Assembly (NCBI GenBank): GCA_034722995.1 | Contig: JAYEOL010000032.1 | Location: forward strand, 1-61,991 | Length of the DNA stretch: 61,991 nt | Direction of reading: 5' to 3' | Source: Candidatus Cloacimonadota bacterium | Lineage (GTDB): Bacteria; Cloacimonadota; Cloacimonadia; JGIOTU-2 | In this document: piece by piece, positions 1-61,991 of the stretch | Layout: every line of letters begins with the position of its first letter | How positions within the stretch are numbered: position 1 is the first letter of the stretch | Notes under the pieces: generated by a model | Seen by the model: the letters and a program-made list of their open reading frames with translations, nothing else | Databases searched by the model: none | What the model was told of the DNA's origin: nothing | Position numbers and translations under genes: made by a program

Positions 1-1
1 T

Positions 2-238
2 CTTTTTGGTTCTTATGCAAGGAATGAAGCAAATGAAGATTCTGATATAGATATTGCAGTAGTCCTTGATGGTCTTGCTAGTAGATACAAGGAAAGAGAA
101 CGCTGTAGTAAGATTCGGGCAAGAATCAGTTTAGAAAACAACTGCGTTATAAATTTGTTCTTTTTAGAGAAAAACGAATTGCTTGCAAATGAATATGCCC
201 TGTATCGTAATATATTTAACGAAGGTATCATAATATGA
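2..238 (+). CDS. nucleotidyltransferase-domain protein (minimal MNT type), 5' end outside window
   Basis: Frame is open from the window edge to TGA at 236-238. Translation LFGSYARNEANEDSDIDIAVVLDG... shows the GS...DxD minimal nucleotidyltransferase signature. Absent from the ORF track because it has no start codon. Confidence 0.7.
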   Translation, partial: LFGSYARNEANEDSDIDIAVVLDGLASRYKERERCSKIRARISLENNCVINLFFLEKNELLANEYALYRNIFNEGIII

Positions 239-249
239 CGAAATGTTTT

Positions 250-302
250 GGAGTCGGTGACTCTGTCACCGTAAAAATCAAAGCCGACGGAGTCGGCTAC
301 TC
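250..302. repeat. REP doublet (inverted pair) upstream of the RAYT gene
   Basis: ggagtcggtgactctgtcaccg (250-271) and its inverted relative gccgacggagtcggctactcc (283-302). Each unit is GGAGT plus a 6-7 bp stem / 3 nt loop hairpin. The same units recur at 891-975. Confidence 0.75.
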
Positions 303-318
303 CAAAAAAGGAAATAAA

Positions 319-882
319 ATGTTCTTCGACATTAATAAGAATTTTAAAGAGTTTACAAATTACAAGCATTCTCCTGCACATCTTTTCCTGAATAATGCGT
401 ATTATATTATAACTGCTCATACATTAAAAAACTTAAGACCGTTTTATGATGATGAAAGAAAGGGGATTTTGCTTGACTCAATTTTTATGAATTTCATTAA
501 TCGAAACGATTGGAAAATGATTGCCTATTTTGTGGCGGATAATCATTATCATTTACTTATGAATTCAGGAAATAATGCTGGAAAATTATCAAAAATTATT
601 GCTGATATTCATCGCTTTACAGCAATTACTATTAATAAGATGGATAACCTTATTGGCAGGCAGGTTTGGTATCAATACTGGGATACAGTGATAACTTCGG
701 AAAATTCATTTTATGCCAGATTTAATTATATTCATTATAATCCCGTAAAACATGGTTATGTAAAAAATAGTGAAGATTACAAATTTTGCAGTTATAAAAA
801 TTATTTTGAAAAAGATGAAAATGGAATGATTTTTACAATGAAAAAATACCCATTTGATAAAGTAAAAGTAAAAGAACCATAA
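319..882 (+). CDS. REP-associated tyrosine transposase (RAYT, IS200/IS605 TnpA-like Y1 HUH enzyme)
   Basis: HUH motif in DNHYHLL and a catalytic-Tyr region YIHYNPVKHGYV. Flanked on both sides by REP palindromes. The ORF-track start at 235 reads through the REP doublet, so ATG at 319 (preceded by aaaaagga) is the more likely start. Confidence 0.8.
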   Translation: MFFDINKNFKEFTNYKHSPAHLFLNNAYYIITAHTLKNLRPFYDDERKGILLDSIFMNFINRNDWKMIAYFVADNHYHLLMNSGNNAGKLSKIIADIHRFTAITINKMDNLIGRQVWYQYWDTVITSENSFYARFNYIHYNPVKHGYVKNSEDYKFCSYKNYFEKDENGMIFTMKKYPFDKVKVKEP

Positions 883-890
883 TTTTATTT

Positions 891-975
891 GGAGTCGGCG
901 AGTCCCTCGCCGTATTATGTGGAGTCGGTGACTCTGTCGCCGTAAGATAATAAAGCCGAGAGACTCGGCTACTCC
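891..975. repeat. REP triplet downstream of the RAYT gene
   Basis: ggagtcggcgagtccctcgccg (891-912) and ggagtcggtgactctgtcgccg (921-942) are direct; gccgagagactcggctactcc (955-975) is inverted. As with the upstream doublet, it ends in ctactccaaaaagga, which supplies the RBS of the next gene. Confidence 0.75.
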
Positions 976-991
976 AAAAAGGAGTAAAAAA

Positions 992-2665
992 ATGAAAAAG
1001 ATATTTTTTTCTTTAACCGTATTTTTTCTTCTACTCTCCACTCCTTGTTTGGCAGGAGAGTGGAATTTAACCGGTTCTTTAAACCAAGGCCGTTCTGAGT
1101 TCCCTTCAGTACTTCTTGATGATGGTCAAATATTAGTTGCAGGTGGTATTATCGGTTGTTATGAAAATTCTTCCTGTGAAATCTATGATCCGGAAACTGG
1201 CCAATGGTCACCAACCGACTCAATGAGTTATGCTGTCGCTAATTTTTCCCTTACAAAATTACCTGACGGAAAAATTTTAGCCGTATATGGCATGTCTTCA
1301 GAAATATTTGACCCTGAAACAGAAACATGGAGTGAAATAGCAACATTGAATTTCTCTAGACATCATCACAGCGCTGTTCTGTTGCAAAACAGCAGAGTAT
1401 TAGCTGTTGGTGGTGATAGTGCTAATGACTACAAAGGTTGCGAAATCTATAATCCTCAAACCAATGAATGGACATTAACTGGCTTTTGTTCTCATCCAAA
1501 ACTTTGGCATACTTTAGAATTATTACCCGACGGACAAGTAATGGCAATTGGCGGCGGAAATTCTAGTTATGAACATTGCGAGATTTACGACCCAAACACT
1601 GAACTTTGGACTGAAATTGCATCTCTTAATGAATCCAGATATAATCATACATCTCATTTACTTCCTAATGGTAATGTTATGGCTATAGCCGGCGGGCCTG
1701 AACCATACCGTTCTTCCTGCGAAATCTATGATTTCCAAACACAACAATGGACTTATGCTGATTCTTTAGAAATCGGTCGCACAAATCACTGCTCAGAAAA
1801 ACTTCTCAACAACAAAATTCTAGTAATGGGCGGGCAAGGCGAAACCGGAAGTGGATCCGGTCATTCATGCGAAATTTATAACCCTACAACCAATCAATGG
1901 CAAATTGCAGCTTCATTATATCATTCATACGGCAATTTCTCTTCTGAAATACTTAAAGACGAACGAGTGTTGGCAATTCGCAGTTGGTGCGAAATCTACA
2001 CATGGAATTACACACCCACCGTGAATCTTGCTGGTCCAAATGAGGCTACAGTTGGAGAAACTTTAAGTTTCTCGATTACTGCCACAGACCCTGATAATGA
2101 CAGCCTTGCCGTTCGCATTGACTGGGGCGATGACGAAATTAGTGAATGGACTGAACTTCAACCATCTGGAACTACTTTTGAACTTTCTCATTCTTGGACT
2201 GAACCAGGACAATACCAAGTTCGCGCTCAATCCGCCGACCAATGGTATTTTCAAAATCCAGAAACTCATAACTCCCTTTCCAACTGGAGCCAGCCATTAA
2301 TAATCACTATCACTGGGCATGCAACTGACCCATCAGTCAACCCCGTTGAAACCGAAATCTTAATCTACCCCAACCCTTTCCGCACCTCAACCACAATATC
2401 TTTTTCCAATCAACAATCCCTGCCCACCGAAGCCTCGGCGCAGGCGGGAGGAATCAACAATCAACAATTCTCAATCTCAATCTTTAATCTCAAAGGACAA
2501 AAAATTAAAACCTTCCCAAATCTCCAAATCAACAAATCTTCAGATCAACAAATTGTATGGGATGGAAGAGATGCCAATGGTAAACCAGTCCCAAGTGGCA
2601 TTTATTTCTGCCATTTGGAAAATAGTAGTTACTGTTCAACTAAGAAAATTTTAGTTTTTAAATAA
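992..2665 (+). CDS. secreted Kelch-repeat protein with PKD-like domain and T9SS-type C-terminal sorting domain
   Basis: Signal peptide. Seven or more repeats of the CEIYDPETGQW / CEIYNPQTNEW type. PKD-like segment ATDPDNDSLAVRIDWGDD. C-terminal YPNPF...IFNLKGQKI...WDGRDANGKPVPSGIYF tail. Confidence 0.85.
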   Translation: MKKIFFSLTVFFLLLSTPCLAGEWNLTGSLNQGRSEFPSVLLDDGQILVAGGIIGCYENSSCEIYDPETGQWSPTDSMSYAVANFSLTKLPDGKILAVYGMSSEIFDPETETWSEIATLNFSRHHHSAVLLQNSRVLAVGGDSANDYKGCEIYNPQTNEWTLTGFCSHPKLWHTLELLPDGQVMAIGGGNSSYEHCEIYDPNTELWTEIASLNESRYNHTSHLLPNGNVMAIAGGPEPYRSSCEIYDFQTQQWTYADSLEIGRTNHCSEKLLNNKILVMGGQGETGSGSGHSCEIYNPTTNQWQIAASLYHSYGNFSSEILKDERVLAIRSWCEIYTWNYTPTVNLAGPNEATVGETLSFSITATDPDNDSLAVRIDWGDDEISEWTELQPSGTTFELSHSWTEPGQYQVRAQSADQWYFQNPETHNSLSNWSQPLIITITGHATDPSVNPVETEILIYPNPFRTSTTISFSNQQSLPTEASAQAGGINNQQFSISIFNLKGQKIKTFPNLQINKSSDQQIVWDGRDANGKPVPSGIYFCHLENSSYCSTKKILVFK

Positions 2666-2683
2666 GTAAAATTTTGACAAAGA

Positions 2684-2719
2684 AACTCGACTCGAGTCAA
2701 TGACCCGAGTCGGGTTTTA
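2684..2719 (+). terminator. putative intrinsic terminator after the Kelch gene
   Basis: aaactcgactcg ... cgagtcgggtttt: a 7-10 bp GC-containing stem followed by a T run, 20 nt after the stop codon. Confidence 0.45.
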
Positions 2720-2821
2720 CAATAAATGTTGAAATTCTGAAATAAATTATAAATATATAAAGTTTAGTAAAAAATTATTTACATTTTTTAAAATTTTTTT
2801 ATTATATTTATATAAAATTAC

Positions 2822-2851
2822 TTGACATCAAATTAAAGAAAAGAGTAATTT
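2822..2851 (+). promoter_or_regulatory. candidate sigma70-type rRNA promoter
   Basis: TTGACA (2822-2827), a 17 nt spacer, then GTAATT/TAATTT, in an extremely AT-rich UP-like region about 65 nt upstream of the 16S 5' end. A weaker TTTACA-N17-ATTATA sits at 2778-2806. Confidence 0.4.
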
Positions 2852-2914
2852 GTTATTTAGTTCTTTGAGAAAGAAAAATAGGGTGTATACGAAACAACAA
2901 CACAAAAAAGAGAT

Positions 2915-4484
<1,570 letters not shown>

Positions 4485-4520
4485 AATAAATTCGTATGCA
4501 CCCTTTTATATAGCAGCTTA

Positions 4521-4597
4521 GGGCTTGTAGCTCAGTTGGTTGGAGCACCGCTCTGATAAGGCGGGGGTCGGTGGTTCGAGTCCACCCAGGCCCACCA
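4521..4597 (+). tRNA. tRNA-Ile (GAU)
   Basis: gggcttgtagctcagttggttggagcaccgctctgataaggcggg...cccacca. Cloverleaf folds by eye, anticodon loop is CTGATAA, CCA is encoded. This is the typical ITS position. Confidence 0.95.
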
Positions 4598-4639
4598 TTC
4601 TTAGAAGAGCGAAATATCATATACCTGTTATTGTTTCTC

Positions 4640-4718
4640 GTGGGATTAACTCAGTTGGGATAGCGTCCCGATGCAATCGGGAAGGTCATCGGTTCGGCGA
4701 CCATACGGAGTTCTGCCA
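4640..4718 (+). pseudogene. degenerate tRNA-like relic between tRNA-Ile and tRNA-Ala
   Basis: The 5' half, variable region and T-stem 5' side align closely with the neighbouring tRNA-Ala (23 of 26 positions over acceptor 5' plus D arm; AGGTC-xTCGGTTCG). It has a perfect 5-bp anticodon-like stem with loop ATGCAAT (GCA). The T-arm 3' side and the acceptor 3' strand do not pair. Confidence 0.4.
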
Positions 4719-4764
4719 TTTTGTAATTGGTTGATGTTTCTGTATTTGATATGTATAAATTCCT

Positions 4765-4840
4765 GGGGGATTAGCTCAGTTGGGAGAGCGCCGCTCTTGC
4801 ACGGCGGAGGTCGTCGGTTCGAACCCGTCATCCTCCACCA
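4765..4840 (+). tRNA. tRNA-Ala (UGC)
   Basis: gggggattagctcagttgggagagcgccgctcttgcacggcgg...tcctccacca. G3:U70 pair present, anticodon loop CTTGCAC. Confidence 0.95.
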
Positions 4841-5195
4841 TTTTAAGATATAGTTTTTGAATTTTTTTATTTATCGGTTATTTGAAAGATATATAGTAGT
4901 GAATTAAAGTAGAAGAATAGAGTAAGGCATTAAGTGCATTCGGTGGATGCCTTGGAGTTAGATTGAGATGAAGGACGTGACCAGCTGCGATAAGCTTCGG
5001 GGAGCTGTAAGTAAGCATAGATCCGGAGATTTCCGAATGGGGTAACCCGTTCCTGTTAATACGGGTTCATCATATATCTGAATAAAATAGGATATATGAG
5101 TCAAACGCAGAGAACTGAAACATCTTAGTATCTGCAGGAAAAGAAAGTAACAACGATTCCCTGAGTAGTGGCGAACGAAAAGGGAACAGCCCAAA

Positions 5196-5538
5196 CCCGA
5201 CACTTATTTAATATGTTTATGGAGGTGTAAGTGTATTATGTGTATGTATTATAGAATGAATTGAATACCAAAACTTATGTAGGATATACCTCGGATTTAA
5301 AGAGAAGATTGAAAGAACATAATGAAAGCAATAAAGGATATACTGGTAGAGGGAAGTGGAGACTGATTTATTATGAAGCATATCTATCAGAAGAGGATGC
5401 AAGAGAAAGAGACCTGTCTGCCGTTAGGCAGGGAGAAAACTAAAACATAATCGAAATAGTAAGAGATCTTTAATAGGAAGAATAAAGTCCCGATAATATC
5501 GGGATAAAGTAATAAGAACATATTAAATAAGTGTCGGG
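5196..5538 (+). other. intervening sequence (IVS)-like stem-closed insertion in 23S domain I
   Basis: A perfect 20-bp closing stem: cccgacacttatttaatatg (5196-5215) pairs with catattaaataagtgtcggg (5519-5538). It replaces what is a short segment in the E. coli 23S near position ~270. The interior is AT-rich and holds a GIY-YIG ORF remnant. Confidence 0.7.
5244..5443 (+). pseudogene. decayed GIY-YIG (URI-domain) nuclease gene inside the 23S insertion
   Basis: ATG-TAT-TAT... gives MYYRMN then a stop. A shifted frame continues as (L)NTKTYVGYTSDLKRRLKEHNESNKGYTGRGKWRLIYYEAY. This is about 45 percent identical to the intact paralog at 54093-54332 (MYYTYIIES...KKYIGYTSDLKKRLNAHNSGN). The N-terminal strand is frameshifted and shortened. 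Confidence 0.6.
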
Positions 5539-5729
5539 GGTAGCGGGACCTAAGATATATTTCGCTGAATTTATAGTTGAACTTTGCTGGAAAGCTAGGT
5601 CAAAGAAGGTGATAACCCTGTAAACGAAATAATGATAGCGAGATTTTAGGAATCCCAAGTAGGATGGGACACTTGGAATCCTGTCTGAATCTGCCAGGAC
5701 CATCTGGTAAGGCTAAATATGATCTAACT

Positions 5730-5768
<39 letters not shown>

Positions 5769-6385
5769 CACCCCGGGAGGGGAGTGAAATAGTACCTGAA
5801 ACCGTTTGCATAAAATCAGTCGAAGTTTTGTGGATTTGCTTGCAAATCTATAGGATAACGGCGTGCCTTTTGTATAATGAGCCGGCGAGTTACTTTGAAC
5901 AGCAAGGTTCAGTCCGATACGGATGAAGCCAAAGCGAAAGCGAGTCTGAATAGGGCGTAAAGTTGTTTTGAGTAGACCCGAAACCGAGTGATCTACCTAT
6001 GTCCAGGTTGAAGTCCCGATAATATCGGGATGGAGGACCGAACCTACTGGAGTTAAAAATCCAGAGGATGAGATGTGGGTAGGGGTGAAAGGCCAAACAA
6101 ACTCGGAGATATCTGGTTCTCTCCGAAACCTGTTTAGGCAGGGCCTTATATTAGATTAACGGAGGTAAAGCACTGATTGGACTAGGGATCCCAAAAGATT
6201 ACCAAACCCATTCAAACTAAGAATGCCGTTAATTGATGTATAGGAGACAGTCTGTGGGGGATAAGCTCCATAGGCAAAAGGGAAACACCCCAGACCATCA
6301 GCTAAGGTCCCAAAATATACACTAAGTGATTAAGGATGTTAAATTGCAAAAACAGCCAGGATGTTGGCTTAGAAGCAGCCATTCA

Positions 6386-6419
<34 letters not shown>

Positions 6420-7239
6420 GTTTTGCACCAAAGATGATCGGGACTAAGTGTATTACCGAAGCTGTGGATCCCGAAGTTAATTCGGGGTGGTAGGAGAGCA
6501 TTCTGTAAGGCTGTAAAGGCGTACTGAAAGGTATGCTGGAGCTATCAGAAGAGATTATGCCGGCATGAGTAGTGATAAGACCGATGAGAAATCGGTCCAC
6601 CAAAAGTCTAAGGTTTCCTGAGTAAAGTTAATCTGCTCAGGGTTAGTCGGACCCTAAGAAGAGGCCGAAAGGCGTATTTGATGGGAAAGCAGTTAAAATT
6701 CTGCTACCCGATATAGATAGTGATGGGATGACGCAGTAATGCGAGGGAGTCTGGTGTTGGAAATCCAGATTTAAGCTGGTAGGTAGGATGAGCAGGAAAA
6801 TACACTCATCTATTACTGAGAAGCTAATACGAGTCACATAAGTGGCAGAAGTCCCTTTATAAAGCTGCCAAGAAATACTCTCTAAACGATTAGTCTATAT
6901 CGGTCCGTACCGCAAACCGACACAGGTAGACGAGGAGAGTATCCTAAGGTGTTCGAGTTAACTCTGGTTAAGGAATTAGGCAAAATTACCCCGTAACTTC
7001 GGAAGAAGGGGTACCATTAAAGGTGAAGAGTTTCGCACTCAGAGCTTTTGATGGTCGCAGTAAATAGGCCCAAGCGACTGTTTATCAAAAACACAGGTCT
7101 ATGCAAAGTAGTAATACCATGTATATAGACTGACACCTGCCCGGTGCCGGAAGGTTAAATGGATGGCTTAGTGGGGATAGCGATATCTTCGCAAAGGTCA
7201 GAAATGAAGCCCCGGTAAACGGCGGCAATAACTATAATT

Positions 7240-7302
<63 letters not shown>

Positions 7303-7368
7303 GGGCGCTGTCTCAACCAGGGACTCGGTGAAATTGCAGTGGCGGTGAAGATGCCGCCTACCCGCGAA

Positions 7369-7400
<32 letters not shown>

Positions 7401-7553
7401 TTTTGATATTGTATTTTGGTACTATATGTGTAGGATAGGTGGGAGGCTGTGAAGTTCCGACGCAAGTCGGAATGGAGCCATCCTTGAAATACCACCCTTA
7501 TAATATTGAGATACTAACTCCTGCCTTTATGAGGTATGAGTACAGTGTCAGGA

Positions 7554-7586
<33 letters not shown>

Positions 7587-7636
7587 AGTAACGGAGGCGC
7601 ACAAAGGTTCCCTCAGCGTGATTGGTAACCACGCAT

Positions 7637-7672
<36 letters not shown>

Positions 7673-7741
7673 CAACGGGTCGAACAGATGGGAAACCAGG
7701 TCTTAGTGATCCTATCTCTCTGTATGGAAGGGGGATAGCTT

Positions 7742-7774
<33 letters not shown>

Positions 7775-7806
7775 CATAGCTTCCGAGAGTTCATATCGAC
7801 GAAGCT

Positions 7807-7846
<40 letters not shown>

Positions 7847-7850
7847 GAAA

Positions 7851-7912
<62 letters not shown>

Positions 7913-8243
7913 AGAGACAGTTCGGTCCCTATCCTTCGTGGGCGGTAGATGTTTGAAGAGAGCCTCATTTAGTACGAGAGGACCGATGAGGACAGACCTC
8001 TGGTGAACCGGTTGTGACGCCAGTTGCATCGCCGGATAGCTAAGTCTGGAATGGATAACTGCTGAAAGCATATAAGCGGGAAGCCAACTCTAAGATTAGA
8101 CATCTTTAAGACCCCTTGGAGACTACAAGGTTGATAGGTTACAGGTGTAAGTTCAGTAATGAATTTAGCCGAGTAATACTAATTGGTCAAAGCCTTATTC
8201 TTTCCCTTTTACTTTAATCACTACAACTTTTGGGCAGTGAAAC

Positions 8244-8359
8244 TTTGGTTGTTATAGCAGCGTGGAAACACCTGTTCCCATTCCGAACACAGTAGTTAAG
8301 CACGCTTACGCTGATGCTACTGCACTGGTAACGGTGTGGAAGAGTAGGTCGCAGCCAGT
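8244..8359 (+). rRNA. rrf: 5S ribosomal RNA
   Basis: ccgaacacagtagttaagc core. Helix I pairs tggttg with cagcca. Enclosed by a flanking processing stem gggcagtgaaa / tttcactgccc followed by ttttt. Confidence 0.9.
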
Positions 8360-8570
8360 TTTTTCACTGCCCTTTTTGTATCAGAAAAAATTTATAATAC
8401 TTATTAAGAATTCAATTCCTACAATTTGAAAGAATATTCACCATAGAAAATAAGAAACCGTGTATTCATCGATCTTTAGAAAAGTTAGCATCCAAAATTC
8501 ACGGTTCAACTGTTAAAGGCAAAAAAAATAGATAGAAAAAGGATTTAATCAAACTAACGAAAATCTTACA

Positions 8571-10301
8571 TTAATATTTTCTCGGATCAATCGGGTCCAC
8601 AAACAAAGTCTTCTGTTTTCTATAAACAACAAATCCAGGTGGGCTTTTTCTTGGTTTGGAAACATATCTAATCTTTGTAAAATCCACGGGAACTTTAGTG
8701 GAATGCTTTGCTTTGCTAAAATATGCAGCAATACCTGCAGCAAAATTTTTAACTTTCGGAGGTATATCTCTTAACCTTTCTGGATTACGAACAATCAGAT
8801 GTGCACCATGATAAATCCTGCTATGAAAGAACCAATCATCTAATTTTGCAAATTTGGTTGTGAGTTCATCATTTTCACGATTGCTTCTGCCAACGAAAAT
8901 TTCCCATTTCCTTCCTTCTGCCTCAACTGAAAACCTGCGGAATAATCGTTTCTCAAAGGCTTTTTTCTTTCTTGCCCTCTTTTCTTCTTGTAATTGACAC
9001 AATTCTTCAAAGTTTTCACATCTTTCTACATAAGCTATTTTATCTAAAATATTTTGGAGCTTCTTCTTATTTACCTCAATTTGTGCTTGCAATTTTACTG
9101 TCCCTGATTTTGCTTTCTTATATCTTTTGAAATAATACTCCATATTCTTTTTCGGACTTAATTCTTCATTTAAGGGAATAACGATTTGTGGTGCGTTTTC
9201 TTCAAAATAATCAGTTACCTCAATCTCTTTCTGTCCCCTTTTGATTTTACTAAAATTTACTTTAAGAAGTTCTCCGAATTTTTTCCATTTTTCCACTTTC
9301 TTCATCTCGTGCAATTCAACTGATTCCTTTGCAATGACTTTTTCTATCCCGTTTACCTGTTTTTGCAAATTATGTAGAATTGTATTCTTCAGCTGAGTAA
9401 ATATTATCTTCCTGCATTTTTCTTGATAATAAAACTGAAAGGCATCATTGATAGTTGAAAATCCTTGCGAATTTTCCGTTTCTATTAAGGATAAATATTT
9501 TTCTTCTGAATTGTAAAATATAATATGTTTGTCATCCATTTTGGAGTCCTGTTCTCCTGAACAGGTATTATTGAAAATATTATCTAATTTATCCGATTCT
9601 GGAGAATCGGGCTCCAAAGCTTTTACCTTATTTTTTATTTGAGAGATGATCTTCCAAAAATCTTCTGCAGGCATTTCAGAAATAAACTCATCTTTAAGAA
9701 ATTTTGGCACATTGCTGAAAAGCTGAATAAATTTTTCCCATTCTTCTGGAAGCCTATCCCCTATCAAATTATAAAACTCTTTTTTTTCTAATTCTAAAAT
9801 ATAAGATTTCTTAACCTGGGGTGGAGGTTGATATTCAAGTCCAGGAAGAATTTGTCTAAACCTACTTTCTGAAAAACCTATTCTTTTATGAGAATCTAAT
9901 ATAATCCATTTCTCATTCTCATCCTGTCTTGTAAATATCATATTTTCATAGCGATTTATCAACTCTATAATAAGTTTATATCTTATTTTTTCCCCATCAA
10001 TATCCTTCTTTTGAAAGTAAATTGATATTATTTTATCATTTTTAGCGATAGAAATTTTTTCTATTATACTTTTGTAAAGATGCTTTGAAATAAGGTTTGT
10101 AAATGTGGTTTCAATTTTTTGGTTTATTTCTTTATCTGAAAAGAAGCAGAGAGGCTCTCCTGAAAATAAAGAGATATTAAGATAGCTGTTGTTAAATTCT
10201 AAAATGTATTTTTCCCCATCCCAAAAAACATTTTTGAATCGGCTATTTATAATTTGTTTGGAAGTTTCATCTACCCATAATTTTAGAAATAAAAAATCCA
10301 T
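8571..10301 (-). CDS. rqcH: NFACT-family ribosome quality control protein (RqcH / FbpA-like)
   Basis: 576 aa with a coiled-coil middle region. The C-terminal NFACT-R/DUF814 region contains DDWFFHSRIYHGAHLIVRN. Confidence 0.75.
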   Translation of the reverse strand: MDFLFLKLWVDETSKQIINSRFKNVFWDGEKYILEFNNSYLNISLFSGEPLCFFSDKEINQKIETTFTNLISKHLYKSIIEKISIAKNDKIISIYFQKKDIDGEKIRYKLIIELINRYENMIFTRQDENEKWIILDSHKRIGFSESRFRQILPGLEYQPPPQVKKSYILELEKKEFYNLIGDRLPEEWEKFIQLFSNVPKFLKDEFISEMPAEDFWKIISQIKNKVKALEPDSPESDKLDNIFNNTCSGEQDSKMDDKHIIFYNSEEKYLSLIETENSQGFSTINDAFQFYYQEKCRKIIFTQLKNTILHNLQKQVNGIEKVIAKESVELHEMKKVEKWKKFGELLKVNFSKIKRGQKEIEVTDYFEENAPQIVIPLNEELSPKKNMEYYFKRYKKAKSGTVKLQAQIEVNKKKLQNILDKIAYVERCENFEELCQLQEEKRARKKKAFEKRLFRRFSVEAEGRKWEIFVGRSNRENDELTTKFAKLDDWFFHSRIYHGAHLIVRNPERLRDIPPKVKNFAAGIAAYFSKAKHSTKVPVDFTKIRYVSKPRKSPPGFVVYRKQKTLFVDPIDPRKY

Positions 10302-10334
10302 CTTATTACTAACACCTCAAAGTATCTTTTAGCC

Positions 10335-10366
10335 ACAAAGACACAAAGTCACAAAGTCACAAAGAA
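10335..10366. repeat. 4 x 8-nt tandem repeat (cacaaagw) ending in a GCCAC motif
   Basis: gccacaaagacacaaagtcacaaagtcacaaagaag lies 30-65 nt upstream of the rqcH start. It is related to the GTGGC-terminated heptad repeats at 22291, 42961, 43062, 43990, 44622, 44670 and 54640. Confidence 0.8.
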
Positions 10367-10490
10367 GAACATATACTTTAAAAATGTTAAGAAATGAATA
10401 AATCCTGATAAAATAGTATTAATAATATCTATGTTTATACACAAACTAACTAGAGTTGACAAAAAACTATAACCTCTAATAATCTTAGTG

Positions 10491-10508
10491 TCCCCGCGGA
10501 CGCGGGGA
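10491..10508 (-). terminator. hairpin downstream of the decarboxylase operon (possible terminator or REP)
   Basis: tccccgcg-ga-cgcgggga, an 8-bp GC stem 15 nt past the mmdB stop codon. There is no clean U-tract, so terminator function is uncertain. Confidence 0.3.
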
Positions 10509-10522
10509 TTGTTGCTAAATTT

Positions 10523-11641
10523 TCACTTCCCTAATATTCCCCAGAGCACGCCAGCAGCAACAGCAGAGCCAATAACTCCTGCCACATTGGGAGCCATTGC
10601 ATGCATCAAAAGATAGTTCTTCTTGTTGTATCTTTGCCCTTCATTTTGAACCACACGGGCAGAATCTGGCACTGCAGAGACCCCGGATGCACCAATCAAA
10701 GGATTGATTTTCTGTTTTAAAAATAGGTTCATAAGTTTTGCAAATAACACTCCTGTCGCAGTTGCAATACAAAATGACAAGGCGCCCAAAACAAAAATTT
10801 TTAATGCCTTATTAGTCAAGAACACATTTGCTTGAGTGCTGGCTCCTACTGCTATTCCGAGCAGTACAGTAACAACATCAATTATTGTATTTCTGGATAC
10901 ACTTGCCAATCTTTCAGTTACTCCACATTCCTTTAACAAATTTCCAAAAAACAGCATTCCTAAAAGTGCAACAGCTCTTGGTGCAATGCTGACTGTAATT
11001 AAGAAGGATATGATGGGAAAGATAATTTTTTCTTTCTTACTTACGATTCTTGGGGATTTCATTTGAATCACTTTTTCTCGTCTGGTAGTCAGTAATCCCA
11101 TAATTGGCGGTTGGATAATTGGCACTAATGCCATATATGAATAAGCAGCAATTGCAATGGGTCCCAGCAGATGTGGTGCTAATTGAGAAGACAGAAAAAT
11201 GGAAGTTGGACCGTCAGCCCCACCTATAATGCCGATAGAACCGGCTTCTGGCAAAGAGAATCCTAATAGTACCGCACCAACAAAAGTTGCAAATATCCCA
11301 AACTGTGCAGCAGCTCCTAATAAGATTAGCTTCGGATTGGCTATAAGTGTGCTAAAATCTGTCATTGCACCAATCCCTAAAAAAATCAAAGGAGGAAAAA
11401 TCCCTGTCTTTACCCCAAAGTAGATATAACTAAGAACTGAACCTTTATCATAAACACCACCAAAAGTTCCCGGCATATTACCTAAGATAATACCAAATCC
11501 AATTGGAATAAGAAGAAGAGGTTCATACTTTTTTACGATACCAAGTGTAATAAAGAATACTCCTATCGCAAGCATTATCGCATTTGTATAATGGAAATGT
11601 GCAAAAGCAGTGGTTTTGAAAAAACTAAATAACTCGGTCAT
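10523..11641 (-). CDS. mmdB: Na+-translocating decarboxylase beta subunit (OadB/MmdB/GcdB family)
   Basis: 372 aa polytopic membrane protein with the characteristic YEPLLLIPIGFG and GADGPT segments. Start overlaps the upstream biotin-carrier gene. Confidence 0.85.
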   Translation of the reverse strand: MTELFSFFKTTAFAHFHYTNAIMLAIGVFFITLGIVKKYEPLLLIPIGFGIILGNMPGTFGGVYDKGSVLSYIYFGVKTGIFPPLIFLGIGAMTDFSTLIANPKLILLGAAAQFGIFATFVGAVLLGFSLPEAGSIGIIGGADGPTSIFLSSQLAPHLLGPIAIAAYSYMALVPIIQPPIMGLLTTRREKVIQMKSPRIVSKKEKIIFPIISFLITVSIAPRAVALLGMLFFGNLLKECGVTERLASVSRNTIIDVVTVLLGIAVGASTQANVFLTNKALKIFVLGALSFCIATATGVLFAKLMNLFLKQKINPLIGASGVSAVPDSARVVQNEGQRYNKKNYLLMHAMAPNVAGVIGSAVAAGVLWGILGK

Positions 11642-12075
11642 TTGTTTTCCTTAATATCTACCAATACTTGATCTTCCAGAACAGATTCCCCCTTTTTAAT
11701 ATTTACCTTATTAATAATTCCATTTACAGTTGCAGCTATTTCCGACTCCATTTTCATTGCTTCAAGAATTACTACAACATCACCGGCAGAAATCTCATCA
11801 CCTTCTTTAACAAAGACATCAACAATAATACCTGGCAAAGGAGATTTAACCTGACCTGGTTTAATAAAAACTGAATCGCTTTTCCCACTAAGGGTTGGAG
11901 GTATTGTCAATACCTTTTTTGACCTTTCAAAATGCTCGGCAAGTTTTCCAAATTCAGACTCCATTTTAACTTTATAAATTATTCCATTTATCTCAATTTT
12001 AGCATTTATACCATCATACTCAACGACTCTGCCTTCAAATTTTTCACCATTGATTTCCAGCTTATAGGTTTTCAT
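11638..12075 (-). CDS. mmdC: biotin carboxyl carrier subunit of the decarboxylase
   Basis: Biotinyl-lysine motif VILEAMKMESEI within a lipoyl-like fold. Confidence 0.85.
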   Translation of the reverse strand: MKTYKLEINGEKFEGRVVEYDGINAKIEINGIIYKVKMESEFGKLAEHFERSKKVLTIPPTLSGKSDSVFIKPGQVKSPLPGIIVDVFVKEGDEISAGDVVVILEAMKMESEIAATVNGIINKVNIKKGESVLEDQVLVDIKENK

Positions 12076-12100
12076 AAATATTCCCGTTTATCAATTTAAG

Positions 12101-12685
12101 TTACTTTTTAAAGTATCTTGTTGGTCTGCTCTTTATATTTCTCCAATATACATAATTTGACATCAATAATTTTGATACTTGCTGCCATTGGCTTGCCTTT
12201 GTTCTCTTCATAGTTAGAAGCATTTTGCTCTGAGTCTCAACTTCATTCTCATATAAAAAGATTATTGTAATTGCTGCAGCCTTTATGTTATGGTCTATGG
12301 GCGGGGATGTAAGCTTTTTAGATATCTGAGAAATTGAAATAAGTTTTTTGGAGATAGATTTGGTTGACTTTTCAATTGGATTCTCTTTGGTTTTAAAATA
12401 ACCAAAAAGTTTTATTATTAATGCTATAATTGATAAACTTGCAAATACAATAATCATTCCAACCAGAACTATGTTAAAAACAAGTTGAGTATTTTTTTCT
12501 TTTGATTGAAATTTTTCAGACATCTTGTTTTCAAATGGGGGCTGGTTGGATTTTGTATCTAATTTTATAGATTCTGTTTGCTTTTCTGAGCCATACACAA
12601 AGTTTGTGCAAATCAGATTATCATACAAACTAAACAGATATAAAATAATTGCTATAAGCAGTAAAATATCAACAATTTTTTTCAT
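12101..12685 (-). CDS. OadG-like small membrane subunit with extended termini
   Basis: Central TM segment LVFNIVLVGMIIVFASLSIIALII and a later AAAITIIFLYENE segment resemble OadG/MmdD-type subunits. The true start may be internal (MSEKF...). Confidence 0.55.
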   Translation of the reverse strand: MKKIVDILLLIAIILYLFSLYDNLICTNFVYGSEKQTESIKLDTKSNQPPFENKMSEKFQSKEKNTQLVFNIVLVGMIIVFASLSIIALIIKLFGYFKTKENPIEKSTKSISKKLISISQISKKLTSPPIDHNIKAAAITIIFLYENEVETQSKMLLTMKRTKASQWQQVSKLLMSNYVYWRNIKSRPTRYFKK

Positions 12686-12691
12686 ATAGAA

Positions 12692-14242
12692 TTAAAGTGG
12701 GATATTACCATGTTTTTTGGGTGGGTTAGAATCTCTTTTGGAAGCAATCATTTCCATTGCTCTTATAAGTCGTGCTCTGGTTTTTGCAGGCTCAATAATA
12801 TCATCAATATAACCCTTTTGTGCAGCCTGATAAGGAGTAGCAAATTTTTCTCTATACTCCTCCTCTATTTTCTGTAAATATTTTTCTGCATTATCAGCTT
12901 TCTTTGCTTCTTTTCTGAATATAATCTCAACTGCACCTTTGGGACCCATAACCGCAATCTCTCCTGTTGGCCATGAATACATCAAATCAGCTCTTAAGTG
13001 ACGACTATTAAAAACACAATATGCGCCTCCATAAGCTTTTCTAACAATAACTGTAATTTTAGGAACTGTTGCCTCAGCAAATGCGTAAAGTATTTTAGCA
13101 CCTTCTTTAATAACTCCACCATGTTCTTGTTTTAAACCGGGAAGGAAGCCTGGCACATCTTCAAAACAAATTAATGGAATATTAAATGCATCGCAAAAGC
13201 GGATAAATCTTGCTCCTTTTTTTGATGCATTTATGTCCAAACAACCGGCTAAATACTTTGGTTGATTTGCAACAATGCCAATAGAATGTCCATTCAAATG
13301 TGCGAAACCAATAACAATGTTCGGGGCAAAGTACCTTGCAACTTCCAAAAACTCTCCATTATCAAAAACGCTTTTTATAATATCAATTATATCGTATGGC
13401 TTACTGGGGTCATCCGGAACAATACTATTTAAATTTTCACAATATCTATCAACCGGGTCAGAACAAACTTCAACAGGTGGGTCTTCAAGATTATTATTAG
13501 GAATGTACCTAAGAAGATTTCGTATTAACTTATATGTTTCCTCTTCACTTTCAGTAACAAAATGGCAAACACCACTTTTTTGTGCATGAACCATTGCACC
13601 GCCCAGCATTTCTGTACTTACATCCTCACTAGTAACTGTTTTTACTACTTTAGGTCCCGTAACAAACATATAACTATTCTTTTTATCCATTATGATAAAA
13701 TCGGTAATAGCTGGTGAATAGACAGCTCCGCCAGCACAAGGTCCTACGATAGCAGATATTTGTGGAACAACTCCTGAAGCCATCACATTCTTCAAAAATA
13801 TATCAGCATACCCTGCAAGTGAATCAACACCTTCCTGAATTCTTGCTCCTCCAGAATCATTAAGACCGATAATCGGAGCGCCCATTTTCATTGCCATACC
13901 CATAACTTTACAGATTTTCTCAGAGACCATTTTTGAAAGTGACCCTCCAATAATTGTGAAATCCTGTGCGAAAACATAAACCAAACGACCATCAATCGTT
14001 CCACATCCTGTAACAACACCATCACCAAGATATTTCTGCTTTTCCATTTCAAAATCTGTACAATGGTGTTGAACAAACATATCAAATTCTTCAAAACTGT
14101 CTGAATCAAGTAATAATTTGATTCTTTCCCGTGCTGTTAGTTTTCCTTTTTTGTGTTGGGCTACTATCCTTTTCTCTCCACCACCTAATAAAGCCTTAGC
14201 TCTCTTTGCTCTTAATGTTGCTAATCTTTCTGCTCTGTTCAT
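12692..14242 (-). CDS. mmdA: methylmalonyl-CoA decarboxylase carboxyltransferase (alpha) subunit / propionyl-CoA carboxylase beta-chain family
   Basis: A carboxyl transferase domain is recognisable throughout. The MNRAERL start at 14242 is preceded by GAGGA. The ORF-track start at 14254 is a TTG four codons upstream. Confidence 0.85.
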
Positions 14243-14363
14243 TTTAATCCTCAAAATTAATATGAAAACATTTCATAAATTTTATGACTTTATAATTTTA
14301 ATAATAAAGTCTTTGTTTCTTGCAAAGAAATTTATAAACATTTTTTAAATCAAGAATTTCATC

Positions 14364-14581
14364 TAATTAGTGTCTATTTGTAAACTCGGATTTTTCGACT
14401 CGTAAGTTTACCCCGTAGGGAAGAATGACCCCAGTTGGATAAAAAAATCCAACGGGGTAAACCATATCGGGGGAACGACGAGTCGATATAAAGTGTGTAT
14501 TCAAGCCACCTTCCCGACTTGTCGGGATCGTCGCAAACTCCTTACAACTCGAAACAGCACTTTACTGACAGACACTAATTA
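14364..14581. repeat. nested palindromic element in the epimerase-mmdA spacer
   Basis: 12-bp outer stem taattagtgtct / agacactaatta. Inner stems are tcgactcgt / acgagtcga and gtttaccccgt / acggggtaaac. A competing hairpin ccccagttggat / atccaacgggg is also possible. Confidence 0.7.
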
Positions 14582-14766
14582 CCGTCTGTTTGTAAATGTA
14601 GAACGAGGTTCTTAGCCGGTTCTTCATAGTCCCGATGAAATCAGGATGAAGGGTGAACTCGTTTTCTTATGGCACATATAGAGCTTATTTACATTAACGA
14701 CCTTGGTCAGTCTGGCCAGTCTTGGCTAGGCCAAGCCTATACAGGCGCCCAGATGGAAAGGTCGTT

Positions 14767-15162
14767 CTACAGATATTGACACAGTTCAAGCAAGACGCCA
14801 TTCGTAGATTTTGGATGAACAAATGTCATTTTGACCCCATGAGCACCTTGTCTTGGAATCTTGTATATCAAATTGACTCTAGAACTTTCTAAAGATTCTA
14901 TCTTTTTCTCAATATCTTCAACTTCTATAGCCAAATGATGTATTCCTTGTCCATGTTTTTGAAGGAATTTTGAAATTGGACTATCTGTCCTGCTCGGTTC
15001 AAGTAACTCAATTCTGCTGTTTCCAATTTTCATAAACGCTACCCGCACCTTTTGAGAAGGAACTTCCTCAATATCTGAAACTGTAAAACCTAACTTTTTA
15101 TAAGTGTTTATTGCTTCGTCAAGATTTTTTACAGCGATGCCAACATGGTCAATTTTTTTCAT
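14767..15162 (-). CDS. mce: methylmalonyl-CoA epimerase (VOC/glyoxalase fold)
   Basis: 131 aa, [26 protein letters not shown]...GIHHLAIEV, located next to the decarboxylase cluster. Confidence 0.8.
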
Positions 15163-15521
15163 TCTTTCTACCTCGTAGAAATTAACATCTTATTATTAAC
15201 TCAAGTTTCACAGAAGTGGGACTCAATGAATAAATCATATTTAACTGTAATGACTATACCTTTTAATCCGCAAGCTCCGATACCCCGATGTATCGGGGAT
15301 AAATCGGGTCTGGCGGATAAATTTATGTGAATTGGGGTGTTCGTCACGGAATGGTCCGTGGCGACTCTGTATGCGGCAAAAGGAGCCGTCAGGGACCACT
15401 CCCTGACGATAGCAGAAACATATCTTGAATATATATGTATAAAATTATTTTGCTGATTTAAAGGAATAACCATTTTAACTTTTTATAATATCTCATGCGA
15501 AGCTTGAGTAAGATTAATTTA

Positions 15522-16006
15522 ATTTCTAAATCCGAATTTCTAATGTCAAATAAAATGCCAAAACTTAAATATCAAAATTATTTTTTCTGCTTTGATTTAA
15601 TGATAATTGATGAGAAAATTAAATTAAGTTCAATAGCTTCTTTCCAATATATTTTTGCCTTATCTTTTAGCTGTAGAACTGCTTTTGCAATCACTCTAAA
15701 CCAATATTTTGATTCTTTTGATTCTTTTTTGCAAATTCCTATTTTATGCTCAAAATCCTTTTTTGATTCAGCACAATCAGCTTCGCAATAATTAGCACCA
15801 ACACTTGTACCCGCTTTAACTAATTGAGTAATTAGAGGTAGAATTATCGGTCCCCGATTAAATCGGGGATTGGGGATTTTTTTAGCGAATCCAATAATAT
15901 CCTCACCAAATTTTGCAGTTCTCTCCTTTAAATCGAATTTCTTTTTATTTGCCATTTGTCCACCAGATGGAGGATCACTTGATATTAGAAATTAGGATTT
16001 TGTAAT
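15522..16006. mobile_element. cassette carrying a four-helix-bundle gene, bounded by 23-nt inverted repeats
   Basis: atttctaaatccgaatttctaat (15522-15544) matches the reverse complement of attagaaattaggattttgtaat (15984-16006) at 20 of 23 positions. Confidence 0.5.
15578..15955 (-). CDS. four-helix-bundle protein (23S rRNA intervening-sequence protein family)
   Basis: FDLKERTAKFGEDII...QLVKAGTSVGANYCEADCAESKKDFEHKIGICKKESKESKYWF matches the family pattern (SxGANxxEA...SxKDF...KEaxEtxyW). Confidence 0.8.
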   Translation of the reverse strand: MANKKKFDLKERTAKFGEDIIGFAKKIPNPRFNRGPIILPLITQLVKAGTSVGANYCEADCAESKKDFEHKIGICKKESKESKYWFRVIAKAVLQLKDKAKIYWKEAIELNLIFSSIIIKSKQKK

Positions 16007-16156
16007 TTAGTTAACCAGTTTCGTAGACCTGAATATTACTGAATAAATTATAGTTACCTTTTTAATATCGCATACGAAATTTGAGTTATTAATTTATCAT
16101 AGTTTTATTTTCAACCTAATCTTTTGAAAAATCTGGTGTTTAATTGTTATACTTTT

Positions 16157-16696
16157 TTATGAGCCTAAATACTTCTCAGCAAGTTTAACGGCTAACCGAA
16201 CAGCCTTAAGATTCAATTGAACATATTTTGGTCTAATTCTTTTTTTCAAGGCTTTCTTAAGAGCATTTAGCGAAACAACATTAGTAATTTTACAGGTAAA
16301 TGCTAATACAATAATATTTGTAACAATTGCAGTTTTAAATTTTTTGATTGCCAATTCAGTAAATGGAATCCCAATAGCTTTGCCTTCAATAGGATTGATG
16401 CTGATTCGTGATGAATCGTAAATAAAAGTTCCTGTAGGTTTTAACTTATCTATAAACTTATCAGCAGCTTCTTGAGAAAGGCATAGCAGAATATCCAGAC
16501 TAACAGCTCTTGGGAAATAGATTATTTCATCACTTATAATAACATCAGCACGGCTTGAACCTCCTCTGGATTCAGGTCCATAGCTTTGGGATTGCAAAGC
16601 ATGTTTTCTATCCAGAATAGCTGCCTCGGCCAAAAGTATTCCACCAAGAATTAATCCCTGTCCCCCACTACCACTTAATCTAATTTGTGTTTTCAT
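16157..16696 (-). CDS. korG: 2-oxoacid:ferredoxin oxidoreductase gamma subunit
   Basis: IRLSGSGGQGLILGG...SYGPESRGG is the typical gamma-subunit signature. Confidence 0.85.
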   Translation of the reverse strand: MKTQIRLSGSGGQGLILGGILLAEAAILDRKHALQSQSYGPESRGGSSRADVIISDEIIYFPRAVSLDILLCLSQEAADKFIDKLKPTGTFIYDSSRISINPIEGKAIGIPFTELAIKKFKTAIVTNIIVLAFTCKITNVVSLNALKKALKKRIRPKYVQLNLKAVRLAVKLAEKYLGS

Positions 16697-16725
16697 TTTC
16701 GCTATTAAAATTTGCTTTTACTTCT

Positions 16726-17610
16726 TTAATTCGCCTTGCCAGTAACTTTCTTATTAATACTTTTGTTATTAGAAATATTTAATTCGCCGGCTAAGTGAGT
16801 TATCAATTTATCATACTCTTCAGTAAACTCTGGTTTATCAGTATCATAAAGAATTCCTCTGACAATTTTTCCTTTTATTTTTTCGGGGGAAAGTTTTGAA
16901 ACTGCACTTATTGGAATTGTATTATCTCGCTGCCATTTTAACATTTCAACTGCAGAACCAAAATTATTTAACTTTCCATATGATATTGGACATTGAGAAA
17001 TAACATCAACGATGGAACAACCTTTCTTTAGAATTGCCTTTTCAAAAATTTCTCTTGCCTCTGTTGTATGATATGCAGTAGTTCGTGCTACGAAACTTGC
17101 ACCGGCACTACGAGCCAGATCACAAAGATCAAAAGTCGGTTCAAGTGCACCATAGGGAGCTGTGGAAGCATATTTTCCCGAAGGCGTTGTCGGAGAACAT
17201 TGCCCACCTGTCATTCCATAAATATTATTATTGATAATGATTATTGTCAGGTTAATATTTCTTCTTGCAGCATGAATTAGATGATTCCCTCCAATGGCTG
17301 CAGCATCTCCATCTCCAGTAATAACTATTACATTCATCTCGGGTTTTGATAGTTTTATTCCAGTGGCAAATGCAATTGCTCTCCCATGCGTAGTATGAAG
17401 TGTATTAAAATCAACATATACTGGCATTCTGCTTGAGCATCCAATTCCAGAGACCATAGCAATATTATCCTTTTCAATTCCTAAATTGTAGATTGCTCGT
17501 AGAAGGTCACCAAGAATTGTTCCATTTCCACATCCTTGACACCAGACATGAGGAAACTTTTTACGATGTCTGAGATACTGATGAATAACTTTCTGCGGAA
17601 TATTTTTCAT
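16726..17610 (-). CDS. korB: 2-oxoacid:ferredoxin oxidoreductase beta subunit (TPP-binding)
   Basis: WCQGCGNG, GIGCSSR and GDGDAAAIGGNH motifs. Confidence 0.85.
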   Translation of the reverse strand: MKNIPQKVIHQYLRHRKKFPHVWCQGCGNGTILGDLLRAIYNLGIEKDNIAMVSGIGCSSRMPVYVDFNTLHTTHGRAIAFATGIKLSKPEMNVIVITGDGDAAAIGGNHLIHAARRNINLTIIIINNNIYGMTGGQCSPTTPSGKYASTAPYGALEPTFDLCDLARSAGASFVARTTAYHTTEAREIFEKAILKKGCSIVDVISQCPISYGKLNNFGSAVEMLKWQRDNTIPISAVSKLSPEKIKGKIVRGILYDTDKPEFTEEYDKLITHLAGELNISNNKSINKKVTGKAN

Positions 17611-18764
17611 TTAACCTCTGCAATTTTATCTAAAATTTCATCTGGTGTAATAATCAATCCATTATATTTTTGCAATTTAATAAACTTTGAATGGTGCTCG
17701 TATTTCGTAACCCTTTTAATTTCGTTAATTAGCTGTCCTTGATTCATCTCAGCAATAATAACAGCTTTAGTATTTTCTAACATCATTTCAACATCTAAGT
17801 CTGGAAAGGGCCAGATAGTAAGGGGTCTAATCAAACCCACTTTGATACCTTTTTCTCTTGCTTTTATAATAGCTTCTTTAGCTGAACGAGCAACAATACC
17901 TGCAGCAAAGATGGCTATCTCGGCGTCTTCCATTTCAAATGCCTCAATCTGAATAATATCATCAAGATTATCAGTTATTTTTTTTAATAGGCGGTTCATC
18001 ATTGCTTCAACTTCCCGGGGCACTTGAGTTGGGAAACCATTTTCATCATGAGCAAGTCCTGTAATATGAAAACGATAACCTTCACCAAAGTTTGCAAGAG
18101 GTGAAATATATTTTGGTTCATTTTTGTAATGCTTATACCATTCTGGAGGCACATTAGGTTTAATACGATTTATTATTCTTAATTTTTCTTTTGGAGGGAG
18201 GATAACAGATTCCCGCATGTGAGCTAAAACTTCATCCAATAAAAGAATTACAGGTGTGCGATACTTTTCAGCAAGATTAAATGCCCGGATAGTGAGCTCA
18301 TAACATTCCAGAACTGAATTAGGGTAAAGAGCAATTACAGGATGATCTCCATGTGTGCCCCATCGTGCTTGCATAATATCACCTTGAGCTGGGCTTGTAG
18401 GCAAACCTGTGCTCGGACCACCTCTCTGCACATTAACCACCACACAAGGAATTTCTGCAATCATACCATAACCAATATTCTCTTGCATAAGAGAGAAACC
18501 TGGTCCGCTGGTAGCAGTCATCGATTTCATCCCAGCAATACTTGCGCCAAGAATACAAGCCATACTTGCGAGTTCATCCTCCATCTGAATAAACTTGCCT
18601 CCATATTTAGGCAATTCTGCTGAAAGGATTTCTGCAATCTCGGTTGAGGGAGTAATGGGATATCCACCAAAGAACCGCATTCCAGCATCCAATGCTCCAA
18701 AAGCAACAGCTGCATTTCCTTGCATTAATACAGGCTTACTTTTTGGCTTTCTACCTTTTGACAT
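17607..18764 (-). CDS. korA: 2-oxoacid:ferredoxin oxidoreductase alpha subunit
   Basis: GYPITPSTEI and TATSGPGFSLM motifs. The MSKGRK start at 18764 is preceded by AGGAGA. The ORF-track start is at 18779. Confidence 0.85.
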   Translation of the reverse strand: MSKGRKPKSKPVLMQGNAAVAFGALDAGMRFFGGYPITPSTEIAEILSAELPKYGGKFIQMEDELASMACILGASIAGMKSMTATSGPGFSLMQENIGYGMIAEIPCVVVNVQRGGPSTGLPTSPAQGDIMQARWGTHGDHPVIALYPNSVLECYELTIRAFNLAEKYRTPVILLLDEVLAHMRESVILPPKEKLRIINRIKPNVPPEWYKHYKNEPKYISPLANFGEGYRFHITGLAHDENGFPTQVPREVEAMMNRLLKKITDNLDDIIQIEAFEMEDAEIAIFAAGIVARSAKEAIIKAREKGIKVGLIRPLTIWPFPDLDVEMMLENTKAVIIAEMNQGQLINEIKRVTKYEHHSKFIKLQKYNGLIITPDEILDKIAEVK

Positions 18765-19065
18765 TAGCTCTCCTCTCACCTTTAGCAGCTCCAGTTATTG
18801 CATAATCAGGACAAAGCATATCACATCTTTCACAATGAATACATTTTTCAGGATACTTCACATAAGGTGCTCCGTCTTCTCGGTTTGCCAATGTTCCAGT
18901 AGGACAAAAAGCAACGCAGATTCCACATTTCTTGCACCATTCATAATAAATAAAAACCGGGGATTCCTGAAAATCACCCGCATCATCTACCTTAGACTCT
19001 TTAACTTTCACTATTTCAAGAGTATCGCTCTCTTTAATAATCTTTCCTTGAGAATTCTTTTTCAT
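18751..19065 (-). CDS. korD: 2-oxoacid:ferredoxin oxidoreductase delta subunit (2x[4Fe-4S] ferredoxin)
   Basis: CKKCGICVAFCP and CIHCERCDMLCP. The probable start is MKKNSQ at 19065. Terminates with TAG and overlaps korA. Confidence 0.75.
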   Translation of the reverse strand: MKKNSQGKIIKESDTLEIVKVKESKVDDAGDFQESPVFIYYEWCKKCGICVAFCPTGTLANREDGAPYVKYPEKCIHCERCDMLCPDYAITGAAKGERRANVKR

Positions 19066-19341
19066 ATTGTCTTCTGCAGTGAGTAAAGAATAAATTGTCA
19101 AACAAAACAATTATTTTAATTTAAGAATAAAGATATTATATTATTTTTACAATTTTTAGTGTTGAAATGCTATCATATTAATTTTTTAAATACAGAAAGA
19201 AAACCCCTGCATTTAGTTTGTCCGGGGTCTATTTGCTTTTGGTTTATCAAATTTTAAGATATCAATATAACAGTTTGCGATTACCCGAAGTTGGCGACCA
19301 ACGGAAGCCAATTTGAGCGGAGCGAAGCCGGGTACTCGCTG

Positions 19342-19845
19342 TTATGTGATGTAATTGACATTCTTTATATAACTATCAATTAGTTTAATTTTTTTAAGAT
19401 CTTTTTTGTTATTTTTTTGAGATCGGTATGAATCATTTTTTGAAACTTCGTAAACCATCCGATATTGATTTAGATCTAATATTTTATAGTTTACGCCATT
19501 ATCAGAAACTATTTTTAATTTTTTGTGATCAACTTTTGCAAAAGAAAAAAGATCTTCTTCAAATGCTATACCAATTTTATTATTTAAGTAAATAAATTCA
19601 TGCTCTTTTTCATCGACTAATTGATAGTCAATTTTTGAAAGAGTTTTTTGTAATTCGCTCCAATCTGTAGTAATATATTTTTGAGGTACAAGAATGTCTA
19701 TATCTTTTGAATCCAAGTCTTTTTTGATAAGCCTTGATAATCCAAGCGAACCATACAGTACGGGGGTTATATCTAATTCGGTGTTTAAGCACTTAGCTAT
19801 TCTTAAAAACTCTTTATATTTATCCATATTATTTAAAAATGTCAA
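19342..19845 (-). CDS. hypothetical protein with a nucleotidyltransferase-fold signature
   Basis: 167 aa. YGSLGLSRL...SKDIDILV resembles the GS...DxD polymerase-beta-type NTase motif. Confidence 0.5.
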   Translation of the reverse strand: MTFLNNMDKYKEFLRIAKCLNTELDITPVLYGSLGLSRLIKKDLDSKDIDILVPQKYITTDWSELQKTLSKIDYQLVDEKEHEFIYLNNKIGIAFEEDLFSFAKVDHKKLKIVSDNGVNYKILDLNQYRMVYEVSKNDSYRSQKNNKKDLKKIKLIDSYIKNVNYIT

Positions 19846-19987
19846 TTATTTCACATAACTGCTTAATAATAGACACTTGATTCCCTCCCCGATTTAATCG
19901 GGGATCGCGGGAATGATAGCTAAATAGTGGTTTATTCTTTTCGCCTTCGCGGGAATGCCTCTACAATAAAGTGAACTCATTAATATG

Positions 19988-21442
19988 TCATTTAACCTCA
20001 TTTACAGCCCAATCAAGTGCTTCTTGAAGCATCTCTTCAGGTGGCGGTTTAATAAAGCCTTTGCCCGTCAACATATCCGTCATCCCTCTGGCATACTTTA
20101 TATCTGTTTCTGCTTTTGCATAAGCTTGTTCCCTTGTAATTTCAATTCTGGCAACACCATCTTTAATAGCTTGCATTGCAACATCCGCAGCTTCATGAGG
20201 GAATACTCCAGGCTCATCCATCTTTGGTATGATATTATCAGGATTTATTCCTCTTTTTTCAGCATAATTTGCAAGAGAATGGGCAGCTGCAATAGCCATT
20301 TTATCTGTCACTTTTCTTGCCCTAACCATCAAAGCACCTTTAAGAATGCCAGGAAATCCGAGGGAATTATTAACCTGATTAGAGAAATCACCTCGTCCGG
20401 TTGCAACAATATATGCTCCCGCATCTTTTGCAGCATAAGGATAAATTTCTGGAACAGGATTTGCACAGGCAAAGACAATAGGTTTTTCTTCCATAGATTT
20501 AATCCATTCTTGCTTAATTATATCAGGTCCTGGAGTTGAAACAGCAATTAAAACATCTGCATTTTTTATCGCATCGGGGAAATCACTTACACATTTAGGA
20601 TTTGTTATCTGGCAAAGATCCCATTTGCGATAGAATCTCGGGTCTGCCTTTAAATCTTCCCGATTTTTGTGTAACCCACCTTTTGAATCAAACATAATGA
20701 TATTTTCAGGATTTGCTCCTGCTGATATCTCTATTCTGGCTATAGTTGTATTTGCAGCACCGGCTCCAAAGTGAACAATCCTTACATCAGATAATTTTTT
20801 GCTTACAAGTTTAAGTGCATTTACCAAACCTGCAAGTGTAACGCACGCGGTTCCCTGCGCATCATCATGCCAGACAGGAATAGTACACTCTTCTCGCAAA
20901 GTATCAAGAACTTTGTAGCAATTAGGTTGAGAAATATCCTCAAGATTAATGGCACCAAAGCTAGGTTGAACCATTTTCACAAATTCAATTATCTTGTCTG
21001 GGTCATGTTCACCTTTTTCATTATAGCTATCCACACACAGAGCAACAGCATCAACGCCACCTAGATATTTCATTAAGAATGCTTTCCCTTCCATCACTCC
21101 CATTCCGCCTGGAGGTGTGCAATCTCCATCGCCAAGCACACGGGTAGAATCGCTTACAACTGCAACTAAATTTCCTCTGTTGGTAAGCTCAAAAGAGGTG
21201 TCATTATCATCTCGTATTGTTGTTGATATTTTTGAAACCCCGGGTGTATACCAGACATTGAACCAGTTGAATCCAAAGACTGATGCTTTGGGTGCAGTCT
21301 GAATCTTTCCGCCATAGTAACTATGAGACTTCTCAGCCAATCTTTTCAGAAAAAGCGTTTTTGCTTTAGCCATTTGCTCCTGCGTGAAATCAGGTGGGAA
21401 CACCTCATCCAGATTTTTTAGGCTTAACTTTAGTTTTGCCAT
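19988..21442 (-). CDS. NAD(P)-dependent malic enzyme
   Basis: 484 aa with WYTPGVS, VVSDSTRVLGDGD, GMGVMEGKAFLMK and HFGAGAA Rossmann segments. Confidence 0.85.
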   Translation of the reverse strand: MAKLKLSLKNLDEVFPPDFTQEQMAKAKTLFLKRLAEKSHSYYGGKIQTAPKASVFGFNWFNVWYTPGVSKISTTIRDDNDTSFELTNRGNLVAVVSDSTRVLGDGDCTPPGGMGVMEGKAFLMKYLGGVDAVALCVDSYNEKGEHDPDKIIEFVKMVQPSFGAINLEDISQPNCYKVLDTLREECTIPVWHDDAQGTACVTLAGLVNALKLVSKKLSDVRIVHFGAGAANTTIARIEISAGANPENIIMFDSKGGLHKNREDLKADPRFYRKWDLCQITNPKCVSDFPDAIKNADVLIAVSTPGPDIIKQEWIKSMEEKPIVFACANPVPEIYPYAAKDAGAYIVATGRGDFSNQVNNSLGFPGILKGALMVRARKVTDKMAIAAAHSLANYAEKRGINPDNIIPKMDEPGVFPHEAADVAMQAIKDGVARIEITREQAYAKAETDIKYARGMTDMLTGKGFIKPPPEEMLQEALDWAVNEVK

Positions 21443-21483
21443 TTTTATTCCTCCAATTTTGTTATATCCTATCGTATTTCATT

Positions 21484-21930
21484 TTATTTATGTTTTAGTT
21501 CTTTAATTCTCTCTAAATATTTTAAATCTTCAATATCTTTTGCTCTTCCTGCAGATTTTTTCATTTTAATCAAATTATCCAATGATGCAAAATATACCTC
21601 AACATTTCCAATTTTATCCTTTACTTTAGTTTTCCAAACATCTTCAAATTCTACACCTGCTACAAATGGATGAATATCTGTTTCCAAAATATATTGTCTT
21701 ATTAAAATTTTCTTTTCCAAAAAGTCCTTAACACTTACATCAGATATATCGTATCCAAACTCTTCAAGACTTTTCATAACTCTTTCCACATTCTCCCTTG
21801 TAGGTCTGATGAAAATATCCAAATCAAGAGTTGCTCTTGAATAGCCATAAACAGGGAAAGCAGTAGCTCCGATAATGACAAAATCAGCTTTATTTTCTTT
21901 TAATAATTTCAAAAGCTTTTCGGTATCCAT
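21484..21930 (-). CDS. nucleotidyltransferase-family protein (toxin-like partner of a two-gene module)
   Basis: FVIIGATAFPVYGYSRATLDLDIFI and the C-terminal LIKMKKSAGRAKDIEDLKYL. The probable start is MDTEK at 21930. The ORF-track start at 21969 overlaps the upstream gene. Confidence 0.6.
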   Translation of the reverse strand: MDTEKLLKLLKENKADFVIIGATAFPVYGYSRATLDLDIFIRPTRENVERVMKSLEEFGYDISDVSVKDFLEKKILIRQYILETDIHPFVAGVEFEDVWKTKVKDKIGNVEVYFASLDNLIKMKKSAGRAKDIEDLKYLERIKELKHK

Positions 21931-22102
21931 TTCTAACCAATATATTTTTGGTAATTCTGGATTTTTCAAACATCATTTGGAATCTTTCTTCAACAGTAAG
22001 AGAAAGTAAATAATCCAGTTCAAATTCCATTTCTTTTTGTTCATCATTAATGCTTGATTTATAAATATTATTCATTTTTTCTTCGTATCTTAATTTTATC
22101 AA
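21890..22102 (-). CDS. small protein upstream of the nucleotidyltransferase (antitoxin-like)
   Basis: 70 aa with an LSLTVEERFQMM helix. Overlaps the downstream NTase gene, so it looks like an operonic pair. Confidence 0.45.
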   Translation of the reverse strand: MIKLRYEEKMNNIYKSSINDEQKEMEFELDYLLSLTVEERFQMMFEKSRITKNILVRNGYRKAFEIIKRK

Positions 22103-22119
22103 GTTTTTCTAATTTTTTG

Positions 22120-24582
22120 TTATCTCAATAGCAACATTTTTTTTAATTGAGATTTAACTTCTCCAATGGACGCTTGATAAAAATAGATTCCACTTAAAAC
22201 TTGTTTACCAGTCTCATCTTTCCCATCCCAGATAGCTTCGCCAATTTTTAATTTTTTTACAAGTTGCCCTTTAATATTATAAATTCTTATCTGTGCCGAT
22301 CTGTGTAAATCTGTGGCTAAAAAAGATATAGCGGTGGAACTGCTGAATGGATTAGGATAATTCTGCATAATAAACTCATTAGAAATACTTGATGGATGTG
22401 AATCTACGGATGTGGTTGAAAATAATGTCATTTCAATAAGCCAATTTCTATCCAATTCAGGATTTACTGACAAGCACATCCAACCAGATGGACATATCCA
22501 AGCTCCTTTATCAGGTTCCATAGGTCCTTCATCCATCCACCCAACTTTGCCATTTAAAGTATAAATCTCATACCCTACCCAATATTCAGTTTGCGGTTTA
22601 ATCTCAATTGGAATATCAAGAAAATGCTCTACCCATGTATTAGCAGGAAAAACTCCCATAGGTGCTTCATATACTAATTCCCCTGGTGGGTTATCAGGTG
22701 ACCCTCCTTCATAAATTTTAATAGTAATTACGCAAAAATCAGATGCTGTTGGAGAATAAAATGAAACCTTGCCAATTATATCTCCAACATTATCTCCGAG
22801 TTCCTCGTCGGTAAATCTAACAGCAATTTGCAAAGTATATTCATACGGCAGCTCAAGTAAAATAGATGGGTCTCCACAATACTTCAATACTGATTGGTAG
22901 TTGTAATTTGCCAAATCAAAATCAATTATCATATTGGTACTATCAATATCAACCTCTTTTGTTTGATAATAAATCCTATTAAGGTTTGCCGTAGCGGTAT
23001 AATGTCCTGGCATAACATCTAAGATTTCATATTCTCCATTAGAACTATCAACTACTGTAGAGTAATTGTAATCGCCAACAAAATTTATGATTGTGCCAGT
23101 TGGGTCAGCGCCACCTTCTACAGAAACCACACCTGTAACACTTTCATAATTAAACAAATTAAAGTCAACTACTGTATGGATTGAATCAATATAAACTTCT
23201 TTTGTTTGATAATATAGTCTTCCCAAAAGTGCACTTGCAGTGTAATATCCTGGAAATACTATAGGTATTTGATAAAAACCATTTGAATCTTCAACAGTAG
23301 TTGAATAACTATAATCGCCTTGAAAAGTAATGTGTGTGCCAATTGGATTTACTCCATCTGAATAGATTGTTCCTGATACGGTTACAGGTCTATCTCCACC
23401 TTCAACATCAAGGACAGCGCCACCAACAATACAATATCCTACTGGCATACCTTGGGGTAAAGAGTACCAGGCATTGATTGTATTTGGTCCTCCAGGATTA
23501 CTTGAACCCCATCCGAAATTTAGATGGTAATAATCATCTGTATTGTATCCATCACAATTTATAGCATGTCCGCCAGCACCCCCTGATTGGTATATCGCTA
23601 ATTCTGCTGGTTTTGCGGTCATCATATTAGTACTTAACGAATCATAGAAAAATGGCTCCCATGAATCCTTCCACATTGCAGAATCGTAACCAAATTTATC
23701 AAGTAATGCATCATCTACATTACTGGTGTTTGCTCCGGAACCAGAAGAACTATACCACATATGAACTGATATTCCACAACCAAAACATAAAGCTGCTGTA
23801 TCTTCATCTGTTAGAGGAATATTATGCTGATAATGTATTTTTAATGTATCAAGATATATATTTAAGGCATTAAAACTTGGAAAGTCATAAAGAGTACTAT
23901 CAGAATCTATATGTATCCCATTAGTCCAATAATTGTCTGCGGAGTAATTAAAGCTCACATCGCCAACATATTTATGATAATTTATTAGCATAGACATAGC
24001 AGTTGCGACACAGCCCACGACGCATCTGCTACCAGTATTTGGATCAATTGGACAGAACATATTGTATGGATAGCTTTGGTTCCATGTAGTTTCAATCCAA
24101 CCGCTTGTGGAAGTACTTCCTGGCTCAGGCCACTGTTGGAAGTCTTTGGTCTTTAGCTCTTCAATATTTTCAGAAATATAATTATTCCAAAGCATATTAT
24201 TGGTGGCTATCTTCTCAGAAGTGAATTGGGACTTTGCTTTTAATCTGAATTCCATATCTTTTTTTATCATATAATAAAGAAGATTTTCATCGTCTTTGAC
24301 TAAATCTGTCCTGAATGAATATGCAATAATTGGAGTAATATCGGTGTCTGAAGAAAGAGCAATAAACCCTTTAGGCTGGAGGTCTGCGATAAAACACAGT
24401 TTTGTCTGATTATTTTCGTCTTCAATAACAGAAATTTCTGCGATTGAATATTCAACCGATTTATTTTTATAAGCAAGCTGCGTTTTTACAGCCTGTTCAA
24501 CATCATCATCTGTGACTGGATTTGCTGATAAACAAATCGGCAAGAGTATTAAAAACAGAAATATGTAATATATCTTTTTCAT
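22120..24582 (-). CDS. C10-family (streptopain-like) cysteine peptidase with Ig-like repeats and T9SS C-terminal domain
   Basis: WNQSYPYNMFCP...VVGCVATAMSMLINYH (catalytic Cys) and GGHAINCDGYN (His). Two repeated PGYYTA/PGHYTA carboxypeptidase-regulatory-like domains. NYPNPF...IYNIKGQLVKKL...WDGKD...SGIYFY tail. Confidence 0.8.
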   Translation of the reverse strand: MKKIYYIFLFLILLPICLSANPVTDDDVEQAVKTQLAYKNKSVEYSIAEISVIEDENNQTKLCFIADLQPKGFIALSSDTDITPIIAYSFRTDLVKDDENLLYYMIKKDMEFRLKAKSQFTSEKIATNNMLWNNYISENIEELKTKDFQQWPEPGSTSTSGWIETTWNQSYPYNMFCPIDPNTGSRCVVGCVATAMSMLINYHKYVGDVSFNYSADNYWTNGIHIDSDSTLYDFPSFNALNIYLDTLKIHYQHNIPLTDEDTAALCFGCGISVHMWYSSSGSGANTSNVDDALLDKFGYDSAMWKDSWEPFFYDSLSTNMMTAKPAELAIYQSGGAGGHAINCDGYNTDDYYHLNFGWGSSNPGGPNTINAWYSLPQGMPVGYCIVGGAVLDVEGGDRPVTVSGTIYSDGVNPIGTHITFQGDYSYSTTVEDSNGFYQIPIVFPGYYTASALLGRLYYQTKEVYIDSIHTVVDFNLFNYESVTGVVSVEGGADPTGTIINFVGDYNYSTVVDSSNGEYEILDVMPGHYTATANLNRIYYQTKEVDIDSTNMIIDFDLANYNYQSVLKYCGDPSILLELPYEYTLQIAVRFTDEELGDNVGDIIGKVSFYSPTASDFCVITIKIYEGGSPDNPPGELVYEAPMGVFPANTWVEHFLDIPIEIKPQTEYWVGYEIYTLNGKVGWMDEGPMEPDKGAWICPSGWMCLSVNPELDRNWLIEMTLFSTTSVDSHPSSISNEFIMQNYPNPFSSSTAISFLATDLHRSAQIRIYNIKGQLVKKLKIGEAIWDGKDETGKQVLSGIYFYQASIGEVKSQLKKMLLLR

Positions 24583-24644
24583 TTTCCCTTCTTTCAACCT
24601 TGTTCAACCTTGCGAAGGTTCTGAACCTTCGCAAGGCTAATCTT

Positions 24645-25781
24645 TTATTTTACCTTTATTCTCCCTCTTCTTCTTTTATCATTTTCAGAATCTGTTTTCG
24701 GTTTTTCTTTTAACGATATAGTATCACCAACTGCAATTCCTTCAATTATTTCTACTTTTTCAAGGTCATTAATACCGGTTTTTACAATTTGCGGAGTAAT
24801 CAATGTATCTGATTTTACTTTATATACGATATTGTTTCCATTCTCATCCTGGAAGATTGCCTGAATCGGAACTGTAACAACATCTTTACTTGTTCTGCCA
24901 ATTATTGTAACATTCGCACTCATACCAGGCCTGAGATTTGGAGTTAAATTTTCTATAGAAATTTTAATCTCAAACACACGGATATTATTATTTCCAATCT
25001 TAGCCATTGGCGCAATATGAGTTATCTTTCCTTTGTAATCAGCATCAGAGAAAGCCTCTATTGAAATATCAACGGGTTGGCTTATAGATATTTTACCAAT
25101 ATCAATCTCGTTAATTTCAGCAAGAATAATCATTTTTGATAAATCAGCAATGGTCAATATCACTGTTCCACCAGAATAAGATTCACTGGAAACCACCATC
25201 TCGCCTTCTTCTACATTTTTGCTGATAATGGTTCCTGAAACCGGGGCAGTAATTTTTAGATTTTCTTCTGTAATGCCAATCTCTTGTATTAATTGATATT
25301 GCTCTAATGCGGATTGATAGTTTATCTTTGCTCTCTTTAGAGCATTCTGAGATTCAAGCCATTCATTGTCTGATATAAAATTCTTTTCATACAATTTTTT
25401 ATCAGAGTTAAAATTTTTCTGCGCAGTTTCCAATTCAATCTGTGCTATCTGAAGATTACTTTTAATTCTGGATAAAGTTTGTGCTTGCTGCATATCAGGT
25501 TCAACCTCTGCAATGATAGCACCTTCATGAATTAGCTCGCCTTCTTCAACATACAATTTTTTAATCTTTCCACTAATTTTTGATTTAACATTTACCTCTT
25601 TTATTGGCATTATTTCACCAACTTCATCAAGAATTATAGAAATATCACCAAGTTTGGCAATCACTGTATTATTACCATCAAACTTGTTTTTTGATATTTC
25701 TTTCTTCTTCCCACTTGAAAGCACTAAAATCAAAATAACAACTACAACTATAATAACTACAACCCAAACAAATTTCTTCAT
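24645..25781 (-). CDS. efflux transporter periplasmic adaptor subunit (HlyD/MacA-like)
   Basis: N-terminal TM, a lipoyl-like hairpin (GKIKKLYVEEGELIHEGAIIAEVE), a coiled coil and beta-barrel segments. Confidence 0.8.
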   Translation of the reverse strand: MKKFVWVVVIIVVVVILILVLSSGKKKEISKNKFDGNNTVIAKLGDISIILDEVGEIMPIKEVNVKSKISGKIKKLYVEEGELIHEGAIIAEVEPDMQQAQTLSRIKSNLQIAQIELETAQKNFNSDKKLYEKNFISDNEWLESQNALKRAKINYQSALEQYQLIQEIGITEENLKITAPVSGTIISKNVEEGEMVVSSESYSGGTVILTIADLSKMIILAEINEIDIGKISISQPVDISIEAFSDADYKGKITHIAPMAKIGNNNIRVFEIKISIENLTPNLRPGMSANVTIIGRTSKDVVTVPIQAIFQDENGNNIVYKVKSDTLITPQIVKTGINDLEKVEIIEGIAVGDTISLKEKPKTDSENDKRRRGRIKVK

Positions 25782-25905
25782 AGTTCTCCTACACTGTTTC
25801 TATCATTGAAATTAACCATTGCGTCCTAATGTGTCGGAATCGCAAGGTTTTGAGTTTACCCCGTGAGATAATAAACATCTAACCGGGTTTACGAACAGAC
25901 ATTAA

Positions 25906-27147
25906 TTAATATTCTTTTAACATTTTATTATTACATATTAGATTTAGCTGTTCTTGAAAAAGGATTAAATTATAATAACTTTGAATTTTTTCATTTTTGA
26001 TTTGAAACAACTCTTTTCTGGCATTTTCCAGTTCGGTTAAATCCGATTGTCCCAATCTGTATCTTTCATTTACTATCTCAAAATGAATTTTCTCCAGTTC
26101 CTCCTGCTTTTTTGACAACGAAAAATATTCTTTTGACTGCTTAAAATTCATTAGTGCAAAATTAAAATCCTTCTTATTTTCCTTTATTGTATTATTCAAC
26201 TGAAGTACAGCTTTATTTAACTGATACTTATGTTTTTTATGAGTTGGAAGATTTGTAATTGGACTTAGTAAAGGATATGATAGAGACAAAGAATATTTAA
26301 TCGGATTAGATGACCTCTCAAAATCAAAAATACTTTTTTCTTCCCAGCCTAAGTCTTTATTAACTGAGAAAGAAAGGGTAGGCAAAAAAGACAACTTATT
26401 TTGATTATAATCTCTCCTGGCTTGCTTGGAATTCTCCTTCTCATAGGCTATGCTAAGTATTTTACCTTCAGAAAACATAAAATCCTCCGGGGTGAAAAAT
26501 TCATAATCAAATTCAGTAAAATCATAAATATTGTTATATTCAATATTTATAGCAAAGCATAGCTCCATTTTACTATTTATAAGATTATTCCAGGCTTTAA
26601 GCGAATCAATGAGTGTGCGTGATAGACTTATTTCTACTTGTTGCAATTCCAATTCGGAAACTTTACCGTGGTCCAAAAGAATTTTGGTTTCTTCAAGATT
26701 TCTTTTAGCAATTTTTACTTCCTGCGCGGCTAATTCAAGCAATTTTTTATTCTGTAGAACATCAATATAATACTGAATAATATTATAAATAAAATTTCTT
26801 CTGGTGAGTTGTAATTCAATTTCTCTTTGCTTTAAAGCCGATGTGCCTTTTTTAATATCAAAATATCTCCAATCATTTAGCGAAATAGATTCAGAGAGTG
26901 AAATATTACCAGATTTAATTGAACTATTTTTTGATTCTATACTTGAAATTGAATATTTTACAGAAGGAAGAATTGTTAAATAAGAGGAATATAGATTCTG
27001 CTTAGAAGTCTGAAGATTATAGTTTTGACAACTTATATCATATGAATTTTTCAATCCAATTGAGATAACTTGATGAATATCAAAAGTTTTAGCAGGAATA
27101 GATGTTGGTAACGACAAAATTATTATGGATATTAAGATTTTTTTCAT
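25906..27147 (-). CDS. TolC-family outer membrane efflux protein
   Basis: 413 aa with a signal peptide and two repeated coiled-coil halves typical of outer membrane efflux proteins. Confidence 0.7.
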   Translation of the reverse strand: MKKILISIIILSLPTSIPAKTFDIHQVISIGLKNSYDISCQNYNLQTSKQNLYSSYLTILPSVKYSISSIESKNSSIKSGNISLSESISLNDWRYFDIKKGTSALKQREIELQLTRRNFIYNIIQYYIDVLQNKKLLELAAQEVKIAKRNLEETKILLDHGKVSELELQQVEISLSRTLIDSLKAWNNLINSKMELCFAINIEYNNIYDFTEFDYEFFTPEDFMFSEGKILSIAYEKENSKQARRDYNQNKLSFLPTLSFSVNKDLGWEEKSIFDFERSSNPIKYSLSLSYPLLSPITNLPTHKKHKYQLNKAVLQLNNTIKENKKDFNFALMNFKQSKEYFSLSKKQEELEKIHFEIVNERYRLGQSDLTELENARKELFQIKNEKIQSYYNLILFQEQLNLICNNKMLKEY

Positions 27148-27311
27148 TATACTTTTTTACCTCAACCCATGGCCTCTTTTCGAGTCGTAAGTTTACCCTG
27201 TGGATAATTTATTCTATCATAGGAGCTTGCGACGACTCGAAGCAGTATGAAATAAGATATTTTAACTCTACTCGCTGCTTTGCTTATGAGTCGAAAACCG
27301 ACAGGGTAAGG

Positions 27312-27881
27312 TCAAAACACAAACATCAATATCATATTAAAAACTCCAAATATAAATCCAAAAATTGCACCAATTATTACAAGCGGTTTTGTAAGATAGA
27401 ATTTCGTTTTTAATTCAATAAAGTGGATGTTTTCGTCTGAGAGCAGATCAAAAATTTTCTCTTTAATCTTATATTTCTGAGCCAAACTGGGTATAAAACT
27501 GCAAAGTAATTCTTCAAAGAAGTAATAGGATAATTCTTTTACCAATTTCAATATTGGGTTAGCAAGAAAATTTGGAAGGTGTTTGAACCATTTATTGTGA
27601 GAAAGTCTATCTGTAATCTTTCGGGAGATATTTTCTGCGAACTCTTTCGGCTTGGATTTATGCAACTCATCAGGATTGGATTCTAAATATATTTCAAACT
27701 GTTTTGCGATATAGTCCGTGAGTTTATTTTTTAATTTATAGATGATTCCAATTGGTAGCTGAATACATAGAAAATGCTTTTTCCTTTTTGGATGAAAAAT
27801 TATGATAAGCAGTAAGTAAAATAATCCAATTCCAAAAAGAATATTAAGAAAGAAAATTAAAATGATGAAATACCAGGGCAT
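27312..27881 (-). CDS. hypothetical membrane protein
   Basis: 189 aa with terminal TM helices. ATGA start/stop overlap with the upstream TPM gene. Confidence 0.6.
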   Translation of the reverse strand: MPWYFIILIFFLNILFGIGLFYLLLIIIFHPKRKKHFLCIQLPIGIIYKLKNKLTDYIAKQFEIYLESNPDELHKSKPKEFAENISRKITDRLSHNKWFKHLPNFLANPILKLVKELSYYFFEELLCSFIPSLAQKYKIKEKIFDLLSDENIHFIELKTKFYLTKPLVIIGAIFGFIFGVFNMILMFVF

Positions 27882-28645
27882 CAGAAACTCCTCCCAACAC
27901 CACCCCCTCCACTAAGTCCACCACCAAATCCGCCAAAACCTCCAAATCCACCAAATCCGCCTGAGCCAGTACCCCATCCACCCCTTAAACCACCAAAACC
28001 ACTCAATAAAAGAAACGGAAAAAGACCTATTCTACCACCAAGGAAAAGTGCTATAATCACAAATCCAATTATAAGTCTAATAATATTTATTCCAGAAGCT
28101 CTTGTTCTGCCATAACCTTCAGGAATTCCAGTGAGTTGAACGCCATAATGATCAGCAGTAACTGAAGCGATTACAGCTATTCCATTTACCACTCCAGAAT
28201 TATAATCATTTTTACTTAAATATGGAACAATATCTTTATCTGCTATTTCTCCACACAACCCATCTGGCAGAAAGCCTTCAGCTCCATACCCAGTTTCAAT
28301 CTTCATTTTCCTTTCTTTAACTGCAATAAAAAGCAAGGCACCAGCATCACCTTTGCCTCCAATGCCCCAATTTTCATACAGTTTAGTAGCATAAGTATAA
28401 TAGTCTTCTCCTTGCATATCTTCTACAATTGCTAAGGATAGTTCAAAGCCGGTTTTCTGTTTCAATTCTATAGCTATGTTATTTACTTTTTGTAATGCTT
28501 CAGAGGATAAAACACCTGCAAAATCAAAGCAGGAGAAGTCAGGTGATTTAGGTTTCGGATAAGAAACCTTTGCATTGATGAGAGATGTAACCAATAATAT
28601 CGAAATCAAAAAAATAAATAATGTCTTATTTCTAATTTTCATCAT
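27881..28645 (-). CDS. TPM-domain protein (YgcG-like) with a glycine-rich tail
   Basis: FDFAGVLSSEA...ALLFIAVKERKMKIETGYG core, one TM segment, and a C-terminal GGFGGFGGFGGFGGG. Confidence 0.75.
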   Translation of the reverse strand: MMKIRNKTLFIFLISILLVTSLINAKVSYPKPKSPDFSCFDFAGVLSSEALQKVNNIAIELKQKTGFELSLAIVEDMQGEDYYTYATKLYENWGIGGKGDAGALLFIAVKERKMKIETGYGAEGFLPDGLCGEIADKDIVPYLSKNDYNSGVVNGIAVIASVTADHYGVQLTGIPEGYGRTRASGINIIRLIIGFVIIALFLGGRIGLFPFLLLSGFGGLRGGWGTGSGGFGGFGGFGGFGGGLSGGGGVGRSF

Positions 28646-28706
28646 ATTTATCTTATTTAATAATTTTTGAGTTTATTGACTTTTTGCCTATTTATGACTC
28701 TTTTAG

Positions 28707-29915
28707 TTACACATCCAATAGATGTCCCATTTTATCTTTTTTAGTTCTTAAATAATCTATATTTTTTTTATTTGGTATTGTATTAATAGGTATCCTTTCT
28801 ACAATTTCTATTCCATATCCTCGTAGTCCTATAATCTTTTTAGGATTATTAGTTAGAATTCTTATAGTTGTTAGTCCAAGGTCTTTTAGAATTTGTGCTC
28901 CTAATCCATAATCTCTTAGGTCGTTTTTGAACCCTAATTCTTCATTAGCTTGCACTGTATCTTTACCCGTATCTTGCAAATGATACGCCTTTATTTTATT
29001 AATTAAGCCAATACCTCTGCCTTCTTGATGCATATATACGAGAACACCTAATCCTTCTTCTTCAATAGCCAACATTGAATTTTCTAACTGCTCTCCACAA
29101 TCACAACGGAGTGAATGAAAGGTATCACCTGTCAAGCATTTTGAATGAACTCTAACCAGAATGTTCTTTTTACCAGCTACATCACCCTTGACGAGTGCAA
29201 CATGATGCTCATCTGTAATTGGACTTTCATAGCCAATAATTTTGAAGTGACCAAACTTCGTTGGTAGATCTGCTTCAGCAACGCGGAATATAAGCTTTTC
29301 TTTTTTCTGGCGATATTTTATCAAATCCTGAATTGTAATTATTGACAAATTATGCTTTTCTGCGAATACTTTAAGGTCATCTAACCGAGCCATATCACCA
29401 TCATCCTTAATGATTTCACATATTACACCAACTGGTTTTAAGCCTGCAATTTTTGCTAAATCTACTGCTGCTTCAGTGTGACCTGCTCTTTTCAGGACTC
29501 CGCCAGGTTGGGCTTTAAGTGGGAAAATATGCCCCGGCCTTTGTAAGTACTCTGGTCTGGAATTTGAATTGGCTAAAACTTTGATAGTCTCTGCACGGTC
29601 ATAAGCAGAGATGCCTGTAGTTGTATTCTCTTTAGCATCCACAGAGACAGTAAACTGAGTCCGATGCCTTTCTGTGTTTTCAGCTGTCATCAAAGAGATA
29701 TTTAGTCTCTGCAAATCTTCTTCAATCATAGGAACACAAATCAAACCACGAGCGTGAGTTATCATAAAATTTATACTTTTTGCATTTATTTTTTCTGCTG
29801 CCATTATCAGGTCTCCTTCATTCTCACGATTCTCATCATCAACAACAATAACCATCTTGCCATTCTTTATTTCATTAACAGCATCTTCAATGCTTGCAAA
29901 GGTTTTGTTTTTCAT
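28707..29915 (-). CDS. ribBA: bifunctional 3,4-dihydroxy-2-butanone-4-phosphate synthase / GTP cyclohydrolase II
   Basis: VVDDENRENEGDLIMAAE (RibB) and HSKCLTGDTFHSLRCDCG (RibA). Confidence 0.92.
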   Translation of the reverse strand: MKNKTFASIEDAVNEIKNGKMVIVVDDENRENEGDLIMAAEKINAKSINFMITHARGLICVPMIEEDLQRLNISLMTAENTERHRTQFTVSVDAKENTTTGISAYDRAETIKVLANSNSRPEYLQRPGHIFPLKAQPGGVLKRAGHTEAAVDLAKIAGLKPVGVICEIIKDDGDMARLDDLKVFAEKHNLSIITIQDLIKYRQKKEKLIFRVAEADLPTKFGHFKIIGYESPITDEHHVALVKGDVAGKKNILVRVHSKCLTGDTFHSLRCDCGEQLENSMLAIEEEGLGVLVYMHQEGRGIGLINKIKAYHLQDTGKDTVQANEELGFKNDLRDYGLGAQILKDLGLTTIRILTNNPKKIIGLRGYGIEIVERIPINTIPNKKNIDYLRTKKDKMGHLLDV

Positions 29916-29917
29916 AG

Positions 29918-30646
29918 TTATCTAACCATCACTTTTAGTAAATACTTCGTTAAATAGCCAATACTAATGGCGAAAACAAAGCTATATAAAGTTCCAATTA
30001 AAATATATTCTGCCAATTTTCTCCTTTTCAAACTTTCAAATCTGAAAATAGATTTTGCAGCTAAAACAAACCCGATACCAATTGGATTATCAGTAAGAAT
30101 CATTGTCAAAATAATGAATCTTTCCAACTTGCCAATAATTTTCCCACCGCTTGTAAGTCCACATTCATTATCTGTTTTTATTTGCATCTCGTGGGGCTTT
30201 TTAAGAAAACCTATTAAGATGCCGGCAACCCATATAGTAATGAGGTAAGCTATACCAATTATTGAAAAATTTTCGGGAATTTGTAAATAAGAGATATACA
30301 AAATTCGTTCTTTAAAAATGGAAAGTAAAAATATAATTACAGCAATATGAAGAGTTTGGTCTATTATAAAAAGTAAAATCTCGGTTATATAAAATTGGTT
30401 TTTACTTGAACTTTTTGCAATATGCTTTGTGGTTCTATTTTTAGCAAAACCAATGATAAAATGTGAAATGAAAATAAAAACTGCAAGTGCAGGCATTCTA
30501 ACAAAAATAAATGATACTACACCTACAATAAGACTATGAAGTAATATAGGCGATGCAGAATACTTTTTTGTCTCTGCTAATTGCCTATTCTGCAGAAGAA
30601 AATCAGCTATGAAGTGTGCAAGAAGCAAATTTAAAAAAATAATCAT
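29918..30646 (-). CDS. DUF3307-like polytopic membrane protein
   Basis: 242 aa with 6-7 TM segments and an N-terminal LLAHFIADFLLQ motif. Its stop codon lies 2 nt from the ribBA start. Confidence 0.6.
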   Translation of the reverse strand: MIIFLNLLLAHFIADFLLQNRQLAETKKYSASPILLHSLIVGVVSFIFVRMPALAVFIFISHFIIGFAKNRTTKHIAKSSSKNQFYITEILLFIIDQTLHIAVIIFLLSIFKERILYISYLQIPENFSIIGIAYLITIWVAGILIGFLKKPHEMQIKTDNECGLTSGGKIIGKLERFIILTMILTDNPIGIGFVLAAKSIFRFESLKRRKLAEYILIGTLYSFVFAISIGYLTKYLLKVMVR

Positions 30647-30667
30647 TTTTTAATTAAAGACAAATAA

Positions 30668-30832
30668 TACACCGCCAATAGGGTGTAAATGTAGAATACA
30701 TCCCAAATTGGGTGTAAATGTGAAATACAACCTAAATGGGATGTAAAATAGGAGTACAACCCAGATTGATTGTAAAACAAGGATATACCCCGTTTAGGGT
30801 ATATTTTATAAATATACCCCTTAAGGGGTATT
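30668..30832. repeat. array of six hairpins with 28-29 nt periodicity
   Basis: Hairpins start at 30668, 30697, 30726, 30755, 30783 and 30812. Stems are TAYAnCCC / GGGnTRTA with 4-8 nt loops and ~9-nt AT-rich spacers. The last two stems are perfect (atataccc-cgttta-gggtatat; ataccc c-ttaa-ggggtat). Confidence 0.8.
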
Positions 30833-30899
30833 AGGCAGGTGGTTTTATTATCATAATACATTTCAAGCCAAAGGTGATTCTGCTGACTAAATTCCTTAT

Positions 30900-31565
30900 T
30901 TATATATTTTTCAAAAAATCTTCTGCTTTATTCAGAGCAGGCTTTACAATTTGTTTCCAATCGGCAGATTTTAATCGTTTTGCAACATTTTGTTGAGCAA
31001 TTGGTTTACCTTCTACTTTTTGTGCTATTTCCACTTCTGTCAATCCCTGCATTTTCCAGAACACAGCTTCCTTTTGTTCAAAACTCCAGCCAACCGTTGC
31101 TTTATCAAAAAGTATGCAATATCCTTCTAAAAGATTATTTAAATGGGCATCAGAAATTTTCATTGCTATTCTTCTATACTTATTCTTTGAAAGATTTTCC
31201 AGCATTTCTCCAGAAAATCTGTATGCCTCGCCATCTCCAATGGAGGTTCTTTGTTCTGGCAGCATATCAATTGTGCCATACCCAATAGAGATTCTTAAAT
31301 CAATAGATTGTGGATGCATCATAATTGCAAGTTTCAATCTTAATTTCAGGCAAATAGAAAAGACAGGGGAACCAGATTTCAGGACATTTTGAAAGGAATC
31401 ACCTCGGAAAATATCAAAATCATAAAGAAAATTATCAGCATATTCTTTCTTAATAAACTGCAAACTTTCTACTAACGCATTATGGAGATTTTTCCTCTCC
31501 TCTCCTTTGAAAAGAGATGAGCCAACAACATCACCTGTGATTACAAAGTACTCCTTCTTTCCCAT
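30900..31565 (-). CDS. SatD-family-like protein (cyclase-like N-domain plus C-terminal HTH)
   Basis: VITGDVVGSS ... FRGDSFQNV ... ISIGYG ... GDGEAYRFSGE, then W..EQKEAVFWKMQGLTEVEIAQKV...QQNVAKRLKSA. Confidence 0.55.
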   Translation of the reverse strand: MGKKEYFVITGDVVGSSLFKGEERKNLHNALVESLQFIKKEYADNFLYDFDIFRGDSFQNVLKSGSPVFSICLKLRLKLAIMMHPQSIDLRISIGYGTIDMLPEQRTSIGDGEAYRFSGEMLENLSKNKYRRIAMKISDAHLNNLLEGYCILFDKATVGWSFEQKEAVFWKMQGLTEVEIAQKVEGKPIAQQNVAKRLKSADWKQIVKPALNKAEDFLKNI

Positions 31566-31568
31566 CTG

Positions 31569-31760
31569 TTATCTCATATGTAAACGGACAAAATATTCAA
31601 TACTGCGGTCATAAGTTCGCTCCTCACTTTCTGTAAAATAACAAGCAGGTAGCTCACCCAATCTTCTGTGATAAGCGATACATTCACAACATTTCCCTTT
31701 CTTGTCACAAGGATATGTACAGTTGCATTGTTTGATGTTTTCTTTTATCTTACATTCCAT
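31569..31760 (-). CDS. small cysteine-rich protein
   Basis: 63 aa: [20 protein letters not shown]...PACYF. Sits 3 nt upstream of the SatD-like gene. Confidence 0.55.
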
Positions 31761-31791
31761 CTTACTTCCTACAAATTTTATACAATCTCTC

Positions 31792-33573
31792 TTAATTTAT
31801 AAAATTCCAATGAACCTGCAAATAGGTTCCATAACCGTTAATAAGATTATGCTCATCCATAAAATAATCTTGATTTAGAATATTCTTGAAAAGAACAGAA
31901 ATTCTAAACCTATTAATATTTATACCACATTTAATATCAAGAAAAATCTCATTCTTCTCTTTTTCAAGTTCAATATTTCTGAAATCCTTCAAATATGAAA
32001 GCTCGGACTTAGCATAAATAAAATTATTGTGCTTAAGATCCTGCCTGACTTCCCATAATAATTTTAATGCGATATTTGGACGATAAACAAGAGTGCTTGG
32101 TCTTTTTTTAAAGTCAAAATTTAATCTTAATCTATTGTGAATCGTAAAGTAATCAAAACATGCTTCTCCTATTGCGGTAAATCCATAGGTAGTATAATCC
32201 TTAATTTTTTCATAATCTGGGGCATCGCCATTGCCAGAGAGCAAAATATATTGGGCATCATTCTGCACTTGCCGAATAAATGGTTTTAGTGTAAAATCAT
32301 ATTGGTTTAGTTTATAATTAAGTATCAAATCAGCAAAAACTACCTTGATTCTATTGTGTCTAAGTCCAGAATCAAAAGTTTGGAAATCGTTTTGTTCACC
32401 TTTTACACCTATGAAAAAATTGGTAGTAAATTGTCTAATAATAGGAATATCAAATATCAGTTGCGGATAAAAATAAGTAGTATCATCCAGACCAGAAAAA
32501 TAAATCTCATTCCTAAGTTTTATTGTATAAAAATCATAAAAAATCCCAGGTGAATTCATTTTTAGCACGATATAATAATCCTTCACAATTCCCTTATAAT
32601 CAATATAGTTATAATCGTTTATATCAGCTTTTAAGTAGATATCAGTTTCGTACTCCTCAATCGGCAAATGAAAACCCAGATTTATCTGATTACGATAAAA
32701 ATTATTTTTGATAGATGTGTCACCATAAATTTTCTCATATCCTCTTTGATGTAAATATGAAAAGTCAATGAAATTTTCAAAAAGTGAAACATCCAAAATA
32801 TGATAAATAGTTCGTCTTTTTTGTGAATAATTGTCGCCAATTTCTATGCCATTTATTGGATTTGCAAAATTATATCTGTCGTTTTTCGAAAATAGTTTCA
32901 AAAAATTATATGTCATTTTGTAGGATGAGAAATTCTTTTCAGTTTGAAAAGCTGTGTTGTCAAAATAGTTTTTATTGTTCCAGGGGCTTTTATCCTTTCC
33001 GCTGTGAACAAACAGTTTTGCGTTACAAAAGTTAAAAAAGCTATTCTTCTGAAAATTTAAATATCTATCTTCCAAACTAAAGGAACCGGATGCAAACCGG
33101 ACGGCTGATAAAGTTGGCTCAAAATCCGTTTCTAAACATGAAAATTCATATTCATTATTTTCTTTTCTATCCAAGTTATAATAAAATAATAAACCTTGTA
33201 TATCATTTGAATCAAAAAAAAGATTGTTCAGTTTTAGATTGTAAATACTATAATCTATTTGTTCGTATGGCGGAAAATAAAAATTATTACCAAATCTATA
33301 TATTGAATTGCTTACAAATGTTTTATTGCTAAAATTAAAGAATGTGTCTTCTATTGACCGAACTTGCTGTTCTACTTCTTTTAGTGTATAAGTCTTTATT
33401 TTTGAACTATCAGGGATAATAGGCAGTCTTAGTGAATCAATATCCAAAGAATCCTCTTCAGAATGAAATAAGGAATCAGGCTGAATAACTTTCTGGACTT
33501 GAATATCTTGGGCTTCAGTTGATGCTGAAAATAGTAAAAAAATAAGAAAAAAGCAAATTCTTTTTACAACCAT
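31792..33573 (-). CDS. hypothetical secreted protein, beta-barrel-like composition
   Basis: Signal peptide ending ASTEAQ. Rich in Y/F/N, with an aromatic C-terminal region (VHWNFIN). Confidence 0.55.
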
Positions 33574-34541
33574 TTATTTTCTTTATACCAATTATATGTT
33601 TTTTGTAAAGCTTCATCTAAAGAAAATTTAGCTGAAAAATTTAATAACTTTCTTGCTTTCTCTGAACTGCATAGCCAATATTTAATTTTCATCTCTTTTA
33701 CTTTTTGTAGATTTAGGATTGCTTGTTTTTTGTGTAAATATTTTGTGCATTCATTAAACAAGGCTGTGGCATAAGCAAAAGACATAGGAACCTTAAGTGT
33801 AATTGCTTTTTTTTTCATAACATTCTTTAATATCTCTATAAAATCATTCCATGAATATATATTTCCATCACATGCGAAAAAAGTTTGCTGATTCGCCTCG
33901 GGTTTTTCTGCTGCTTTGATAATTAAATTTGTAAGGTCTTCAATATAAACCAAGCTAATAAACTTTTCACCAAACCCAACTAAAGGTGCAAAGCCCCTTT
34001 TTACTAATTTAAAATAGATGTAGAAATCCTTATCATAAGGTCCAAATACGCTTGAAGGTCTGATAATAGTCCATGGAATTTTCGCATACTTTCTAACATA
34101 TTCTTCTGCTGCCAACTTACTCTTGCCATAGTAAGAGATAGGATTTTCAGATTCTTCCTCAGTTTTTGGAATTTTGTTCTCCGAAGGTCCTGCAGCAGCC
34201 TGAGAACTAAGAAATACAAACTTCTTTACCTTAAAATCCTTAATTGCTGTTAAAAGATTTTTTGTGCCATTAAGATTTACTTCAAAATATTTCTTCTTGG
34301 ATTTTTCTTTTACTTTTGCCGCTAAATGGAAAACATAATCCTTACCTTCACACGCTTTTCTCAATGATTCAATATCATTACAATCACCATATGCGAATCT
34401 TACTGGAAGATTTTTTATGGATTCTAAATTTGATGTTTTCCTTATCAAGCATGTTACATCATAATTTTTAGACAGTAATGCCCTTACAAGATTACTACCA
34501 ATAAAGCCATTTGGCCCAGTTACAATTGCTCTTGATTTCAT
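33564..34541 (-). CDS. NAD-dependent epimerase/dehydratase (extended SDR)
   Basis: VTGPNGFIGSNLV Rossmann motif and YYGKSK catalytic YxxxK. Confidence 0.85.
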   Translation of the reverse strand: MKSRAIVTGPNGFIGSNLVRALLSKNYDVTCLIRKTSNLESIKNLPVRFAYGDCNDIESLRKACEGKDYVFHLAAKVKEKSKKKYFEVNLNGTKNLLTAIKDFKVKKFVFLSSQAAAGPSENKIPKTEEESENPISYYGKSKLAAEEYVRKYAKIPWTIIRPSSVFGPYDKDFYIYFKLVKRGFAPLVGFGEKFISLVYIEDLTNLIIKAAEKPEANQQTFFACDGNIYSWNDFIEILKNVMKKKAITLKVPMSFAYATALFNECTKYLHKKQAILNLQKVKEMKIKYWLCSSEKARKLLNFSAKFSLDEALQKTYNWYKENKWL

Positions 34542-34759
34542 TTTGTCTTAAACAGGAATAAAGAAAATTTTTGTCAATTGAAAAAGAATTTAATTATTGC
34601 TGATTATAAAAAATGTGTGATACTTAAGATAAATCCAGATATAAACAAGAATTAAAAAGTTAGAAATTTGAATACCTACACATAAAAAAGAACGGATTTT
34701 CTAAAAAATTCATATTTATTACATAACTTAACAAAAAAATTTTAAAATGAAGATTTCAC

Positions 34760-34788
34760 TTGACAAGTAATTTTAAGACTTTGTAACT
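34760..34788 (+). promoter_or_regulatory. candidate promoter of the sucC-led cluster
   Basis: TTGACA (34760-34765), 17 nt, then GTAACT, about 35 nt upstream of the sucC start in the divergent spacer. Confidence 0.3.
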
Positions 34789-34821
34789 CCCCACTAAATT
34801 TTCAAAAAGCTAACAGTAAAA

Positions 34822-35958
34822 ATGAAAATTCATGAGTATCAGGCAAAAGAAATTTTTTCAAAATACAATATACCTACACCAACTGAAATTCTATGTTATA
34901 CCCCTCAAGAAATAAAACAAGCAGCCTTAAAATCTAACGAAAATGTAATCATTAAAGCTCAGGTTCAAGTTGGCGGAAGAGGTAAAGCTGGCGGTGTTAA
35001 ACTTGCAAAAAATCCTGATGAAGCAGAAAAGATTGGCAAACAAATTTTAGGTATGGAAATCAAAGGGTTAACAGTTGAAAAAGTTCTTGTCTCTGAAGCA
35101 ATAGACATTGAAAGCGAATACTATGTTGGAATTACTAATGACAGAAATTCAAAGAGTATCGTTTTTATGGTAAGTTCCGCAGGAGGAATTGATATAGAAG
35201 AAATGGCTAAATCAACACCGGAAAAAATTTTTAAACTTTATGTTAACCCATTTGATGGAGGATTATTTGACTTTCAGGCTCGGAATCTTGCCTTCAAAAT
35301 ATTTGACGATATAAAAATAGTTAGACAAGTCTCAAAAATCATTCAAAATCTATATAGATGTTACATTGAAAATGACGCTTCATTAGCAGAAATCAATCCA
35401 TTGGTGTTAGACAAAAAAGGCAATGTTCTGGCTCTTGATGCAAAAATCAATTTTGATGATAATGCCCTTTATAGACATCCTGAAATAAAAAAAATGAGAG
35501 AAATTCTACCCGATGAAGAAAAAGAGATGGAAGCAAAATCAAAAGGATTAAGCTATATTCGTCTGAATGGTAATATTGGATGTATGGTAAACGGTGCGGG
35601 ACTGGCAATGGCTACAATGGATTTGATAAAACTTTATGGCGGAGAACCTGCAAATTTCTTAGATATTGGTGGCAGTTCAAATCCACAAAAAGTTATTGAT
35701 GCTATGAATATTTTGCTCAGCGATAAAAATGTTAAAGCTGTAATGATAAATATTTTTGGGGGAATTACTCGTTGTGACGATGTGGCAAAAGGATTGGTTA
35801 AAGCTCTAAATACACTGAAGGTTGATATTCCTATTGTAATTCGGTTAACAGGCACTAATGAAGAAGCTGCTCATAATATCCTTAAAGAAAGCAAATTGAT
35901 TCTTGCAAGTTCAATGGCAGAAGCAGCACAAACAGCAATCAATCTTACGAAAAATTAA
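34822..35958 (+). CDS. sucC: succinyl-CoA synthetase beta subunit (ADP-forming)
   Basis: MKIHEYQAKEIF, VIKAQVQVGGRGKAGGV, GNIGCMVNGAGLAMATMD. Confidence 0.92.
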   Translation: MKIHEYQAKEIFSKYNIPTPTEILCYTPQEIKQAALKSNENVIIKAQVQVGGRGKAGGVKLAKNPDEAEKIGKQILGMEIKGLTVEKVLVSEAIDIESEYYVGITNDRNSKSIVFMVSSAGGIDIEEMAKSTPEKIFKLYVNPFDGGLFDFQARNLAFKIFDDIKIVRQVSKIIQNLYRCYIENDASLAEINPLVLDKKGNVLALDAKINFDDNALYRHPEIKKMREILPDEEKEMEAKSKGLSYIRLNGNIGCMVNGAGLAMATMDLIKLYGGEPANFLDIGGSSNPQKVIDAMNILLSDKNVKAVMINIFGGITRCDDVAKGLVKALNTLKVDIPIVIRLTGTNEEAAHNILKESKLILASSMAEAAQTAINLTKN

Positions 35959-35967
35959 AATATTAAA

Positions 35968-36834
35968 ATGAGCATCTTAATTGACGAAAAAACAAAGGTT
36001 ATTGTTCAAGGTATAACAGGACGGGACGGAAGCTTTCATGCCAAACAGATGAAACAGTATGGAACAAATGTTGTTGCAGGAGTTTCTCCAGGCAAAGGTG
36101 GACAAGAAATTGATGGAATTCCTGTATACAATTCAATGAAACAAGCAGTAGATGAAACCCGCGCAAATACCTCAATAATATTTGTGCCAGCAAAATTTGC
36201 AGTGGATGCTATCTATGAAGCTGCAGATTCAGATGTAAAATTGATTGTTACTATTTCTGAAGGCATTCCCATAATTGATATGATAAAAATTACTGAATAT
36301 TTGGAACGAAAAAATATTCATCTAATCGGTCCAAATAGTCCTGGATTAATTTCCCCAGGAAAATCAAAGGTTGGAATATTACCGGCACAGATTTTCAAAA
36401 AAGGGAAAGTAGGTCTAATTTCTCGTAGTGGAACTTTAACCTATGAAATTGTAGACCATATTACAAAATCAGGACTTGGCGAATCTACCTGTATTGGAAT
36501 CGGTGGTGACCCAATTATTGGTATGAATTTTATTGATTGCTTGAAGCTATTTGAAAAAGACCCGGAAACAGAGGCAGTTGCGTTAATTGGTGAAATTGGG
36601 GGTAATGCTGAAGAATTAGCAACTCAATATGTAAAAGAATATATGACCAAACCTGTAGTAGGATTTATTGTAGGTAAAACAGCTCCTCCTGGAAAGAGAA
36701 TGGGACACGCAGGTGCAATTATTTCTGGTGGCTCTGGAACTGCTTCAGAAAAGATTGATGCATTGGAAGAGGCTGGTATCCCTGTTGCAAATCAGCCATC
36801 CGAAGTTGCAACTTTGTTGAAATCAAAATTATGA
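35968..36834 (+). CDS. sucD: succinyl-CoA synthetase alpha subunit
   Basis: [33 protein letters not shown] (phosphohistidine loop). Confidence 0.92.
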
Positions 36835-36949
36835 CTAAAGAAAATGATAAAGTAATTCCGATGTATCGGAAGAAAAAATGTATTGAGATATATTAAGAAA
36901 CTGCAAAAGGCAAAATGCTGAAAGAATAATTTTAGGAAAAGAGGCTGGA

Positions 36950-37795
36950 ATGCGAGAAATAAAAGCAAATCAAATTACAGAAATTGTGAAAAAACTCTGT
37001 ATGGATGCTAATTTCTATCTGCCGGAAGATGTAATAGACACAATAAAGCAAGCAAAAGAAAAAGAAGAATCTCAGACTGGAAAAGATGTATTTGATATGA
37101 TTCTGCAAAATATTGAAATTTCTGAGAGCGAGAAATTACCTCTCTGCCAGGATACCGGTTTTGCTGTTTTTTTCATCGAGTTGGGACAGGAAGTCCACAT
37201 TATTGGCGGAAATTTTGTAGATGCAATTAATGATGGAGTTCGTCAGGGATATAAGGAAGGCTATCTCAGAAAATCTATCGTTGATGACCCGGTGATTGAT
37301 AGGATTAACACAAAAGATAATACTCCTGCAGTAATTTATACAGACATTGTTCCTGGAGATAAAGTCAAAATTACATTTGCACCAAAAGGTGGCGGTTCAG
37401 AGAATATGAGTACAGTCAAGATGCTGAAAGCTGCTGATGGCATTGAGGGTGTAAAAGACTTTGTTGTAGATTTTGTAAAAAATGCCGGGGGTAATCCTTG
37501 TCCACCAACAATCGTGGGTATTGGATTAGGTGGAACATTTGATAAGGTTGCTCAAATTGCTAAAAAAGCTTTACTGCGTCCAATAGGTTCACGGAATCCT
37601 AATCCAAAATATTCTGAAGTTGAAAAAGAATTGTTAGAACGGATAAACAAAACTGGTGTCGGACCTATGGGCCTGGGCGGCAGAGTCACTGCTCTTGATG
37701 TGCATATAGAAACATATCCCTGTCATATCGCTACAATGCCTGTTGCAATCAACATCCAATGCCATTGCTGTCGGCATAAAGAAGCGATTATTTAA
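36950..37795 (+). CDS. class I (Fe-S) fumarate hydratase, alpha subunit
   Basis: LPLCQDTGFAVFF, FAPKGGGSENMS, CPPTIVGIGLGGT. Confidence 0.85.
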   Translation: MREIKANQITEIVKKLCMDANFYLPEDVIDTIKQAKEKEESQTGKDVFDMILQNIEISESEKLPLCQDTGFAVFFIELGQEVHIIGGNFVDAINDGVRQGYKEGYLRKSIVDDPVIDRINTKDNTPAVIYTDIVPGDKVKITFAPKGGGSENMSTVKMLKAADGIEGVKDFVVDFVKNAGGNPCPPTIVGIGLGGTFDKVAQIAKKALLRPIGSRNPNPKYSEVEKELLERINKTGVGPMGLGGRVTALDVHIETYPCHIATMPVAINIQCHCCRHKEAII

Positions 37796-37997
37796 AAGTA
37801 AAAAGGTAAAAGAAAAAGATAAAAATTAATTATTTATTAGAATGAGTTATGCAAAATAGATAAATTCACTTCATTTGTCATTCCCGTGAAAACGGGAATC
37901 CATTTAAATAAAGGATATCAGATTCCGCATCAAGTAAGGAATGACAAGAAAAAGGTATTTTGCAGATCTCATATTTATTAGAATCCATGGAGGAAAA

Positions 37998-38558
37998 ATG
38001 CCAAAAACTGTAAAATTAACAACACCTTTAACCGATGAGGATGTAAGCAAATTAAATATTGGTGATACGGTTTTGCTTTCAGGAATAATATATACAGGCA
38101 GAGATGCAGCTCATAAGCGATTGGTGGATTTGATTGAACAGGGTAAGGAATTGCCAATTGAATTGAAGGGACAGGTAATGTATTATGTCGGTCCTGCACC
38201 AGCACCGCCAGGTAAACCGATTGGTTCAGCGGGACCTACAACAAGTTATCGTATGGACTCATTAACTACTCAGTTATTAGAAAGAGGACTTAAGGCTTCA
38301 ATTGGCAAAGGACCAAGAGGACAAAATGTGATTGATTCTATGGAGAAAAATAAAGCTGTATATCTCGCTGCGGTTGGCGGTGCAGCAGCACTCATCGCAA
38401 AATCTATCAAAAAAGCAGAAATTATCGCTTATGAAGATTTGGGTGCAGAAGCTATTAGAAAATTAGAAGTTGAAGATTTTCCCTGCATCGTTGCAAATGA
38501 TATCTATGGAAATGATTTATATAAGGAAGGTGTAGCTAAATATGAAATTAGAAATTAG
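37998..38558 (+). CDS. class I fumarate hydratase, beta subunit
   Basis: LSGIIYTGRDAAHKRL...GPTTSYRMD. ATG at 37998 is preceded by GGAGG; the ORF-track start is at 37941. Terminates with TAG. Confidence 0.85.
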   Translation: MPKTVKLTTPLTDEDVSKLNIGDTVLLSGIIYTGRDAAHKRLVDLIEQGKELPIELKGQVMYYVGPAPAPPGKPIGSAGPTTSYRMDSLTTQLLERGLKASIGKGPRGQNVIDSMEKNKAVYLAAVGGAAALIAKSIKKAEIIAYEDLGAEAIRKLEVEDFPCIVANDIYGNDLYKEGVAKYEIRN

Positions 38559-39425
38559 TCCCGATTTCAATCGGGATCCCGACAAGGTCGGGAAAACTTG
38601 AAACTTGCCTGTCCACCGACCCGTCCTCCGCAGTCCCGACTTTTTTCGGGACGGAGGGTGGAAGCATAGCGAAGGCGGAATACTTGATGAATAATTTTGA
38701 ATATAAGTAGAAAGATGAAAGAGTTATACGCAATTGACTTAAATATGTTAATTTGCGAGGTGAAAAAATGAAAAACTTTCAGGCAAAGATGTTTAATAGA
38801 AAAGCTTCTAAGCCCAAAAGCAAGTCCGATCAAATTATAGAAGCTATAGCACTAAAACCCGGGCTGAATATTGCTGATATTGGAGCGGGTGGAGGCTACT
38901 TTTCTCTAAGATTTGCCGAATTAGTAGGAGAAAAAGGTAAAGTTTACACAGCCGATACAAACCCAGAATTTTTAGAGTTTATTAAGAATGCTGCTAAAGA
39001 AAAGGGATTAAATAATATTATACCAACTCTTTCCATAGAAGATAGGTTAAATTTACCTGAAAAAAGTTTAGATTTTATATTTATGCGTAATGTCACCCAT
39101 CATATACCAAATAGAATAAAGTATTTTACAAATTTAAAAGATTTTCTAAAACCAGGTGGCAAGATAATTATTATAGAATATAAGGAGGGTAAATTTTTCA
39201 CTTTTCGTGGAATGTTTGGGCATTATGTCCTTAAGAAAACTATTATACAGGAAACGAAAGACGCAGGATATTCATTGGAAAAGGAATTTGATTTTTTACC
39301 AGAACAGCACTTTACTATTTATTCAAAGTAATGAAAAATAAATTAAATCAACAAATACATATTTTATTCAAGTATCAAGTTTTCCCGACCTTGTCCCGAT
39401 TGAAATCGGGATTGAAATCGGGACA
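38558..39425. mobile_element. methyltransferase cassette bounded by ~50-nt inverted repeats
   Basis: Left arm: gtcccgatttcaatcgggatcccgacaaggtcgggaaaacttgaaacttg (38558-38607). Right arm 39370-39425 in reverse complement: gtcccgatttcaatcccgatttcaatcgggacaaggtcgggaaaacttgatacttg. Confidence 0.5.
38768..39331 (+). CDS. class I SAM-dependent methyltransferase
   Basis: Motif I IADIGAGGGYFS. Probable start MKNFQ at 38768, after GAGGTG. Confidence 0.8.
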   Translation: MKNFQAKMFNRKASKPKSKSDQIIEAIALKPGLNIADIGAGGGYFSLRFAELVGEKGKVYTADTNPEFLEFIKNAAKEKGLNNIIPTLSIEDRLNLPEKSLDFIFMRNVTHHIPNRIKYFTNLKDFLKPGGKIIIIEYKEGKFFTFRGMFGHYVLKKTIIQETKDAGYSLEKEFDFLPEQHFTIYSK

Positions 39426-39450
39426 AGTATCAAATTGTTAGGAGTTTTTA

Positions 39451-39783
39451 ATGAAATATTGGGAAAAACCGTTTGGTAAAGAAAAGCCAAAAATCGTTTC
39501 AGGTGAAATCCATATCATCAAAGAGAGATGCAAAGGCTGTAACTTTTGTATTGAATATTGCCCAAGAGATGTATTAGAAGTCTCAGAAGAATTTAATGAA
39601 AAAGGATATCATCCACCAAAAGTTGCAAAACCTGAGATGTGTACCTTTTGTGGGCTTTGCGAACTAATCTGTCCTGACTTTGCGATTTTTGTTACTGAAT
39701 TAAAAGAAACTCCGACTGGGGACCATCCACTTCAGCCAGGTACTTTTGGTGGAAAGGAGGAAAAAATTGTTCAAGCAAAGTAA
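39451..39783 (+). CDS. second 2-oxoacid:ferredoxin oxidoreductase, delta (2x[4Fe-4S]) subunit
   Basis: CKGCNFCIEYCP and CTFCGLCELICP. Confidence 0.8.
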   Translation: MKYWEKPFGKEKPKIVSGEIHIIKERCKGCNFCIEYCPRDVLEVSEEFNEKGYHPPKVAKPEMCTFCGLCELICPDFAIFVTELKETPTGDHPLQPGTFGGKEEKIVQAK

Positions 39784-40921
39784 ACTATACGGTGAATTTT
39801 TTATGCAGGGTGATATCGCTTGTGCAGAAGGAGCACTTTCTGTAGGATGTCGCTTTTTTGGCGGATATCCTATTACCCCAGCTTCTGAAATTGCTGAACG
39901 AATGGCATTCCGTTTACCACTCTTAGATGGCGTTTTTATCCAATTTGAAGATGAAATCGCATCAATGTCTTCTATTCTTGGTGCATCCTGGGCAGGTGTA
40001 AAATCAATGACTGCTACTTCTGGACCTGGAGTTTCTCTTATGTTAGAAAACATCGGGCTTGGTATGATGATGGAAGTTCCTTGCGTTGTGGTAAATGTTC
40101 AACGGGGCTCGCCTTCTACTGGATTGCCTACATCCTGGGGGCAAGCAGATATGATGCAGGCTCGTTGGGGCTCTCATGGTGATTATGGAAGTATCTCACT
40201 TTGTCCAAAATCACCACAAGAATTTTTTGATTTGACTATTGTTGCATTCAACTATGCTGAAAAATATCGTCTCCCTGTTTTTATATTGTCAGATGCTATT
40301 GTCGGTCATATGACAGAAAAAGTGGTTATTCCTCCCGTTGAAGAAATTAAACTGGTTGAAAGAAAATACACCAAGAAAAAGCCCAAGGATTACCTCCCTT
40401 ATGAAGTTGTGGAAGATTTAATTCCAGAGTTCGCAAAGGCAGGTGATGGATATCGTTATCATACAACTGGGCTTACGCATGATGAACGAGGTTACCCTGT
40501 TATGACAGAAGAATGCCAAAAAATATGTGTTACCCGCCTTGTTGAAAAAATAAAGAAACATGCAGATGAAATTATCATGCTTGAAGAAAGAGATATTGAT
40601 GACGCTGATGTAGTTGTTGTTGCTTATGGAATCACTGCGCGAACAGTTGTTCCAGCTATTGAAAAAGCAAAGAAGAAAGGTATAAAAGTTGGATTATTAC
40701 GACTTATAACAGTCTGGCCATTCCCTGAAAAAAGAATAAGGAAATTAGCACAAAAGGTGAAAGGGTTTGTCGTGCCTGAGATAAATTTAGGACAGATTGT
40801 TCTGGAAGTTGAGCGTTGTGCTGCAAAATATGTAACTACTAAATCAATAACACATCCTGGTGGAGGGATTCACAATTTCAATGATATAATCAAGGCTATT
40901 GAAGAGGTGGCTTATGAATAA
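39767..40921 (+). CDS. second 2-oxoacid:ferredoxin oxidoreductase, alpha subunit
   Basis: About 60 percent identical by eye to the 17607-18764 product (GGYPITPASEI, TATSGPGVSLM). A TTG at 39767 lies 6 nt after AGGAGG. The ORF-track ATG is at 39746. Confidence 0.8.
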   Translation: MFKQSKLYGEFFMQGDIACAEGALSVGCRFFGGYPITPASEIAERMAFRLPLLDGVFIQFEDEIASMSSILGASWAGVKSMTATSGPGVSLMLENIGLGMMMEVPCVVVNVQRGSPSTGLPTSWGQADMMQARWGSHGDYGSISLCPKSPQEFFDLTIVAFNYAEKYRLPVFILSDAIVGHMTEKVVIPPVEEIKLVERKYTKKKPKDYLPYEVVEDLIPEFAKAGDGYRYHTTGLTHDERGYPVMTEECQKICVTRLVEKIKKHADEIIMLEERDIDDADVVVVAYGITARTVVPAIEKAKKKGIKVGLLRLITVWPFPEKRIRKLAQKVKGFVVPEINLGQIVLEVERCAAKYVTTKSITHPGGGIHNFNDIIKAIEEVAYE

Positions 40922-41852
40922 TGAAAATATGCAAGCAATAGTAGAACGACCTTCCGATGAAGAACAGCACCATCCAATGGAAGACCTGCTCAGAATGGAT
41001 AGAATGCCACATATCTGGTGCCCTGGATGTGGACTTGGCTCCTGTTTAACTGCATTTGTAGAAGGATTAATTAAAGCTGATGTCAATTTTGATAAGGTTG
41101 CAGTCGTTTCTGGTATTGGCTGCACAGGAAGAGTAGCCGGATATATTAAACTTGATTCCTATCACACTACGCATGGTAGAGCAATCCCTTTTGCAACAGG
41201 CATGAAATTAGCAAATAGAGATTTAACTGTTGTTGTTTTTTCCGGAGATGGTGATTTATTTGCTATTGGTGGCAACCATCTCATTCATGCTGCAAGAAGA
41301 AATGTAGACATTAATGTAATTTGTGTAAACAATTTTATCTATGGAATGACTGGTGGACAGAATGCACCGACAACTCCATTAAAGGCATATAGTTCCACAG
41401 CTCCTTATGGAAATTATGAGCAACCATTCAATTTAGTTGGAGTTGCTGCTGCCTCGGGTGCATCCTATGTCGCCAGATGGACCGCATTACATTTAAGAAG
41501 ATTAACGGATTCTATCGCCGAAGCTGCAAACAAGAAAGGATTTTGCTTTATTGAAATTGTATCACCTTGTGCAACGGTATTCGCAAGAAGAAATATGGGC
41601 GGAACAGGACTGGATTTACTTAAAGAATTCCAGAAAAGATCAATTATTGATCACTCTGCTGATCCAACTAAAATCCCAATAGATATGGACGGTAAGATTA
41701 TCTGTGGTGAATTTATAAATGAAGATAAACCAACATTCTGGGAAAATGTCCAAAGTGGAATCAAAAGTAAAGTAGAAAAAGAGGTAGAATGGGAAGAGAT
41801 GCAAAGAAAATTGAGACAAAAAGTAACCAAAAAAAGCAAATCTATGGAATAA
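40914..41852 (+). CDS. second 2-oxoacid:ferredoxin oxidoreductase, beta subunit
   Basis: WCPGCGLG, GIGCTGR, GDGDLFAIGGNH. ATG at 40914 follows GAGGTGG and overlaps the alpha-subunit stop codon. Confidence 0.85.
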   Translation: MNNENMQAIVERPSDEEQHHPMEDLLRMDRMPHIWCPGCGLGSCLTAFVEGLIKADVNFDKVAVVSGIGCTGRVAGYIKLDSYHTTHGRAIPFATGMKLANRDLTVVVFSGDGDLFAIGGNHLIHAARRNVDINVICVNNFIYGMTGGQNAPTTPLKAYSSTAPYGNYEQPFNLVGVAAASGASYVARWTALHLRRLTDSIAEAANKKGFCFIEIVSPCATVFARRNMGGTGLDLLKEFQKRSIIDHSADPTKIPIDMDGKIICGEFINEDKPTFWENVQSGIKSKVEKEVEWEEMQRKLRQKVTKKSKSME

Positions 41853-42008
41853 AGGCTCAACAAACGTTCTATAAAAATATTGAGTATTTAGTTCCATACC
41901 AATAAAATTGTGGTATCCTGCATCTATATTAAAAATGATGTCATCTCTAAATAATTTCATCACGATATATCAGGATTGGCTCTTGCTTATTCAGATTAGG
42001 AGTAATTT

Positions 42009-42545
42009 ATGAATGAACTTAAAGTAAAAATATCTGGCTTTGGTGGACAAGGTATTATTCTTTCTGCATATATTGTGGGTAAAGCTGCTTCAATCTATGA
42101 TGGTAAGCATGCTTCTATGACACAAGCCTATGGACCCGAGGCAAGAGGTGGTGCTTGTAGTTCTCAAGTGGTTATATCTTCTTATGAAATTGACTATCCG
42201 CTTGTAGATACCGCAGATGTATTAATTGCTCTATCCCAAGAAGGATATGATACATTCTTCCCAATTTTAAAAAAAGATGGAATTTTACTTTACGACTCAG
42301 ACTTAGTCACACATCTTAAATCTAATACAAAGGTAATACCAAAACCAATACCAGCCACAAGAATAGCAGAAAATTTAGGCAAAACTATCGTGGCTAACAT
42401 TGTGATGCTTGGCTTTGCAACTACTCAAGCCAAAATTGCTACACCTGAAGCAATGAAAAAATCCATAAAAGAATCCGTTCCGCAAAAATTTGTTGATTTG
42501 AATTTAACGGCATTTCAGATTGGATTGGAATATAAAGTGGATTAA
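42009..42545 (+). CDS. second 2-oxoacid:ferredoxin oxidoreductase, gamma subunit
   Basis: ISGFGGQGIILS...AYGPEARGG. Confidence 0.85.
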   Translation: MNELKVKISGFGGQGIILSAYIVGKAASIYDGKHASMTQAYGPEARGGACSSQVVISSYEIDYPLVDTADVLIALSQEGYDTFFPILKKDGILLYDSDLVTHLKSNTKVIPKPIPATRIAENLGKTIVANIVMLGFATTQAKIATPEAMKKSIKESVPQKFVDLNLTAFQIGLEYKVD

Positions 42546-42547
42546 CT

Positions 42548-42955
42548 ATGGCATATAAAATTACAGGAAAAAATATAAAAGATGATATAGTGGAAAAGGT
42601 TGAGGAAATATCCGGACAAAATGTATTTGAATGCTATCAATGCGGAAACTGTTCGGCAGGTTGCCCTGTTGTTGATTATATGGATATTGCTCCACATCAA
42701 ATTATGCGCCTTGCTCAGTTAGGAGCAACTGAGGAAATCTTAAACTGTGAAACAATATGGATATGTTCTGCTTGTCTGCAGTGCTCAACCCGATGTCCAA
42801 AAGGAATTGATGTTGCAAAAGTTATGGAAGCTTTCCGCACAATAAATTTGCGAAAAAGACTGGCACCATTAAATCCTGATGAAATTGCCGAGAAAGACCT
42901 AAAAGAACTGCCTCCGATTGCTTTGGTTGGTGCATTTAGAAAAATGACAGGATAA
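42548..42955 (+). CDS. hdrC: heterodisulfide reductase subunit C-like 2x[4Fe-4S] protein
   Basis: CYQCGNCSAGCP and CSACLQCSTRCP. Starts 3 nt after the OFOR gamma gene. Confidence 0.8.
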   Translation: MAYKITGKNIKDDIVEKVEEISGQNVFECYQCGNCSAGCPVVDYMDIAPHQIMRLAQLGATEEILNCETIWICSACLQCSTRCPKGIDVAKVMEAFRTINLRKRLAPLNPDEIAEKDLKELPPIALVGAFRKMTG

Positions 42956-42960
42956 AGAAA

Positions 42961-43085
42961 CGCCACAGATGCACGGAGAACACAGAGTAAGATAATTAAA
43001 TATGCTCCATTTTAAGAAAAATAAGCATTGTGGAAATATTGAATATTAATTTTAAATAATTCTCTGTGCCTCTGTGTCTCCGTGG
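42961..43085. repeat. MITE-like element between hdrC and hdrB
   Basis: Arms cgccacagatgcacggagaacacagag (42961-42987) and ctctgtgcctctgtgtctccgtggc (43062-43085) are imperfect inverted copies of the GCCAC-(CACNGAG)n family, around a 74-nt AT-rich core. Confidence 0.55.
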
Positions 43086-43110
43086 CAAACATAACTACAA
43101 GGAAAAAATT

Positions 43111-43989
43111 ATGAATCTACCTTATTATCCCGGCTGCACATTAAAAACAAATGCAAAGAATTTTGAAGATTCTGCAATGAGAGTAATGGAAGTTTTAGAT
43201 TATCCATTAAAAGAGATGGAAAATTGGGTCTGCTGTGGCACTGTATTTTCAATGACAAGTGATGACCTGATGCTCCAATTAGGTGCAATTCGCAATCTTT
43301 TACGAGCCGAAGAACAAAATCTGAAGGAATTGATAGTTCTATGTAGTATGTGCTACAATACTTTGAAAAGAGCAAAACAATTCATTACTGAAGATGAAGA
43401 GAATCTAAACAAGGTTAATGACCTGATGTATAAAGAAAACATCCGTTATAAAGGAACAGTTGATATTCATCATCTTTTAAGCATACTTCGTGATAGAGTA
43501 ACTTTTGATGCAATAAAAGAGAAAGTCAAAAAGCCGTTATCCTCGCTAAAAATTGGGGGATATTACGGATGTTTTCTTGTAAGGCCAAAAGAATTTGCAA
43601 TAGATGATTTTGAAGACCCAAGCATTATTGAGGACTTGCTTACATTATTAGGTGCAGATGGTATTGAATTTCCATATCGTCTGGAATGCTGTGGTGCTTA
43701 CCAAACTGTAACAAAAAAAGATGTAACTGCTATGCGAACTTATGAGATAATCAATTCTGCTAGAAGGGCAGGATGCGAAGCAATAGTTACATCTTGCCCA
43801 TTATGTGCGTTTAATCTTGACCAAAGACAGAAAGAAACCGCAAAAGAATTTGTAGAATTTGAACATATCCCTGTCTTTTACTTTACAGAATTGATGTCTA
43901 TTGCATTAGGCTGTGGCTGGGATGAAAATTGGACAAAACTTCATTATGTTAATCCTGAACCATTACTAAAAGAAAAAGGTTTAATATAA
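43111..43989 (+). CDS. hdrB: heterodisulfide reductase subunit B-like protein with two CCG domains
   Basis: PGC...WVCCG...LCSMC and YGC...ECCG...SCPLC. ATG at 43111 follows AAGGAAAA; the ORF-track start at 43066 lies inside the repeat. Confidence 0.8.
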   Translation: MNLPYYPGCTLKTNAKNFEDSAMRVMEVLDYPLKEMENWVCCGTVFSMTSDDLMLQLGAIRNLLRAEEQNLKELIVLCSMCYNTLKRAKQFITEDEENLNKVNDLMYKENIRYKGTVDIHHLLSILRDRVTFDAIKEKVKKPLSSLKIGGYYGCFLVRPKEFAIDDFEDPSIIEDLLTLLGADGIEFPYRLECCGAYQTVTKKDVTAMRTYEIINSARRAGCEAIVTSCPLCAFNLDQRQKETAKEFVEFEHIPVFYFTELMSIALGCGWDENWTKLHYVNPEPLLKEKGLI

Positions 43990-44597
43990 GCCACGAAGAA
44001 CGCGAAGAATCGCTAAAAGATTAAAAGAAACGGTCAAATTGGTGATAGCTTCTTGCTTCAATATATCAAAACCATTATTAGAAAAAGTTTGATGTAAGCA
44101 AGTAAGGACGCAAAGTAAGGCTAAAAAAATGAACAAAGACTTGTTATATGCGAAAGAAGTCTACAGAATAATAGGGGCAGCAATTGAAATACATAAAGAA
44201 CTTGGTCCGGGATTCTTAGAATCAGTCTATGAAGAAGCAATGGTAATTGAATCAAGCAAAAGACAGATACCATACGAAACGCAAGTTAAGATATCGGTTT
44301 ACTATAAAAACCAAAAATTAAAAAAAGAGTTTATAGCTGATTACATTGGATATGACAAAATCATAGTTGAATTTAAGTGTATACCTAAATTAACAAAGGT
44401 AGAAGAAGCTCAGATAATAAATTATTTAAAGGCAACAGGAATAAAAGTTGGAATATTAATTAATTTTGGTAGTCATGGAAAATTGGAATGGAAAAGGTAC
44501 ATCAGAACATTTATTGAAAACAAAAAGGATCATATAAGCCACGAAGAACGCGAAGAATCGCTAAAAGATTAAAAGAAACTGTCAAACTTGGTGATAA
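43985..44597. mobile_element. GxxExxY-gene cassette delimited by 63-65 nt direct repeats
   Basis: tataagccacgaagaacgcgaagaatcgctaaaagattaaaagaaac[g/t]gtcaaa(c)ttggtgata occurs at 43985-44047 and 44533-44597. Two inverted GTGGC-terminated copies follow at 44622-44652 and 44670-44700. Confidence 0.55.
44129..44572 (+). CDS. GxxExxY-family protein (PD-(D/E)XK-like)
   Basis: LGPGFLESVYEEAM (GxxExxY), then ADYIGYDKIIVEFKC (D...ExK). The last 14 residues are encoded by the direct repeat. Confidence 0.75.
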   Translation: MNKDLLYAKEVYRIIGAAIEIHKELGPGFLESVYEEAMVIESSKRQIPYETQVKISVYYKNQKLKKEFIADYIGYDKIIVEFKCIPKLTKVEEAQIINYLKATGIKVGILINFGSHGKLEWKRYIRTFIENKKDHISHEEREESLKD

Positions 44598-44719
44598 CTT
44601 TCATATATCAGAACAGTTCAGCTTTTCGTATTTCTCAGTGTTCTTGGTTGGCTAAAAAAAATATTTTAACCTTTCGTATTTCTTAGTGTTCTTAGTGGCT
44701 AAATATATAAGAGGATAGA

Positions 44720-47113
44720 ATGAAACGAATCGGAGTTTTTATTTGCCATTGTGGTGAAAATATTGCTGATACTGTTGATGTAGAAAGGGTTGCCAAAGAA
44801 ATCGGCAATTATAGCGGAGTTGTTTATAGCACTGATTATACTTTTATGTGTTCTGACCCCGGGCAGAAAATTATAAAAGATGCAATAAAAGAGAAAAAAT
44901 TGGATGGGGTAATTGTAGCAAGTTGTTCACCCACAATGCATGAAGCAACTTTTAGGAAAGCGGCCGCATCTGCCGGATTAAATCCATATCAATGTGAAAT
45001 AGCCAATATTCGTGAGCAATGCAGTTGGGTTCATTCTAACAAAGAAGAGGGTACAAAAAAAGCAATTCTTATCATAAAATCTATGATTGAAAAGCTAAAA
45101 TTGAATGAATCATTATACCCAATATCTTCACCGACAAATAAGAATGTGTTAATAATAGGTGCTGGAATTGCCGGGATACAAGCGGCATTGGACATTGCTG
45201 ATGCAGGACATAAAGTTTTTTTAGTGGAAAGGAGACCATATATTGGTGGGCATATGATTCAATTATCAGTAACCTTTCCAACTCTTGATTGCTCGCAATG
45301 TATTTTAACACCCAAAATGGTTCAAGTTGACCAGAGTGAGAATATTGACCTCTTCGTTAATAGCGAAATAGAATCAATTGATGGTGCTGTGGGTAATTTT
45401 AAGGTCAAAATTAAGAGAAAAGCACAATATATAAATCCTGATATATGCACTGGTTGTGGGGATTGTATAGATGTTTGTCCAGTACTTGTTCCGGATGAAT
45501 ACGAGGAAGGGCTTTCATATCGCAAAGCAGTTTATATGTCGTTTGCACAGGTGATTCCATATACATATACATTGGATATTGATAATTGTTTGGGATTAAA
45601 CCCTATTGCTTGTGGGAAATGCAAAGATGCCTGTAAGGAAGATGCTATCAATTATGACGCAAAAGATGAAATTATTGAAAAAGATGTTGGGGCAGTTATT
45701 GTTGCAACTGGATATGATTTATATCCTATGGAAAATATCGGAGAATATGGTTATGGAAAATATCCAGATGTGGTTAGTGGACTGCAGTTTGAAAGACTTA
45801 TCTTTGCGGTTGGTCCATCAGGTGGAAAAATGCTACGACCATCGGATGGAAAGCCGGTAAAGGAAATTGCTTTTATCCAATGTGCTGGATCACGGGACCC
45901 GGAGAGACATCTTTCTCATTGCTCAAAAATATGCTGTATGTATACAGCCAAACAGGCAAAGATGTTTAAAAATAAGGTGCCGGATGGACAGTCATATATC
46001 TTTTATATTGATATTAGAGCTACTGGAAAAGATTATGAAGAGTTTATTCAAACAGCTCAATTGGAGCAAAAGTTAGTTTATATCCGAGGTAAGGTCTCCC
46101 GTATTTATAAAGAAAATGGTAAGATGATTATCAATGCTTTTGACACTCTCTCCGGCAAGAAAATTGAAGCAAAAGTGGATATGGTAGTTCTCGCATTAGG
46201 AATGATACCAAGTTTTGGAACTGATGAACTGGCAAGAAAACTTAATCTTTCAGAAGGAACATCTGGATTTCTGACAGAAGCACATCCTAAATTAAGACCG
46301 GTAGAAACCGTTAATCCTGGATTTTTCCTTGCCGGAACATGCCAGGCGCCAAGAGATATACCTGAAACTGTTGCACAGGCCTCTGGGGCGGCTTCAAAAG
46401 CGTTATCATTATTGGCACATGATACTATAGAAAAATCGCCAGTTGTTGTGAAAGTTGATGTTGAAAAATGTACCGGATGTGGAGATTGTGTTAAGAAATG
46501 TCCTTTTGATGCAATTACTATTGATAAAGTTCAAAATATCGCGGTAATTGATGAAATGAAATGTAAAGGATGTGGCTTTTGTATTCCAGAATGCCCTGAG
46601 GATGCATTAGAACAAAAGAACCTCTCTGACCGGCAAATCTATAATATGATAGATGGCATATTAGAGAAGGATAAGCAGATTGTAAAAGGTAAAGAATTTG
46701 AGCCTAAAATTGTGTGCTTTTTTAGTAATATTGGTGCTTATCAGGCCGCAGACCTTGCTGGTATTGGAAGAATGGAATATAAACCAAATGCTTTAATAAT
46801 TAGACTTCTTTCAATTTCAATGTTAGACGACAAGCACATTTTATATGCTTTAAAAAATGGTGCTGATGGCGTGCTTATCAGCGGAAGTCATCCGGGTGAA
46901 TCACCTTATCCTGGAGCAAGTAAGAAAACAAAAGAAAGAGTAGATGCTCTTAAAAATAAAATAAAAGAGGCAGGACTAAATCCTGAGAGAATAAAATTAG
47001 AATGGTATGCAGGAAGACAAGCAAAAGGATTCGCTGGTTTCGTAGATACATTTGTTGAATATCTTAAAAAGCAGGGTCCGGTCCAGTCAGAAAATTGGAA
47101 GACTTTAAATTAG
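44720..47113 (+). CDS. hdrA: heterodisulfide reductase subunit A-like flavoprotein fused to an MvhD-like C-terminal domain
   Basis: IGVFICHCGENIA, IIGAGIAGIQAALD (FAD), CSQCILTPKM, two ferredoxin inserts (CTGCGDCIDVCP; CTGCGDCVKKCP, CKGCGFCIPECP). The C-terminal 137 aa align to MvhD. Terminates with TAG. Confidence 0.85.
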   Translation: MKRIGVFICHCGENIADTVDVERVAKEIGNYSGVVYSTDYTFMCSDPGQKIIKDAIKEKKLDGVIVASCSPTMHEATFRKAAASAGLNPYQCEIANIREQCSWVHSNKEEGTKKAILIIKSMIEKLKLNESLYPISSPTNKNVLIIGAGIAGIQAALDIADAGHKVFLVERRPYIGGHMIQLSVTFPTLDCSQCILTPKMVQVDQSENIDLFVNSEIESIDGAVGNFKVKIKRKAQYINPDICTGCGDCIDVCPVLVPDEYEEGLSYRKAVYMSFAQVIPYTYTLDIDNCLGLNPIACGKCKDACKEDAINYDAKDEIIEKDVGAVIVATGYDLYPMENIGEYGYGKYPDVVSGLQFERLIFAVGPSGGKMLRPSDGKPVKEIAFIQCAGSRDPERHLSHCSKICCMYTAKQAKMFKNKVPDGQSYIFYIDIRATGKDYEEFIQTAQLEQKLVYIRGKVSRIYKENGKMIINAFDTLSGKKIEAKVDMVVLALGMIPSFGTDELARKLNLSEGTSGFLTEAHPKLRPVETVNPGFFLAGTCQAPRDIPETVAQASGAASKALSLLAHDTIEKSPVVVKVDVEKCTGCGDCVKKCPFDAITIDKVQNIAVIDEMKCKGCGFCIPECPEDALEQKNLSDRQIYNMIDGILEKDKQIVKGKEFEPKIVCFFSNIGAYQAADLAGIGRMEYKPNALIIRLLSISMLDDKHILYALKNGADGVLISGSHPGESPYPGASKKTKERVDALKNKIKEAGLNPERIKLEWYAGRQAKGFAGFVDTFVEYLKKQGPVQSENWKTLN

Positions 47114-47194
47114 AATAAATTTCTGTTAGCAAAGATAAGAAATTGATAAATTCTTCCGAGTTTTTATAAAGAAAATTTATATGGAGGATTGATA

Positions 47195-47887
47195 ATGTCA
47201 GAGTCAGAAAAAGATAAAATGGTTAAAATCTATATTTTGGGCGAGGGCTTTGATGTGCCTGCTGGCTCAACTATTGTTACTGCAATGGAATATGCCGGAT
47301 TTCAATTAACAACTGGTGTTGGCTGTAGAGAAGGCTTTTGCGGCGCTTGTGCAACCCTATATCGTGAAAAAGGTGACTATAAATTACAGGCAGGTCTTGC
47401 CTGCCAAACTGTGGTTTCTGACGGAATGTATATCGCACAGATACCATTTGTGCCTGCTGAAAAACCTATCTATGACATTACAAAACTAACGCCTGATATT
47501 GATTCTATTAAAACACTTTATCCAACTGTATTCCGTTGCGTATCTTGTAATACTTGCACTAAAGCCTGCCCACAAGATATAGAGGTTATGGACTATGTTC
47601 AAGCATTAATAAAAGGAGATATTGCAAAGGCAGCAGATTTGTCATTTGATTGCATTCGCTGTGGACTTTGTGCATTAAGATGTCCCTCTGAAATTGTACA
47701 ATACAATGCCGGAATTTTAGCTCGTCGCCTTACAGGAAGGTATCTCCTCAAAAAAAGTCCTGACCTTGAACCCCGTGTGAAAGAAATCGCTGAAAGAAAA
47801 TTTGATAAAGAACTTGAAAAATTAATGAGAACAGACAAAGAAAAAATAAAAAAATTATATTATGAAAGAGAAATAAAACTCGGATAG
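47195..47887 (+). CDS. SdhB/FrdB-like iron-sulfur protein ([2Fe-2S] plus two CxxCxxCxxxCP motifs)
   Basis: GCREGFCGACATLY...LAC, then CVSCNTCTKACP and CIRCGLCALRCP. ATG at 47195 lies 7 nt after GGAGG. Terminates with TAG. Confidence 0.75.
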   Translation: MSESEKDKMVKIYILGEGFDVPAGSTIVTAMEYAGFQLTTGVGCREGFCGACATLYREKGDYKLQAGLACQTVVSDGMYIAQIPFVPAEKPIYDITKLTPDIDSIKTLYPTVFRCVSCNTCTKACPQDIEVMDYVQALIKGDIAKAADLSFDCIRCGLCALRCPSEIVQYNAGILARRLTGRYLLKKSPDLEPRVKEIAERKFDKELEKLMRTDKEKIKKLYYEREIKLG

Positions 47888-48033
47888 ATTTAATGAAAGA
47901 TTGTCCCGACCTGTCGGGATCCCGATTCATCGGGGAAGGATTGGAAATGCTAAATTTTGCAAAAATTTTAAGATCTATACGAACCTTTTAATTTTTATAA
48001 ATCTTTAAAAAAAATTATTAATTAGGAGAGGCT

Positions 48034-49701
48034 ATGTATCCAGAATATATGCAAGAATCAATAAAAAATGTTGAGAGAACAAGACCTGCAAGGTTAAAAT
48101 TAGCAAAGTCAGGAAAGCAATTATTCCCTCGTATGTCCGCAGAAGAAAGGGATGTAGTTCTAAACAAATTTCACCCAGATTACAAAACAAATGCAAGACG
48201 GGAAATAAGAATAGGTCCAAATAAAGGAGAAAGAATAACAACAAAAGTAGCTGAACTTCTTGAGACCTACTCAAGAATTAATCCAGCAGACTTTGATTTA
48301 TCCCATCCTGATTATGAGACGGATGTGTTGGTAATAGGTGCTGGTTCTGCAGGATTCTCTGCTTCTATACTTGCTTCAGAAAATGGGGCAGATGTAATTC
48401 TCGTTACTAAACTCAGAGTTGGAGATTCAAACTCAATGATGGCTCAAGGTGGCATTCAAGCTGCAGTCAGACCTGACGATTCACCTGTTTTACATTATTT
48501 AGATGTTATTGGTGGAGGTCATTTTGATAATAAACCCGAGTTAGTTAACGCATTGGTTTCAGATGCTCCGGATGCAATAAAATGGTTGCAAGACATGGGG
48601 GTTATGTTTGATAGAAATCCTGATGGAACAATGTTTACGAAATCGGGTGGTGGAACTTGCAGACCACGAATGCACTCTGCCAGAGACTATACTGGTGCAG
48701 CTATCTGCAGAACTCTGCGTGATGAGGTTTATAACAGACCTGATAAGATTAAAATCCTTGAACATCAACCTGCTGTGGAGCTAATAAAAGATAGTGATGG
48801 ACGCGTCGCAGGTGCGGTCCTTTATCATCTTGAAAATAAAGAATATTTTACTGTTAAAGCCAAGGCTACAATCCTTTCTACAGGTGGGTTTGGCAGACTG
48901 CACATACAGGGATTTGAAACCACAAATCACTACGGCGCTACCGCAGATGGTCTGGTAATGGGCTATAGGGCTGGCGCAAACTTATTATATATGGATTCTG
49001 TCCAGTATCATCCAACCGGAGCTGTATATCCACTGCAAATTATGGGATTTCTATGCACAGAAAAATTGCGCGGAATGGGTGCACAGCCTGTAAATAAAAA
49101 TGGTGAACTCTTTGTATATCCTCTTGAACCAAGAGATATAGAGGCTTCATCTTTCATACGGGAATGTACAGAGAGAGGAAACGGAATAAAAACTCCATCT
49201 GGAAATGTAGGAATCTGGCTGGATACTCCACTTATTGAACAGATAAATGGCGAAGGAGCAATTAAAGAAAATCTACCTGCTATGTTAAGACAGTTTGGTC
49301 GCTTTGATGTGGACATAACAAAAGAGCCGATGCTCGTTTATCCTACTTTGCATTATCAAAACGGCGGAATAGAAATAAACGACCATTGCGAAACAAAGTT
49401 GCCTGGACTTTATGTTGCTGGCGAGGCTTCTGGCGGGGTGCATGGTAGAAATAGATTAATGGGCAATTCACAATTAGATTTAATAGTATTTGGCAGAAGA
49501 GCTGGTAAATATGCGACAGAATATGCAAAAGGTGCAAAACTTGGCAAATTGAATTTAGACCATGTTTACGAATATGAAAAAGAAGTAGAAAAATTTGGTA
49601 TTGATAGGAAAAATATCTCCCCAATGGTTCTACCTGACTATATTCCAGAAGCAGTGAAAAAGAGACAGTATACTGCCCACTATGAAGGAACGCTTAGATA
49701 A
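48034..49701 (+). CDS. fumarate reductase / succinate dehydrogenase flavoprotein-family protein with ~95-aa N-terminal extension
   Basis: VLVIGAGSAGFSAS (FAD), SMMAQGGIQAA, VQYHPTG, CTEKLRGMGA, GGVHGRNRLMGNSQLDLIVFGRRAG. Confidence 0.8.
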   Translation: MYPEYMQESIKNVERTRPARLKLAKSGKQLFPRMSAEERDVVLNKFHPDYKTNARREIRIGPNKGERITTKVAELLETYSRINPADFDLSHPDYETDVLVIGAGSAGFSASILASENGADVILVTKLRVGDSNSMMAQGGIQAAVRPDDSPVLHYLDVIGGGHFDNKPELVNALVSDAPDAIKWLQDMGVMFDRNPDGTMFTKSGGGTCRPRMHSARDYTGAAICRTLRDEVYNRPDKIKILEHQPAVELIKDSDGRVAGAVLYHLENKEYFTVKAKATILSTGGFGRLHIQGFETTNHYGATADGLVMGYRAGANLLYMDSVQYHPTGAVYPLQIMGFLCTEKLRGMGAQPVNKNGELFVYPLEPRDIEASSFIRECTERGNGIKTPSGNVGIWLDTPLIEQINGEGAIKENLPAMLRQFGRFDVDITKEPMLVYPTLHYQNGGIEINDHCETKLPGLYVAGEASGGVHGRNRLMGNSQLDLIVFGRRAGKYATEYAKGAKLGKLNLDHVYEYEKEVEKFGIDRKNISPMVLPDYIPEAVKKRQYTAHYEGTLR

Positions 49702-49704
49702 CAA

Positions 49705-50331
49705 ATTTCTAAATCCGAAATTCTAAATCCGAAATAAGTTCAAATTTACCCTGTGAACTAAAATGCAAAATAATAAACATTATGATTTAGAAGAACGTCC
49801 GCCAGTTGGCGGATTGCTAAGAGGGTTAGAAATTTAGTTAAGAAAATACCAAAAACAATGTCAAATTTAGAATATGGAAAGCAGTTAATAAGATCTTCTA
49901 GTTCTGTTGGAGCAAATTACACTTGCCCCGTTAGATAAAACTTAATGATGGGTAAGCAGATTAATAAAATTGTTGCCAATAAGTATATAAACTTGTGGTT
50001 TAATACAAGGAGTAATTATCTAACGGGGTGAAAAGCAAATGAATCATTAAGTAAAAAAGATTTTCTAATGCGGATAAAGATTTGTCGCAAAGAATCTAAA
50101 GAAAGTACATTTTGGTTAAAATTATGTGAAGTAAAAAATGAAGCAGAAGAAAAAGAGAGAAAATTTCTAATAGGTGAAGCAACTGAATTAATGAAAATAT
50201 TTGGATCTATTGTTGCCAAAGCAAAATAACAATAAGTTTTAGAACTTTTTAAATTTTGGTTATTAGAATTTTGAAATTGTTTAGTCCCCGATTAAATCGG
50301 GGATAGAAATTAGAATTTAGAATTTGTAAAT
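49705..50331. mobile_element. second four-helix-bundle cassette, bounded by inverted TTCTAAAT-type repeats
   Basis: Left arm atttctaaatccgaaattctaaatccgaaat (49705-49735). Right arm agaaattagaatttagaatttgtaaat (50305-50331) is related in reverse complement. Confidence 0.45.
49763..50229 (+). pseudogene. four-helix-bundle (23S IVS protein family) gene disrupted by two small palindromic insertions
   Basis: MQNNKHYDLEER, then the 14-nt palindrome ccgccagttggcgg (49799-49812), whose removal restores the frame into IAKRVRNLVKKIPKTMSNLEYGKQLIRSSSSVGANY. A ~110-nt insert with ccccgttagat / atctaacgggg ends follows (49921-50033). The frame then resumes as ANESLSKKDFLMRIKICRKESKESTFW... Confidence 0.7.
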
Positions 50332-50342
50332 TGGAGGAATAA

Positions 50343-50810
50343 ATGCCAAAACCGAAGATAGCTTTTTATTGGTGTGCTTCTTGCGGTGGATGTGAAGAAG
50401 CCATAATTGACTTAAATGAAGATATACTTAAAGTAGCTGATTCAGTTAATATTGTCTTCTGGCCCTGCGCTATGGATTTCAAATATGCTGATGTACGAAA
50501 AATGAAAAAAGATGAAATAGATGTCACATTCATAAATGGAGCTATTCGCACAGATGAACAAGAAGAAATGGCAAAACTACTTAGAGAAAAATCAAAAATA
50601 ATTGTATCTTTTGGAGCTTGTTCACAATTAGGAGGAATCCCAGGATTAGCTAATTTTTGGGATAGAGAAACCATATTTAATTCTTCTTATGGCAAGAATT
50701 GTCCCTCTATTGATAATCCAGAAGGAATCACACCTCAGACAGTTTCAAAAGTGCCTGAAGGGGAATTAACCTTGCCTGCCTTTCATAACACAGTAAAGAC
50801 TACTGACTAG
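50343..50810 (+). CDS. mvhG: [NiFe] hydrogenase small subunit (MvhG-like), N-terminal part ending at an in-frame TAG
   Basis: FYWCASCGGCEEAIIDL, WPCAMD, GACSQLGGIPG. The TAG at 50808-50810 is in frame with the next ORF. Confidence 0.75.
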   Translation: MPKPKIAFYWCASCGGCEEAIIDLNEDILKVADSVNIVFWPCAMDFKYADVRKMKKDEIDVTFINGAIRTDEQEEMAKLLREKSKIIVSFGACSQLGGIPGLANFWDRETIFNSSYGKNCPSIDNPEGITPQTVSKVPEGELTLPAFHNTVKTTD

Positions 50811-50819
50811 GTTATTGAT

Positions 50820-51344
50820 GTGGATTATTATCTTCCAGGTTGTTCTCCAGCCCCATACTTAACGATGAAAGCTATCAATACAATTTTATCTGGTGAATTA
50901 CCTCCAAAAGGCACAGTCCTTGCTCCAAATAAAGCTTTATGTGAAACTTGCTCTCTTAATGAAACCAAGCCGGAAAAATTATCAATAGAAAAGATAAATA
51001 GAATTTCTCTTGTTGAGGCAGACCCGGAAAAATGCTTCCTTGCACAAGGAATTATTTGTATGGGACCAGTAACTCGCTCTGGATGCAGCGAAGAGGGAGA
51101 TGGCAGATGCATTAAAGCTAATATGTCCTGTCGTGGATGTTACGGACCAATCTCTGAGGTAAAAGATGTAGGTGCCAAGATGATTTCTGCTCTTGCCTCT
51201 ATTCTCGGTCTTGAGGGTGAAGAAAATATGAGCGAGGAAGAAGTAGAAAAACTAATGTCCCAAGTTGTTGACCCAGCTGGTACTTTCTATCGCTTTTCTT
51301 TGTCAAAATCACTGTTGATGAGGAAAAGGAATGATAAACATTGA
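50820..51344 (+). CDS. mvhG: [NiFe] hydrogenase small subunit (MvhG-like), C-terminal part
   Basis: The same frame continues directly from codon 50811 (VIDVDYYLPGCSP...). Distal and medial cluster cysteines: CETC, CMGPVTRSGC, CRGCYGP. No RBS upstream of the GTG at 50820. Confidence 0.7.
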   Translation: MDYYLPGCSPAPYLTMKAINTILSGELPPKGTVLAPNKALCETCSLNETKPEKLSIEKINRISLVEADPEKCFLAQGIICMGPVTRSGCSEEGDGRCIKANMSCRGCYGPISEVKDVGAKMISALASILGLEGEENMSEEEVEKLMSQVVDPAGTFYRFSLSKSLLMRKRNDKH

Positions 51345-51521
51345 TAGAAGAAAAACGAAAAATAGTCTAATAAATAATTCCCCTCCGTCTGGAATTCTGT
51401 CTCCCGATATATCTGGAGACAAGACTGATTAGAGAAGCAAGCCGTAGCCAGAAATGAAGTGAAATTATCTATTTTGCATATCTCATATAGTCATTATGAA
51501 AAAAAGGAGAAATAATTAATT

Positions 51522-52982
51522 ATGAAAAAAATATCCATAAATCCAATTACCAGATTAGAGGGACATGGCAAGATTGAAATCTTCCTTGATGATGACGGAA
51601 ATGTTAGTAATGCATATCTGCAAGTACCCGAGTTACGAGGCTTTGAACAATTTTGTATTGGTAGGCCCGTTGAAGAACTGCCAAGAATAACTCCCCGTAT
51701 TTGTGGCGTTTGCCCTATGGCACATCATATGGCATCTACTAAAACTGTTGATGCAGTATATAATATAAAACCAACTCCAACTGCTGTAAAATTACGCAAT
51801 TTAGTTTATGATGCTTATATTATGGAAGACCATCTATTGCACTTCTTCTTTTTAGGGGGACCTGACTTTATTGTAACCCCATCTGCTCCACCGGAAGAAA
51901 GAAATATCCTTGGTGTTATTGGAAAAGTCGGATTAGAAATCGGCACAAAAGTTATTGCCACAAGAAGAAAAATCAGGGAAATTGTAACTCATCTTTCTGG
52001 CAGAATTATCCATCCAGTTGGAGGACTTCCCGGCGGTGTTTCTAAGAATTTAATTGAAGAAAAAAGAAAAGAATTCCTAAAGTATGCAAAACAAGCATTA
52101 GAATTTGCCCAAGAATCCATTAAAATCTTTAATGATATAGTTCTTAAAAATGATAAATATTTGGATTTGATTGTCGGAGATATTTATAAACATAAGACCT
52201 ATTATATGGGTTTAGTAGACGAAAACAACAAAGTTAATTTCTATGATGGGAAGGTTAGGGTTGTAGACCCAGAAGGCAAGGAAATTCTAAAATTTGAAGC
52301 AAAAGATTATCTAAAATACATTGCAGAACATGTTGAGCCCTGGAGTTATATGAAATTTCCATTTCTTAAAAAAATTGGTTGGAAAGGATTTGTTGATGGG
52401 AAAAATAGCGGTGTGTATCGCGTTGCCCCTCTTGGAAGATTGAATGCCTCTAATGGCATGGCAACTCCTATTGCACAAGTTAAATATGAAAAAATGTATG
52501 ATAAATTAGGCGGAAAACCTGCTCATAATACACTTGCCTTCCATTGGGCAAGATTGATTGAAGTAATCTATGCTGCTGAACATATGGTTGAGTTATTAAA
52601 AGATAAAACTATTACTTCACCAGATATTCGTAATCTTCCTACTGGGGTTCCAAATGAAGGTGTTGGTATAACAGAAGCAGCTCGTGGAACTCTATTCCAT
52701 CATTATAAAACCGATGAAAATGGCATTGTTACTGCCGTTAATCTGCTCGTTGCAACTGTTGCGAATGCAGCTGGAATGTCAATGTCAATTGCAAAAGCGG
52801 CTCAGAAACTTATAAAAAATAGTAAAGTTAATGATGGCTTGCTTAATATGGTAGAAATGGCATTCCGAGCTTATGACCCCTGCCTTGCCTGTGCTACTCA
52901 TTCTTTGCCGGGTAAAACTCCTCTTATTGTGAATATACATAATAATGCTGGGAATATAATAAAAACTATTAGGAGAGACTGA
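51522..52982 (+). CDS. mvhA: [NiFe] hydrogenase large subunit (group 3c / MvhA-like)
   Basis: N-terminal RLEGHGKI and RICGVCPMAHH. C-terminal DPCLACATH followed by a 25-aa cleavable tail. Confidence 0.88.
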   Translation: MKKISINPITRLEGHGKIEIFLDDDGNVSNAYLQVPELRGFEQFCIGRPVEELPRITPRICGVCPMAHHMASTKTVDAVYNIKPTPTAVKLRNLVYDAYIMEDHLLHFFFLGGPDFIVTPSAPPEERNILGVIGKVGLEIGTKVIATRRKIREIVTHLSGRIIHPVGGLPGGVSKNLIEEKRKEFLKYAKQALEFAQESIKIFNDIVLKNDKYLDLIVGDIYKHKTYYMGLVDENNKVNFYDGKVRVVDPEGKEILKFEAKDYLKYIAEHVEPWSYMKFPFLKKIGWKGFVDGKNSGVYRVAPLGRLNASNGMATPIAQVKYEKMYDKLGGKPAHNTLAFHWARLIEVIYAAEHMVELLKDKTITSPDIRNLPTGVPNEGVGITEAARGTLFHHYKTDENGIVTAVNLLVATVANAAGMSMSIAKAAQKLIKNSKVNDGLLNMVEMAFRAYDPCLACATHSLPGKTPLIVNIHNNAGNIIKTIRRD

Positions 52983-52987
52983 AATTC

Positions 52988-53224
52988 GCCACTGTCAGGG
53001 AATGGCCCCTGACGGCTCCTTTTTACTGTCCACTTGTCTGGGCGTAGCCCGTCTTGGCTCGGGCCAAGCCGAGACAGGCCATCCGAAGCACGGCAGAGTC
53101 GTCACGGACCATTCCGTGACGAAAGCCCAATTCTATATTTTTCCACATATTTTGTCCGAAGGATCTGCCCGCCAGAGGCGGATCTGTCCTCCGAAGGAGG
53201 ATCTGCCTTCGGCATGACCTTTGG
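52988..53224. repeat. composite array of GC-rich hairpin modules
   Basis: Contains inverted copies of modules also present at 15342-15413 (gtcacggaatggtccgtgrcg; gagccgtcaggg..ccctgac), 14719-14745 (gtcttggctnggccaagcc) and 59041-59105 (GGATC-punctuated hairpins). Confidence 0.75.
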
Positions 53225-53300
53225 CATGAAAAGAGAACCTAAACTTTAAATTATCCTCCAAAGGAGGATCCACCTTTGGCGGAAAAATTATTAATTTTGT

Positions 53301-53753
53301 ATGAAGACACTATTTCTTGGACTTGGCAATCCGATTCTTACTGATGATGGAGTCGGAATTCGTATCGCAAAAGAAATTGGAGAAAAATGTAAAAATGTTG
53401 ATGTGGCTGAAGCAAGTGCGGCTGGTTTTAGAATTATAGATGAAATTATTGGCTATGACAGATTAATAATTATTGATTCAATAAAAACTGGCAAAGCAAG
53501 ACCTGGAACTCTTCATAAATTTTTAGTAAACGATTTTGCAAAAACTCTCCATCTTTCAACTCCTCATGATATTAGCCTTTTTGAAGCTTTTAAAGTAGTG
53601 AGAAAAGAAAATGTAAAACTCCCCTCACAAATTGAAATCTATGCTATGGAAGTGGAAGACACCTCAACCTTTTCTGAGAAGTGCACAGAACTTGTTGAAT
53701 CTGCAATTCCAAAAACCGTTCAACAAATTATGAAAGAGCAAAATCTGACATAA
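53301..53753 (+). CDS. hydrogenase maturation endopeptidase (HybD/FrhD family)
   Basis: LFLGLGNPILTDDGVG ... IIIDS ... HD. Confidence 0.8.
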   Translation: MKTLFLGLGNPILTDDGVGIRIAKEIGEKCKNVDVAEASAAGFRIIDEIIGYDRLIIIDSIKTGKARPGTLHKFLVNDFAKTLHLSTPHDISLFEAFKVVRKENVKLPSQIEIYAMEVEDTSTFSEKCTELVESAIPKTVQQIMKEQNLT

Positions 53754-53835
53754 AACTGAATTACTGATTTTAAATTTTTTATAATAGATGCAAAATTTGA
53801 CATAAAATAACAAGAAATTTTTTTAGGAATTTAGT

Positions 53836-53911
53836 GGGGCTGTAGCTCAGTTGGGAGAGCATTTGTCTGGCAGACAAAAGGTCACGGGTTCGAGCCCCGT
53901 TAGCTCCACCA
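53836..53911 (+). tRNA. tRNA-Ala (GGC)
   Basis: ggggctgtagctcagttgggagagcatttgtctggcagacaaa...tagctccacca. G3:U70 pair present, anticodon loop CTGGCAG. Confidence 0.9.
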
Positions 53912-54092
53912 TCTTTCGCACATTTATTTCATAAATGAGCTTCAGATGGCAAGCCATATTTTTTTTATTCATTCCATTGAAGTCTAAATTCAATTATTCA
54001 GGGTGAAAGATGTCTTCCGTAGTCTATATTCTCTATATCAATGCTCCAGCGTAGAATAAGTTGACGGAGGAAGACACTATTAGTTAAAAATA

Positions 54093-54332
54093 ATGTATTA
54101 TACTTACATAATTGAAAGTAAAACAGTCCCAACTAAAAAGTATATTGGCTATACCTCTGATTTGAAGAAACGATTAAATGCTCACAATTCAGGAAATTGT
54201 AAATTCACATCAAAATATAAACCCTGGAAAATTAATACTTATATCGCTTTCATTGATAGAGAAAAAGCTATGAAATTTGAGAAGTATCTTAAATCTGGTT
54301 CAGGACATGCCTTTACAAAAAAACATTTCTAA
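54093..54332 (+). CDS. GIY-YIG (URI-domain) nuclease-family small protein
   Basis: MYYTYIIES...KKYIGYTSDLKKRLNAHNSG...EKAMKFEKYLKSGSG. Confidence 0.8.
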   Translation: MYYTYIIESKTVPTKKYIGYTSDLKKRLNAHNSGNCKFTSKYKPWKINTYIAFIDREKAMKFEKYLKSGSGHAFTKKHF

Positions 54333-54720
54333 ATGAAATTAAAATAAAACATCCCTTTAAAACCAGCCTCTCCGCTGTCATTCCATATAATTTGGGAATG
54401 CATTTGATTTCATGCTTTTTCTAGCAATCTGGGTTTTGCCATAAACCTACAGTGTTTTTATTGACAAAAAATTCTATAAAATATTTCTTTATTTTAAATC
54501 TCTTATGCTTCATAATTAGAATAGGATTTGGAGATATTGATAATAATAACTTAATGAAAAATACATGTCCCCGATACATCGGGAGACAAAGGAGAACGAA
54601 TCCCGATTTATCGGGATGAGTCAGAGTTATCAAATTTTCTCTGTGTTCTCTGTGTCCCCGCCTGCCAAAGCCTTGTGCGGCGGGCAGGTCTGCGGTGAAG
54701 ATTTTCAATGAAGAATAACT

Positions 54721-57462
54721 ATGGACAAAAACACAGCAAAACAACAAATCGCCAAACTAATTGATAAATACAAACGACTTTTAGAAGCAGGTAAGGTCAA
54801 ATCATATAACGAAGCTCAAACTCGTAATGAATTTATTGAGCCTTTTTTTCAGTTTTTGGGCTGGGATATGCGAAACCTTGAATACGAAAACGAGGTTACC
54901 ACTGAGGAAAATGTTTCAAAAGGAAGGGTTGACCTCGCCTTTAAAATAAACAACATTCCAGTAATGTTTTTAGAAGCAAAGGCTTTAAAGATTGACCTTG
55001 ATGAATGGAAATGGGCAGAACAAGCTATTAACTACAGTTGGAACAAAAGTGTAACCTGGGCAGTGCTTACAGACTTTGAAGGTATCAAGATTTTCAATGC
55101 GGAGATACCACCCAAAGGACTTTCTGATAACCTCTTTTTTGAACTTTCCTGGCAAAATTATTTAGATAGATTTAACCAACTCTATCTTTTATCAAAAGAA
55201 AGCTTTGAGCAAGGATTACTCTCCAAAGAAGCGGAAAAATGGGGTAAACTCATAAAAAGAAAGCAGGTTGGTGAAAAACTCTTTGAAGATCTAACTAATT
55301 GGCGTGGATGCCTTACCAAACAGTTTAAAAAGAAAAATGAACTCACAGAAGAAGAATTAGACGAAGGTGTGCAGAGAATCATTGACCGTTTAATTTTTAT
55401 CCGAACTGCAGAAGACCGAAACATAGAACCAAATATTTTGCTTTCTCTTCTAAGAGGTTGGAAAAGTTCTGGAAAGAAAAAAAGCCTATATAAACAACTT
55501 GTAAAAATCTTCCACAAATTTGATGACGGCTACAACTCAAAACTGTTTGCTCCCCATTACAGTGAAAAATGGGAAGCAGATGACAAAGTGTTTATTGATA
55601 TTATTCAAGGACTTTACAAAACAAAAGATGGCTATAGATATGATTTTTCTGCTATTTCTGCTGATGTGTTGGGTGGCATTTACGAGCAGTATTTAGGATA
55701 TGTGCTGAAAAAAGTAAAAAAGAAATCAGCAGCAGAGGCAAAGCGAGCAAAACGAAAATCTCAAGGAATTTTTTACACGCCAAAATATATTGTGGATTCC
55801 ATCGTTACGCAAACACTGGGCGAAGTTTTACGAAAAACAAAGAGAAAGGATATTCCGAAAATCAAGGTGCTTGACCCTGCTTGCGGTTCTGGCTCTTTTT
55901 TGATTGCCGCTTATGACAAAATTCTGGAAACATTAGAAAAACAAAATCCACAAATTAGTTTGTTTACCAAGTTTGATATTTTGAAAGATAACATCTACGG
56001 TGTTGATTTAGACGAGCAAGCAGTAGAAATTGCCCAGCTTAATTTGCTTTTAAAAGTCCTTACTCAAAGGGCAAAACTGCCGACTTTGCAGCACAATATT
56101 CGTATGGGAAACTCTCTGGTATCTGGCAATGCAGAAAGTCTTGAGCCGTATTTTGGCGAGAAATGGCAGAAGCAAAAACCATTTAATTGGAATGAGAAAT
56201 TTAAAGAGGTATTTTTACCTACCAAAGTTTCAACAAAGGCAGATGAACAAGGTGGTTTTGATGTGGTAATAGGGAATCCACCGTATATATTTGCTCGCGG
56301 TAAAAGTTTCTCCAATCAAGTAAAAAAATACTATTATGACCAGTATGAACTTGCTGAATATCAGCTTAATACTTATCTTTTGTTTATTAATCGGTCATAT
56401 AAATTGCTAAAAGATGGTGGATATTTTGGCTTCATTATTCCAAATACATGGCTGACGATTGATACTTTTTCAAATTTAAGAAAATTCCTGCTTGAACAAA
56501 CTGGAAGTCTTCAAATAATAAACATTTACGACAAAGTATTTCAAGATGCAAATGTTGATAATTGTTTGTTGATTTTCAAGAAAGGCAGACGAAGCAAAGT
56601 TACTCTCGGTGAATTTAGAGAAGGAAAACTTGAAATTGTGGGGAAATTCTTGCCAGATCTTTTTAGGAGCAATAATCACATTATCAACATTTCTTTAGCT
56701 AAAAATAAAGAAAAGATGAAGATTTTGAAAAAGATTGAAAAGAAATCAAAGCAGTTGAGCCTTTATTCAACAGTTAAAGCTGGGTTAAAAGCCTATGAAA
56801 CAGGAAAGGGAAATCCTGTTCAAACGGATAAAATGAAAAATAATAGAATTTATCATAGCAAAGAAAAAGTTGATGAAAGTTATGTTAAATATCTTGAGGG
56901 ACGAGATGTTAAACGTTATCAGATTAGTTGGAGCGGTTGGTGGTTGAAATATGGAAAATGTTTAGCAGCACAAAGAAAAGAAGAATTGTTTACAACTCCA
57001 CGCATTTTAGTGCGACAAATACCTTCTCCTCCTCCTTATTCTATCAATGCCGTTTATACAGAAAAATATTTATTAAACGACATTAACAGCATGATTATTT
57101 TTAAATTTGTGAATGTTGAGCCTTTGTTTATTTTAGCAGTTCTGAACTCTCGTGTTACAACCTTTTGGTTTACAAACACTTTTGATAAATTCCAGCGTAA
57201 AACATTTCCTCAATTTAAAGTTAAAGAGCTTGCGATATTCCCAATTCCACAAGCCAGTAAGAACGAGCAAGAAGAAGTTGCCAAGAAATCACAACAAATG
57301 CTTAATCTCAATAAAGAATTGCAAGCAACTTCAGAAAATACAGATAAGTGGAATCGGCTAAAAGAGAAAATAGAAAGGCTTGACCAAAAAATTGACCAAG
57401 AAGTTTATAAACTTTATGGACTTACTAGAGAAGAAATCAAAATAATTGAGCAGGAAAGATGA
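54721..57462 (+). CDS. Type IIG restriction endonuclease / N6-adenine DNA methyltransferase fusion
   Basis: N-terminal HsdR_N-like PD-(D/E)xK (NEAQTRNEFIEPFFQFLGW...VDLAF...FLEAKAL). Motif I VLDPACGSGSFLIAA. Motif IV VIGNPPYI. C-terminal TRD-like region. Confidence 0.8.
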   Translation: MDKNTAKQQIAKLIDKYKRLLEAGKVKSYNEAQTRNEFIEPFFQFLGWDMRNLEYENEVTTEENVSKGRVDLAFKINNIPVMFLEAKALKIDLDEWKWAEQAINYSWNKSVTWAVLTDFEGIKIFNAEIPPKGLSDNLFFELSWQNYLDRFNQLYLLSKESFEQGLLSKEAEKWGKLIKRKQVGEKLFEDLTNWRGCLTKQFKKKNELTEEELDEGVQRIIDRLIFIRTAEDRNIEPNILLSLLRGWKSSGKKKSLYKQLVKIFHKFDDGYNSKLFAPHYSEKWEADDKVFIDIIQGLYKTKDGYRYDFSAISADVLGGIYEQYLGYVLKKVKKKSAAEAKRAKRKSQGIFYTPKYIVDSIVTQTLGEVLRKTKRKDIPKIKVLDPACGSGSFLIAAYDKILETLEKQNPQISLFTKFDILKDNIYGVDLDEQAVEIAQLNLLLKVLTQRAKLPTLQHNIRMGNSLVSGNAESLEPYFGEKWQKQKPFNWNEKFKEVFLPTKVSTKADEQGGFDVVIGNPPYIFARGKSFSNQVKKYYYDQYELAEYQLNTYLLFINRSYKLLKDGGYFGFIIPNTWLTIDTFSNLRKFLLEQTGSLQIINIYDKVFQDANVDNCLLIFKKGRRSKVTLGEFREGKLEIVGKFLPDLFRSNNHIINISLAKNKEKMKILKKIEKKSKQLSLYSTVKAGLKAYETGKGNPVQTDKMKNNRIYHSKEKVDESYVKYLEGRDVKRYQISWSGWWLKYGKCLAAQRKEELFTTPRILVRQIPSPPPYSINAVYTEKYLLNDINSMIIFKFVNVEPLFILAVLNSRVTTFWFTNTFDKFQRKTFPQFKVKELAIFPIPQASKNEQEEVAKKSQQMLNLNKELQATSENTDKWNRLKEKIERLDQKIDQEVYKLYGLTREEIKIIEQER

Positions 57463-57500
57463 AAAAAAATCTGCGTTCTCAATATAATTAAAAGTAATAA

Positions 57501-57848
57501 ATGGATAAATCAGAAACCAAAAAGTCTCAATTCAAAGAATTGAAAAGAATAATTATTTTCGCATCAGCCTGCATAGCAATTTATACTTCTTGTTTTGGTA
57601 TTTTGTTTGCATTAAAAGTACCAACGAAAAATTGTTTATTATTGCCTTTAATTCCAATAATATCAATCTTAACATTTTATTATCTCACTAAAATTATAAT
57701 TTATTTTATTGAAGAAATCAATGAACCTATTGGTGTGCGTTATACAAATAAAAAAGGTGAAACCAAACTTTTAAAACCAATTCCTTTATTTTTCTTTTGG
57801 TTAAAATATAAAATTAAGTATAAACTTAAACGTAAATCAAAAGTGTAG
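57501..57848 (+). CDS. hypothetical small membrane protein
   Basis: 115 aa with two predicted TM helices and a lysine-rich tail. Very AT-rich. Confidence 0.5.
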   Translation: MDKSETKKSQFKELKRIIIFASACIAIYTSCFGILFALKVPTKNCLLLPLIPIISILTFYYLTKIIIYFIEEINEPIGVRYTNKKGETKLLKPIPLFFFWLKYKIKYKLKRKSKV

Positions 57849-58035
57849 TTGCCTATTAAATACTCTGAAACTAGCGGTACTTCGTTTGAGGTCATTTTTT
57901 GGTTTTTAGCTAATTTTAGTTTTTTACTTTTGTTTGACCAGATGTTTTAGAATAGCACCTTAGCATATGGTTAGATATACAAATAGATAAATTCGCTATA
58001 GGGTTTGTTGTCTTTTAATTGGAGACTTTAATTGA

Positions 58036-58710
58036 ATGAATAGATTAATTATTCTTGGTATATTTATACTTATTTTTTTAATTGGTTTAGTAAAGCTATT
58101 ACACACAAAAATAAAATTGACTGAACAATCCCGTTTTGCAGAAGAATTTTTAAATAAATTTCGAGAATATTTATCTAGCAGTGGCAAAGACACTAAAACA
58201 TATGGATGGTTAATACATAGATCATCTAAAGCACAATCTGAAATGGGAACAGTTGCTGTGTTAAAAATTTACAGACCACCATATCAAAACTTTGCAATAA
58301 AAAATTATCAGATTATTCTAGATATGATATCTGACCTAAGATATGCATTTGAGAATATGACATTTAATTCAAAAATGGTAAGCCTTTACGGGGACACAAT
58401 TCAAGAAGCAATTATTCGATATTTGGGTATTTTAGATGATAAATACAATGATCATATGAAATCCTTAAAAAATCCTATCATCTGGTTTAGAGAAGGTATC
58501 CAAACAATAGTCATTTTCCCCATCACTTTACTACATTGGTTCGGACTATTTAATAAATCGACATTAAATTCTCTTTCAGATAATTTTATTTTTAAGGCTT
58601 TCTCAGTATTAATTGCATTTATTGAATTTTTTGGTTCTATTATTTCAATAATACTGGGTTGGGAAGAATTTCTGAAATTAATAAAATCCTTATTACATAT
58701 TGGTGCCTAA
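58036..58710 (+). CDS. hypothetical membrane protein (N-terminal TM, soluble middle, C-terminal TM pair)
   Basis: 224 aa. No recognisable motif. Confidence 0.55.
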   Translation: MNRLIILGIFILIFLIGLVKLLHTKIKLTEQSRFAEEFLNKFREYLSSSGKDTKTYGWLIHRSSKAQSEMGTVAVLKIYRPPYQNFAIKNYQIILDMISDLRYAFENMTFNSKMVSLYGDTIQEAIIRYLGILDDKYNDHMKSLKNPIIWFREGIQTIVIFPITLLHWFGLFNKSTLNSLSDNFIFKAFSVLIAFIEFFGSIISIILGWEEFLKLIKSLLHIGA

Positions 58711-58829
58711 AATACTTCAGGCTGGTTCAAGTTTATAGCTTGTCAAACCTGTGGCATCATGCCAGCGGCAGATCCCGACTTGTCGGGAGACCTTAAGAAA
58801 TTTTTTATATTATAGAAATAATAATAGAT

Positions 58830-59015
58830 CATATAAAAAATGAAATATATTTCTCAACCCTATACACCAAAGTATACAAAACTGTTAACTTTGGTGCATA
58901 TAAATGAGAATAATCTGTTTAGAAAACGATATAAAAATGAAATATATTTATTTATCTTATAAACTAAACATAACAAAATTGTTAAGGATGGTGCATTAAA
59001 ATGAGAATATCACTT
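58830..59015. repeat. tandem ~97-bp duplication
   Basis: atataaaaa(a)tgaaatatattt ... ttgttaa..tggtgcat.taaa.tgagaata occurs twice, with starts near 58831 and 58928. Confidence 0.7.
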
Positions 59016-59040
59016 ATAGAAGAGCTTGCTAAAATCATGC

Positions 59041-59400
59041 CCAAGGTCATGCCATAGGCAGATCCTCATTTGGAGGACAGATCCCGACTTGTCGGGAGAT
59101 CCTTTGGAAAAGATATTCAGTGGTAGGTTCATTATGGAATGGTCTGTGCTCCGTAGTCCCGATATAATCGGGACGAAGGATGAATCCATGACGGCTCCTC
59201 GGACAATGGACCAAAAAAGAGATTTTCAAGGGAAATATACATCTCCCCGACGCATTGGGGACTCAAAGGAAAACAAAAATTTCACAGATTATTTTTGGAG
59301 TCGGCAAGTTCATCCTTCGGAGTCCCGACCCGTCGGGACGGAGAATGTATCTCTTGCCGAATTCGGCCAAGAGACCTCCCAATTAAATTGGGAGCTACTC
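59041..59400. repeat. repeat-filled spacer: GGATC-punctuated hairpin concatemer, TCCCGA-hairpins and a REP-like GGAGTCGGC...GCTACTCC composite
   Basis: 59041-59105 is the reverse complement of the 53161-53224 architecture. 59296-59393 begins ggagtcggc and ends gctactcc, like the RAYT-flanking REPs, with nested palindromes in between (tctcttgccgaattcggccaagaga; ctcccaattaaattgggag). Confidence 0.7.
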
Positions 59401-59733
59401 CATAAAGGGATTTTCAGGTGAAAAAAGTCATTGTAACACGCTTACAAAAAATTGAGCAAGAAGAGAATGTAAAGATATTATATGCGGCATGCTGGTTCAA
59501 GTTTATAACTTGAATCATAAAGTTTGGATAAAGGCAAAGAGATTAATTGGTTGTAAAACAAATGGTTCAGATTACAAATCTGAACCAGCACAGTCCCTAT
59601 TGCAGAACAGCAATTTTATTCATTTCCGCCAGAGGCAGTTCATTCGGAAACCTTCACCACCTTAAAAATATATCTCTCTGTACCCAGCGTTAAGCCTTTG
59701 TGGCCACCGCTCAAAGTAATAACAATTTTATTT

Positions 59734-61991
59734 TTATCTTAAAATCACCATCTTTCTTATTTCAGAATAATTACCACTTACTTTTATTTGATAAAAATAA
59801 ATACCAGAACTTACTTGATTACCGTTATCGTCTTTTCCATCCCAAACCACTTCGTTAATTTTTAATTTATAATTTCTAATTTTTAATTTTTTTACTAGTT
59901 GTCCTTTCACATTATAAATTTTTATTCGTGCCTGCCGGGGCGTATCCGCCGGCTGGCGGAGAAGACCGGTGGCTAAATGAAATGAAATGGTTGTTGAGGC
60001 ACCAAATGGATTAGGATAATTCTGATAAAGCGTAATTACAGATTGTGGTTCCGGCTCTGGTTCTACACTCACAGGTGGAGCGCCAAATTCATAGCAGCCC
60101 ATATCTACAATTGCTGTTCCTGTATTATCTCCGTCCCAGATGCGAACATTTCTATCTAAATCATAGTCCAAAATAACATAATCATTCAAACCAATATCAA
60201 TACAAGGACTTATATCTTGCAAATGATAATCAAACGGGTCTCCAGCAGCAAACAGTGGGTCTGCATCAATATTTCCCTCACCGGACCATCCACCTTGAAT
60301 ATCTGAATATTCAGCGATTAAATCTGCTGTAGGAGGAAATATCTCCTGTGGAGTATCTCCCCAGAAAATGCTATTCCGAACATTTACTGTAGAACTGTAG
60401 ACAAAAATTCCACCAGCAAAGGATACTGCTGAGTTATTTGCAATTGTACAATTTATAAAATCTGGATTTGAAGCATTTGAATAGATTCCTCCGCCAATTC
60501 CAGAGGTGCTTGTTGCAGAATTATCTGTTATTAGACAATTTACAACCTGTGAATTAGCTGAAGTAAGATAGATTCCTGCACCGCGTTTTGCAGTATTTCC
60601 TGATACAATGCAGTTTTCAATAATAGGGCCAACTTCACTCAAATAGAGTCCCCCACCATATTGGGAAACCTCATTATTCAATAGCAACACATTTCTTACC
60701 TCAAGTGAATTACAGGTATATGAGCATATTCCTCCACCATATTCTGCTGAATTATCTGAAATATCACAATCAATTATTGCAACTGAATCACAATCAGTTA
60801 TGTAAACTGCACCTCCATTATTGGAAGCATTGTTATTGGAAAAACTACAGTTTTTAATTAATGTTGAGGGATTTGAATCTACAAAAATTCCAGCAGCAAT
60901 ATTAGCAGAATTTCCATTAAAACTACAACTATCAATAACTAAATTATTATTCTGGACGGTTCCAATAGCGCCGCAAGATGCTGCACCACAACTGATAAAT
61001 TCACAGTTATTAATGAATAGATTTTCACTATTTGAACTAAAAACTGCTCCACCACCAGATTCAGAAACACAATTTTCAAATATACAATTTTCTATTCTTG
61101 CAGATGCATTCTCGCAGTTTATACCGCCCCCATTTCCAAAATTATTAAAATTGGTGAAGGTAAAACCACTAACAATAGAAAAATCATTATTACTTATCTC
61201 AAAAGCAAAACCAGCATTCTCACCATCAAGAATGCAATTTTCAGGTCCATATTCAGAAATTACTGTTACATTTTTACCATCAAATGAGATGTTCTTATTT
61301 AGCATTCCAGAATACACCGCATCTGCAATAAGTAAGGTGTCACCATCATAAACTGCTTCCATTCCGTCGTGCAAATTCGTATAGTCTCCGCTTCCATCAG
61401 GATTAACATAGACCACATAGCCGCCACCTGTTGCCACATCAATGTAATTTATCTTTGTTTTCGTTGCAGTAAGATTACATGCATCGGTAACAGTCAGAGA
61501 TACCGTTTTCTTGCCCGGTATTTCATAGATATGCAGTGGATTCTGTTCTGTGCTTGTTTCACCATCTCCAAATTCCCAGAACCAGTCAACTATTGAGTCA
61601 ACGACTGAATTACTTACATCAGTAAATTGAACGCTCAAAGGCATAATTCCATAAGTAACATCTGCTGAAAATTCTGCTACAATTATATCAGATTTTTCAT
61701 AAATTCTCACATCATCAATATACACACCTTCTGCAACATCTCCTTCATCACTTACAAATCTGAAGCGTAAAGTCAATTCTGTTCCCGCAGGATATTGTGA
61801 TAAATCATAGTTATATTCAAGCCAATCGTTTCCTGTGGTAAGTGTTCCTAAAGCTCCGCCACTCCCAATAAAATCCAGGTCTATCCATCCGGAACCATCG
61901 TTAATTTCAGCATAAAATCCATCAGTTCCATAATTAGGAAATTCATACCAGCACCAGAATGAAAGCGTTGCATTCTGTCCAATTGTAAAAG
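59734..61991 (-). CDS. secreted parallel beta-helix repeat protein with PKD domain and T9SS C-terminal domain, N-terminus outside window
   Basis: The frame stays open to the window edge (…FTIGQNATLSFWCWYEF… upstream of the ORF-track TTG at 61776). PKD segment WEFGDGETS. Many GGGI/GGAV beta-helix turns. YPNPF...IYNVKGQLVKKL...WDGKDDNGNQVSSGIYFY tail. Confidence 0.85.
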   Translation of the reverse strand, partial: FTIGQNATLSFWCWYEFPNYGTDGFYAEINDGSGWIDLDFIGSGGALGTLTTGNDWLEYNYDLSQYPAGTELTLRFRFVSDEGDVAEGVYIDDVRIYEKSDIIVAEFSADVTYGIMPLSVQFTDVSNSVVDSIVDWFWEFGDGETSTEQNPLHIYEIPGKKTVSLTVTDACNLTATKTKINYIDVATGGGYVVYVNPDGSGDYTNLHDGMEAVYDGDTLLIADAVYSGMLNKNISFDGKNVTVISEYGPENCILDGENAGFAFEISNNDFSIVSGFTFTNFNNFGNGGGINCENASARIENCIFENCVSESGGGAVFSSNSENLFINNCEFISCGAASCGAIGTVQNNNLVIDSCSFNGNSANIAAGIFVDSNPSTLIKNCSFSNNNASNNGGAVYITDCDSVAIIDCDISDNSAEYGGGICSYTCNSLEVRNVLLLNNEVSQYGGGLYLSEVGPIIENCIVSGNTAKRGAGIYLTSANSQVVNCLITDNSATSTSGIGGGIYSNASNPDFINCTIANNSAVSFAGGIFVYSSTVNVRNSIFWGDTPQEIFPPTADLIAEYSDIQGGWSGEGNIDADPLFAAGDPFDYHLQDISPCIDIGLNDYVILDYDLDRNVRIWDGDNTGTAIVDMGCYEFGAPPVSVEPEPEPQSVITLYQNYPNPFGASTTISFHLATGLLRQPADTPRQARIKIYNVKGQLVKKLKIRNYKLKINEVVWDGKDDNGNQVSSGIYFYQIKVSGNYSEIRKMVILR

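Follow-up and report, generated by a model that had tools for sequence, protein, structure and literature searches.

The 23S rRNA gene of a Candidatus Cloacimonadota bacterium carries, in domain I, an insert of 343 nt with the remains of a gene for a small GIY-YIG protein. This raises the question of what kind of element the insert is and how it came to lie in an rRNA gene. Bacterial rRNA has been known to contain intervening sequences (IVSs) for over 30 years, and how they arise and spread is a long-standing question. The window analysed here is the whole stretch of 61,991 nucleotides (contig JAYEOL010000032.1, assembly GCA_034722995.1); the 23S rRNA gene, the parts of the insert and the free-standing paralogue described below lie on its forward strand. 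Its rRNA operon comprises the 16S rRNA gene (2915–4474), the genes for tRNA-Ile and tRNA-Ala, the 23S rRNA gene that hosts the insert (4920–8202) and the 5S rRNA gene. The host is a non-CPR anaerobe. Features that are not CPR-like include type IX secretion sorting domains, riboflavin synthesis, hydrogenases and a 16S rRNA of standard length, and its metabolic genes include those for a methylmalonyl-CoA decarboxylase, an Mvh/Hdr-type hydrogenase and a 2-oxoacid:ferredoxin oxidoreductase.

Structure of the insert and its decayed gene

The 23S rRNA gene is 3283 nt long, compared with 2925 positions in the Rfam model RF02541. The alignment to this model places about 325 extra nucleotides in the loop of the hairpin at positions 274–295; the insert lies at the tip of this hairpin, which probably corresponds to the helix 15 region (near E. 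coli nt 270–280). The insert is closed by a perfect 22-bp inverted repeat: the left arm, CCCGACACTTATTTAATATGTT (5196–5217), and the right arm, AACATATTAAATAAGTGTCGGG (5517–5538), are complementary at 22 of 22 positions. The arms start CCCGACAC, and the outer 8 nt of the left arm match the end motif CCCnnCAC of the family described below. The fold of the insert has a z-score of −5.9, and none of 100 shuffled sequences folded equally well. The helix had already been recognized in a preliminary description of this DNA, where its length was given as 20 bp. The interior is AT-rich, as was also stated there (27–36% GC, against 40–51% in the flanks).

A search of the insert with Rfam covariance models found no group I or group II intron and no member of any other family, either at the gathering score or at E ≤ 10. 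Neither the conserved secondary structure of the intron ribozymes nor a terminator on the sense strand was detected. Together with the Rfam alignment and the pairing of the arms, this confirms the earlier reading of the locus as a non-intron, stem-closed insertion in domain I of the 23S rRNA. Its extra sequence at a helix tip relative to the consensus, its long complementary closing stem and its lack of a self-splicing core are those of an IVS.

The gene inside the insert is a pseudogene of the UPF0213/Slx1-like type of GIY-YIG proteins, oriented in the direction of the 23S rRNA gene. It extends from a GTG codon at 5231 to a TAA codon at 5494–5496, with a Shine–Dalgarno-like GGAGG (5221–5225) 5 nt upstream of the start codon, and its ancestral product would have been 81 aa long. 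The gene is broken twice. Codon 8 is TAG (5252–5254) where all relatives have CAG (Gln), and a GC-rich hairpin of 20 nt, CCTGTCTGCCGTTAGGCAGG (5413–5432), shifts the C-terminal frame. From the GTG codon the N-terminus reads (M)YYVYVL up to the TAG codon, in frame with NELNTKTYVGYTSDL. Once the hairpin is removed, the frame runs on as ...RERERKLKHNRNSKRSLIGRIKSR to the TAA codon and matches the intact 81-aa homologue. This hairpin is missing from all six relatives (see below) and occurs as a single copy in the window.

The 60-aa ORF that remains (5261–5443) matches the Pfam GIY-YIG profile (PF01541) with E = 2.3e-11 and 44.3 bits, above the curated cut-off of 22.6, so the decayed GIY-YIG gene proposed in the preliminary description is real. 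The identity of about 45 per cent claimed there to a paralogue agrees with our value (46% over 48 aa). This paralogue (54093–54332) is an intact, free-standing gene for 79 aa, located 182 nt downstream of tRNA-Ala(GGC), outside the insert and without a flanking repeat of the CCCnnCAC type. By contrast, the N-terminal frameshift reported earlier does not exist: the lesion is the nonsense codon, the frame is unchanged, and the ‘MYYRMN-stop’ on which the claim was based is an out-of-frame reading. The divergence of the C-terminus is only apparent, because it is caused by the inserted hairpin, and homology resumes without it.

A further mini-hairpin, TCCCGATAATATCGGGA (5488–5504), one of 13 copies of its family in the window, overlaps the last codons and the stop codon of the gene. 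It is shared with the related assembly L004, and the L001 lineage has another sequence there. The window as a whole is rich in small GC-rich hairpins.

The insert in closely related genomes

Comparison with relatives revealed the same insert at the identical site in six related assemblies, with no difference in the arms among the seven copies (that of the window included). The seven assemblies are independent (16S rRNA 98.5% identical; sources NCBI, ENA, Logan and JGI), and the misassembly against which the preliminary description had warned does not therefore explain the insert. The insert is present among these relatives in three states of decay. The ORF is intact (81 aa) in L004, has a stop codon in place of R68 in L001, L002, L003, L092 and L093, and is doubly broken in the window.

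The divergence of the insert within the lineage is about 3–5 per cent, which we regard as matching that of the internal transcribed spacer (ITS). Between L004 and the window, identity is about 97 per cent for the insert, 98 per cent for the 5′ part of the 23S rRNA gene, 90.5 per cent for the ITS and 89 per cent for the 3′ variable part of the 23S rRNA gene; between L001 and the window, the divergence of the insert is similar to that of the ITS. Recent horizontal transfer was considered and rejected, as the insert is not clearly more conserved than its flanks.

There is no sign of current mobility in the lineage of the window, since all seven copies are filled and no empty-site allele was found; a presence/absence polymorphism is thus not seen among them. 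A query of JGI metagenomes with lineage-specific 23S flanks gave no match for an empty-site allele, a result that is neutral either way. A metagenome scan for the same arms in other contexts yielded only two further copies of the same rRNA insert. Across phyla, site 274–295 is occupied in some genomes and vacant in others.

A family of stem-closed cassettes

Homologues were collected as the best 80 loci from a collection with one genome per species. Of these best loci, 35 lie in stable-RNA genes or operons, and the context of the other 45 is not assignable; many of the elements come from related CPR genomes, so that the counts are not independent, and the taxonomic labels of rRNA contigs from MAGs are possibly wrong. 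About 55 homologous cassettes were identified in other bacteria, both CPR and non-CPR. They are 250–350 bp long, with arms of 13–29 bp. The family, as we define it here, has the outer ends CCCnnCAC/GTGnnGGG, arms of at least 13 nt and one co-oriented GIY-YIG ORF of about 80 aa that takes up the interior, and the insert of the window, with its ORF remnant at 5231–5496, fits this definition.

The cassettes replace hairpin tips at three sites in 23S rRNA (Rfam 274–295, the helix 25 region and the helix 45 region). There are two further sites in 16S rRNA (the helix 6 region and the 3′ part); cassettes are also found in RNase P RNA, and others directly abut the 5′ ends of tRNA-Ala/Ile. Wherever an ORF lies within or beside an identified RNA gene, both point in the same direction. 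No target-site duplications were detected, apart from variable duplications of tRNA 5′ ends. The domain I site, described earlier as unusual, is recurrent in this family: it is also occupied in Deferribacter thermophilus, in two MAGs labelled Bdellovibrionales and in two CPR MAGs. The carriers include cultured strains; for example, one 23S rRNA gene of D. thermophilus contains two apparently intact cassettes, and [Eubacterium] yurii ATCC 43714 keeps a cassette with a decayed gene. Tandem copies are present at loci L067 and L085. The family is widespread across many bacterial phyla and barely described.

No tblastn match was found among 50,697 phage records, and the plasmid matches are distant homologues only (37–42% identity), on alphaproteobacterial chromids and a Spirosoma plasmid. 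Neither of the two that were inspected (Azospirillum and Rhizobium) lies in an rRNA gene; they are bracketed by repeats of 33–36 nt whose arms are themselves REP-like hairpins.

The arms are paired at positions 1–19 in 87–100 per cent of 55 elements. Their outer ends are conserved as CCCnnCAC...GTGnnGGG (n = 55: C50, C53, C45, [A/C], [G/C/T], C47, A39, C45), and the inner stem covaries, with four to six pair types per inner position and 11.1 of 12 positions paired, versus 5.7 of 12 when partners are shuffled. Among the non-Watson–Crick oppositions on the sense strand, G-T (52) exceeds A-C (18), which points to selection acting on the RNA helix of the transcribed strand. Many cassettes have their start codon and an SD-like sequence within the stem. 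Some hairpins with the family ends contain no ORF. For example, CCGAGCAC-TAAATTA-GTGCTCGG occupies site 274–295 of L087, alongside a helix 25 cassette (CCGAGCACTTAATT...) in the same genome, and others are found at helix 45 (L028 and L019), helix 25 (L011) and helix 10 (L007).

Most of the ORFs are intact and code for 74–104 aa. The catalytic columns Tyr/Tyr/Arg/His/Glu are invariant (Y5, Y16, R26, H30 and E49 of the intact homologue P0002; 30 relatives), and the AF2 model of P0002 (pLDDT 87.9) has an Slx1/UPF0213-like fold. By these residues and this fold P0002 belongs to the GIY-YIG superfamily, of which the copy in the window is a pseudogene. The nearest solved structures are the UPF0213 proteins 1zg2 and 1ywl, followed by the nuclease domain of Slx1 (TM 0.66–0.71); I-TevI is more distant (0.48). 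The grouping of the proteins follows the insertion site in part, even across phyla: those encoded in helix 25 by cassettes of Deferribacter, a cyanobacterium and a metagenomic bacterium, for instance, cluster together.

The preliminary description had linked the insert to the S23p genes of the window, seen there as two free cassettes, and had suggested one invasive lifestyle for both families. The S23p gene at 15578–15955 is indeed recognizable (PF05635, E = 1.7e-9); the second cassette (about 49763–50229) is broken. Both lie outside the rRNA operon and are bracketed by inverted repeats built on a different motif, TTCTAAATCCGAAAT, and none of 95 loci has S23p inside a cassette with CCCnnCAC ends. 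The GIY-YIG family is invasive, with homologues at many sites in RNA genes, but its link with S23p is only loose, and the insert, with its GIY-YIG ORF, is not an S23p-type IVS.

Origin and fate of the insert

We consider it probable that the insert is fossilizing and derives from a small mobile cassette, which doubles as an rRNA IVS and is excised at its stem. Such a cassette would consist of two complementary arms of 13–29 nt with conserved outer ends and one gene for a minimal Slx1-like GIY-YIG nuclease of about 80 aa. It would sit in a strongly transcribed gene for a stable RNA, replacing the tip of a hairpin that is dispensable. Pairing of the arms would give the primary transcript a long perfect helix. 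Folding of the host RNA would be preserved because this helix extends the host helix. The same helix is a predicted substrate for a double-strand RNase of the RNase III type, and cutting without religation would divide the 23S rRNA into a 5′ fragment of about 0.28 kb and a second one of about 2.66 kb. The excised RNA may act as mRNA for the nuclease. Where the gene is intact, its product would promote copying at the DNA level into empty sites and, occasionally, into new hairpins; in the window, the nuclease gene is dead, the stem, which the host would need, is intact, and the copy is inherited vertically. Several observations tell against this explanation, which we nevertheless regard as the best. 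Among close relatives there is no empty-site allele (seven of seven filled), the protein is a catalytic domain alone, unlike the proven GIY-YIG homing endonucleases with their DNA-binding domain, regular target-site duplications are absent (those of tRNA 5′ ends being variable), and the position of the start codon and SD-like sequence inside many stems complicates translation.

This reading is close to what is known of 23S IVSs in Salmonella, Leptospira, Campylobacter and Coxiella. These are likewise non-intron inserts at a hairpin tip with a long closing stem, sometimes with a small ORF, and are sporadic across taxa; RNase III cuts the long stems of those at helices 25 and 45 without religation (summarized in PMC11270868), and cassette homologues occupy both of these classical sites. 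The differences are the GIY-YIG nuclease in place of the four-helix-bundle protein S23p, the location of the window copy in domain I (Rfam 274–295) and the presence of the cassette family also in 16S rRNA, in RNase P RNA and beside tRNAs. A GIY-YIG occupant is less unusual than was claimed in the preliminary description: non-intron rRNA insertion sequences encoding GIY-YIG proteins have been reported for CPR bacteria (Brown et al. 2015, as cited in Tsurumaki et al. 2024, PMC11270868, and that paper itself). They too have no match to intron models and are scattered over several sites, and many of our homologous loci are from CPR; the host of the window is not CPR-like. That report does not describe closing stems, CCCnnCAC ends, ORF-less derivatives, RNase P or tRNA contexts, or non-CPR carriers. 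A literature search on TIR-flanked GIY-YIG elements, RNase P insertions, COG2827 and UPF0213, with most subscription journals outside its scope, found nothing earlier besides PMC11270868.

The protein itself resembles the GIY-YIG homing endonucleases (I-TevI, I-BmoI and the Seg proteins) in its catalytic fold, selfish-gene context and residence in a conserved gene. The latter, however, have two domains, one of them DNA-binding, and are usually found in group I introns or free-standing in phages; the cassette protein has no tethered DNA-binding domain, its 81 aa being all catalytic domain, and is nearer to Slx1 (TM about 0.7) than to I-TevI (0.48). The best matches in sequence and structure are UPF0213/bacterial Slx1-cluster proteins (BH0048, 1zg2; EF2693, 1ywl; the E. 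coli YhbQ type), single-domain proteins of about 90 aa that are annotated as free-standing, with no role assigned. In the literature we found no description of UPF0213 that associates it with stem-closed cassettes.

Other readings differ from the cassette acting as an IVS either in the fate of the RNA or in the way the element moves. The insert might stay in the mature 23S rRNA as an extra surface helix with ORF debris and no processing. The site is a variable hairpin tip, the insert is kept in all seven related copies, and cleavage is not provable from sequence; moreover, as Tsurumaki et al. caution, a region that counts as inserted relative to E. coli may differ from the one that is excised (PMC11270868). 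We nevertheless find retention unlikely. A perfect helix of at least 22 bp that leads into AT-rich, mRNA-like sequence of about 300 nt is the kind of substrate on which RNase III classically acts, the positions of homologous cassettes coincide exactly with both sites of classical excised IVSs, and stems that stay paired throughout the family, with an excess of G-U, around a decaying interior fit a processing signal better than a structural domain. Movement could instead resemble that of REPINs and RAYTs, with the nuclease recognizing the CCCnnCAC arm as a DNA hairpin or cruciform and mobilizing both the cassette and ORF-less hairpins in trans, the rRNA sites being merely tolerated landing places; only the mobility step would then differ from that of the cassette-derived IVS proposed above. 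In both systems a small nuclease gene lies within inverted hairpin repeats and ORF-less repeat copies occur elsewhere in the genome, although the resemblance is by analogy only, since RAYTs are HUH/Y1 transposases and REPINs are intergenic and do not lie in hairpins of RNA genes. In favour of this idea are hairpins that share the cassette ends, have no ORF and lie at different rRNA helices of one genome (L087, L028, L007 and L011), a nuclease without DNA-binding domain whose nearest structural relative is the structure-specific Slx1, the REP-like hairpin arms of the repeats around the Azospirillum and Rhizobium homologues, the tandem copies (L067 and L085) and the abundance of small GC-rich hairpins in the window. 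It is still doubtful, as the proteins cluster partly by site across phyla, as site-faithful homing predicts, regular target duplications are absent, and the asymmetry of G-T over A-C suggests that the arms are selected as RNA and not solely as DNA.

It is much harder to believe that the GIY-YIG protein acts on RNA, cutting its own stem like a maturase while the element spreads by ordinary recombination. Strict co-orientation with the host RNA genes, conserved stem ends that could be a recognition site for the protein, and residence in several RNAs, each of them dependent on precise processing, would agree with such a role. However, we know of no GIY-YIG enzyme that cleaves RNA. The insert is also kept with a dead gene in the window, in the L001 lineage and in [Eubacterium] yurii, and the host must therefore manage without the protein. 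A self-splicing intron or an assembly artefact, for which only the presence of an endonuclease-family ORF inside an rRNA gene could be cited, is refuted within the sensitivity of the covariance models: no group I or II match was obtained at the gathering score or at E ≤ 10, the identical insert recurs in seven independent assemblies, and the chance that either applies is negligible.

Inserts of this type make rRNA genes longer and would fragment them, also outside the CPR, with consequences for annotation and binning that rely on rRNA. They also hint at what UPF0213, a very large family of tiny GIY-YIG proteins (about 25,000 clusters at 50% identity), may do. The cassette, with its length of about 300 bp, conserved ends, covarying stem and nuclease of its own, is a candidate vehicle for the origin and spread of IVSs. 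It can be traced from intact copies through nonsense-mutated ones to ORF-less hairpins. Besides the classical IVS sites, it occupies new ones and also RNase P RNA. The origin and movement of IVSs thereby become directly testable, and the carriers D. thermophilus and [Eubacterium] yurii ATCC 43714 are available in culture. We put forward, as a tentative proposal, that stem-closed GIY-YIG cassettes might be a distinct class of autonomous mobile elements for stable-RNA genes (16S and 23S rRNA, RNase P RNA and pre-tRNA leaders). They would be spread by a minimal structure-specific Slx1-like nuclease, with arms that double as an RNA-processing signal and make the insertions harmless, and would persist after decay of the gene as ORF-less IVSs or as ordinary-looking variable rRNA hairpins. 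If so, part of the variability of rRNA helices and many ‘classical’ ORF-less IVSs would descend from such cassettes.

The 23S rRNA insert and its gene

The window contains one rRNA operon, composed of 16S rRNA (2915–4474), tRNA-Ile (4521–4597), tRNA-Ala (4765–4840), 23S rRNA (4920–8202) and 5S rRNA (8244–8360). Compared with the Rfam bacterial LSU model, the 23S rRNA has about 358 additional nt, of which the Rfam alignment assigns about 325 to the loop of one domain I hairpin (model positions 274–295); we take this site to be the region of helix 15, close to E. coli nt 270–280. The insert (5196–5538) ends in a perfect 22-nt inverted repeat (5196–5217 and 5517–5538), and in the RNA fold of the region this stem closes everything (z = -5.9 versus shuffles). 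The GC content is 27–36% in the interior and 40–51% in the flanking 23S. The stem-closed, AT-rich insert of the preliminary description is thus confirmed, as is the perfection of its closing helix, which is 22 bp long and not 20 bp. No Rfam family was found in the insert, at the gathering score or even at E<=10, and a group I or group II intron core, an alternative raised at the outset, is therefore absent. No sense-strand terminator was found in the insert, and promoter-like matches are at chance level. The tRNA-Ile/tRNA-Ala spacer carries a tRNA-like sequence (4641–4712) with an anticodon arm resembling GCA (Cys); ARAGORN and Rfam call no tRNA there, and it is probably a decayed tRNA.

The open reading frame at 5261–5443 (60 aa) encodes a GIY-YIG domain (Pfam E=2.3e-11, past the cut-off), as first proposed, and shares 46% identity with the free-standing 79-aa gene at 54093–54332, close to the initial estimate of about 45%. 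The pseudogene starts at GTG 5231, with GGAGG five bases before it, and its product begins (M)YYVYVL. Codon 8 is TAG in the window and CAG in all relatives; by this comparison the lesion is an in-frame nonsense mutation, and the N-terminal frameshift of the preliminary description is withdrawn. The C-terminus, described as divergent, is indeed altered in the window, but the cause is a window-only, hairpin-forming insertion of 20 nt (5413–5432) near the 3' end, which shifts the frame; without it, the frame is open to TAA 5494–5496 and encodes ...RERERKLKHNRNSKRSLIGRIKSR.

The 20-nt insertion is of the same general kind as the perfect short GC-rich hairpins, of which the window has 20 (0–3 in Markov shuffles). 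The mini-hairpin CCCGAT-N(2-8)-ATCGGG is present in 13 copies, against 0 expected (4667, 5489, 6015, 15284, 15853, 19888, 38560, 39395, 47921, 50287, 54570, 54602 and 59158). The copy at 5489, at the end of the insert gene, is the same 15-mer as that at 6015, which is in a 23S hairpin of native appearance. Shortly downstream of the free GIY-YIG gene are two copies; the gene itself is located between tRNA-Ala(GGC) and a 913-aa Eco57I/MmeI-like restriction–modification fusion gene (54721–57462; region 53836–57462).

The top database matches to the window ORF (92% identity) are all within 23S genes at the same position. With two further copies from a DNA scan, six relatives carry the insert; they are drawn from assemblies in NCBI, ENA, Logan and JGI, and their 16S, where present, is about 98.5% identical to that of the window, which excludes the misassembly considered earlier. 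The ORF is intact in the relative L004 (81 aa), has a CGA to TGA change at codon 68 in the other five (L001, L002, L003, L092 and L093) and carries two independent lesions in the window. The 22-nt arms show no difference among the seven copies. Relative to the window, the interior diverges by about 3% in L004 and up to 5% in the L001 lineage, not counting indels; the ITS diverges about as much. In this lineage, the insert thus seems to be old and passed on by vertical inheritance, with the stem retained and the gene decaying. No empty allele of the site was found for the window lineage in JGI metagenomes searched with the 23S flanks.

Other differences concern the rest of the 23S gene. Positions 5539–6138 of the window differ by 9% from L001 6285–6881; elsewhere, the 16S genes of the two differ by 1.5% and the first 276 nt of 23S by 0.4%. 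L001 (8016–8763) and L093, close relatives (16S 98.5%), carry a 747-nt 23S insert with a LAGLIDADG_1 ORF, matching no group I intron model at gathering score. It is absent from the window, which has the matching empty site near 7270.

A cassette family in stable RNA genes

A profile of 30 homologs was searched against a one-genome-per-species collection, giving at least 80 loci, which were mapped against the window rRNAs and checked with Rfam and ARAGORN. Stable-RNA genes or operons are home to 35 of the best 80 loci, a count of non-independent elements because many are phylogenetically related. Helix names (15, 25, 45, h6, P3) follow E. coli numbering, tool output giving Rfam coordinates for two of the sites only, domain I and helix 25. 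The labels that rRNA contigs carry in MAGs may be mistaken. In 23S, the same domain I site is occupied in Deferribacter thermophilus, two MAGs labelled Bdellovibrionales and two Moranbacteria-type CPR MAGs; the helix 25 region in Planctomycetota, Deferribacter, a cyanobacterium and several CPR; and the helix 45 region in Marispirochaeta, [Eubacterium] yurii and an uncultured bacterium. In 16S, cassettes are found in the helix 6 region (Pararhizobium, several CPR) and, at one locus, in the 3' part. Wherever the ORF is in or beside an identified RNA gene, it has the direction of that gene.

Five loci (L051 3310–3979, L039, L044, L049 and L079) have cassettes inside RNase P RNA genes or in the 5' portion of these; the genes were detected at full score in TA06 (214 bits) and sub-threshold at four CPR loci (E 1e-6 to 6e-20). 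The right flank AGGAAAGUCC… is the P4 strand, so that the cassettes appear to replace the P3 hairpin. Others, mostly from Saccharibacteria, sit flush against tRNA-Ala or tRNA-Ile genes on their 5' side: at nine CPR loci (L042, L046, L050, L056, L059, L066, L067, L071 and L078), the right end (…GGGGC) forms the first bases of the tRNA gene, and a duplicate of the first 2–10 nt of the tRNA is present at left. L067 has two cassettes in tandem.

Among proteins of solved structure, the family profile hits UPF0213 members BH0048 (1zg2, E=1.7e-12) and EF2693 (1ywl), and more weakly Slx1 and I-TevI. The AlphaFold model of the intact 81-aa homolog (pLDDT 87.9) superposes best on 1zg2 and the Slx1 nuclease domain (TM 0.66–0.71 over query; I-TevI 0.48, UvrC 0.55). 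In the alignment of 30 homologs, the columns of the catalytic residues (Tyr, Tyr, Arg, His and Glu) show no variation; the 81-aa protein has no DNA-binding domain. A full scan of 1.84 billion cluster representatives yielded 25,220 clusters within E<=1e-3, of which 5,543 were within E<=1e-10. Beyond its own lineage, the next rRNA-borne match to the window protein is P0004 (62–63% identity), from another bacterium, where it occupies the helix 25 site. In a poorly resolved NJ tree of cassette proteins, several cassettes are grouped by insertion site across phyla and the window lineage joins those of helix 25, apart from other domain I cassettes, which suggests site-faithful spread with occasional site switches.

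Shared architecture and ORF-less derivatives

Nearly all homologs have a 13–29-nt inverted repeat on both sides, in elements of 252–350 bp. In 55 elements aligned from their outer ends, arm positions 1–8 are conserved as CCC[A/C][G/C/T]CAC (CCCGACAC in the window). Positions 9–19 vary freely, with four to six pair types each, yet stay complementary, being paired in 87–100% of the elements; paired positions number 11.1/12, versus 5.7/12 with arms of other elements. On the sense strand, the oppositions that are not Watson–Crick include 52 G-T and 18 A-C; selection on the helix as RNA of the transcribed strand would be expected to produce such an asymmetry. At every site, the flanks show a native hairpin tip replaced by the element, as in ...GUCGGAG/element/UGACGGCGUGCC (helix 25 region) and ...GAAGCUGCGG/element/GGUAGGGGAGCG (helix 45 region); no regular target duplication was seen at the flanks. 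The ORF, mostly intact (74–104 aa), occupies the interior, starting 9–40 nt from the left end, often within the stem, and stopping 3–30 nt from the right end, with read-through into the flank in a few copies.

Gene-less hairpins or short inserts with cassette ends are present at other rRNA helices, often alongside a full cassette in one genome. L087 has CCGAGCAC-TAAATTA-GTGCTCGG at the domain I site and a helix 25 cassette beginning CCGAGCACTTAATT; L028 has an insert of about 130 nt in helix 45 with the ends of its own domain I cassette; L011 and L019 have inserts of 103 nt (helix 25) and 79 nt (helix 45). In D. thermophilus BMA (L007), the helix 10 hairpin CCGAGCACCU...AGGUGCUUGG (near 2230–2260) resembles its own helix 25 cassette. 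With the three decay states of the window lineage, these derivatives sketch a path from intact cassette to pseudogene, ORF-less intervening sequence and plain hairpin.

The 23S gene of L007 holds two cassettes (2352–2636 and 2923–3233) with apparently intact ORFs of 74 and 84 aa. A helix 45 insert in L015 (5161–5380; MAG labelled Bdellovibrionales), with a closing stem of about 21 bp, encloses a complete tRNA-Asp(GTC) gene (5195–5270).

Repeats also bracket the two S23p genes of the window, described earlier as free cassettes: imperfect 34–36-nt inverted repeats with the motif TTCTAAATCCGAAAT (15514–15549/15979–16014 and 49704–49737/50292–50325). The second gene (49763–50229) is broken, with only the C-terminal 53 aa left as an ORF; it is interrupted by an insert of about 103 nt with a perfect 13-nt inverted repeat (CCCCGTTAGATAA 49926–49938, TTATCTAACGGGG 50016–50028) and by a small hairpin (TCCGCCAGTTGGCGGA, 49798–49813). 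Both units look like repeat-bounded cassettes, as are the GIY-YIG elements, but with ends unrelated to CCCnnCAC. Distant GIY-YIG homologs (38–39% identity) on Azospirillum lipoferum 4B plasmid AZO_p3 (L094, 3377–3889, between sufB and sufC) and in Rhizobium sp. CIAT894 (L095, 3439–3840, beside an IS4 transposase gene) are flanked by 33–36-nt inverted repeats whose arms are themselves REP-like hairpins.

Earlier reports and proposed working

Tsurumaki et al. 2024 (PMC11270868) reported that the GIY-YIG proteins of CPR rRNA insertions, without exception, are encoded in inserts to which no intron model applies, and that they are sparsely scattered; the authors judged them to fall outside homing and credit the first sighting to Brown et al. 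2015. A non-intron rRNA insert with a GIY-YIG occupant, initially thought unusual, is therefore not new. In literature largely without subscription journals, which makes this weak evidence of absence, we found no earlier description of a closing stem whose ends are conserved and whose interior covaries, of carriers outside CPR (cultured species included), of the RNase P RNA and tRNA-adjacent contexts, of ORF-less derivatives or of the nuclease as Slx1-like.

Beyond the anatomy, family, covariation and decay series, which are shown here, we infer the following as the most likely working. In the pre-rRNA, the arms would form a long helix prolonging the host helix, and a double-strand-specific RNase would cut the insert out, leaving the 23S in two pieces; in classical intervening sequences the enzyme is RNase III (PMC11270868). 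From intact copies the freed RNA would be translated, and the nuclease would promote copying of the cassette at the DNA level. This last step could be homing into empty alleles. It could instead be a structure-specific, REPIN-like mobilization, considered because the nuclease is Slx1-like and domain-less and because ORF-less hairpins share the cassette ends. D. thermophilus, a cultured species with two cassettes and a gene-less hairpin with matching ends, is a convenient experimental system. In the window, the nuclease gene is dead and the remainder is most likely, in function, an intervening sequence kept by the host's need for the stem.

Follow-up and report, generated by a model that had tools for sequence, protein, structure and literature searches.

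A conserved hydrogenase-Hdr-fumarate reductase gene cluster in Cloacimonadota, a candidate system for H2-driven reduction of fumarate and ferredoxin

A contig of a Candidatus Cloacimonadota bacterium (JAYEOL010000032.1 of assembly GCA_034722995.1; 61,991 nucleotides, all of which were analyzed and are referred to here as the window) carries a real and widely conserved gene cluster that, judging from its sequence, probably serves the H2-driven joint reduction of fumarate and ferredoxin in an anaerobe. We lean towards the view that this run of genes encodes one soluble oxidoreductase, composed of an Mvh-type [NiFe] hydrogenase, HdrA-MvhD, HdrC, HdrB, FrdB and FrdA, in which electrons from H2 would be bifurcated to ferredoxin and fumarate.

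The gene set hdrC-hdrB-hdrA/MvhD-frdB-frdA-mvhG-mvhA-protease occupies positions 42548-53753 and lies on the + strand throughout. All genes listed in an initial annotation of this DNA were found where it had placed them and on that strand, but it had overlooked an in-frame TAG in mvhG, which is not intact. The second oxidoreductase, fumarase and succinyl-CoA synthetase that it had described upstream are korDABG, fumAB and sucCD, directly 5' of the cluster, with the korG stop codon 2 nt before the hdrC start. The features are as follows.

34822..36834, +, sucC and sucD, succinyl-CoA synthetase (open reading frames and translations)
36950..38558, +, two-subunit class I fumarate hydratase (alpha 36950-37795, beta 37941-38558)
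39451..42545, +, korD/A/B/G, four-subunit 2-oxoacid:ferredoxin oxidoreductase (OFOR; NCBIfam)
42548..42955, +, HdrC-like protein, 135 aa, two CxxCxxCxxxCP, i.e., two [4Fe-4S] motifs (Pfam Fer4_17/Fer4_8)
43066..43989, +, HdrB-like protein with two CCG domains (Pfam CCG matched twice)
44129..44572, +, inserted GxxExxY / PD-(D/E)XK_3 gene, not part of the enzyme (TIGR04256, 139 bits)
44720..47113, +, HdrA flavoprotein (FAD; six Cys clusters) with an MvhD [2Fe-2S] domain as a fusion
47189..47887, +, FrdB-like Fe-S subunit, 232 aa (Pfam Fer2 and Fer4_9)
48034..49701, +, FrdA/TfrA-like fumarate reductase flavoprotein (FAD_binding_2, E 4e-77)
~49764..50230, +, broken gene of the 23S-rRNA-IVS-protein type, not part of the enzyme (frame analysis and fold)
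50343..51344, +, MvhG, small subunit of the [NiFe] hydrogenase, its reading frame broken by a TAG codon (50808-50810)
51522..52982, +, MvhA, [NiFe]-hydrogenase large subunit of Mvh/Vhu type, group 3c-like (RICGVCPMAHH, DPCLACATH)
53301..53753, +, hydrogenase maturation endopeptidase (TIGR00072, 101 bits, above cutoff; Pfam HycI)

The upstream enzymes are well matched by their families. Both fumarate hydratase subunits score above the cutoffs of their NCBIfam models (NF004885, 432 bits; NF005310, 285 bits), and the OFOR exceeds the cutoff of NF006412 (559 versus 411 bits), with a 2-oxoglutarate synthase alpha model as runner-up; KorDABG is likely a consumer of reduced ferredoxin. In several relatives, sucCD is also co-located with frdBA. 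A promoter and terminator scan did not establish one single transcript for the cluster. As the initial annotation had noted, nothing resembling a membrane anchor occurs among the cluster proteins (maximum Kyte-Doolittle 19-residue mean at most 1.66), and all of them are predicted to be soluble.

The small cassette insertions mentioned in that annotation are two genes. The GxxExxY gene is bounded by an 82-nt direct repeat (43957-44038 and 44505-44586), and the 23S-rRNA-IVS-type gene carries a hairpin insert of ~100 nt (49927-50025), without which it matches PF05635 with an E value of 8e-12. GxxExxY-like genes occupy other cluster positions in six relatives (L001-L006).

None of the Hdr, Mvh and Tfr subunits reaches the corresponding NCBIfam equivalog cutoff. 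The best model for HdrC is TIGR03290 (HdrC; 69 bits, cutoff 160). HdrB, whose true start is probably the ATG at 43111, matches 7bkb_B with 144 bits and, below cutoff in both cases, the NCBIfam HdrB (173 bits) and MFR SdhE (167 bits) models. The bifurcating HdrA of known structure has a full-length homologue in the HdrA of the window: residues 3-648 align with Methanothermococcus thermolithotrophicus HdrA (5odc_A, 659 bits), including every cluster cysteine, an MvhD/FlpD domain is fused to it at residues 664-784, and it scores 924 bits with the HdrA2 model (cutoff 1100). MvhA aligns over its full length with 5odc_F (410 bits; VhuA model 421 bits, cutoff 800).

The flavoprotein matches families in the order TfrA > SdhA/FrdA > NadB, with TfrA the top NCBIfam model (340 bits, cutoff 718), and its AF2 model superimposes on E. 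coli FrdA with a TM score of 0.64. It has a conserved 93-residue N-terminal extension and lacks the C-terminal SdhA domain. The fumarate-site residues H326, T342, E343, R346, R367, H440 and R474 are invariant. L-aspartate oxidase, which the initial annotation had named as an identity that would speak against its proposal, was rejected: the flavoprotein invariably has an Fe-S subunit as its partner, the TfrA match exceeds that to NadB, and none of the sequences has Glu at the NadB-specific Glu position. The partner subunit, FrdB, has a [2Fe-2S] and two [4Fe-4S] motifs, the second [4Fe-4S] motif standing where a [3Fe-4S] motif would be; all 12 of its Cys residues are invariant (n=76 orthologues), and frdB adjoins frdA in each of the 75 loci with sufficient upstream sequence.

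In E. coli FrdA/SdhA, it is the covalent binding of FAD that makes succinate oxidation possible, as known from FrdA His44 variants. The corresponding histidine is replaced by Asn (Asn133) in 81/81 FrdA sequences, which, together with the absence of a [3Fe-4S] cluster motif, is a trait of fumarate-reducing as opposed to succinate-oxidizing enzymes. These features bear on the reverse operation also raised in the initial annotation, i.e., confurcation of succinate and reduced ferredoxin to H2, for example in syntrophic propionate oxidation through the methylmalonyl-CoA pathway, where energy input is needed at the succinate oxidation step. The window does encode methylmalonyl-CoA decarboxylase subunits, an epimerase-like protein, malic enzyme and the second OFOR, and Cloacimonadota have been proposed elsewhere in the literature as syntrophic propionate oxidizers. 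However, besides the invariant loss of the histidine and the missing high-potential [3Fe-4S] motif, our own estimates give ~+12 kJ at 1 Pa H2 and a ferredoxin potential of -500 mV, with feasibility only near a fumarate/succinate ratio of 10^-3, and the same acceptor module occurs in Flx (NADH) and Mvh versions from known or proposed autotrophs. Reverse operation thus appears improbable, chiefly on account of the histidine and the thermodynamics.

Where FrdAB would obtain electrons is suggested by its neighbors. Neither a membrane anchor nor an NAD(P)-binding or CCG domain was found in the pair (for FrdB, Pfam and NCBIfam profiles detected no CCG domain). Methanogen TfrB consists of a FrdB-like half fused to a CCG half, and FrdB, HdrC and HdrB of the window each match a separate part of the TfrB model, which provides a precedent for direct contact between FrdB and the CCG clusters. 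Alternatively, two enzymes could be joined by a diffusible thiol/disulfide carrier, with a low-molecular-weight heterodisulfide or a DsrC-like protein as candidates: Mvh-HdrABC would reduce ferredoxin and the disulfide, and a thiol:fumarate reductase would re-oxidize the thiol. Such a model was drawn by Williams 2021 (PMC8542988) and is one option in Mitchell 2024 (PMC11636981). It draws on the TfrA match of FrdA, on the name tfrAB that the pair bears in the literature and on HdrB, which keeps both CCG motifs that form the disulfide-reducing site in methanogens; with both motifs complete, a thiol/disulfide substrate is possible. Against this, FrdB lacks the CCG domain, the thiol-oxidizing half of TfrB (34 bits with the TfrB model, cutoff 385), a single HdrB per cluster leaves no second thiol site for the Frd side, and relatives' loci contain no conserved carrier gene in the cluster. 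We therefore regard a carrier as unlikely. The flavoprotein residues and the CCG-less FrdB speak for fumarate reduction with direct wiring by way of HdrCB and against succinate oxidation.

Gene order in relatives, which the initial annotation had proposed as a test, supports its proposal: in different phyla, hdr-frd(-mvh) sets keep their synteny and run in one direction. The comparison covered 37 loci of many phyla that are well flanked, with 8 kb or more upstream and 5 kb or more downstream. In all of them frdB and frdA are paired, hdr genes are adjacent on the same strand in 32, and every matched gene (664/664) shares the strand of frdA; kor adjoins hdr or sits inside it in 27. The donor module is Mvh in 6 loci and FlxABCD in 21, the former (H2) found in Cloacimonadota, Sumerlaeota and Marinimicrobia and the latter (NADH) in Aminicenantes, where the order is hdrCB-korDABG-hdrA-flxDCBA-frdBA and FrdA is 65-68% identical to that of the window. 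Across loci with differing donors, FrdA is 65-95% identical. Since the acceptor module is constant while the donor varies, FrdAB appears to be tied to Hdr and not to one donor. An ordinary Mvh-Hdr complex that merely neighbors a separate FrdAB would agree with the five well-flanked loci in which frdBA has no adjacent hdr genes, but co-directional adjacency of hdr and frd spans at least 8 phylum-level labels whichever donor module is present, and FrdAB lacks its own site for an electron donor; we consider such independence very improbable.

With these genes syntenic in relatives and the flavoprotein distinct from L-aspartate oxidase, the proposal of the initial annotation that fumarate (+33 mV) takes the place of CoM-S-S-CoB as the high-potential acceptor fits the evidence best, and it agrees with published hypotheses. 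We infer that the proteins form one complex in which HdrA bifurcates. H2 would be oxidized at MvhAG, with the [2Fe-2S] domain of the fused MvhD relaying the electrons to the HdrA FAD, at which the two would part. The low-potential electron would leave by the ferredoxin-like domains of HdrA to ferredoxin, or to KorD of the adjacent OFOR, and the high-potential electron would travel from HdrC through the two CCG-domain clusters of HdrB and the three FrdB clusters to FrdA, whose non-covalently bound FAD would reduce fumarate to succinate. Each fumarate reduced would yield one reduced ferredoxin, as needed for carboxylation of succinyl-CoA to 2-oxoglutarate.

By our own estimate, the H2/fumarate/ferredoxin reaction releases about 70 kJ per 2 H2 (-70 kJ), and with such an exergonic reaction bifurcation is not thermodynamically required. 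The same proteins might then act as a plain H2:fumarate oxidoreductase, with HdrA-MvhD, HdrC and HdrB as conduits to FrdAB and no ferredoxin reduced: electron flow from H2 to fumarate is strongly downhill (~450 mV), making coupling unnecessary, and the sequence holds no proof of bifurcation. Yet the cluster cysteines of HdrA are complete, including those of the C-terminal ferredoxin domain that would be the low-potential exit, and genes for the ferredoxin-consuming OFOR lie in the operon, or between hdrB and hdrA, in the 27 loci noted above. A non-bifurcating enzyme is accordingly given a low probability.

In the source genome, the H2 arm may be dead because of the nonsense codon in mvhG. The two halves of this gene cover positions 4-129 and 139-284 of the VhuG model; the TAG aligns to Gln (CAG/CAA) in 18/18 relatives, one of them 96% identical, and TAG is the ordinary stop of fumB, hdrA and frdB in the window. 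There is some chance, on any of the readings above, that the hydrogenase arm has lost its activity or is in decay: with the amber codon, MvhG would end after residue 155, leaving an Hdr-Frd core that uses another donor or a non-functional locus, and the locus is full of insertions and repeats. On the other hand, the single C-to-T difference could be a sequencing or assembly error, the remaining cluster genes are all full length, and a GTG three codons past the TAG makes a two-piece MvhG conceivable.

Compared with MvhAGD-HdrABC of methanogens (PDB 5ODC and others), the window proteins are similar in sequence (HdrA 659, HdrB 134-144, MvhD domain 79 and MvhA 410 bits) and conserve the cofactor ligands, but HdrA carries MvhD as a fused domain, HdrC is short, at 135 aa, and the acceptor is presumably fumarate through FrdBA instead of CoM-S-S-CoB. 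Thiol:fumarate reductase TfrAB of Methanothermobacter, reportedly described by Heim et al. in 1998, is likewise a soluble fumarate reductase whose Fe-S subunit has a [2Fe-2S] and two [4Fe-4S] motifs. It differs in carrying the CCG domains on the TfrB polypeptide and not on a separate HdrB; the window proteins fall far under the TfrA and TfrB cutoffs (340 versus 718 and 34 versus 385), and FrdA has the N-terminal extension and no C-terminal domain. The five-subunit NADH-dependent fumarate reductase of Hydrogenobacter thermophilus (Miura et al. 2008; summarized in PMC13147460) is, by its description there, also soluble, multi-subunit, rTCA-linked and free of a membrane anchor; its donor is NADH, and that summary does not report it as bifurcating.

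Clusters of the type flxABCD-hdrABC-korABCD-tfrAB are known from tubeworm symbionts and from Thioflavicoccus mobilis (Rubin-Blum 2019, PMC6315080; Mitchell 2024), and Pseudoclostridium thermosuccinogenes has a "succinate operon" (Koendjbiharie and van Kranenburg 2019, as cited in PMC7282089). As described, the symbiont and P. thermosuccinogenes clusters resemble that of the window in combining an Hdr core with a soluble fumarate reductase of two subunits, in many cases with interspersed kor genes, but have FlxABCD (NADH) and not MvhAG (H2) as donor; according to PMC6315080 and PMC7282089, Flx-Hdr-fumarate reductase has been proposed to bifurcate to fumarate and ferredoxin. Genomic and transcriptomic papers hold the same hypothesis (PMC8542988, PMC6315080, PMC7282089, PMC13147460), and the literature searched contained no biochemical or structural demonstration of any member, Mvh- or Flx-linked. 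Among the closest known systems, and from the same phylum, is the Mvh-Hdr-TFR-OGOR cluster of Candidatus Celaenobacter (Williams 2021), which was read as an H2-driven electron supply to the reverse TCA cycle and has the same group 3c [NiFe] hydrogenase and Hdr, TFR-like pair, OGOR, fumarate hydratase and succinyl-CoA synthetase. That paper assumes a heterodisulfide between Hdr and TFR, whereas the CCG-less FrdB and single HdrB of the window would favor direct wiring. As to the novelty that the initial annotation had left to a literature search, the cluster and the bifurcation idea are already published and are not new; what the window adds to the Celaenobacter cluster is the nonsense codon in mvhG, along with several cassette insertions.

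The hdr-frd-mvh cluster on the + strand of the window (42548-53753) is real, its broken mvhG gene excepted. The initial annotation had listed HdrC, HdrB, an HdrA-MvhD fusion, an FrdB-like Fe-S protein, an FrdA-like flavoprotein, both [NiFe] hydrogenase subunits and the hydrogenase protease. ORF, Pfam and NCBIfam analyses found all of these genes in place, and the list needs amendment only at mvhG, which is interrupted by a TAG codon. The genes of the cluster, including two insertions, are as follows.

42548-42955, +, hdrC; two CxxCxxCxxxCP motifs, Pfam Fer4_17/Fer4_8
43066-43989, +, hdrB; two Pfam CCG domains, likely start at 43111
44129-44572, +, GxxExxY / PD-(D/E)XK gene, an insertion; TIGR04256
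44720-47113, +, hdrA fused to an MvhD domain; 5odc_A alignment, FlpD domain
47189-47887, +, frdB-like gene; Fer2 and two 4Fe-4S motifs
48034-49701, +, frdA-like gene; FAD_binding_2
49764-50230, +, broken gene of the 23S-rRNA-IVS-protein type, within the 641-nt spacer 3' of frdA; PF05635
50343-51344, +, mvhG; VhuG matched by two halves
51522-52982, +, mvhA; 5odc_F alignment
53301-53753, +, hydrogenase protease; TIGR00072, HycI

The region upstream (5') of hdrC encodes SucCD, a class I fumarase of two subunits, a methyltransferase cassette and a 2-oxoacid:ferredoxin oxidoreductase of four subunits (korDABG, 39451-42545), whose final gene stops 2 nt before hdrC. The earlier observation that no membrane anchor is encoded holds: 42548-53753 contains no anchor ORF, and a hydrophobicity check of the cluster proteins revealed neither a strongly hydrophobic segment nor any protein similar to a complex II anchor. 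Promoter-like sites (72 vs 66 expected) and terminator-like sites (19 vs 12 expected) occur near chance, and the scan is uninformative about operon structure. The sole convincing terminator-like hairpin on the + strand is at 52992-53015, 3' of mvhA. Just past it, a GC-rich palindrome of 27 nt (TCCTCCGAAGGAGGATCTGCCTTCGGC-like) occurs three times in the mvhA-protease spacer (53168-53280). Rfam searches of the window detected an rRNA operon and tRNAs only; none of the matches is a regulatory RNA within the cluster.

The spacers of this region are rich in small repeats and inserted genes. Palindromes of the form CCCGA-N2-8-TCGGG occur 21 times in the window (0.1 expected) and occupy many intergenic spacers, several of them within the hdr-frd-mvh run (positions in the window include 38560, 38578, 39395, 47905, 47921, 50287, 54570 and 54602). 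Three copies (5489, 6015 and 6470) lie inside the 23S rRNA match, which spans 3283 nt vs 2925 positions in the LSU model. An 82-nt direct repeat (43957-44038 and 44505-44586, 87% identity), a duplication of the hdrB 3' end, flanks the GxxExxY gene, and six relatives (loci L001-L006) have similar genes in other spacers of the same cluster. The PF05635 gene between frdA and mvhG has an N-terminal frameshift and an insert of ~100 nt (49927-50025) that folds as a long, well-paired hairpin (-34 kcal/mol); a paralogue with an uninterrupted ORF is present at 15578-15955 (-). Between fumB and korD, a class I SAM methyltransferase gene (38753-39331) is flanked by ~60-nt inverted repeats (38546-38607 and 39369-39436) made of the CCCGA..TCGGG palindromes, and three relatives' loci (L003, L004 and L011) gave no methyltransferase match between these two genes. 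A 35-nt sequence of the fumA-fumB spacer (37842-37876) recurs in inverted orientation, 94% complementary, between mvhG and mvhA (51452-51486). Directly 3' of the protease, 53836-57462 encodes tRNA-Ala(GGC), a GIY-YIG protein (79 aa, 54093-54332) and an Eco57I/MmeI-like type IIG restriction-modification enzyme (913 aa, 54721-57462), and may be an island at this tRNA gene.

MvhA aligns end to end with 5odc_F, the MvhA of the Methanothermococcus thermolithotrophicus complex (410 bits), and is of the Mvh/Vhu type. The interruption of mvhG is an in-frame TAG at 50808-50810, which had escaped notice. All 18 relatives compared, one of them 96% identical, have CAG or CAA (Gln) at this codon, within the conserved stretch TDQVIDVDYYLPG. 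Recoding of TAG, by pyrrolysine or reassignment, was considered and rejected because TAG is the normal stop of fumB, hdrA and frdB and because the relatives carry Gln. The codon reflects either an error of one base or a genuine nonsense allele, and in the latter case this genome has a compromised H2 arm.

The FrdA-like protein was searched against one genome per GTDB species. At least 593 loci were found, and the best 80 were fetched, in which FrdA is 64-95% identical to that of the window. These loci are labelled Cloacimonadota, Neomarinimicrobiota, Aminicenantes, Sumerlaeota/BRC1, Delongbacteria, Myxococcales, Bacteroidales, Spirochaetales and others. The window proteins were mapped onto them; flanks of at least 8 kb upstream and at least 5 kb downstream, available for 37 loci, defined the well-flanked set. 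The gene frdB lies 5' of frdA in 75 of the 75 loci with enough upstream sequence, and every matched gene (664/664) is on the strand of frdA. Synteny thus bears out the gene set as initially described: frdB-frdA adjoins hdrA, hdrB and hdrC co-directionally in the window and in 32 of the 37 well-flanked loci, with kor genes in 27 of them.

The electron donor module varies among these loci. Cloacimonadota, Sumerlaeota and Marinimicrobia have the hydrogenase genes mvhGA, in Marinimicrobia in the order mvhGA-hdrCBA-mvhD-protease-frdBA. In Aminicenantes-type loci, hdrCB-korDABG-hdrA is followed by four genes matching FlxD (MvhD-like), FlxC (Fer4), FlxB (Fer4_22) and FlxA (NAD_binding_1 plus DHODB Fe-S), the NADH module, and then by frdBA. 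A third locus type consists of hdrA(-mvhD)-hdrC-hdrB-frdB-frdA alone, with no donor nearby. Of the comparative arguments for FrdBA working together with the Hdr core, this exchange of donors around an unchanged acceptor module is the strongest.

The structural matches of FrdA are SdhA/FrdA proteins, led by M. smegmatis Sdh1 SdhA and E. coli FrdA. An AF2 model of moderate confidence (pLDDT 74, pTM 0.80) superposes on E. coli FrdA (TM 0.64), which confirms the FrdA fold and leaves an N-terminal extension unexplained. This 93-residue extension is conserved in the family (74% mean column identity) and could be a docking element; the usual C-terminal domain is absent. The equivalents of E. coli FrdA H232, T244, E245, R248, R287, H355 and R390 are kept in 80 of 81 orthologues, the remaining one being gapped. 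At the position of His44, which in complex II serves covalent 8-alpha-FAD attachment, the window protein instead has Asn133, and Asn is found in all 81 sequences. The top NCBIfam model is TfrA (340 bits vs a cutoff of 718; model positions 6-426 of 546), and nadB scores 285 bits vs a cutoff of 453. The possibility that the flavoprotein is an L-aspartate oxidase, which would have undermined the initial interpretation, was examined and rejected. NadB is a stand-alone flavoprotein, whereas the FrdA family is invariably paired with FrdB. In addition, the FrdA position aligned to Glu121 of E. coli NadB, which we take to be the Asp-specific residue of L-aspartate oxidase, is S, P, A, H or L and never Glu. 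An obligate Fe-S partner together with the missing Glu excludes this identity.

The FrdB-like protein (232 aa) contains only Fer2 and Fer4 domains in Pfam. Its 12 invariant cysteines comprise four for a [2Fe-2S] cluster and two complete CxxCxxCxxxCP motifs; since all four Cys of the second motif are invariant in 76 sequences, there is no [3Fe-4S] motif. Among PDB sequences it has generic ferredoxin-type matches and a single 24-bit SdhB match, so the FrdB-like label is based on domain architecture and not on close similarity. With 34 bits against the TfrB model (cutoff 385) and the subthreshold TfrA score, the published 'TfrAB' label describes resemblance and not membership. TfrB carries CCG thiol-oxidising domains on the same chain as its Fe-S part, whereas window FrdB has no CCG domain. 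Judged by sequence, the pair lacks the feature that defines this label, an argument for a wiring that would run directly through HdrCB. The FrdB family is compact: a library of 1.84 billion representatives yielded 597 at E <= 0.001, and 149 of the best 150 are 101-291 aa long. Three of these 150 were scanned for natural fusions, and none joins FrdB to a CCG or Hdr protein. Two are stand-alone Fe-S proteins, and the third, the only long one (P0178, 727 aa), naturally fuses FrdB to FrdA in the order of the genes. The counterpart of the FrdA N-terminal extension sits between its FrdB and FrdA parts. The fusion supports the B-A pairing and adds nothing on contact with Hdr.

The initial annotation had offered two interpretations, the first with fumarate as the high-potential acceptor in place of the heterodisulfide. 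This reading is the best supported. In the simplest wiring, electrons would enter from MvhAG through MvhD to the FAD of HdrA; one would then leave by way of the ferredoxin domains of HdrA and go to ferredoxin or Kor, and the other would travel via HdrC and HdrB to reach FrdB, FrdA and finally fumarate. The route through HdrCB is favoured because FrdBA itself lacks a donor site, the single HdrB is the only CCG protein of the cluster, and methanogen TfrB, a fusion of an FrdB-like half to a CCG half, offers a precedent: window FrdB, HdrC and HdrB match separate parts of the TfrB model. With E0' values of -414 mV for H2, about -500 mV for ferredoxin and +33 mV for fumarate/succinate (PMC5861303), we estimate about -70 kJ for 2 H2 + fumarate + oxidized ferredoxin, which makes the reaction feasible and does not force bifurcation. 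Reduction of one fumarate would supply exactly the reduced ferredoxin required for carboxylation of the resulting succinyl-CoA, and this match fits kor genes fused into the operon.

The second interpretation, in which succinate and reduced ferredoxin confurcate to H2, is unlikely. That reaction stays at about +12 kJ at 1 Pa H2 unless fumarate is roughly 1000-fold below succinate, and both the predicted non-covalent FAD of FrdA and the all-[4Fe-4S] make-up of FrdB speak for fumarate reduction.

With fumarate as acceptor, the genes could tentatively be taken to encode one complex of Mvh, Hdr and Frd, driven by H2 and perhaps docking the neighbouring Kor, in which the non-cubane clusters of HdrB would be a pure relay to FrdB with no thiol substrate; we consider this arrangement possible, if somewhat doubtful. 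Such a complex would be the first Hdr-type bifurcating enzyme with a C=C bond as high-potential acceptor, and the low-potential electron would go straight from it to 2-oxoglutarate synthase (OGOR), which fixes CO2.

Elsewhere in the window, 10523-21442 (-) encodes a Na+-translocating methylmalonyl-CoA decarboxylase set (beta, biotin carrier, gamma-like and alpha), a glyoxalase-fold epimerase-like protein, a second four-subunit 2-oxoacid:ferredoxin oxidoreductase and malic enzyme. These genes are a succinate/propionate pathway context for fumarate reductase; autotrophy and a fermentative role, in which fumarate takes up electrons on the way to succinate/propionate, are equally plausible. Should the mechanism prove right, it explains fumarate reduction by quinone-poor anaerobes and the source of very low-potential ferredoxin for 2-oxoglutarate synthase in a reductive TCA branch; it would also mean cheaper CO2 fixation, or an extra energy-conserving step in succinate/propionate fermentation. 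The FrdA-like family is large (above about 65% identity in at least 593 species genomes of many phyla), so an assay on any one member would annotate a widespread enzyme that is now mislabelled 'FAD-binding protein', 'TfrAB' or 'SdhA'. The window itself is of limited value here, as both cluster and hypothesis are published, and the cultivable T. mobilis and P. thermosuccinogenes, with the Flx version, are better test systems.

Indeed, the cluster is a further member of a type already described and interpreted alike. In metagenome-assembled genomes of Ca. Celaenobacter, which belongs to the same phylum, thiol:fumarate reductase, OGOR, fumarase, succinyl-CoA synthetase, a group 3c Mvh and Hdr form one cluster, from which H2-driven rTCA was inferred with the heterodisulfide drawn as an intermediate (Williams et al. 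2021, PMC8542988). Tubeworm symbionts and T. mobilis have korABCD and tfrAB interspersed with flxABCD-hdrABC, and a single complex supplying OGOR and fumarate reductase was suggested (Rubin-Blum et al. 2019, PMC6315080); most of the flx-hdr-kor-tfr cluster is co-expressed, with tfrAB the stated exception (Mitchell et al. 2024, PMC11636981). The 'succinate operon' of P. thermosuccinogenes comprises fumarase, Flx-Hdr and fumarate reductase (PMC7282089), and the same paper's citation attributes a bifurcating fumarate reductase to Koendjbiharie and van Kranenburg 2019. A 2026 survey sums up the idea and still asks for verification (PMC13147460). The literature searched contained no purified enzyme, structure or data on fumarate-dependent ferredoxin reduction. 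New in our analysis are the statistics on donor swapping, the loss of the covalent-FAD histidine without exception, the failure of the 'TfrAB' label and the mvhG nonsense codon.

Compared with MvhAGD-HdrABC, the window cluster shares an HdrB with two CCG motifs and an HdrC with two [4Fe-4S] motifs. HdrA residues 3-648 align with 5odc_A, the solved structure of the bifurcating M. thermolithotrophicus HdrA (659 bits), with its FAD site and full [4Fe-4S] cysteine set, every cluster cysteine motif being kept; the MvhD [2Fe-2S] adaptor is present as the fused FlpD domain, and HdrB scores 134-144 bits against solved HdrBs (144 to 7bkb_B). The Hdr and Mvh proteins nevertheless fall below the NCBIfam equivalog cutoffs (HdrA2 924 < 1100, HdrB 173 < 345, HdrC 69 < 160, VhuA 421 < 800, VhuG 83 < 450), and the intact MvhG small subunit of the known complex contrasts with the interrupted one here. 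With complex II, FrdA shares the dicarboxylate-binding and proton-transfer residues of the flavoprotein, but the cluster lacks both the membrane anchor subunit(s) and the [3Fe-4S] motif of the Fe-S subunit. The cluster also resembles the Flx/Mvh-Hdr-Kor-Frd clusters of the published hypothesis, whose co-directional frdBA-hdr genes and four-subunit kor are both present in the window.

Follow-up and report, generated by a model that had tools for sequence, protein, structure and literature searches.

A cysteine-less MvhD domain fused to a second HdrA paralogue in Cloacimonadota, probably a structural part rather than an electron wire

The window, the whole analysed stretch of 61,991 nucleotides from a Candidatus Cloacimonadota bacterium (assembly GCA_034722995.1, contig JAYEOL010000032.1), carries genes for a 2-oxoacid:ferredoxin oxidoreductase, HdrC- and HdrB-like proteins, an HdrA–MvhD fusion, a FrdB-like iron-sulfur protein with a flavoprotein partner, and a [NiFe] hydrogenase, preceded by genes for succinyl-CoA synthetase and fumarate hydratase (Table 1). 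The same metabolic cluster is described for Ca. Celaenobacter of the Cloacimonadota (PMC8542988), with the same synteny of sucCD, fumarate hydratase, kor, hdrCB, hdrA, TFR-like pair and mvhGA, and a reverse TCA cycle powered by H2 has been proposed for its Hdr–Mvh–TFR–OGOR genes (PMC8542988, PMC12590816). The flavoprotein has TfrA as its best NCBIfam match (E 2.6e-101; 339.9 bits against a cut-off of 718), with SdhA/FrdA and NadB close behind. Its 232-aa FrdB-like neighbour lacks a CCG domain, which in this cluster occurs in the separate HdrB alone, whereas TfrB combines an iron-sulfur part and CCG domains in one protein. The best NCBIfam match of the hydrogenase large subunit is VhuA (420.6 bits, under the cut-off of 800).

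Table 1 Features of the locus, with positions in the window
Feature	Position	Strand	Basis or remark
Succinyl-CoA synthetase beta/alpha and fumarate hydratase alpha/beta	34822..38558	+	Same metabolic cluster, upstream portion
2-oxoacid:ferredoxin oxidoreductase alpha, beta and gamma subunits	39746..42545	+	
hdrC-like, two 4Fe-4S motifs	42548..42955	+	
hdrB-like, two CCG domains	43066..43989	+	
hdrA1–mvhD fusion, 797 aa	44720..47113	+	ORF and Pfam domains; full HdrA core and cysteine-less MvhD domain
HdrA DCSQC motif, Cys191/Cys194, conserved flavin-adjacent Cys pair	45287..45301	+	Aligned to NDCSIC of 5odc_A
Cysteine-less MvhD domain, residues 661–797	46700..47110	+	MvhD fold; family Cys 5/5 replaced
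SNIG for CNWC (FCCNWC to FFSNIG)	46724..46735	+	S9, former ligand position, 46724–26; G12, former Cys16, 46733–35
S38 for Cys of CSG (MCSG to LSIS)	46811..46813	+	Alignment
GSHPGESPY for GCHxGDCHY (GCHLGDCHY in the 5ODC alignment)	46883..46909	+	Alignment; S63 (46886–88) and S68 (46901–03) at former Cys positions
75-nt spacer, deletion junction; relatives have hdrA2 and mvhD, about 2.7–3.1 kb	47114..47188	.	blastn against G040 and L003
FrdB/TfrB-N-like iron-sulfur protein, 2Fe-2S and two 4Fe-4S motifs, no CCG domain	47189..47887	+	
TfrA/FrdA-like flavoprotein	48034..49701	+	FAD_binding_2, E 4.2e-77
mvhG, hydrogenase small subunit	50343..51344	+	Broken by in-frame TAG at 50808–50810
mvhA, [NiFe] hydrogenase large subunit	51522..52982	+	Intact 486-aa ORF; Pfam NiFeSe_Hases
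Hydrogenase maturation protease	53301..53753	+	

By translation, positions 46,700–47,113 (+) encode 137 amino acids and a stop, the C-terminal part of a single open reading frame. The first-pass annotation, made from the letters alone, had taken these 137 residues for an MvhD/FlpD-like domain fused to HdrA, and the identification holds. Pfam FlpD (PF02662) matches residues 664–784 over profile positions 1–121 of 123 (E 3.7e-33; 114.6 bits against a curated cut-off of 22.3). A phmmer search of PDB sequences returned six distinct matches at E ≤ 1, MvhD or ElpC without exception, the best being 5odc_D (E 1.3e-21; query 1–129 against chain 5–133, gapless, 36% identity). The AF2 model (pLDDT 89.5, pTM 0.86) superposes in Foldseek on 5odc_D (TM 0.88, rmsd 1.3 Å), 7bkb_F (TM 0.91) and 8rvu_F (TM 0.88), a retention of fold that is partly built in because normal MvhDs were among the aligned input sequences. 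MvhD and ElpC are the [2Fe-2S] adaptor subunits of the archaeal Mvh–Hdr, Fdh–Hdr–Fmd and Elp–Hdr complexes, and the domain resembles them (5ODC chain D, 7BKB chain F, 8RVU chain F) in homology over its whole length, in fold (TM 0.88–0.91), in association with HdrA, and in scaffold residues and a His/acidic pair. The HdrA core, here called HdrA1, aligns over residues 3–648 to HdrA of 5ODC (5odc_A, E 5e-197), and that alignment gives it the DCSQC pair, every cluster and flavin motif, and equivalents of E356 and K409, residues whose roles, like that of the Cys pair, are taken from PMC13580544 and PMC12054007. The best NCBIfam model for the whole fusion is NF040770, the HdrA2-type fusion (924.2 bits, under the cut-off of 1100).

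All five family-conserved cysteines are replaced in the fused domain, by S, G, S, S and S, and the five include the four presumed [2Fe-2S] ligands. In 56 canonical MvhD sequences, domain positions 9, 38, 63 and 68 hold cysteine in 98–100%, and position 12 holds a less conserved extra cysteine (93%). MvhD Cys16 is named as situated between the cluster and FAD (PMC13580544), and from this statement and the conservation we infer that positions 9, 38, 63 and 68 are the four ligands. The substitutions read by the first-pass annotation (CNWC to SNIG, CSG to SIS, GCHxGDCHY to GSHPGESPY) are all seen in the gapless alignment. Alignments to four solved MvhD/ElpC sequences are likewise gapless, so the cysteines are replaced and not shifted, and a mere shift is ruled out. 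The single non-canonical cysteine that had been noted (KIVCFF) is real and is residue 666; since normal Cloacimonadota MvhD has the same residue (KIVCFLCKWC), it is inherited and is no new ligand.

The change extends beyond the ligands. Among the 45 positions conserved in at least 80% of the 56 canonical sequences, the domain keeps 28 and alters 17. The changes lie around the cluster pocket, concentrated in the CxWC, CSGR, CH..CH, GN and SAxE motifs, and most altered positions are invariant among eight sequences of the cysteine-less domain. In these changes, as in the replacement of the four presumed ligands and of Cys16, the domain differs from MvhD and ElpC. In best local alignments against a library of 1.84 billion proteins, 129 of the 150 best representatives (155 alignment rows) keep all five cysteines; of the others, 6 are of insufficient length for a verdict, 11 are missing just the second cysteine of CxxC and 4 are missing different ones, and the loss seen here is common only to one 100-aa fragment among them. 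All five are also kept in 117 of 119 database proteins of similar length and in every one of 59 domain matches at HdrA loci of other phyla.

The equivalents of MvhD His68 and Asp71, residues whose roles are taken from PMC13580544, are retained as H64 and E67, and both are invariant in the eight sequences. With four invariant serines, and serine an isosteric replacement at 4 of 4 ligand positions, a Ser/His/Glu constellation binding another metal or cofactor might be imagined. The domain gained no Cys or His, and the His after the last Cys became Pro; we consider such a site extremely unlikely. We also know of no [2Fe-2S] site with all-oxygen ligation, which counts against it further.

A sequencing or assembly artefact is ruled out, since the loss recurs in seven further genomes of Cloacimonadota, in four metagenomic protein clusters of full length and in two fragments; genomes, clusters and fragments may partly overlap in source organism. 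Across the eight genomes the domain contains no frameshifts and no stops, and its pairwise dN/dS is 0.036–0.172 (28 pairs), with 0.034–0.112 for the HdrA core and 0.064–0.215 for the neighbouring normal MvhD (the 4 of 15 pairs with unsaturated dS); 85 of 137 columns are invariant though synonymous divergence reaches 1.1–1.8. This purifying selection was measured mainly among genomes that still carry the normal hdrA2–mvhD pair. Such constraint argues against a decaying relic, a pseudo-domain heading for loss and without an independent function, even with every ligand gone, a very long stem branch, adjoining hydrogenase parts disappearing in the window's genome and the entire fusion gene missing from some relatives; we judge a relic very unlikely.

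In phylogenies, HdrA1 (8 sequences) is sister to the Cloacimonadota HdrA2 (10 sequences; SH-aLRT 100) as against nine fusions of other phyla, and the cysteine-less domain groups with stand-alone MvhD of Cloacimonadota (SH-aLRT 100). Its stem measures 2.72 substitutions per site and branches within the clade are short; the cysteine change falls on this single long branch and has been maintained since. The trees indicate that the fusion is a Cloacimonadota-specific paralogue of the normal hdrA2 and mvhD pair, and that the cysteine-less domain arose once, after an hdrA–mvhD duplication within the phylum, and has been under purifying selection since. The end branches of the window's sequences are 0.014 for HdrA1 and 0 for the domain, against 0.025 and 0.046 in a same-genus relative.

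The normal pair is the usual companion of the fusion. Among 201 Cloacimonadota genomes, a normal MvhD lies 2.0–2.5 kb from the cysteine-less one on the same contig in 6 of 6 other genomes with the latter, and in the relatives it is preceded by a 651-aa HdrA2; MvhAG co-occurs with the cysteine-less domain in 7 of 7 other genomes. Three inspected relatives have hdrA2–mvhD only and no fusion gene. The window's genome, 96.9% complete, has lost hdrA2–mvhD, unlike the relatives compared: a family search of it gave the cysteine-less domain as the sole FlpD, and an HdrA2 query matched HdrA1 alone. The deletion junction was delimited against a same-genus genome (G040) and a locus from Ca. Celaenobacter (L003). 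Contigs of four sequencing runs bridge the hdrA–frdB junction and also reproduce the stop in mvhG; the four runs come from one study and may include the run from which the assembly was made. Three short joints (47613 to 50601, 49733 to 50262 and 49761 to 50033) were considered as variants and set aside; their sides are 21–22 letters long, and we take them as matches to other organisms or repeats. Small shares of the window sequence are present in 18 further runs.

With the deletion, the FrdB-like gene follows the fusion directly, and the first-pass annotation had offered the 2Fe-2S centre of this protein as a possible different wire. Archaeal MvhD and ElpC do adapt different donor modules (PMC12350162), and the cysteine-less domain might by analogy dock another redox partner, such as the FrdB-like protein, whose clusters would replace the lost relay. 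Against this, the FrdB-like/flavoprotein pair is present (68–82% identity) in each of the three relatives inspected whose sole MvhD is a normal one, and therefore does not depend on the cysteine-less domain; in relatives with both paralogues the FrdB-like gene comes after the normal mvhD and not after the fusion. We hold this adaptor role to be unlikely.

The hydrogenase is also affected. The TAG in mvhG, which is single-copy in the window's genome, stands where two relatives have CAG (Gln). Recoding is ruled out, as TAG ends 3 of 31 long open reading frames in the window, hdrA included; PylS gave no match over its cut-off (best 18.6 bits against 178). The two halves of MvhG, of 155 aa and 174 aa (GTG at 50820), may be made separately and assemble. 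Judged by the components of an Hdr-linked group 3c MvhAGD hydrogenase, the window's genome has an intact MvhA, an interrupted MvhG and no cluster-bearing MvhD. Relaxed selection on mvhGA of the window was looked for and not seen: dN of these genes from G040 to the window and to L003 is 0.18–0.33, and between the window and L003 it is 0.14–0.16, like other genes, so the unusual divergence belongs to G040. The mvhG stop could still mean that the whole module is beginning to decay in this lineage.

The retained fold and scaffold residues, and the presence of MvhAG alongside the domain in all seven other genomes, would suit an arm that docks MvhAG without conducting, a decoy or regulatory part limiting or gating the coupling to H2. 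Yet the 17 altered positions surround the former cluster, which faces the clusters of the partner, and the fusion is kept in a genome with a broken mvhG. A decoy of this kind seems to us distinctly unlikely.

HdrA–MvhD fusions are known elsewhere. HdrA2 of Methanosarcina acetivorans (HdrA2B2C2; PMC5296606) and HdrA of type Ia (PMC12054007) have the same order, an HdrA core followed by a C-terminal MvhD, and as with the M. acetivorans protein the window's fusion is encoded beside hdrB and hdrC. Unlike the M. acetivorans fusion, that of Cloacimonadota is placed by the tree as a separate event, and the Fe2S2 motif described in the MvhD domain of the archaeal protein, with an iron content that agrees (PMC5296606), is absent here. 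For the Methanosarcina fusion, F420H2 has been proposed as a direct flavin donor, which raises the possibility that a two-electron hydride donor such as NAD(P)H feeds the flavin of the Cloacimonadota fusion directly, so that a superfluous wire was lost and the domain was kept because the arm needs it. The use of F420H2 by such fusions without a hydrogenase (PMC12054007, PMC5296606), the complete flavin and cluster motifs of HdrA1, and the intact state of HdrA1, HdrBC and the TFR-like pair in a genome that has lost H2 parts are all consistent with this. We regard it nevertheless as rather unlikely: the fusion showed no recognisable domain or motif for binding a donor, the characterised Methanosarcina HdrA2 still has its Fe2S2 motif (PMC5296606), and the cysteines kept in 59 of 59 domains at HdrA loci of other phyla indicate that fusion alone does not render the cluster dispensable.

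The reading we prefer, with a probability of roughly 55%, is that the domain descends from MvhD, has no cluster, cannot wire the hydrogenase, and has been retained for its structural contribution to HdrA1, the second HdrA paralogue. Lacking the cluster cysteines and yet maintained by selection, it is probably structural in function and not an electron wire. Unlike MvhD and ElpC it is covalently fused to HdrA, and as judged from its residues it should be unable to act as the electron relay that defines MvhD. In an active arm the MvhD cluster would be the final relay ahead of the bifurcating FAD of the partner protomer. The cysteine-less domain would preserve the architecture and docking contacts of the arm, along with the His and acidic residue presumed to contact the ligand bound to the Cys pair of HdrA, but would be electrically silent, so that hydrogenase electrons could not enter by the HdrA1 arm. 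Loss of a cofactor site with retention of the structural part has precedents in Hdr-associated arms, namely ElpA, which is homologous to FdhA but has no molybdopterin (PMC12350162), and the non-catalytic, cofactor-less Molybdop proteins by type II hdrA (PMC12054007). Those subunits of donor modules are described as still carrying or passing electrons through other clusters, whereas here the last relay itself would be lost.

Among the roles that the first-pass annotation had offered, the evidence agrees best with a purely structural one and with a hydrogenase that is not electronically coupled. Its picture is altered by the existence of two HdrA paralogues, the adjacent normal pair in relatives, the loss of that pair here and the stop in mvhG. 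The H2 wire in relatives is likely the neighbouring normal HdrA2 and MvhD with MvhAG. HdrA1 would work alongside HdrA2, either as the silent member of a heterodimer of the two or within a separate HdrA1–HdrBC complex. With hdrA2–mvhD lost and the sole mvhG carrying a nonsense codon, the Hdr/TFR-like fumarate-reductase module of the window's genome would be uncoupled from H2 and, if still running, would have to draw its electrons from ferredoxin or from a hydride donor acting at the flavin.

More tentatively, and in our estimate improbably as a whole, Cloacimonadota may have two input modes for one Hdr/fumarate-reductase core, one fed from H2 by HdrA2, MvhD and MvhAG and the other using the silent-armed fusion, the window's genome having kept only the H2-independent mode. 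The fusion would then be the inactive partner of HdrA2 in an asymmetric heterodimer or would belong to a hydrogenase-independent complex; as a separate complex, its flavin would be loaded by a hydride donor or by ferredoxin, fumarate would be reduced, and ferredoxin would be supplied for 2-oxoglutarate synthase. If this two-mode account is true, the window's genome is a natural mutant with the H2-independent mode alone.

A natural cluster-free MvhD could separate the structural role of MvhD, as an arm or in gating, from its role as an electron relay, and this one is suited to the purpose by its purifying selection, its retained His/acidic contacts and the intact flavin-side Cys pair of its HdrA. 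Three natural states of the locus (normal pair only, both, and fusion only with a broken mvhG) form a comparative knock-out series. Neither a cysteine-less MvhD nor two HdrA paralogues in Cloacimonadota were found described in the literature passages searched. Passages on the Ca. Celaenobacter cluster describe one HdrABC and mention neither a twin HdrA nor a cysteine-less MvhD (PMC8542988, PMC12590816); unlike that cluster, the one in the window has no hdrA2–mvhD and has a stop in mvhG. Genome-based claims of H2-driven Mvh–Hdr in Cloacimonadota need a check of which MvhD occurs; the public record of one partial orthologue labels the cysteine-less domain 'hydrogenase iron-sulfur subunit'.

The C-terminal domain of the HdrA1 fusion, here MvhD*, is a cluster-less pseudo-MvhD, a new form of the known HdrA::MvhD fusion and of the MvhD family. 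It forms the last 137 aa of a single 797-aa open reading frame, in which a complete HdrA architecture precedes a full-length FlpD/MvhD domain (Pfam PF02662; residues 664–784, E = 3.7e-33, 114.6 bits against a cut-off of 22.3). A PDB sequence search with the domain retrieved six distinct sequences at E ≤ 1, all MvhD or ElpC chains, and the best match, 5odc_D (E = 1.3e-21), aligned without gaps (residues 1–129 to chain positions 5–133). This alignment confirmed exactly the motif changes described in the first-pass annotation, namely CNWC to SNIG, CSG to SIS and GCHxGDCHY to GSHPGESPY. The lone remaining cysteine, in KIVCFF, also occurs in normal MvhD of the same phylum (KIVCFLCKWC) and is thus inherited. 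Domain positions 9, 38, 63 and 68 are cysteine in 98–100% of 56 canonical sequences, and from these sequences we take them to be the cluster ligands of normal MvhD, because the variable second cysteine of CxxC corresponds to 'Cys16', characterized in passages of PMC13580544 as an extra conserved cysteine between cluster and FAD.

Loss of all five cysteines is unusual for the MvhD/FlpD family. Judged by best local alignments, 129 of the 150 top representatives in a 1.84-billion-protein library keep all five, 11 lack only the second cysteine of CxxC and a single 100-aa fragment shares the loss. All five are also kept in 117 of 119 similar-length database proteins (the others being a partial orthologue with S, G, S, S, S and a protein with a single change) and in 59/59 domain hits from HdrA loci of other phyla (Bacteroidota, Geobacteraceae, Planctomycetota, Spirochaetota and others), a survey in which 15 of 79 loci, mostly on cut contigs, yielded no domain hit. 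The public record of P0158, a partial orthologue of 215 aa that is 88% identical and shows S, G, S, S, S, names it 'hydrogenase iron-sulfur subunit', a label unsuited to a cysteine-less domain, and assigns it to a Candidatus Marinimicrobia MAG, which may reflect binning. Another protein, P0010 (890 aa), contains a unit repeated seven times at intervals of about 135 aa; every copy is 41–44% identical to domain residues 37–77 and lacks the cysteines.

The loss claimed from the sequence alone is real and not an artefact of one assembly: the S/G/S/S/S pattern is common to seven other genomes (L001; L002/G141, L003/G200, L004/G102, L005/G191; G040; G144) and to four full-length metagenomic protein clusters (68–88% domain identity), which possibly derive in part from the same organisms. 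The eight genomes agree at 85 of 137 MvhD* columns, SISML and GSHPGESPYPGA among them. For the domain, pairwise dN/dS is 0.036–0.172 (28 pairs); for the HdrA core it is 0.034–0.112 and for the neighbouring normal MvhD 0.064–0.215 (the 4 of 15 pairs with unsaturated dS). The cysteine loss is a lineage-wide, selected feature. An AF2 model from a 64-sequence alignment (pLDDT 89.5, pTM 0.86) superposes on MvhD of 5ODC (TM 0.88, rmsd 1.3 Å) and of 7BKB (TM 0.91) and on ElpC of 8RVU (TM 0.88), an agreement that follows partly from the input, which included normal MvhDs. There are 45 positions whose conservation in 56 normal MvhDs reaches at least 80%; MvhD* keeps 28 of them and changes 17, the latter concentrated in the CxWC, CSGR, CH..CH, GN and SAxE motifs. 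We regard MvhD* as a remodelled pocket on a preserved scaffold.

Features of the hdr–mvh locus in the window and of related loci
Feature	Coordinates	Remark
PDDEXK_3 (GxxExxY-type) gene	44129-44572	between hdrB and hdrA
hdrA1::mvhD* fusion	44720-47113 (+)	797 aa
MvhD* domain	46700-47113 (+)	last 137 aa
Spacer where relatives have hdrA2 and normal mvhD (2.7–3.1 kb)	47114-47188	75 nt
FrdB-like gene	47189-47887	
TfrA/FrdA-like flavoprotein gene	48034-49701	
Spacer, flavoprotein gene to mvhG	49702-50342	640 nt
mvhG	50343-51344	in-frame TAG
TAG in mvhG	50808-50810	Gln (CAG) in L003 and G040
Eco57I/MmeI-type restriction-modification methylase fusion	54721-57462	913 aa
mvhG and mvhA of G040 (L116)	G040:C55, 1028-5165	
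MvhD homologues with in-frame TGA	G137:C178:11084-11470; G049:C6:42115-42501	
Armatimonadota hdr locus (L075)	97-5355	

Relatives share the gene order of the cluster (kor alpha/beta/gamma, hdrC, hdrB, X, FrdB-like, TfrA-like flavoprotein, mvhG, mvhA, protease), and position X occurs in three states. In state A it holds one 651-aa hdrA and a separate normal mvhD (G055, G031 and G100, all three loci inspected among genomes with only a normal-type hit); in state B, hdrA1::mvhD*, then hdrA2, then normal mvhD (all seven other MvhD* genomes); and in state C, found only in the window, the fusion alone. MvhD* is carried by 7 of 201 Cloacimonadota genomes sampled, the window's own included, and in 6/6 of the others a normal MvhD lies 2.0–2.5 kb away on the same contig.

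The two paralogues, HdrA1 and HdrA2, share about 64–65% identity. Relative to nine HdrA::MvhD fusions from other phyla, HdrA1 (8 sequences) is sister to Cloacimonadota HdrA2 (10 sequences; SH-aLRT 100), with mirrored internal topologies and the state A genomes nested within the HdrA2 clade. MvhD* groups with the stand-alone MvhD of the phylum (SH-aLRT 100), its stem measuring 2.72 substitutions per site and its inner branches being short; these are quick trees rooted on a chosen outgroup, and the long branch leaves exact placement uncertain. The simplest history suggested by these sequences is that hdrA–mvhD duplicated inside Cloacimonadota, that one copy then fused, lost the cluster during a burst of change, and was thereafter conserved, and that differing lineages later dropped one copy or the other. 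In another Cloacimonadota family, many MvhD homologues, often several per genome, contain one in-frame TGA and may be selenocysteine-containing VhuD-like proteins.

Compared with G040, a genome of the same genus, about 3.1 kb (a PDDEXK_3-like ORF, mvhD and hdrA2) is reduced to about 89 nt in the window, between flanks 93% and 86% identical. MvhD* is the sole FlpD match, and the fusion the sole HdrA, in the window's genome, a draft (96.88% complete, 75 contigs) in which the locus itself is nevertheless contiguous. Its single-copy mvhG is split by the TAG into 155-aa and 174-aa frames. Recoding was rejected: TAG is an ordinary stop that terminates hdrA and two more of the 31 long ORFs, and no PylS match exceeded the cut-off. 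Contigs of four runs, all from one study and one possibly the assembly source, span the hdrA/FrdB-like junction and cover the mvhG TAG without difference there. The other cluster genes align full-length with orthologues. Neither the HdrA1 nor the MvhD* branch of the window is lengthened, and its mvhGA show no extra divergence, so the gene losses look recent. In G040, mvhG and mvhA show dN of 0.18–0.22 to the window, against 0.02–0.08 for their neighbours, with about 1.5 kb of extra DNA between them; these hydrogenase genes could have been replaced or transferred in that lineage.

Published passages describe the MvhD [2Fe-2S] cluster as the last relay ahead of the partner protomer's FAD, and an HdrA cysteine pair holding an unknown ligand touched by MvhD His68 and Asp71. 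His64 and Glu67 of MvhD* are kept in 8/8 sequences, and by alignment HdrA1 retains the DCSQC pair, all of its cluster motifs and equivalents of E356 and K409. MvhD* would preserve arm structure and docking and be unable to carry electrons; HdrA2 and MvhD would serve as the hydrogenase wire in state B. In the window's genome, where mvhG is broken too, nothing would be able to wire MvhAG to flavin, and the remaining HdrA1–HdrBC–TFR-like module would need a ferredoxin or hydride donor, or decay may be starting. The paralogue pair, the reciprocal losses and the broken mvhG together support two options raised initially, a structural domain that is not a wire and, for this genome, no coupling to the hydrogenase. 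The window's cluster (sucCD, fumarate hydratase, kor, TFR-like pair) matches that of Ca. Celaenobacter (L003), for which passages of PMC8542988 propose H2 drive of reductive TCA steps; in the window this H2 link would be missing. The passages of papers searched yielded no description of this cysteine-less variant.

Only one of 74 other loci outside Cloacimonadota, L075 on an Armatimonadota contig, has a FrdB-like gene (58% identity) beside hdrC, hdrB and hdrA; its hdrA is 64% identical over the first 235 aa, and the contig stops before any MvhD domain. The PDDEXK_3 gene is shared by G040 (95% identity), where a second copy, 41% identical, separates mvhD from the FrdB-like gene; L003 lacks it at both sites. 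The spacer upstream of mvhG holds a remnant like the C-terminal half of a 23S rRNA-intervening-sequence (four-helix-bundle) protein (a weak Pfam match below cut-off, E = 0.0016, 19.1 bits). Across the runs this spacer also shows a local peak in depth and several contigs with loose ends, as for a repeated element. Directly after the hydrogenase genes comes the methylase fusion.
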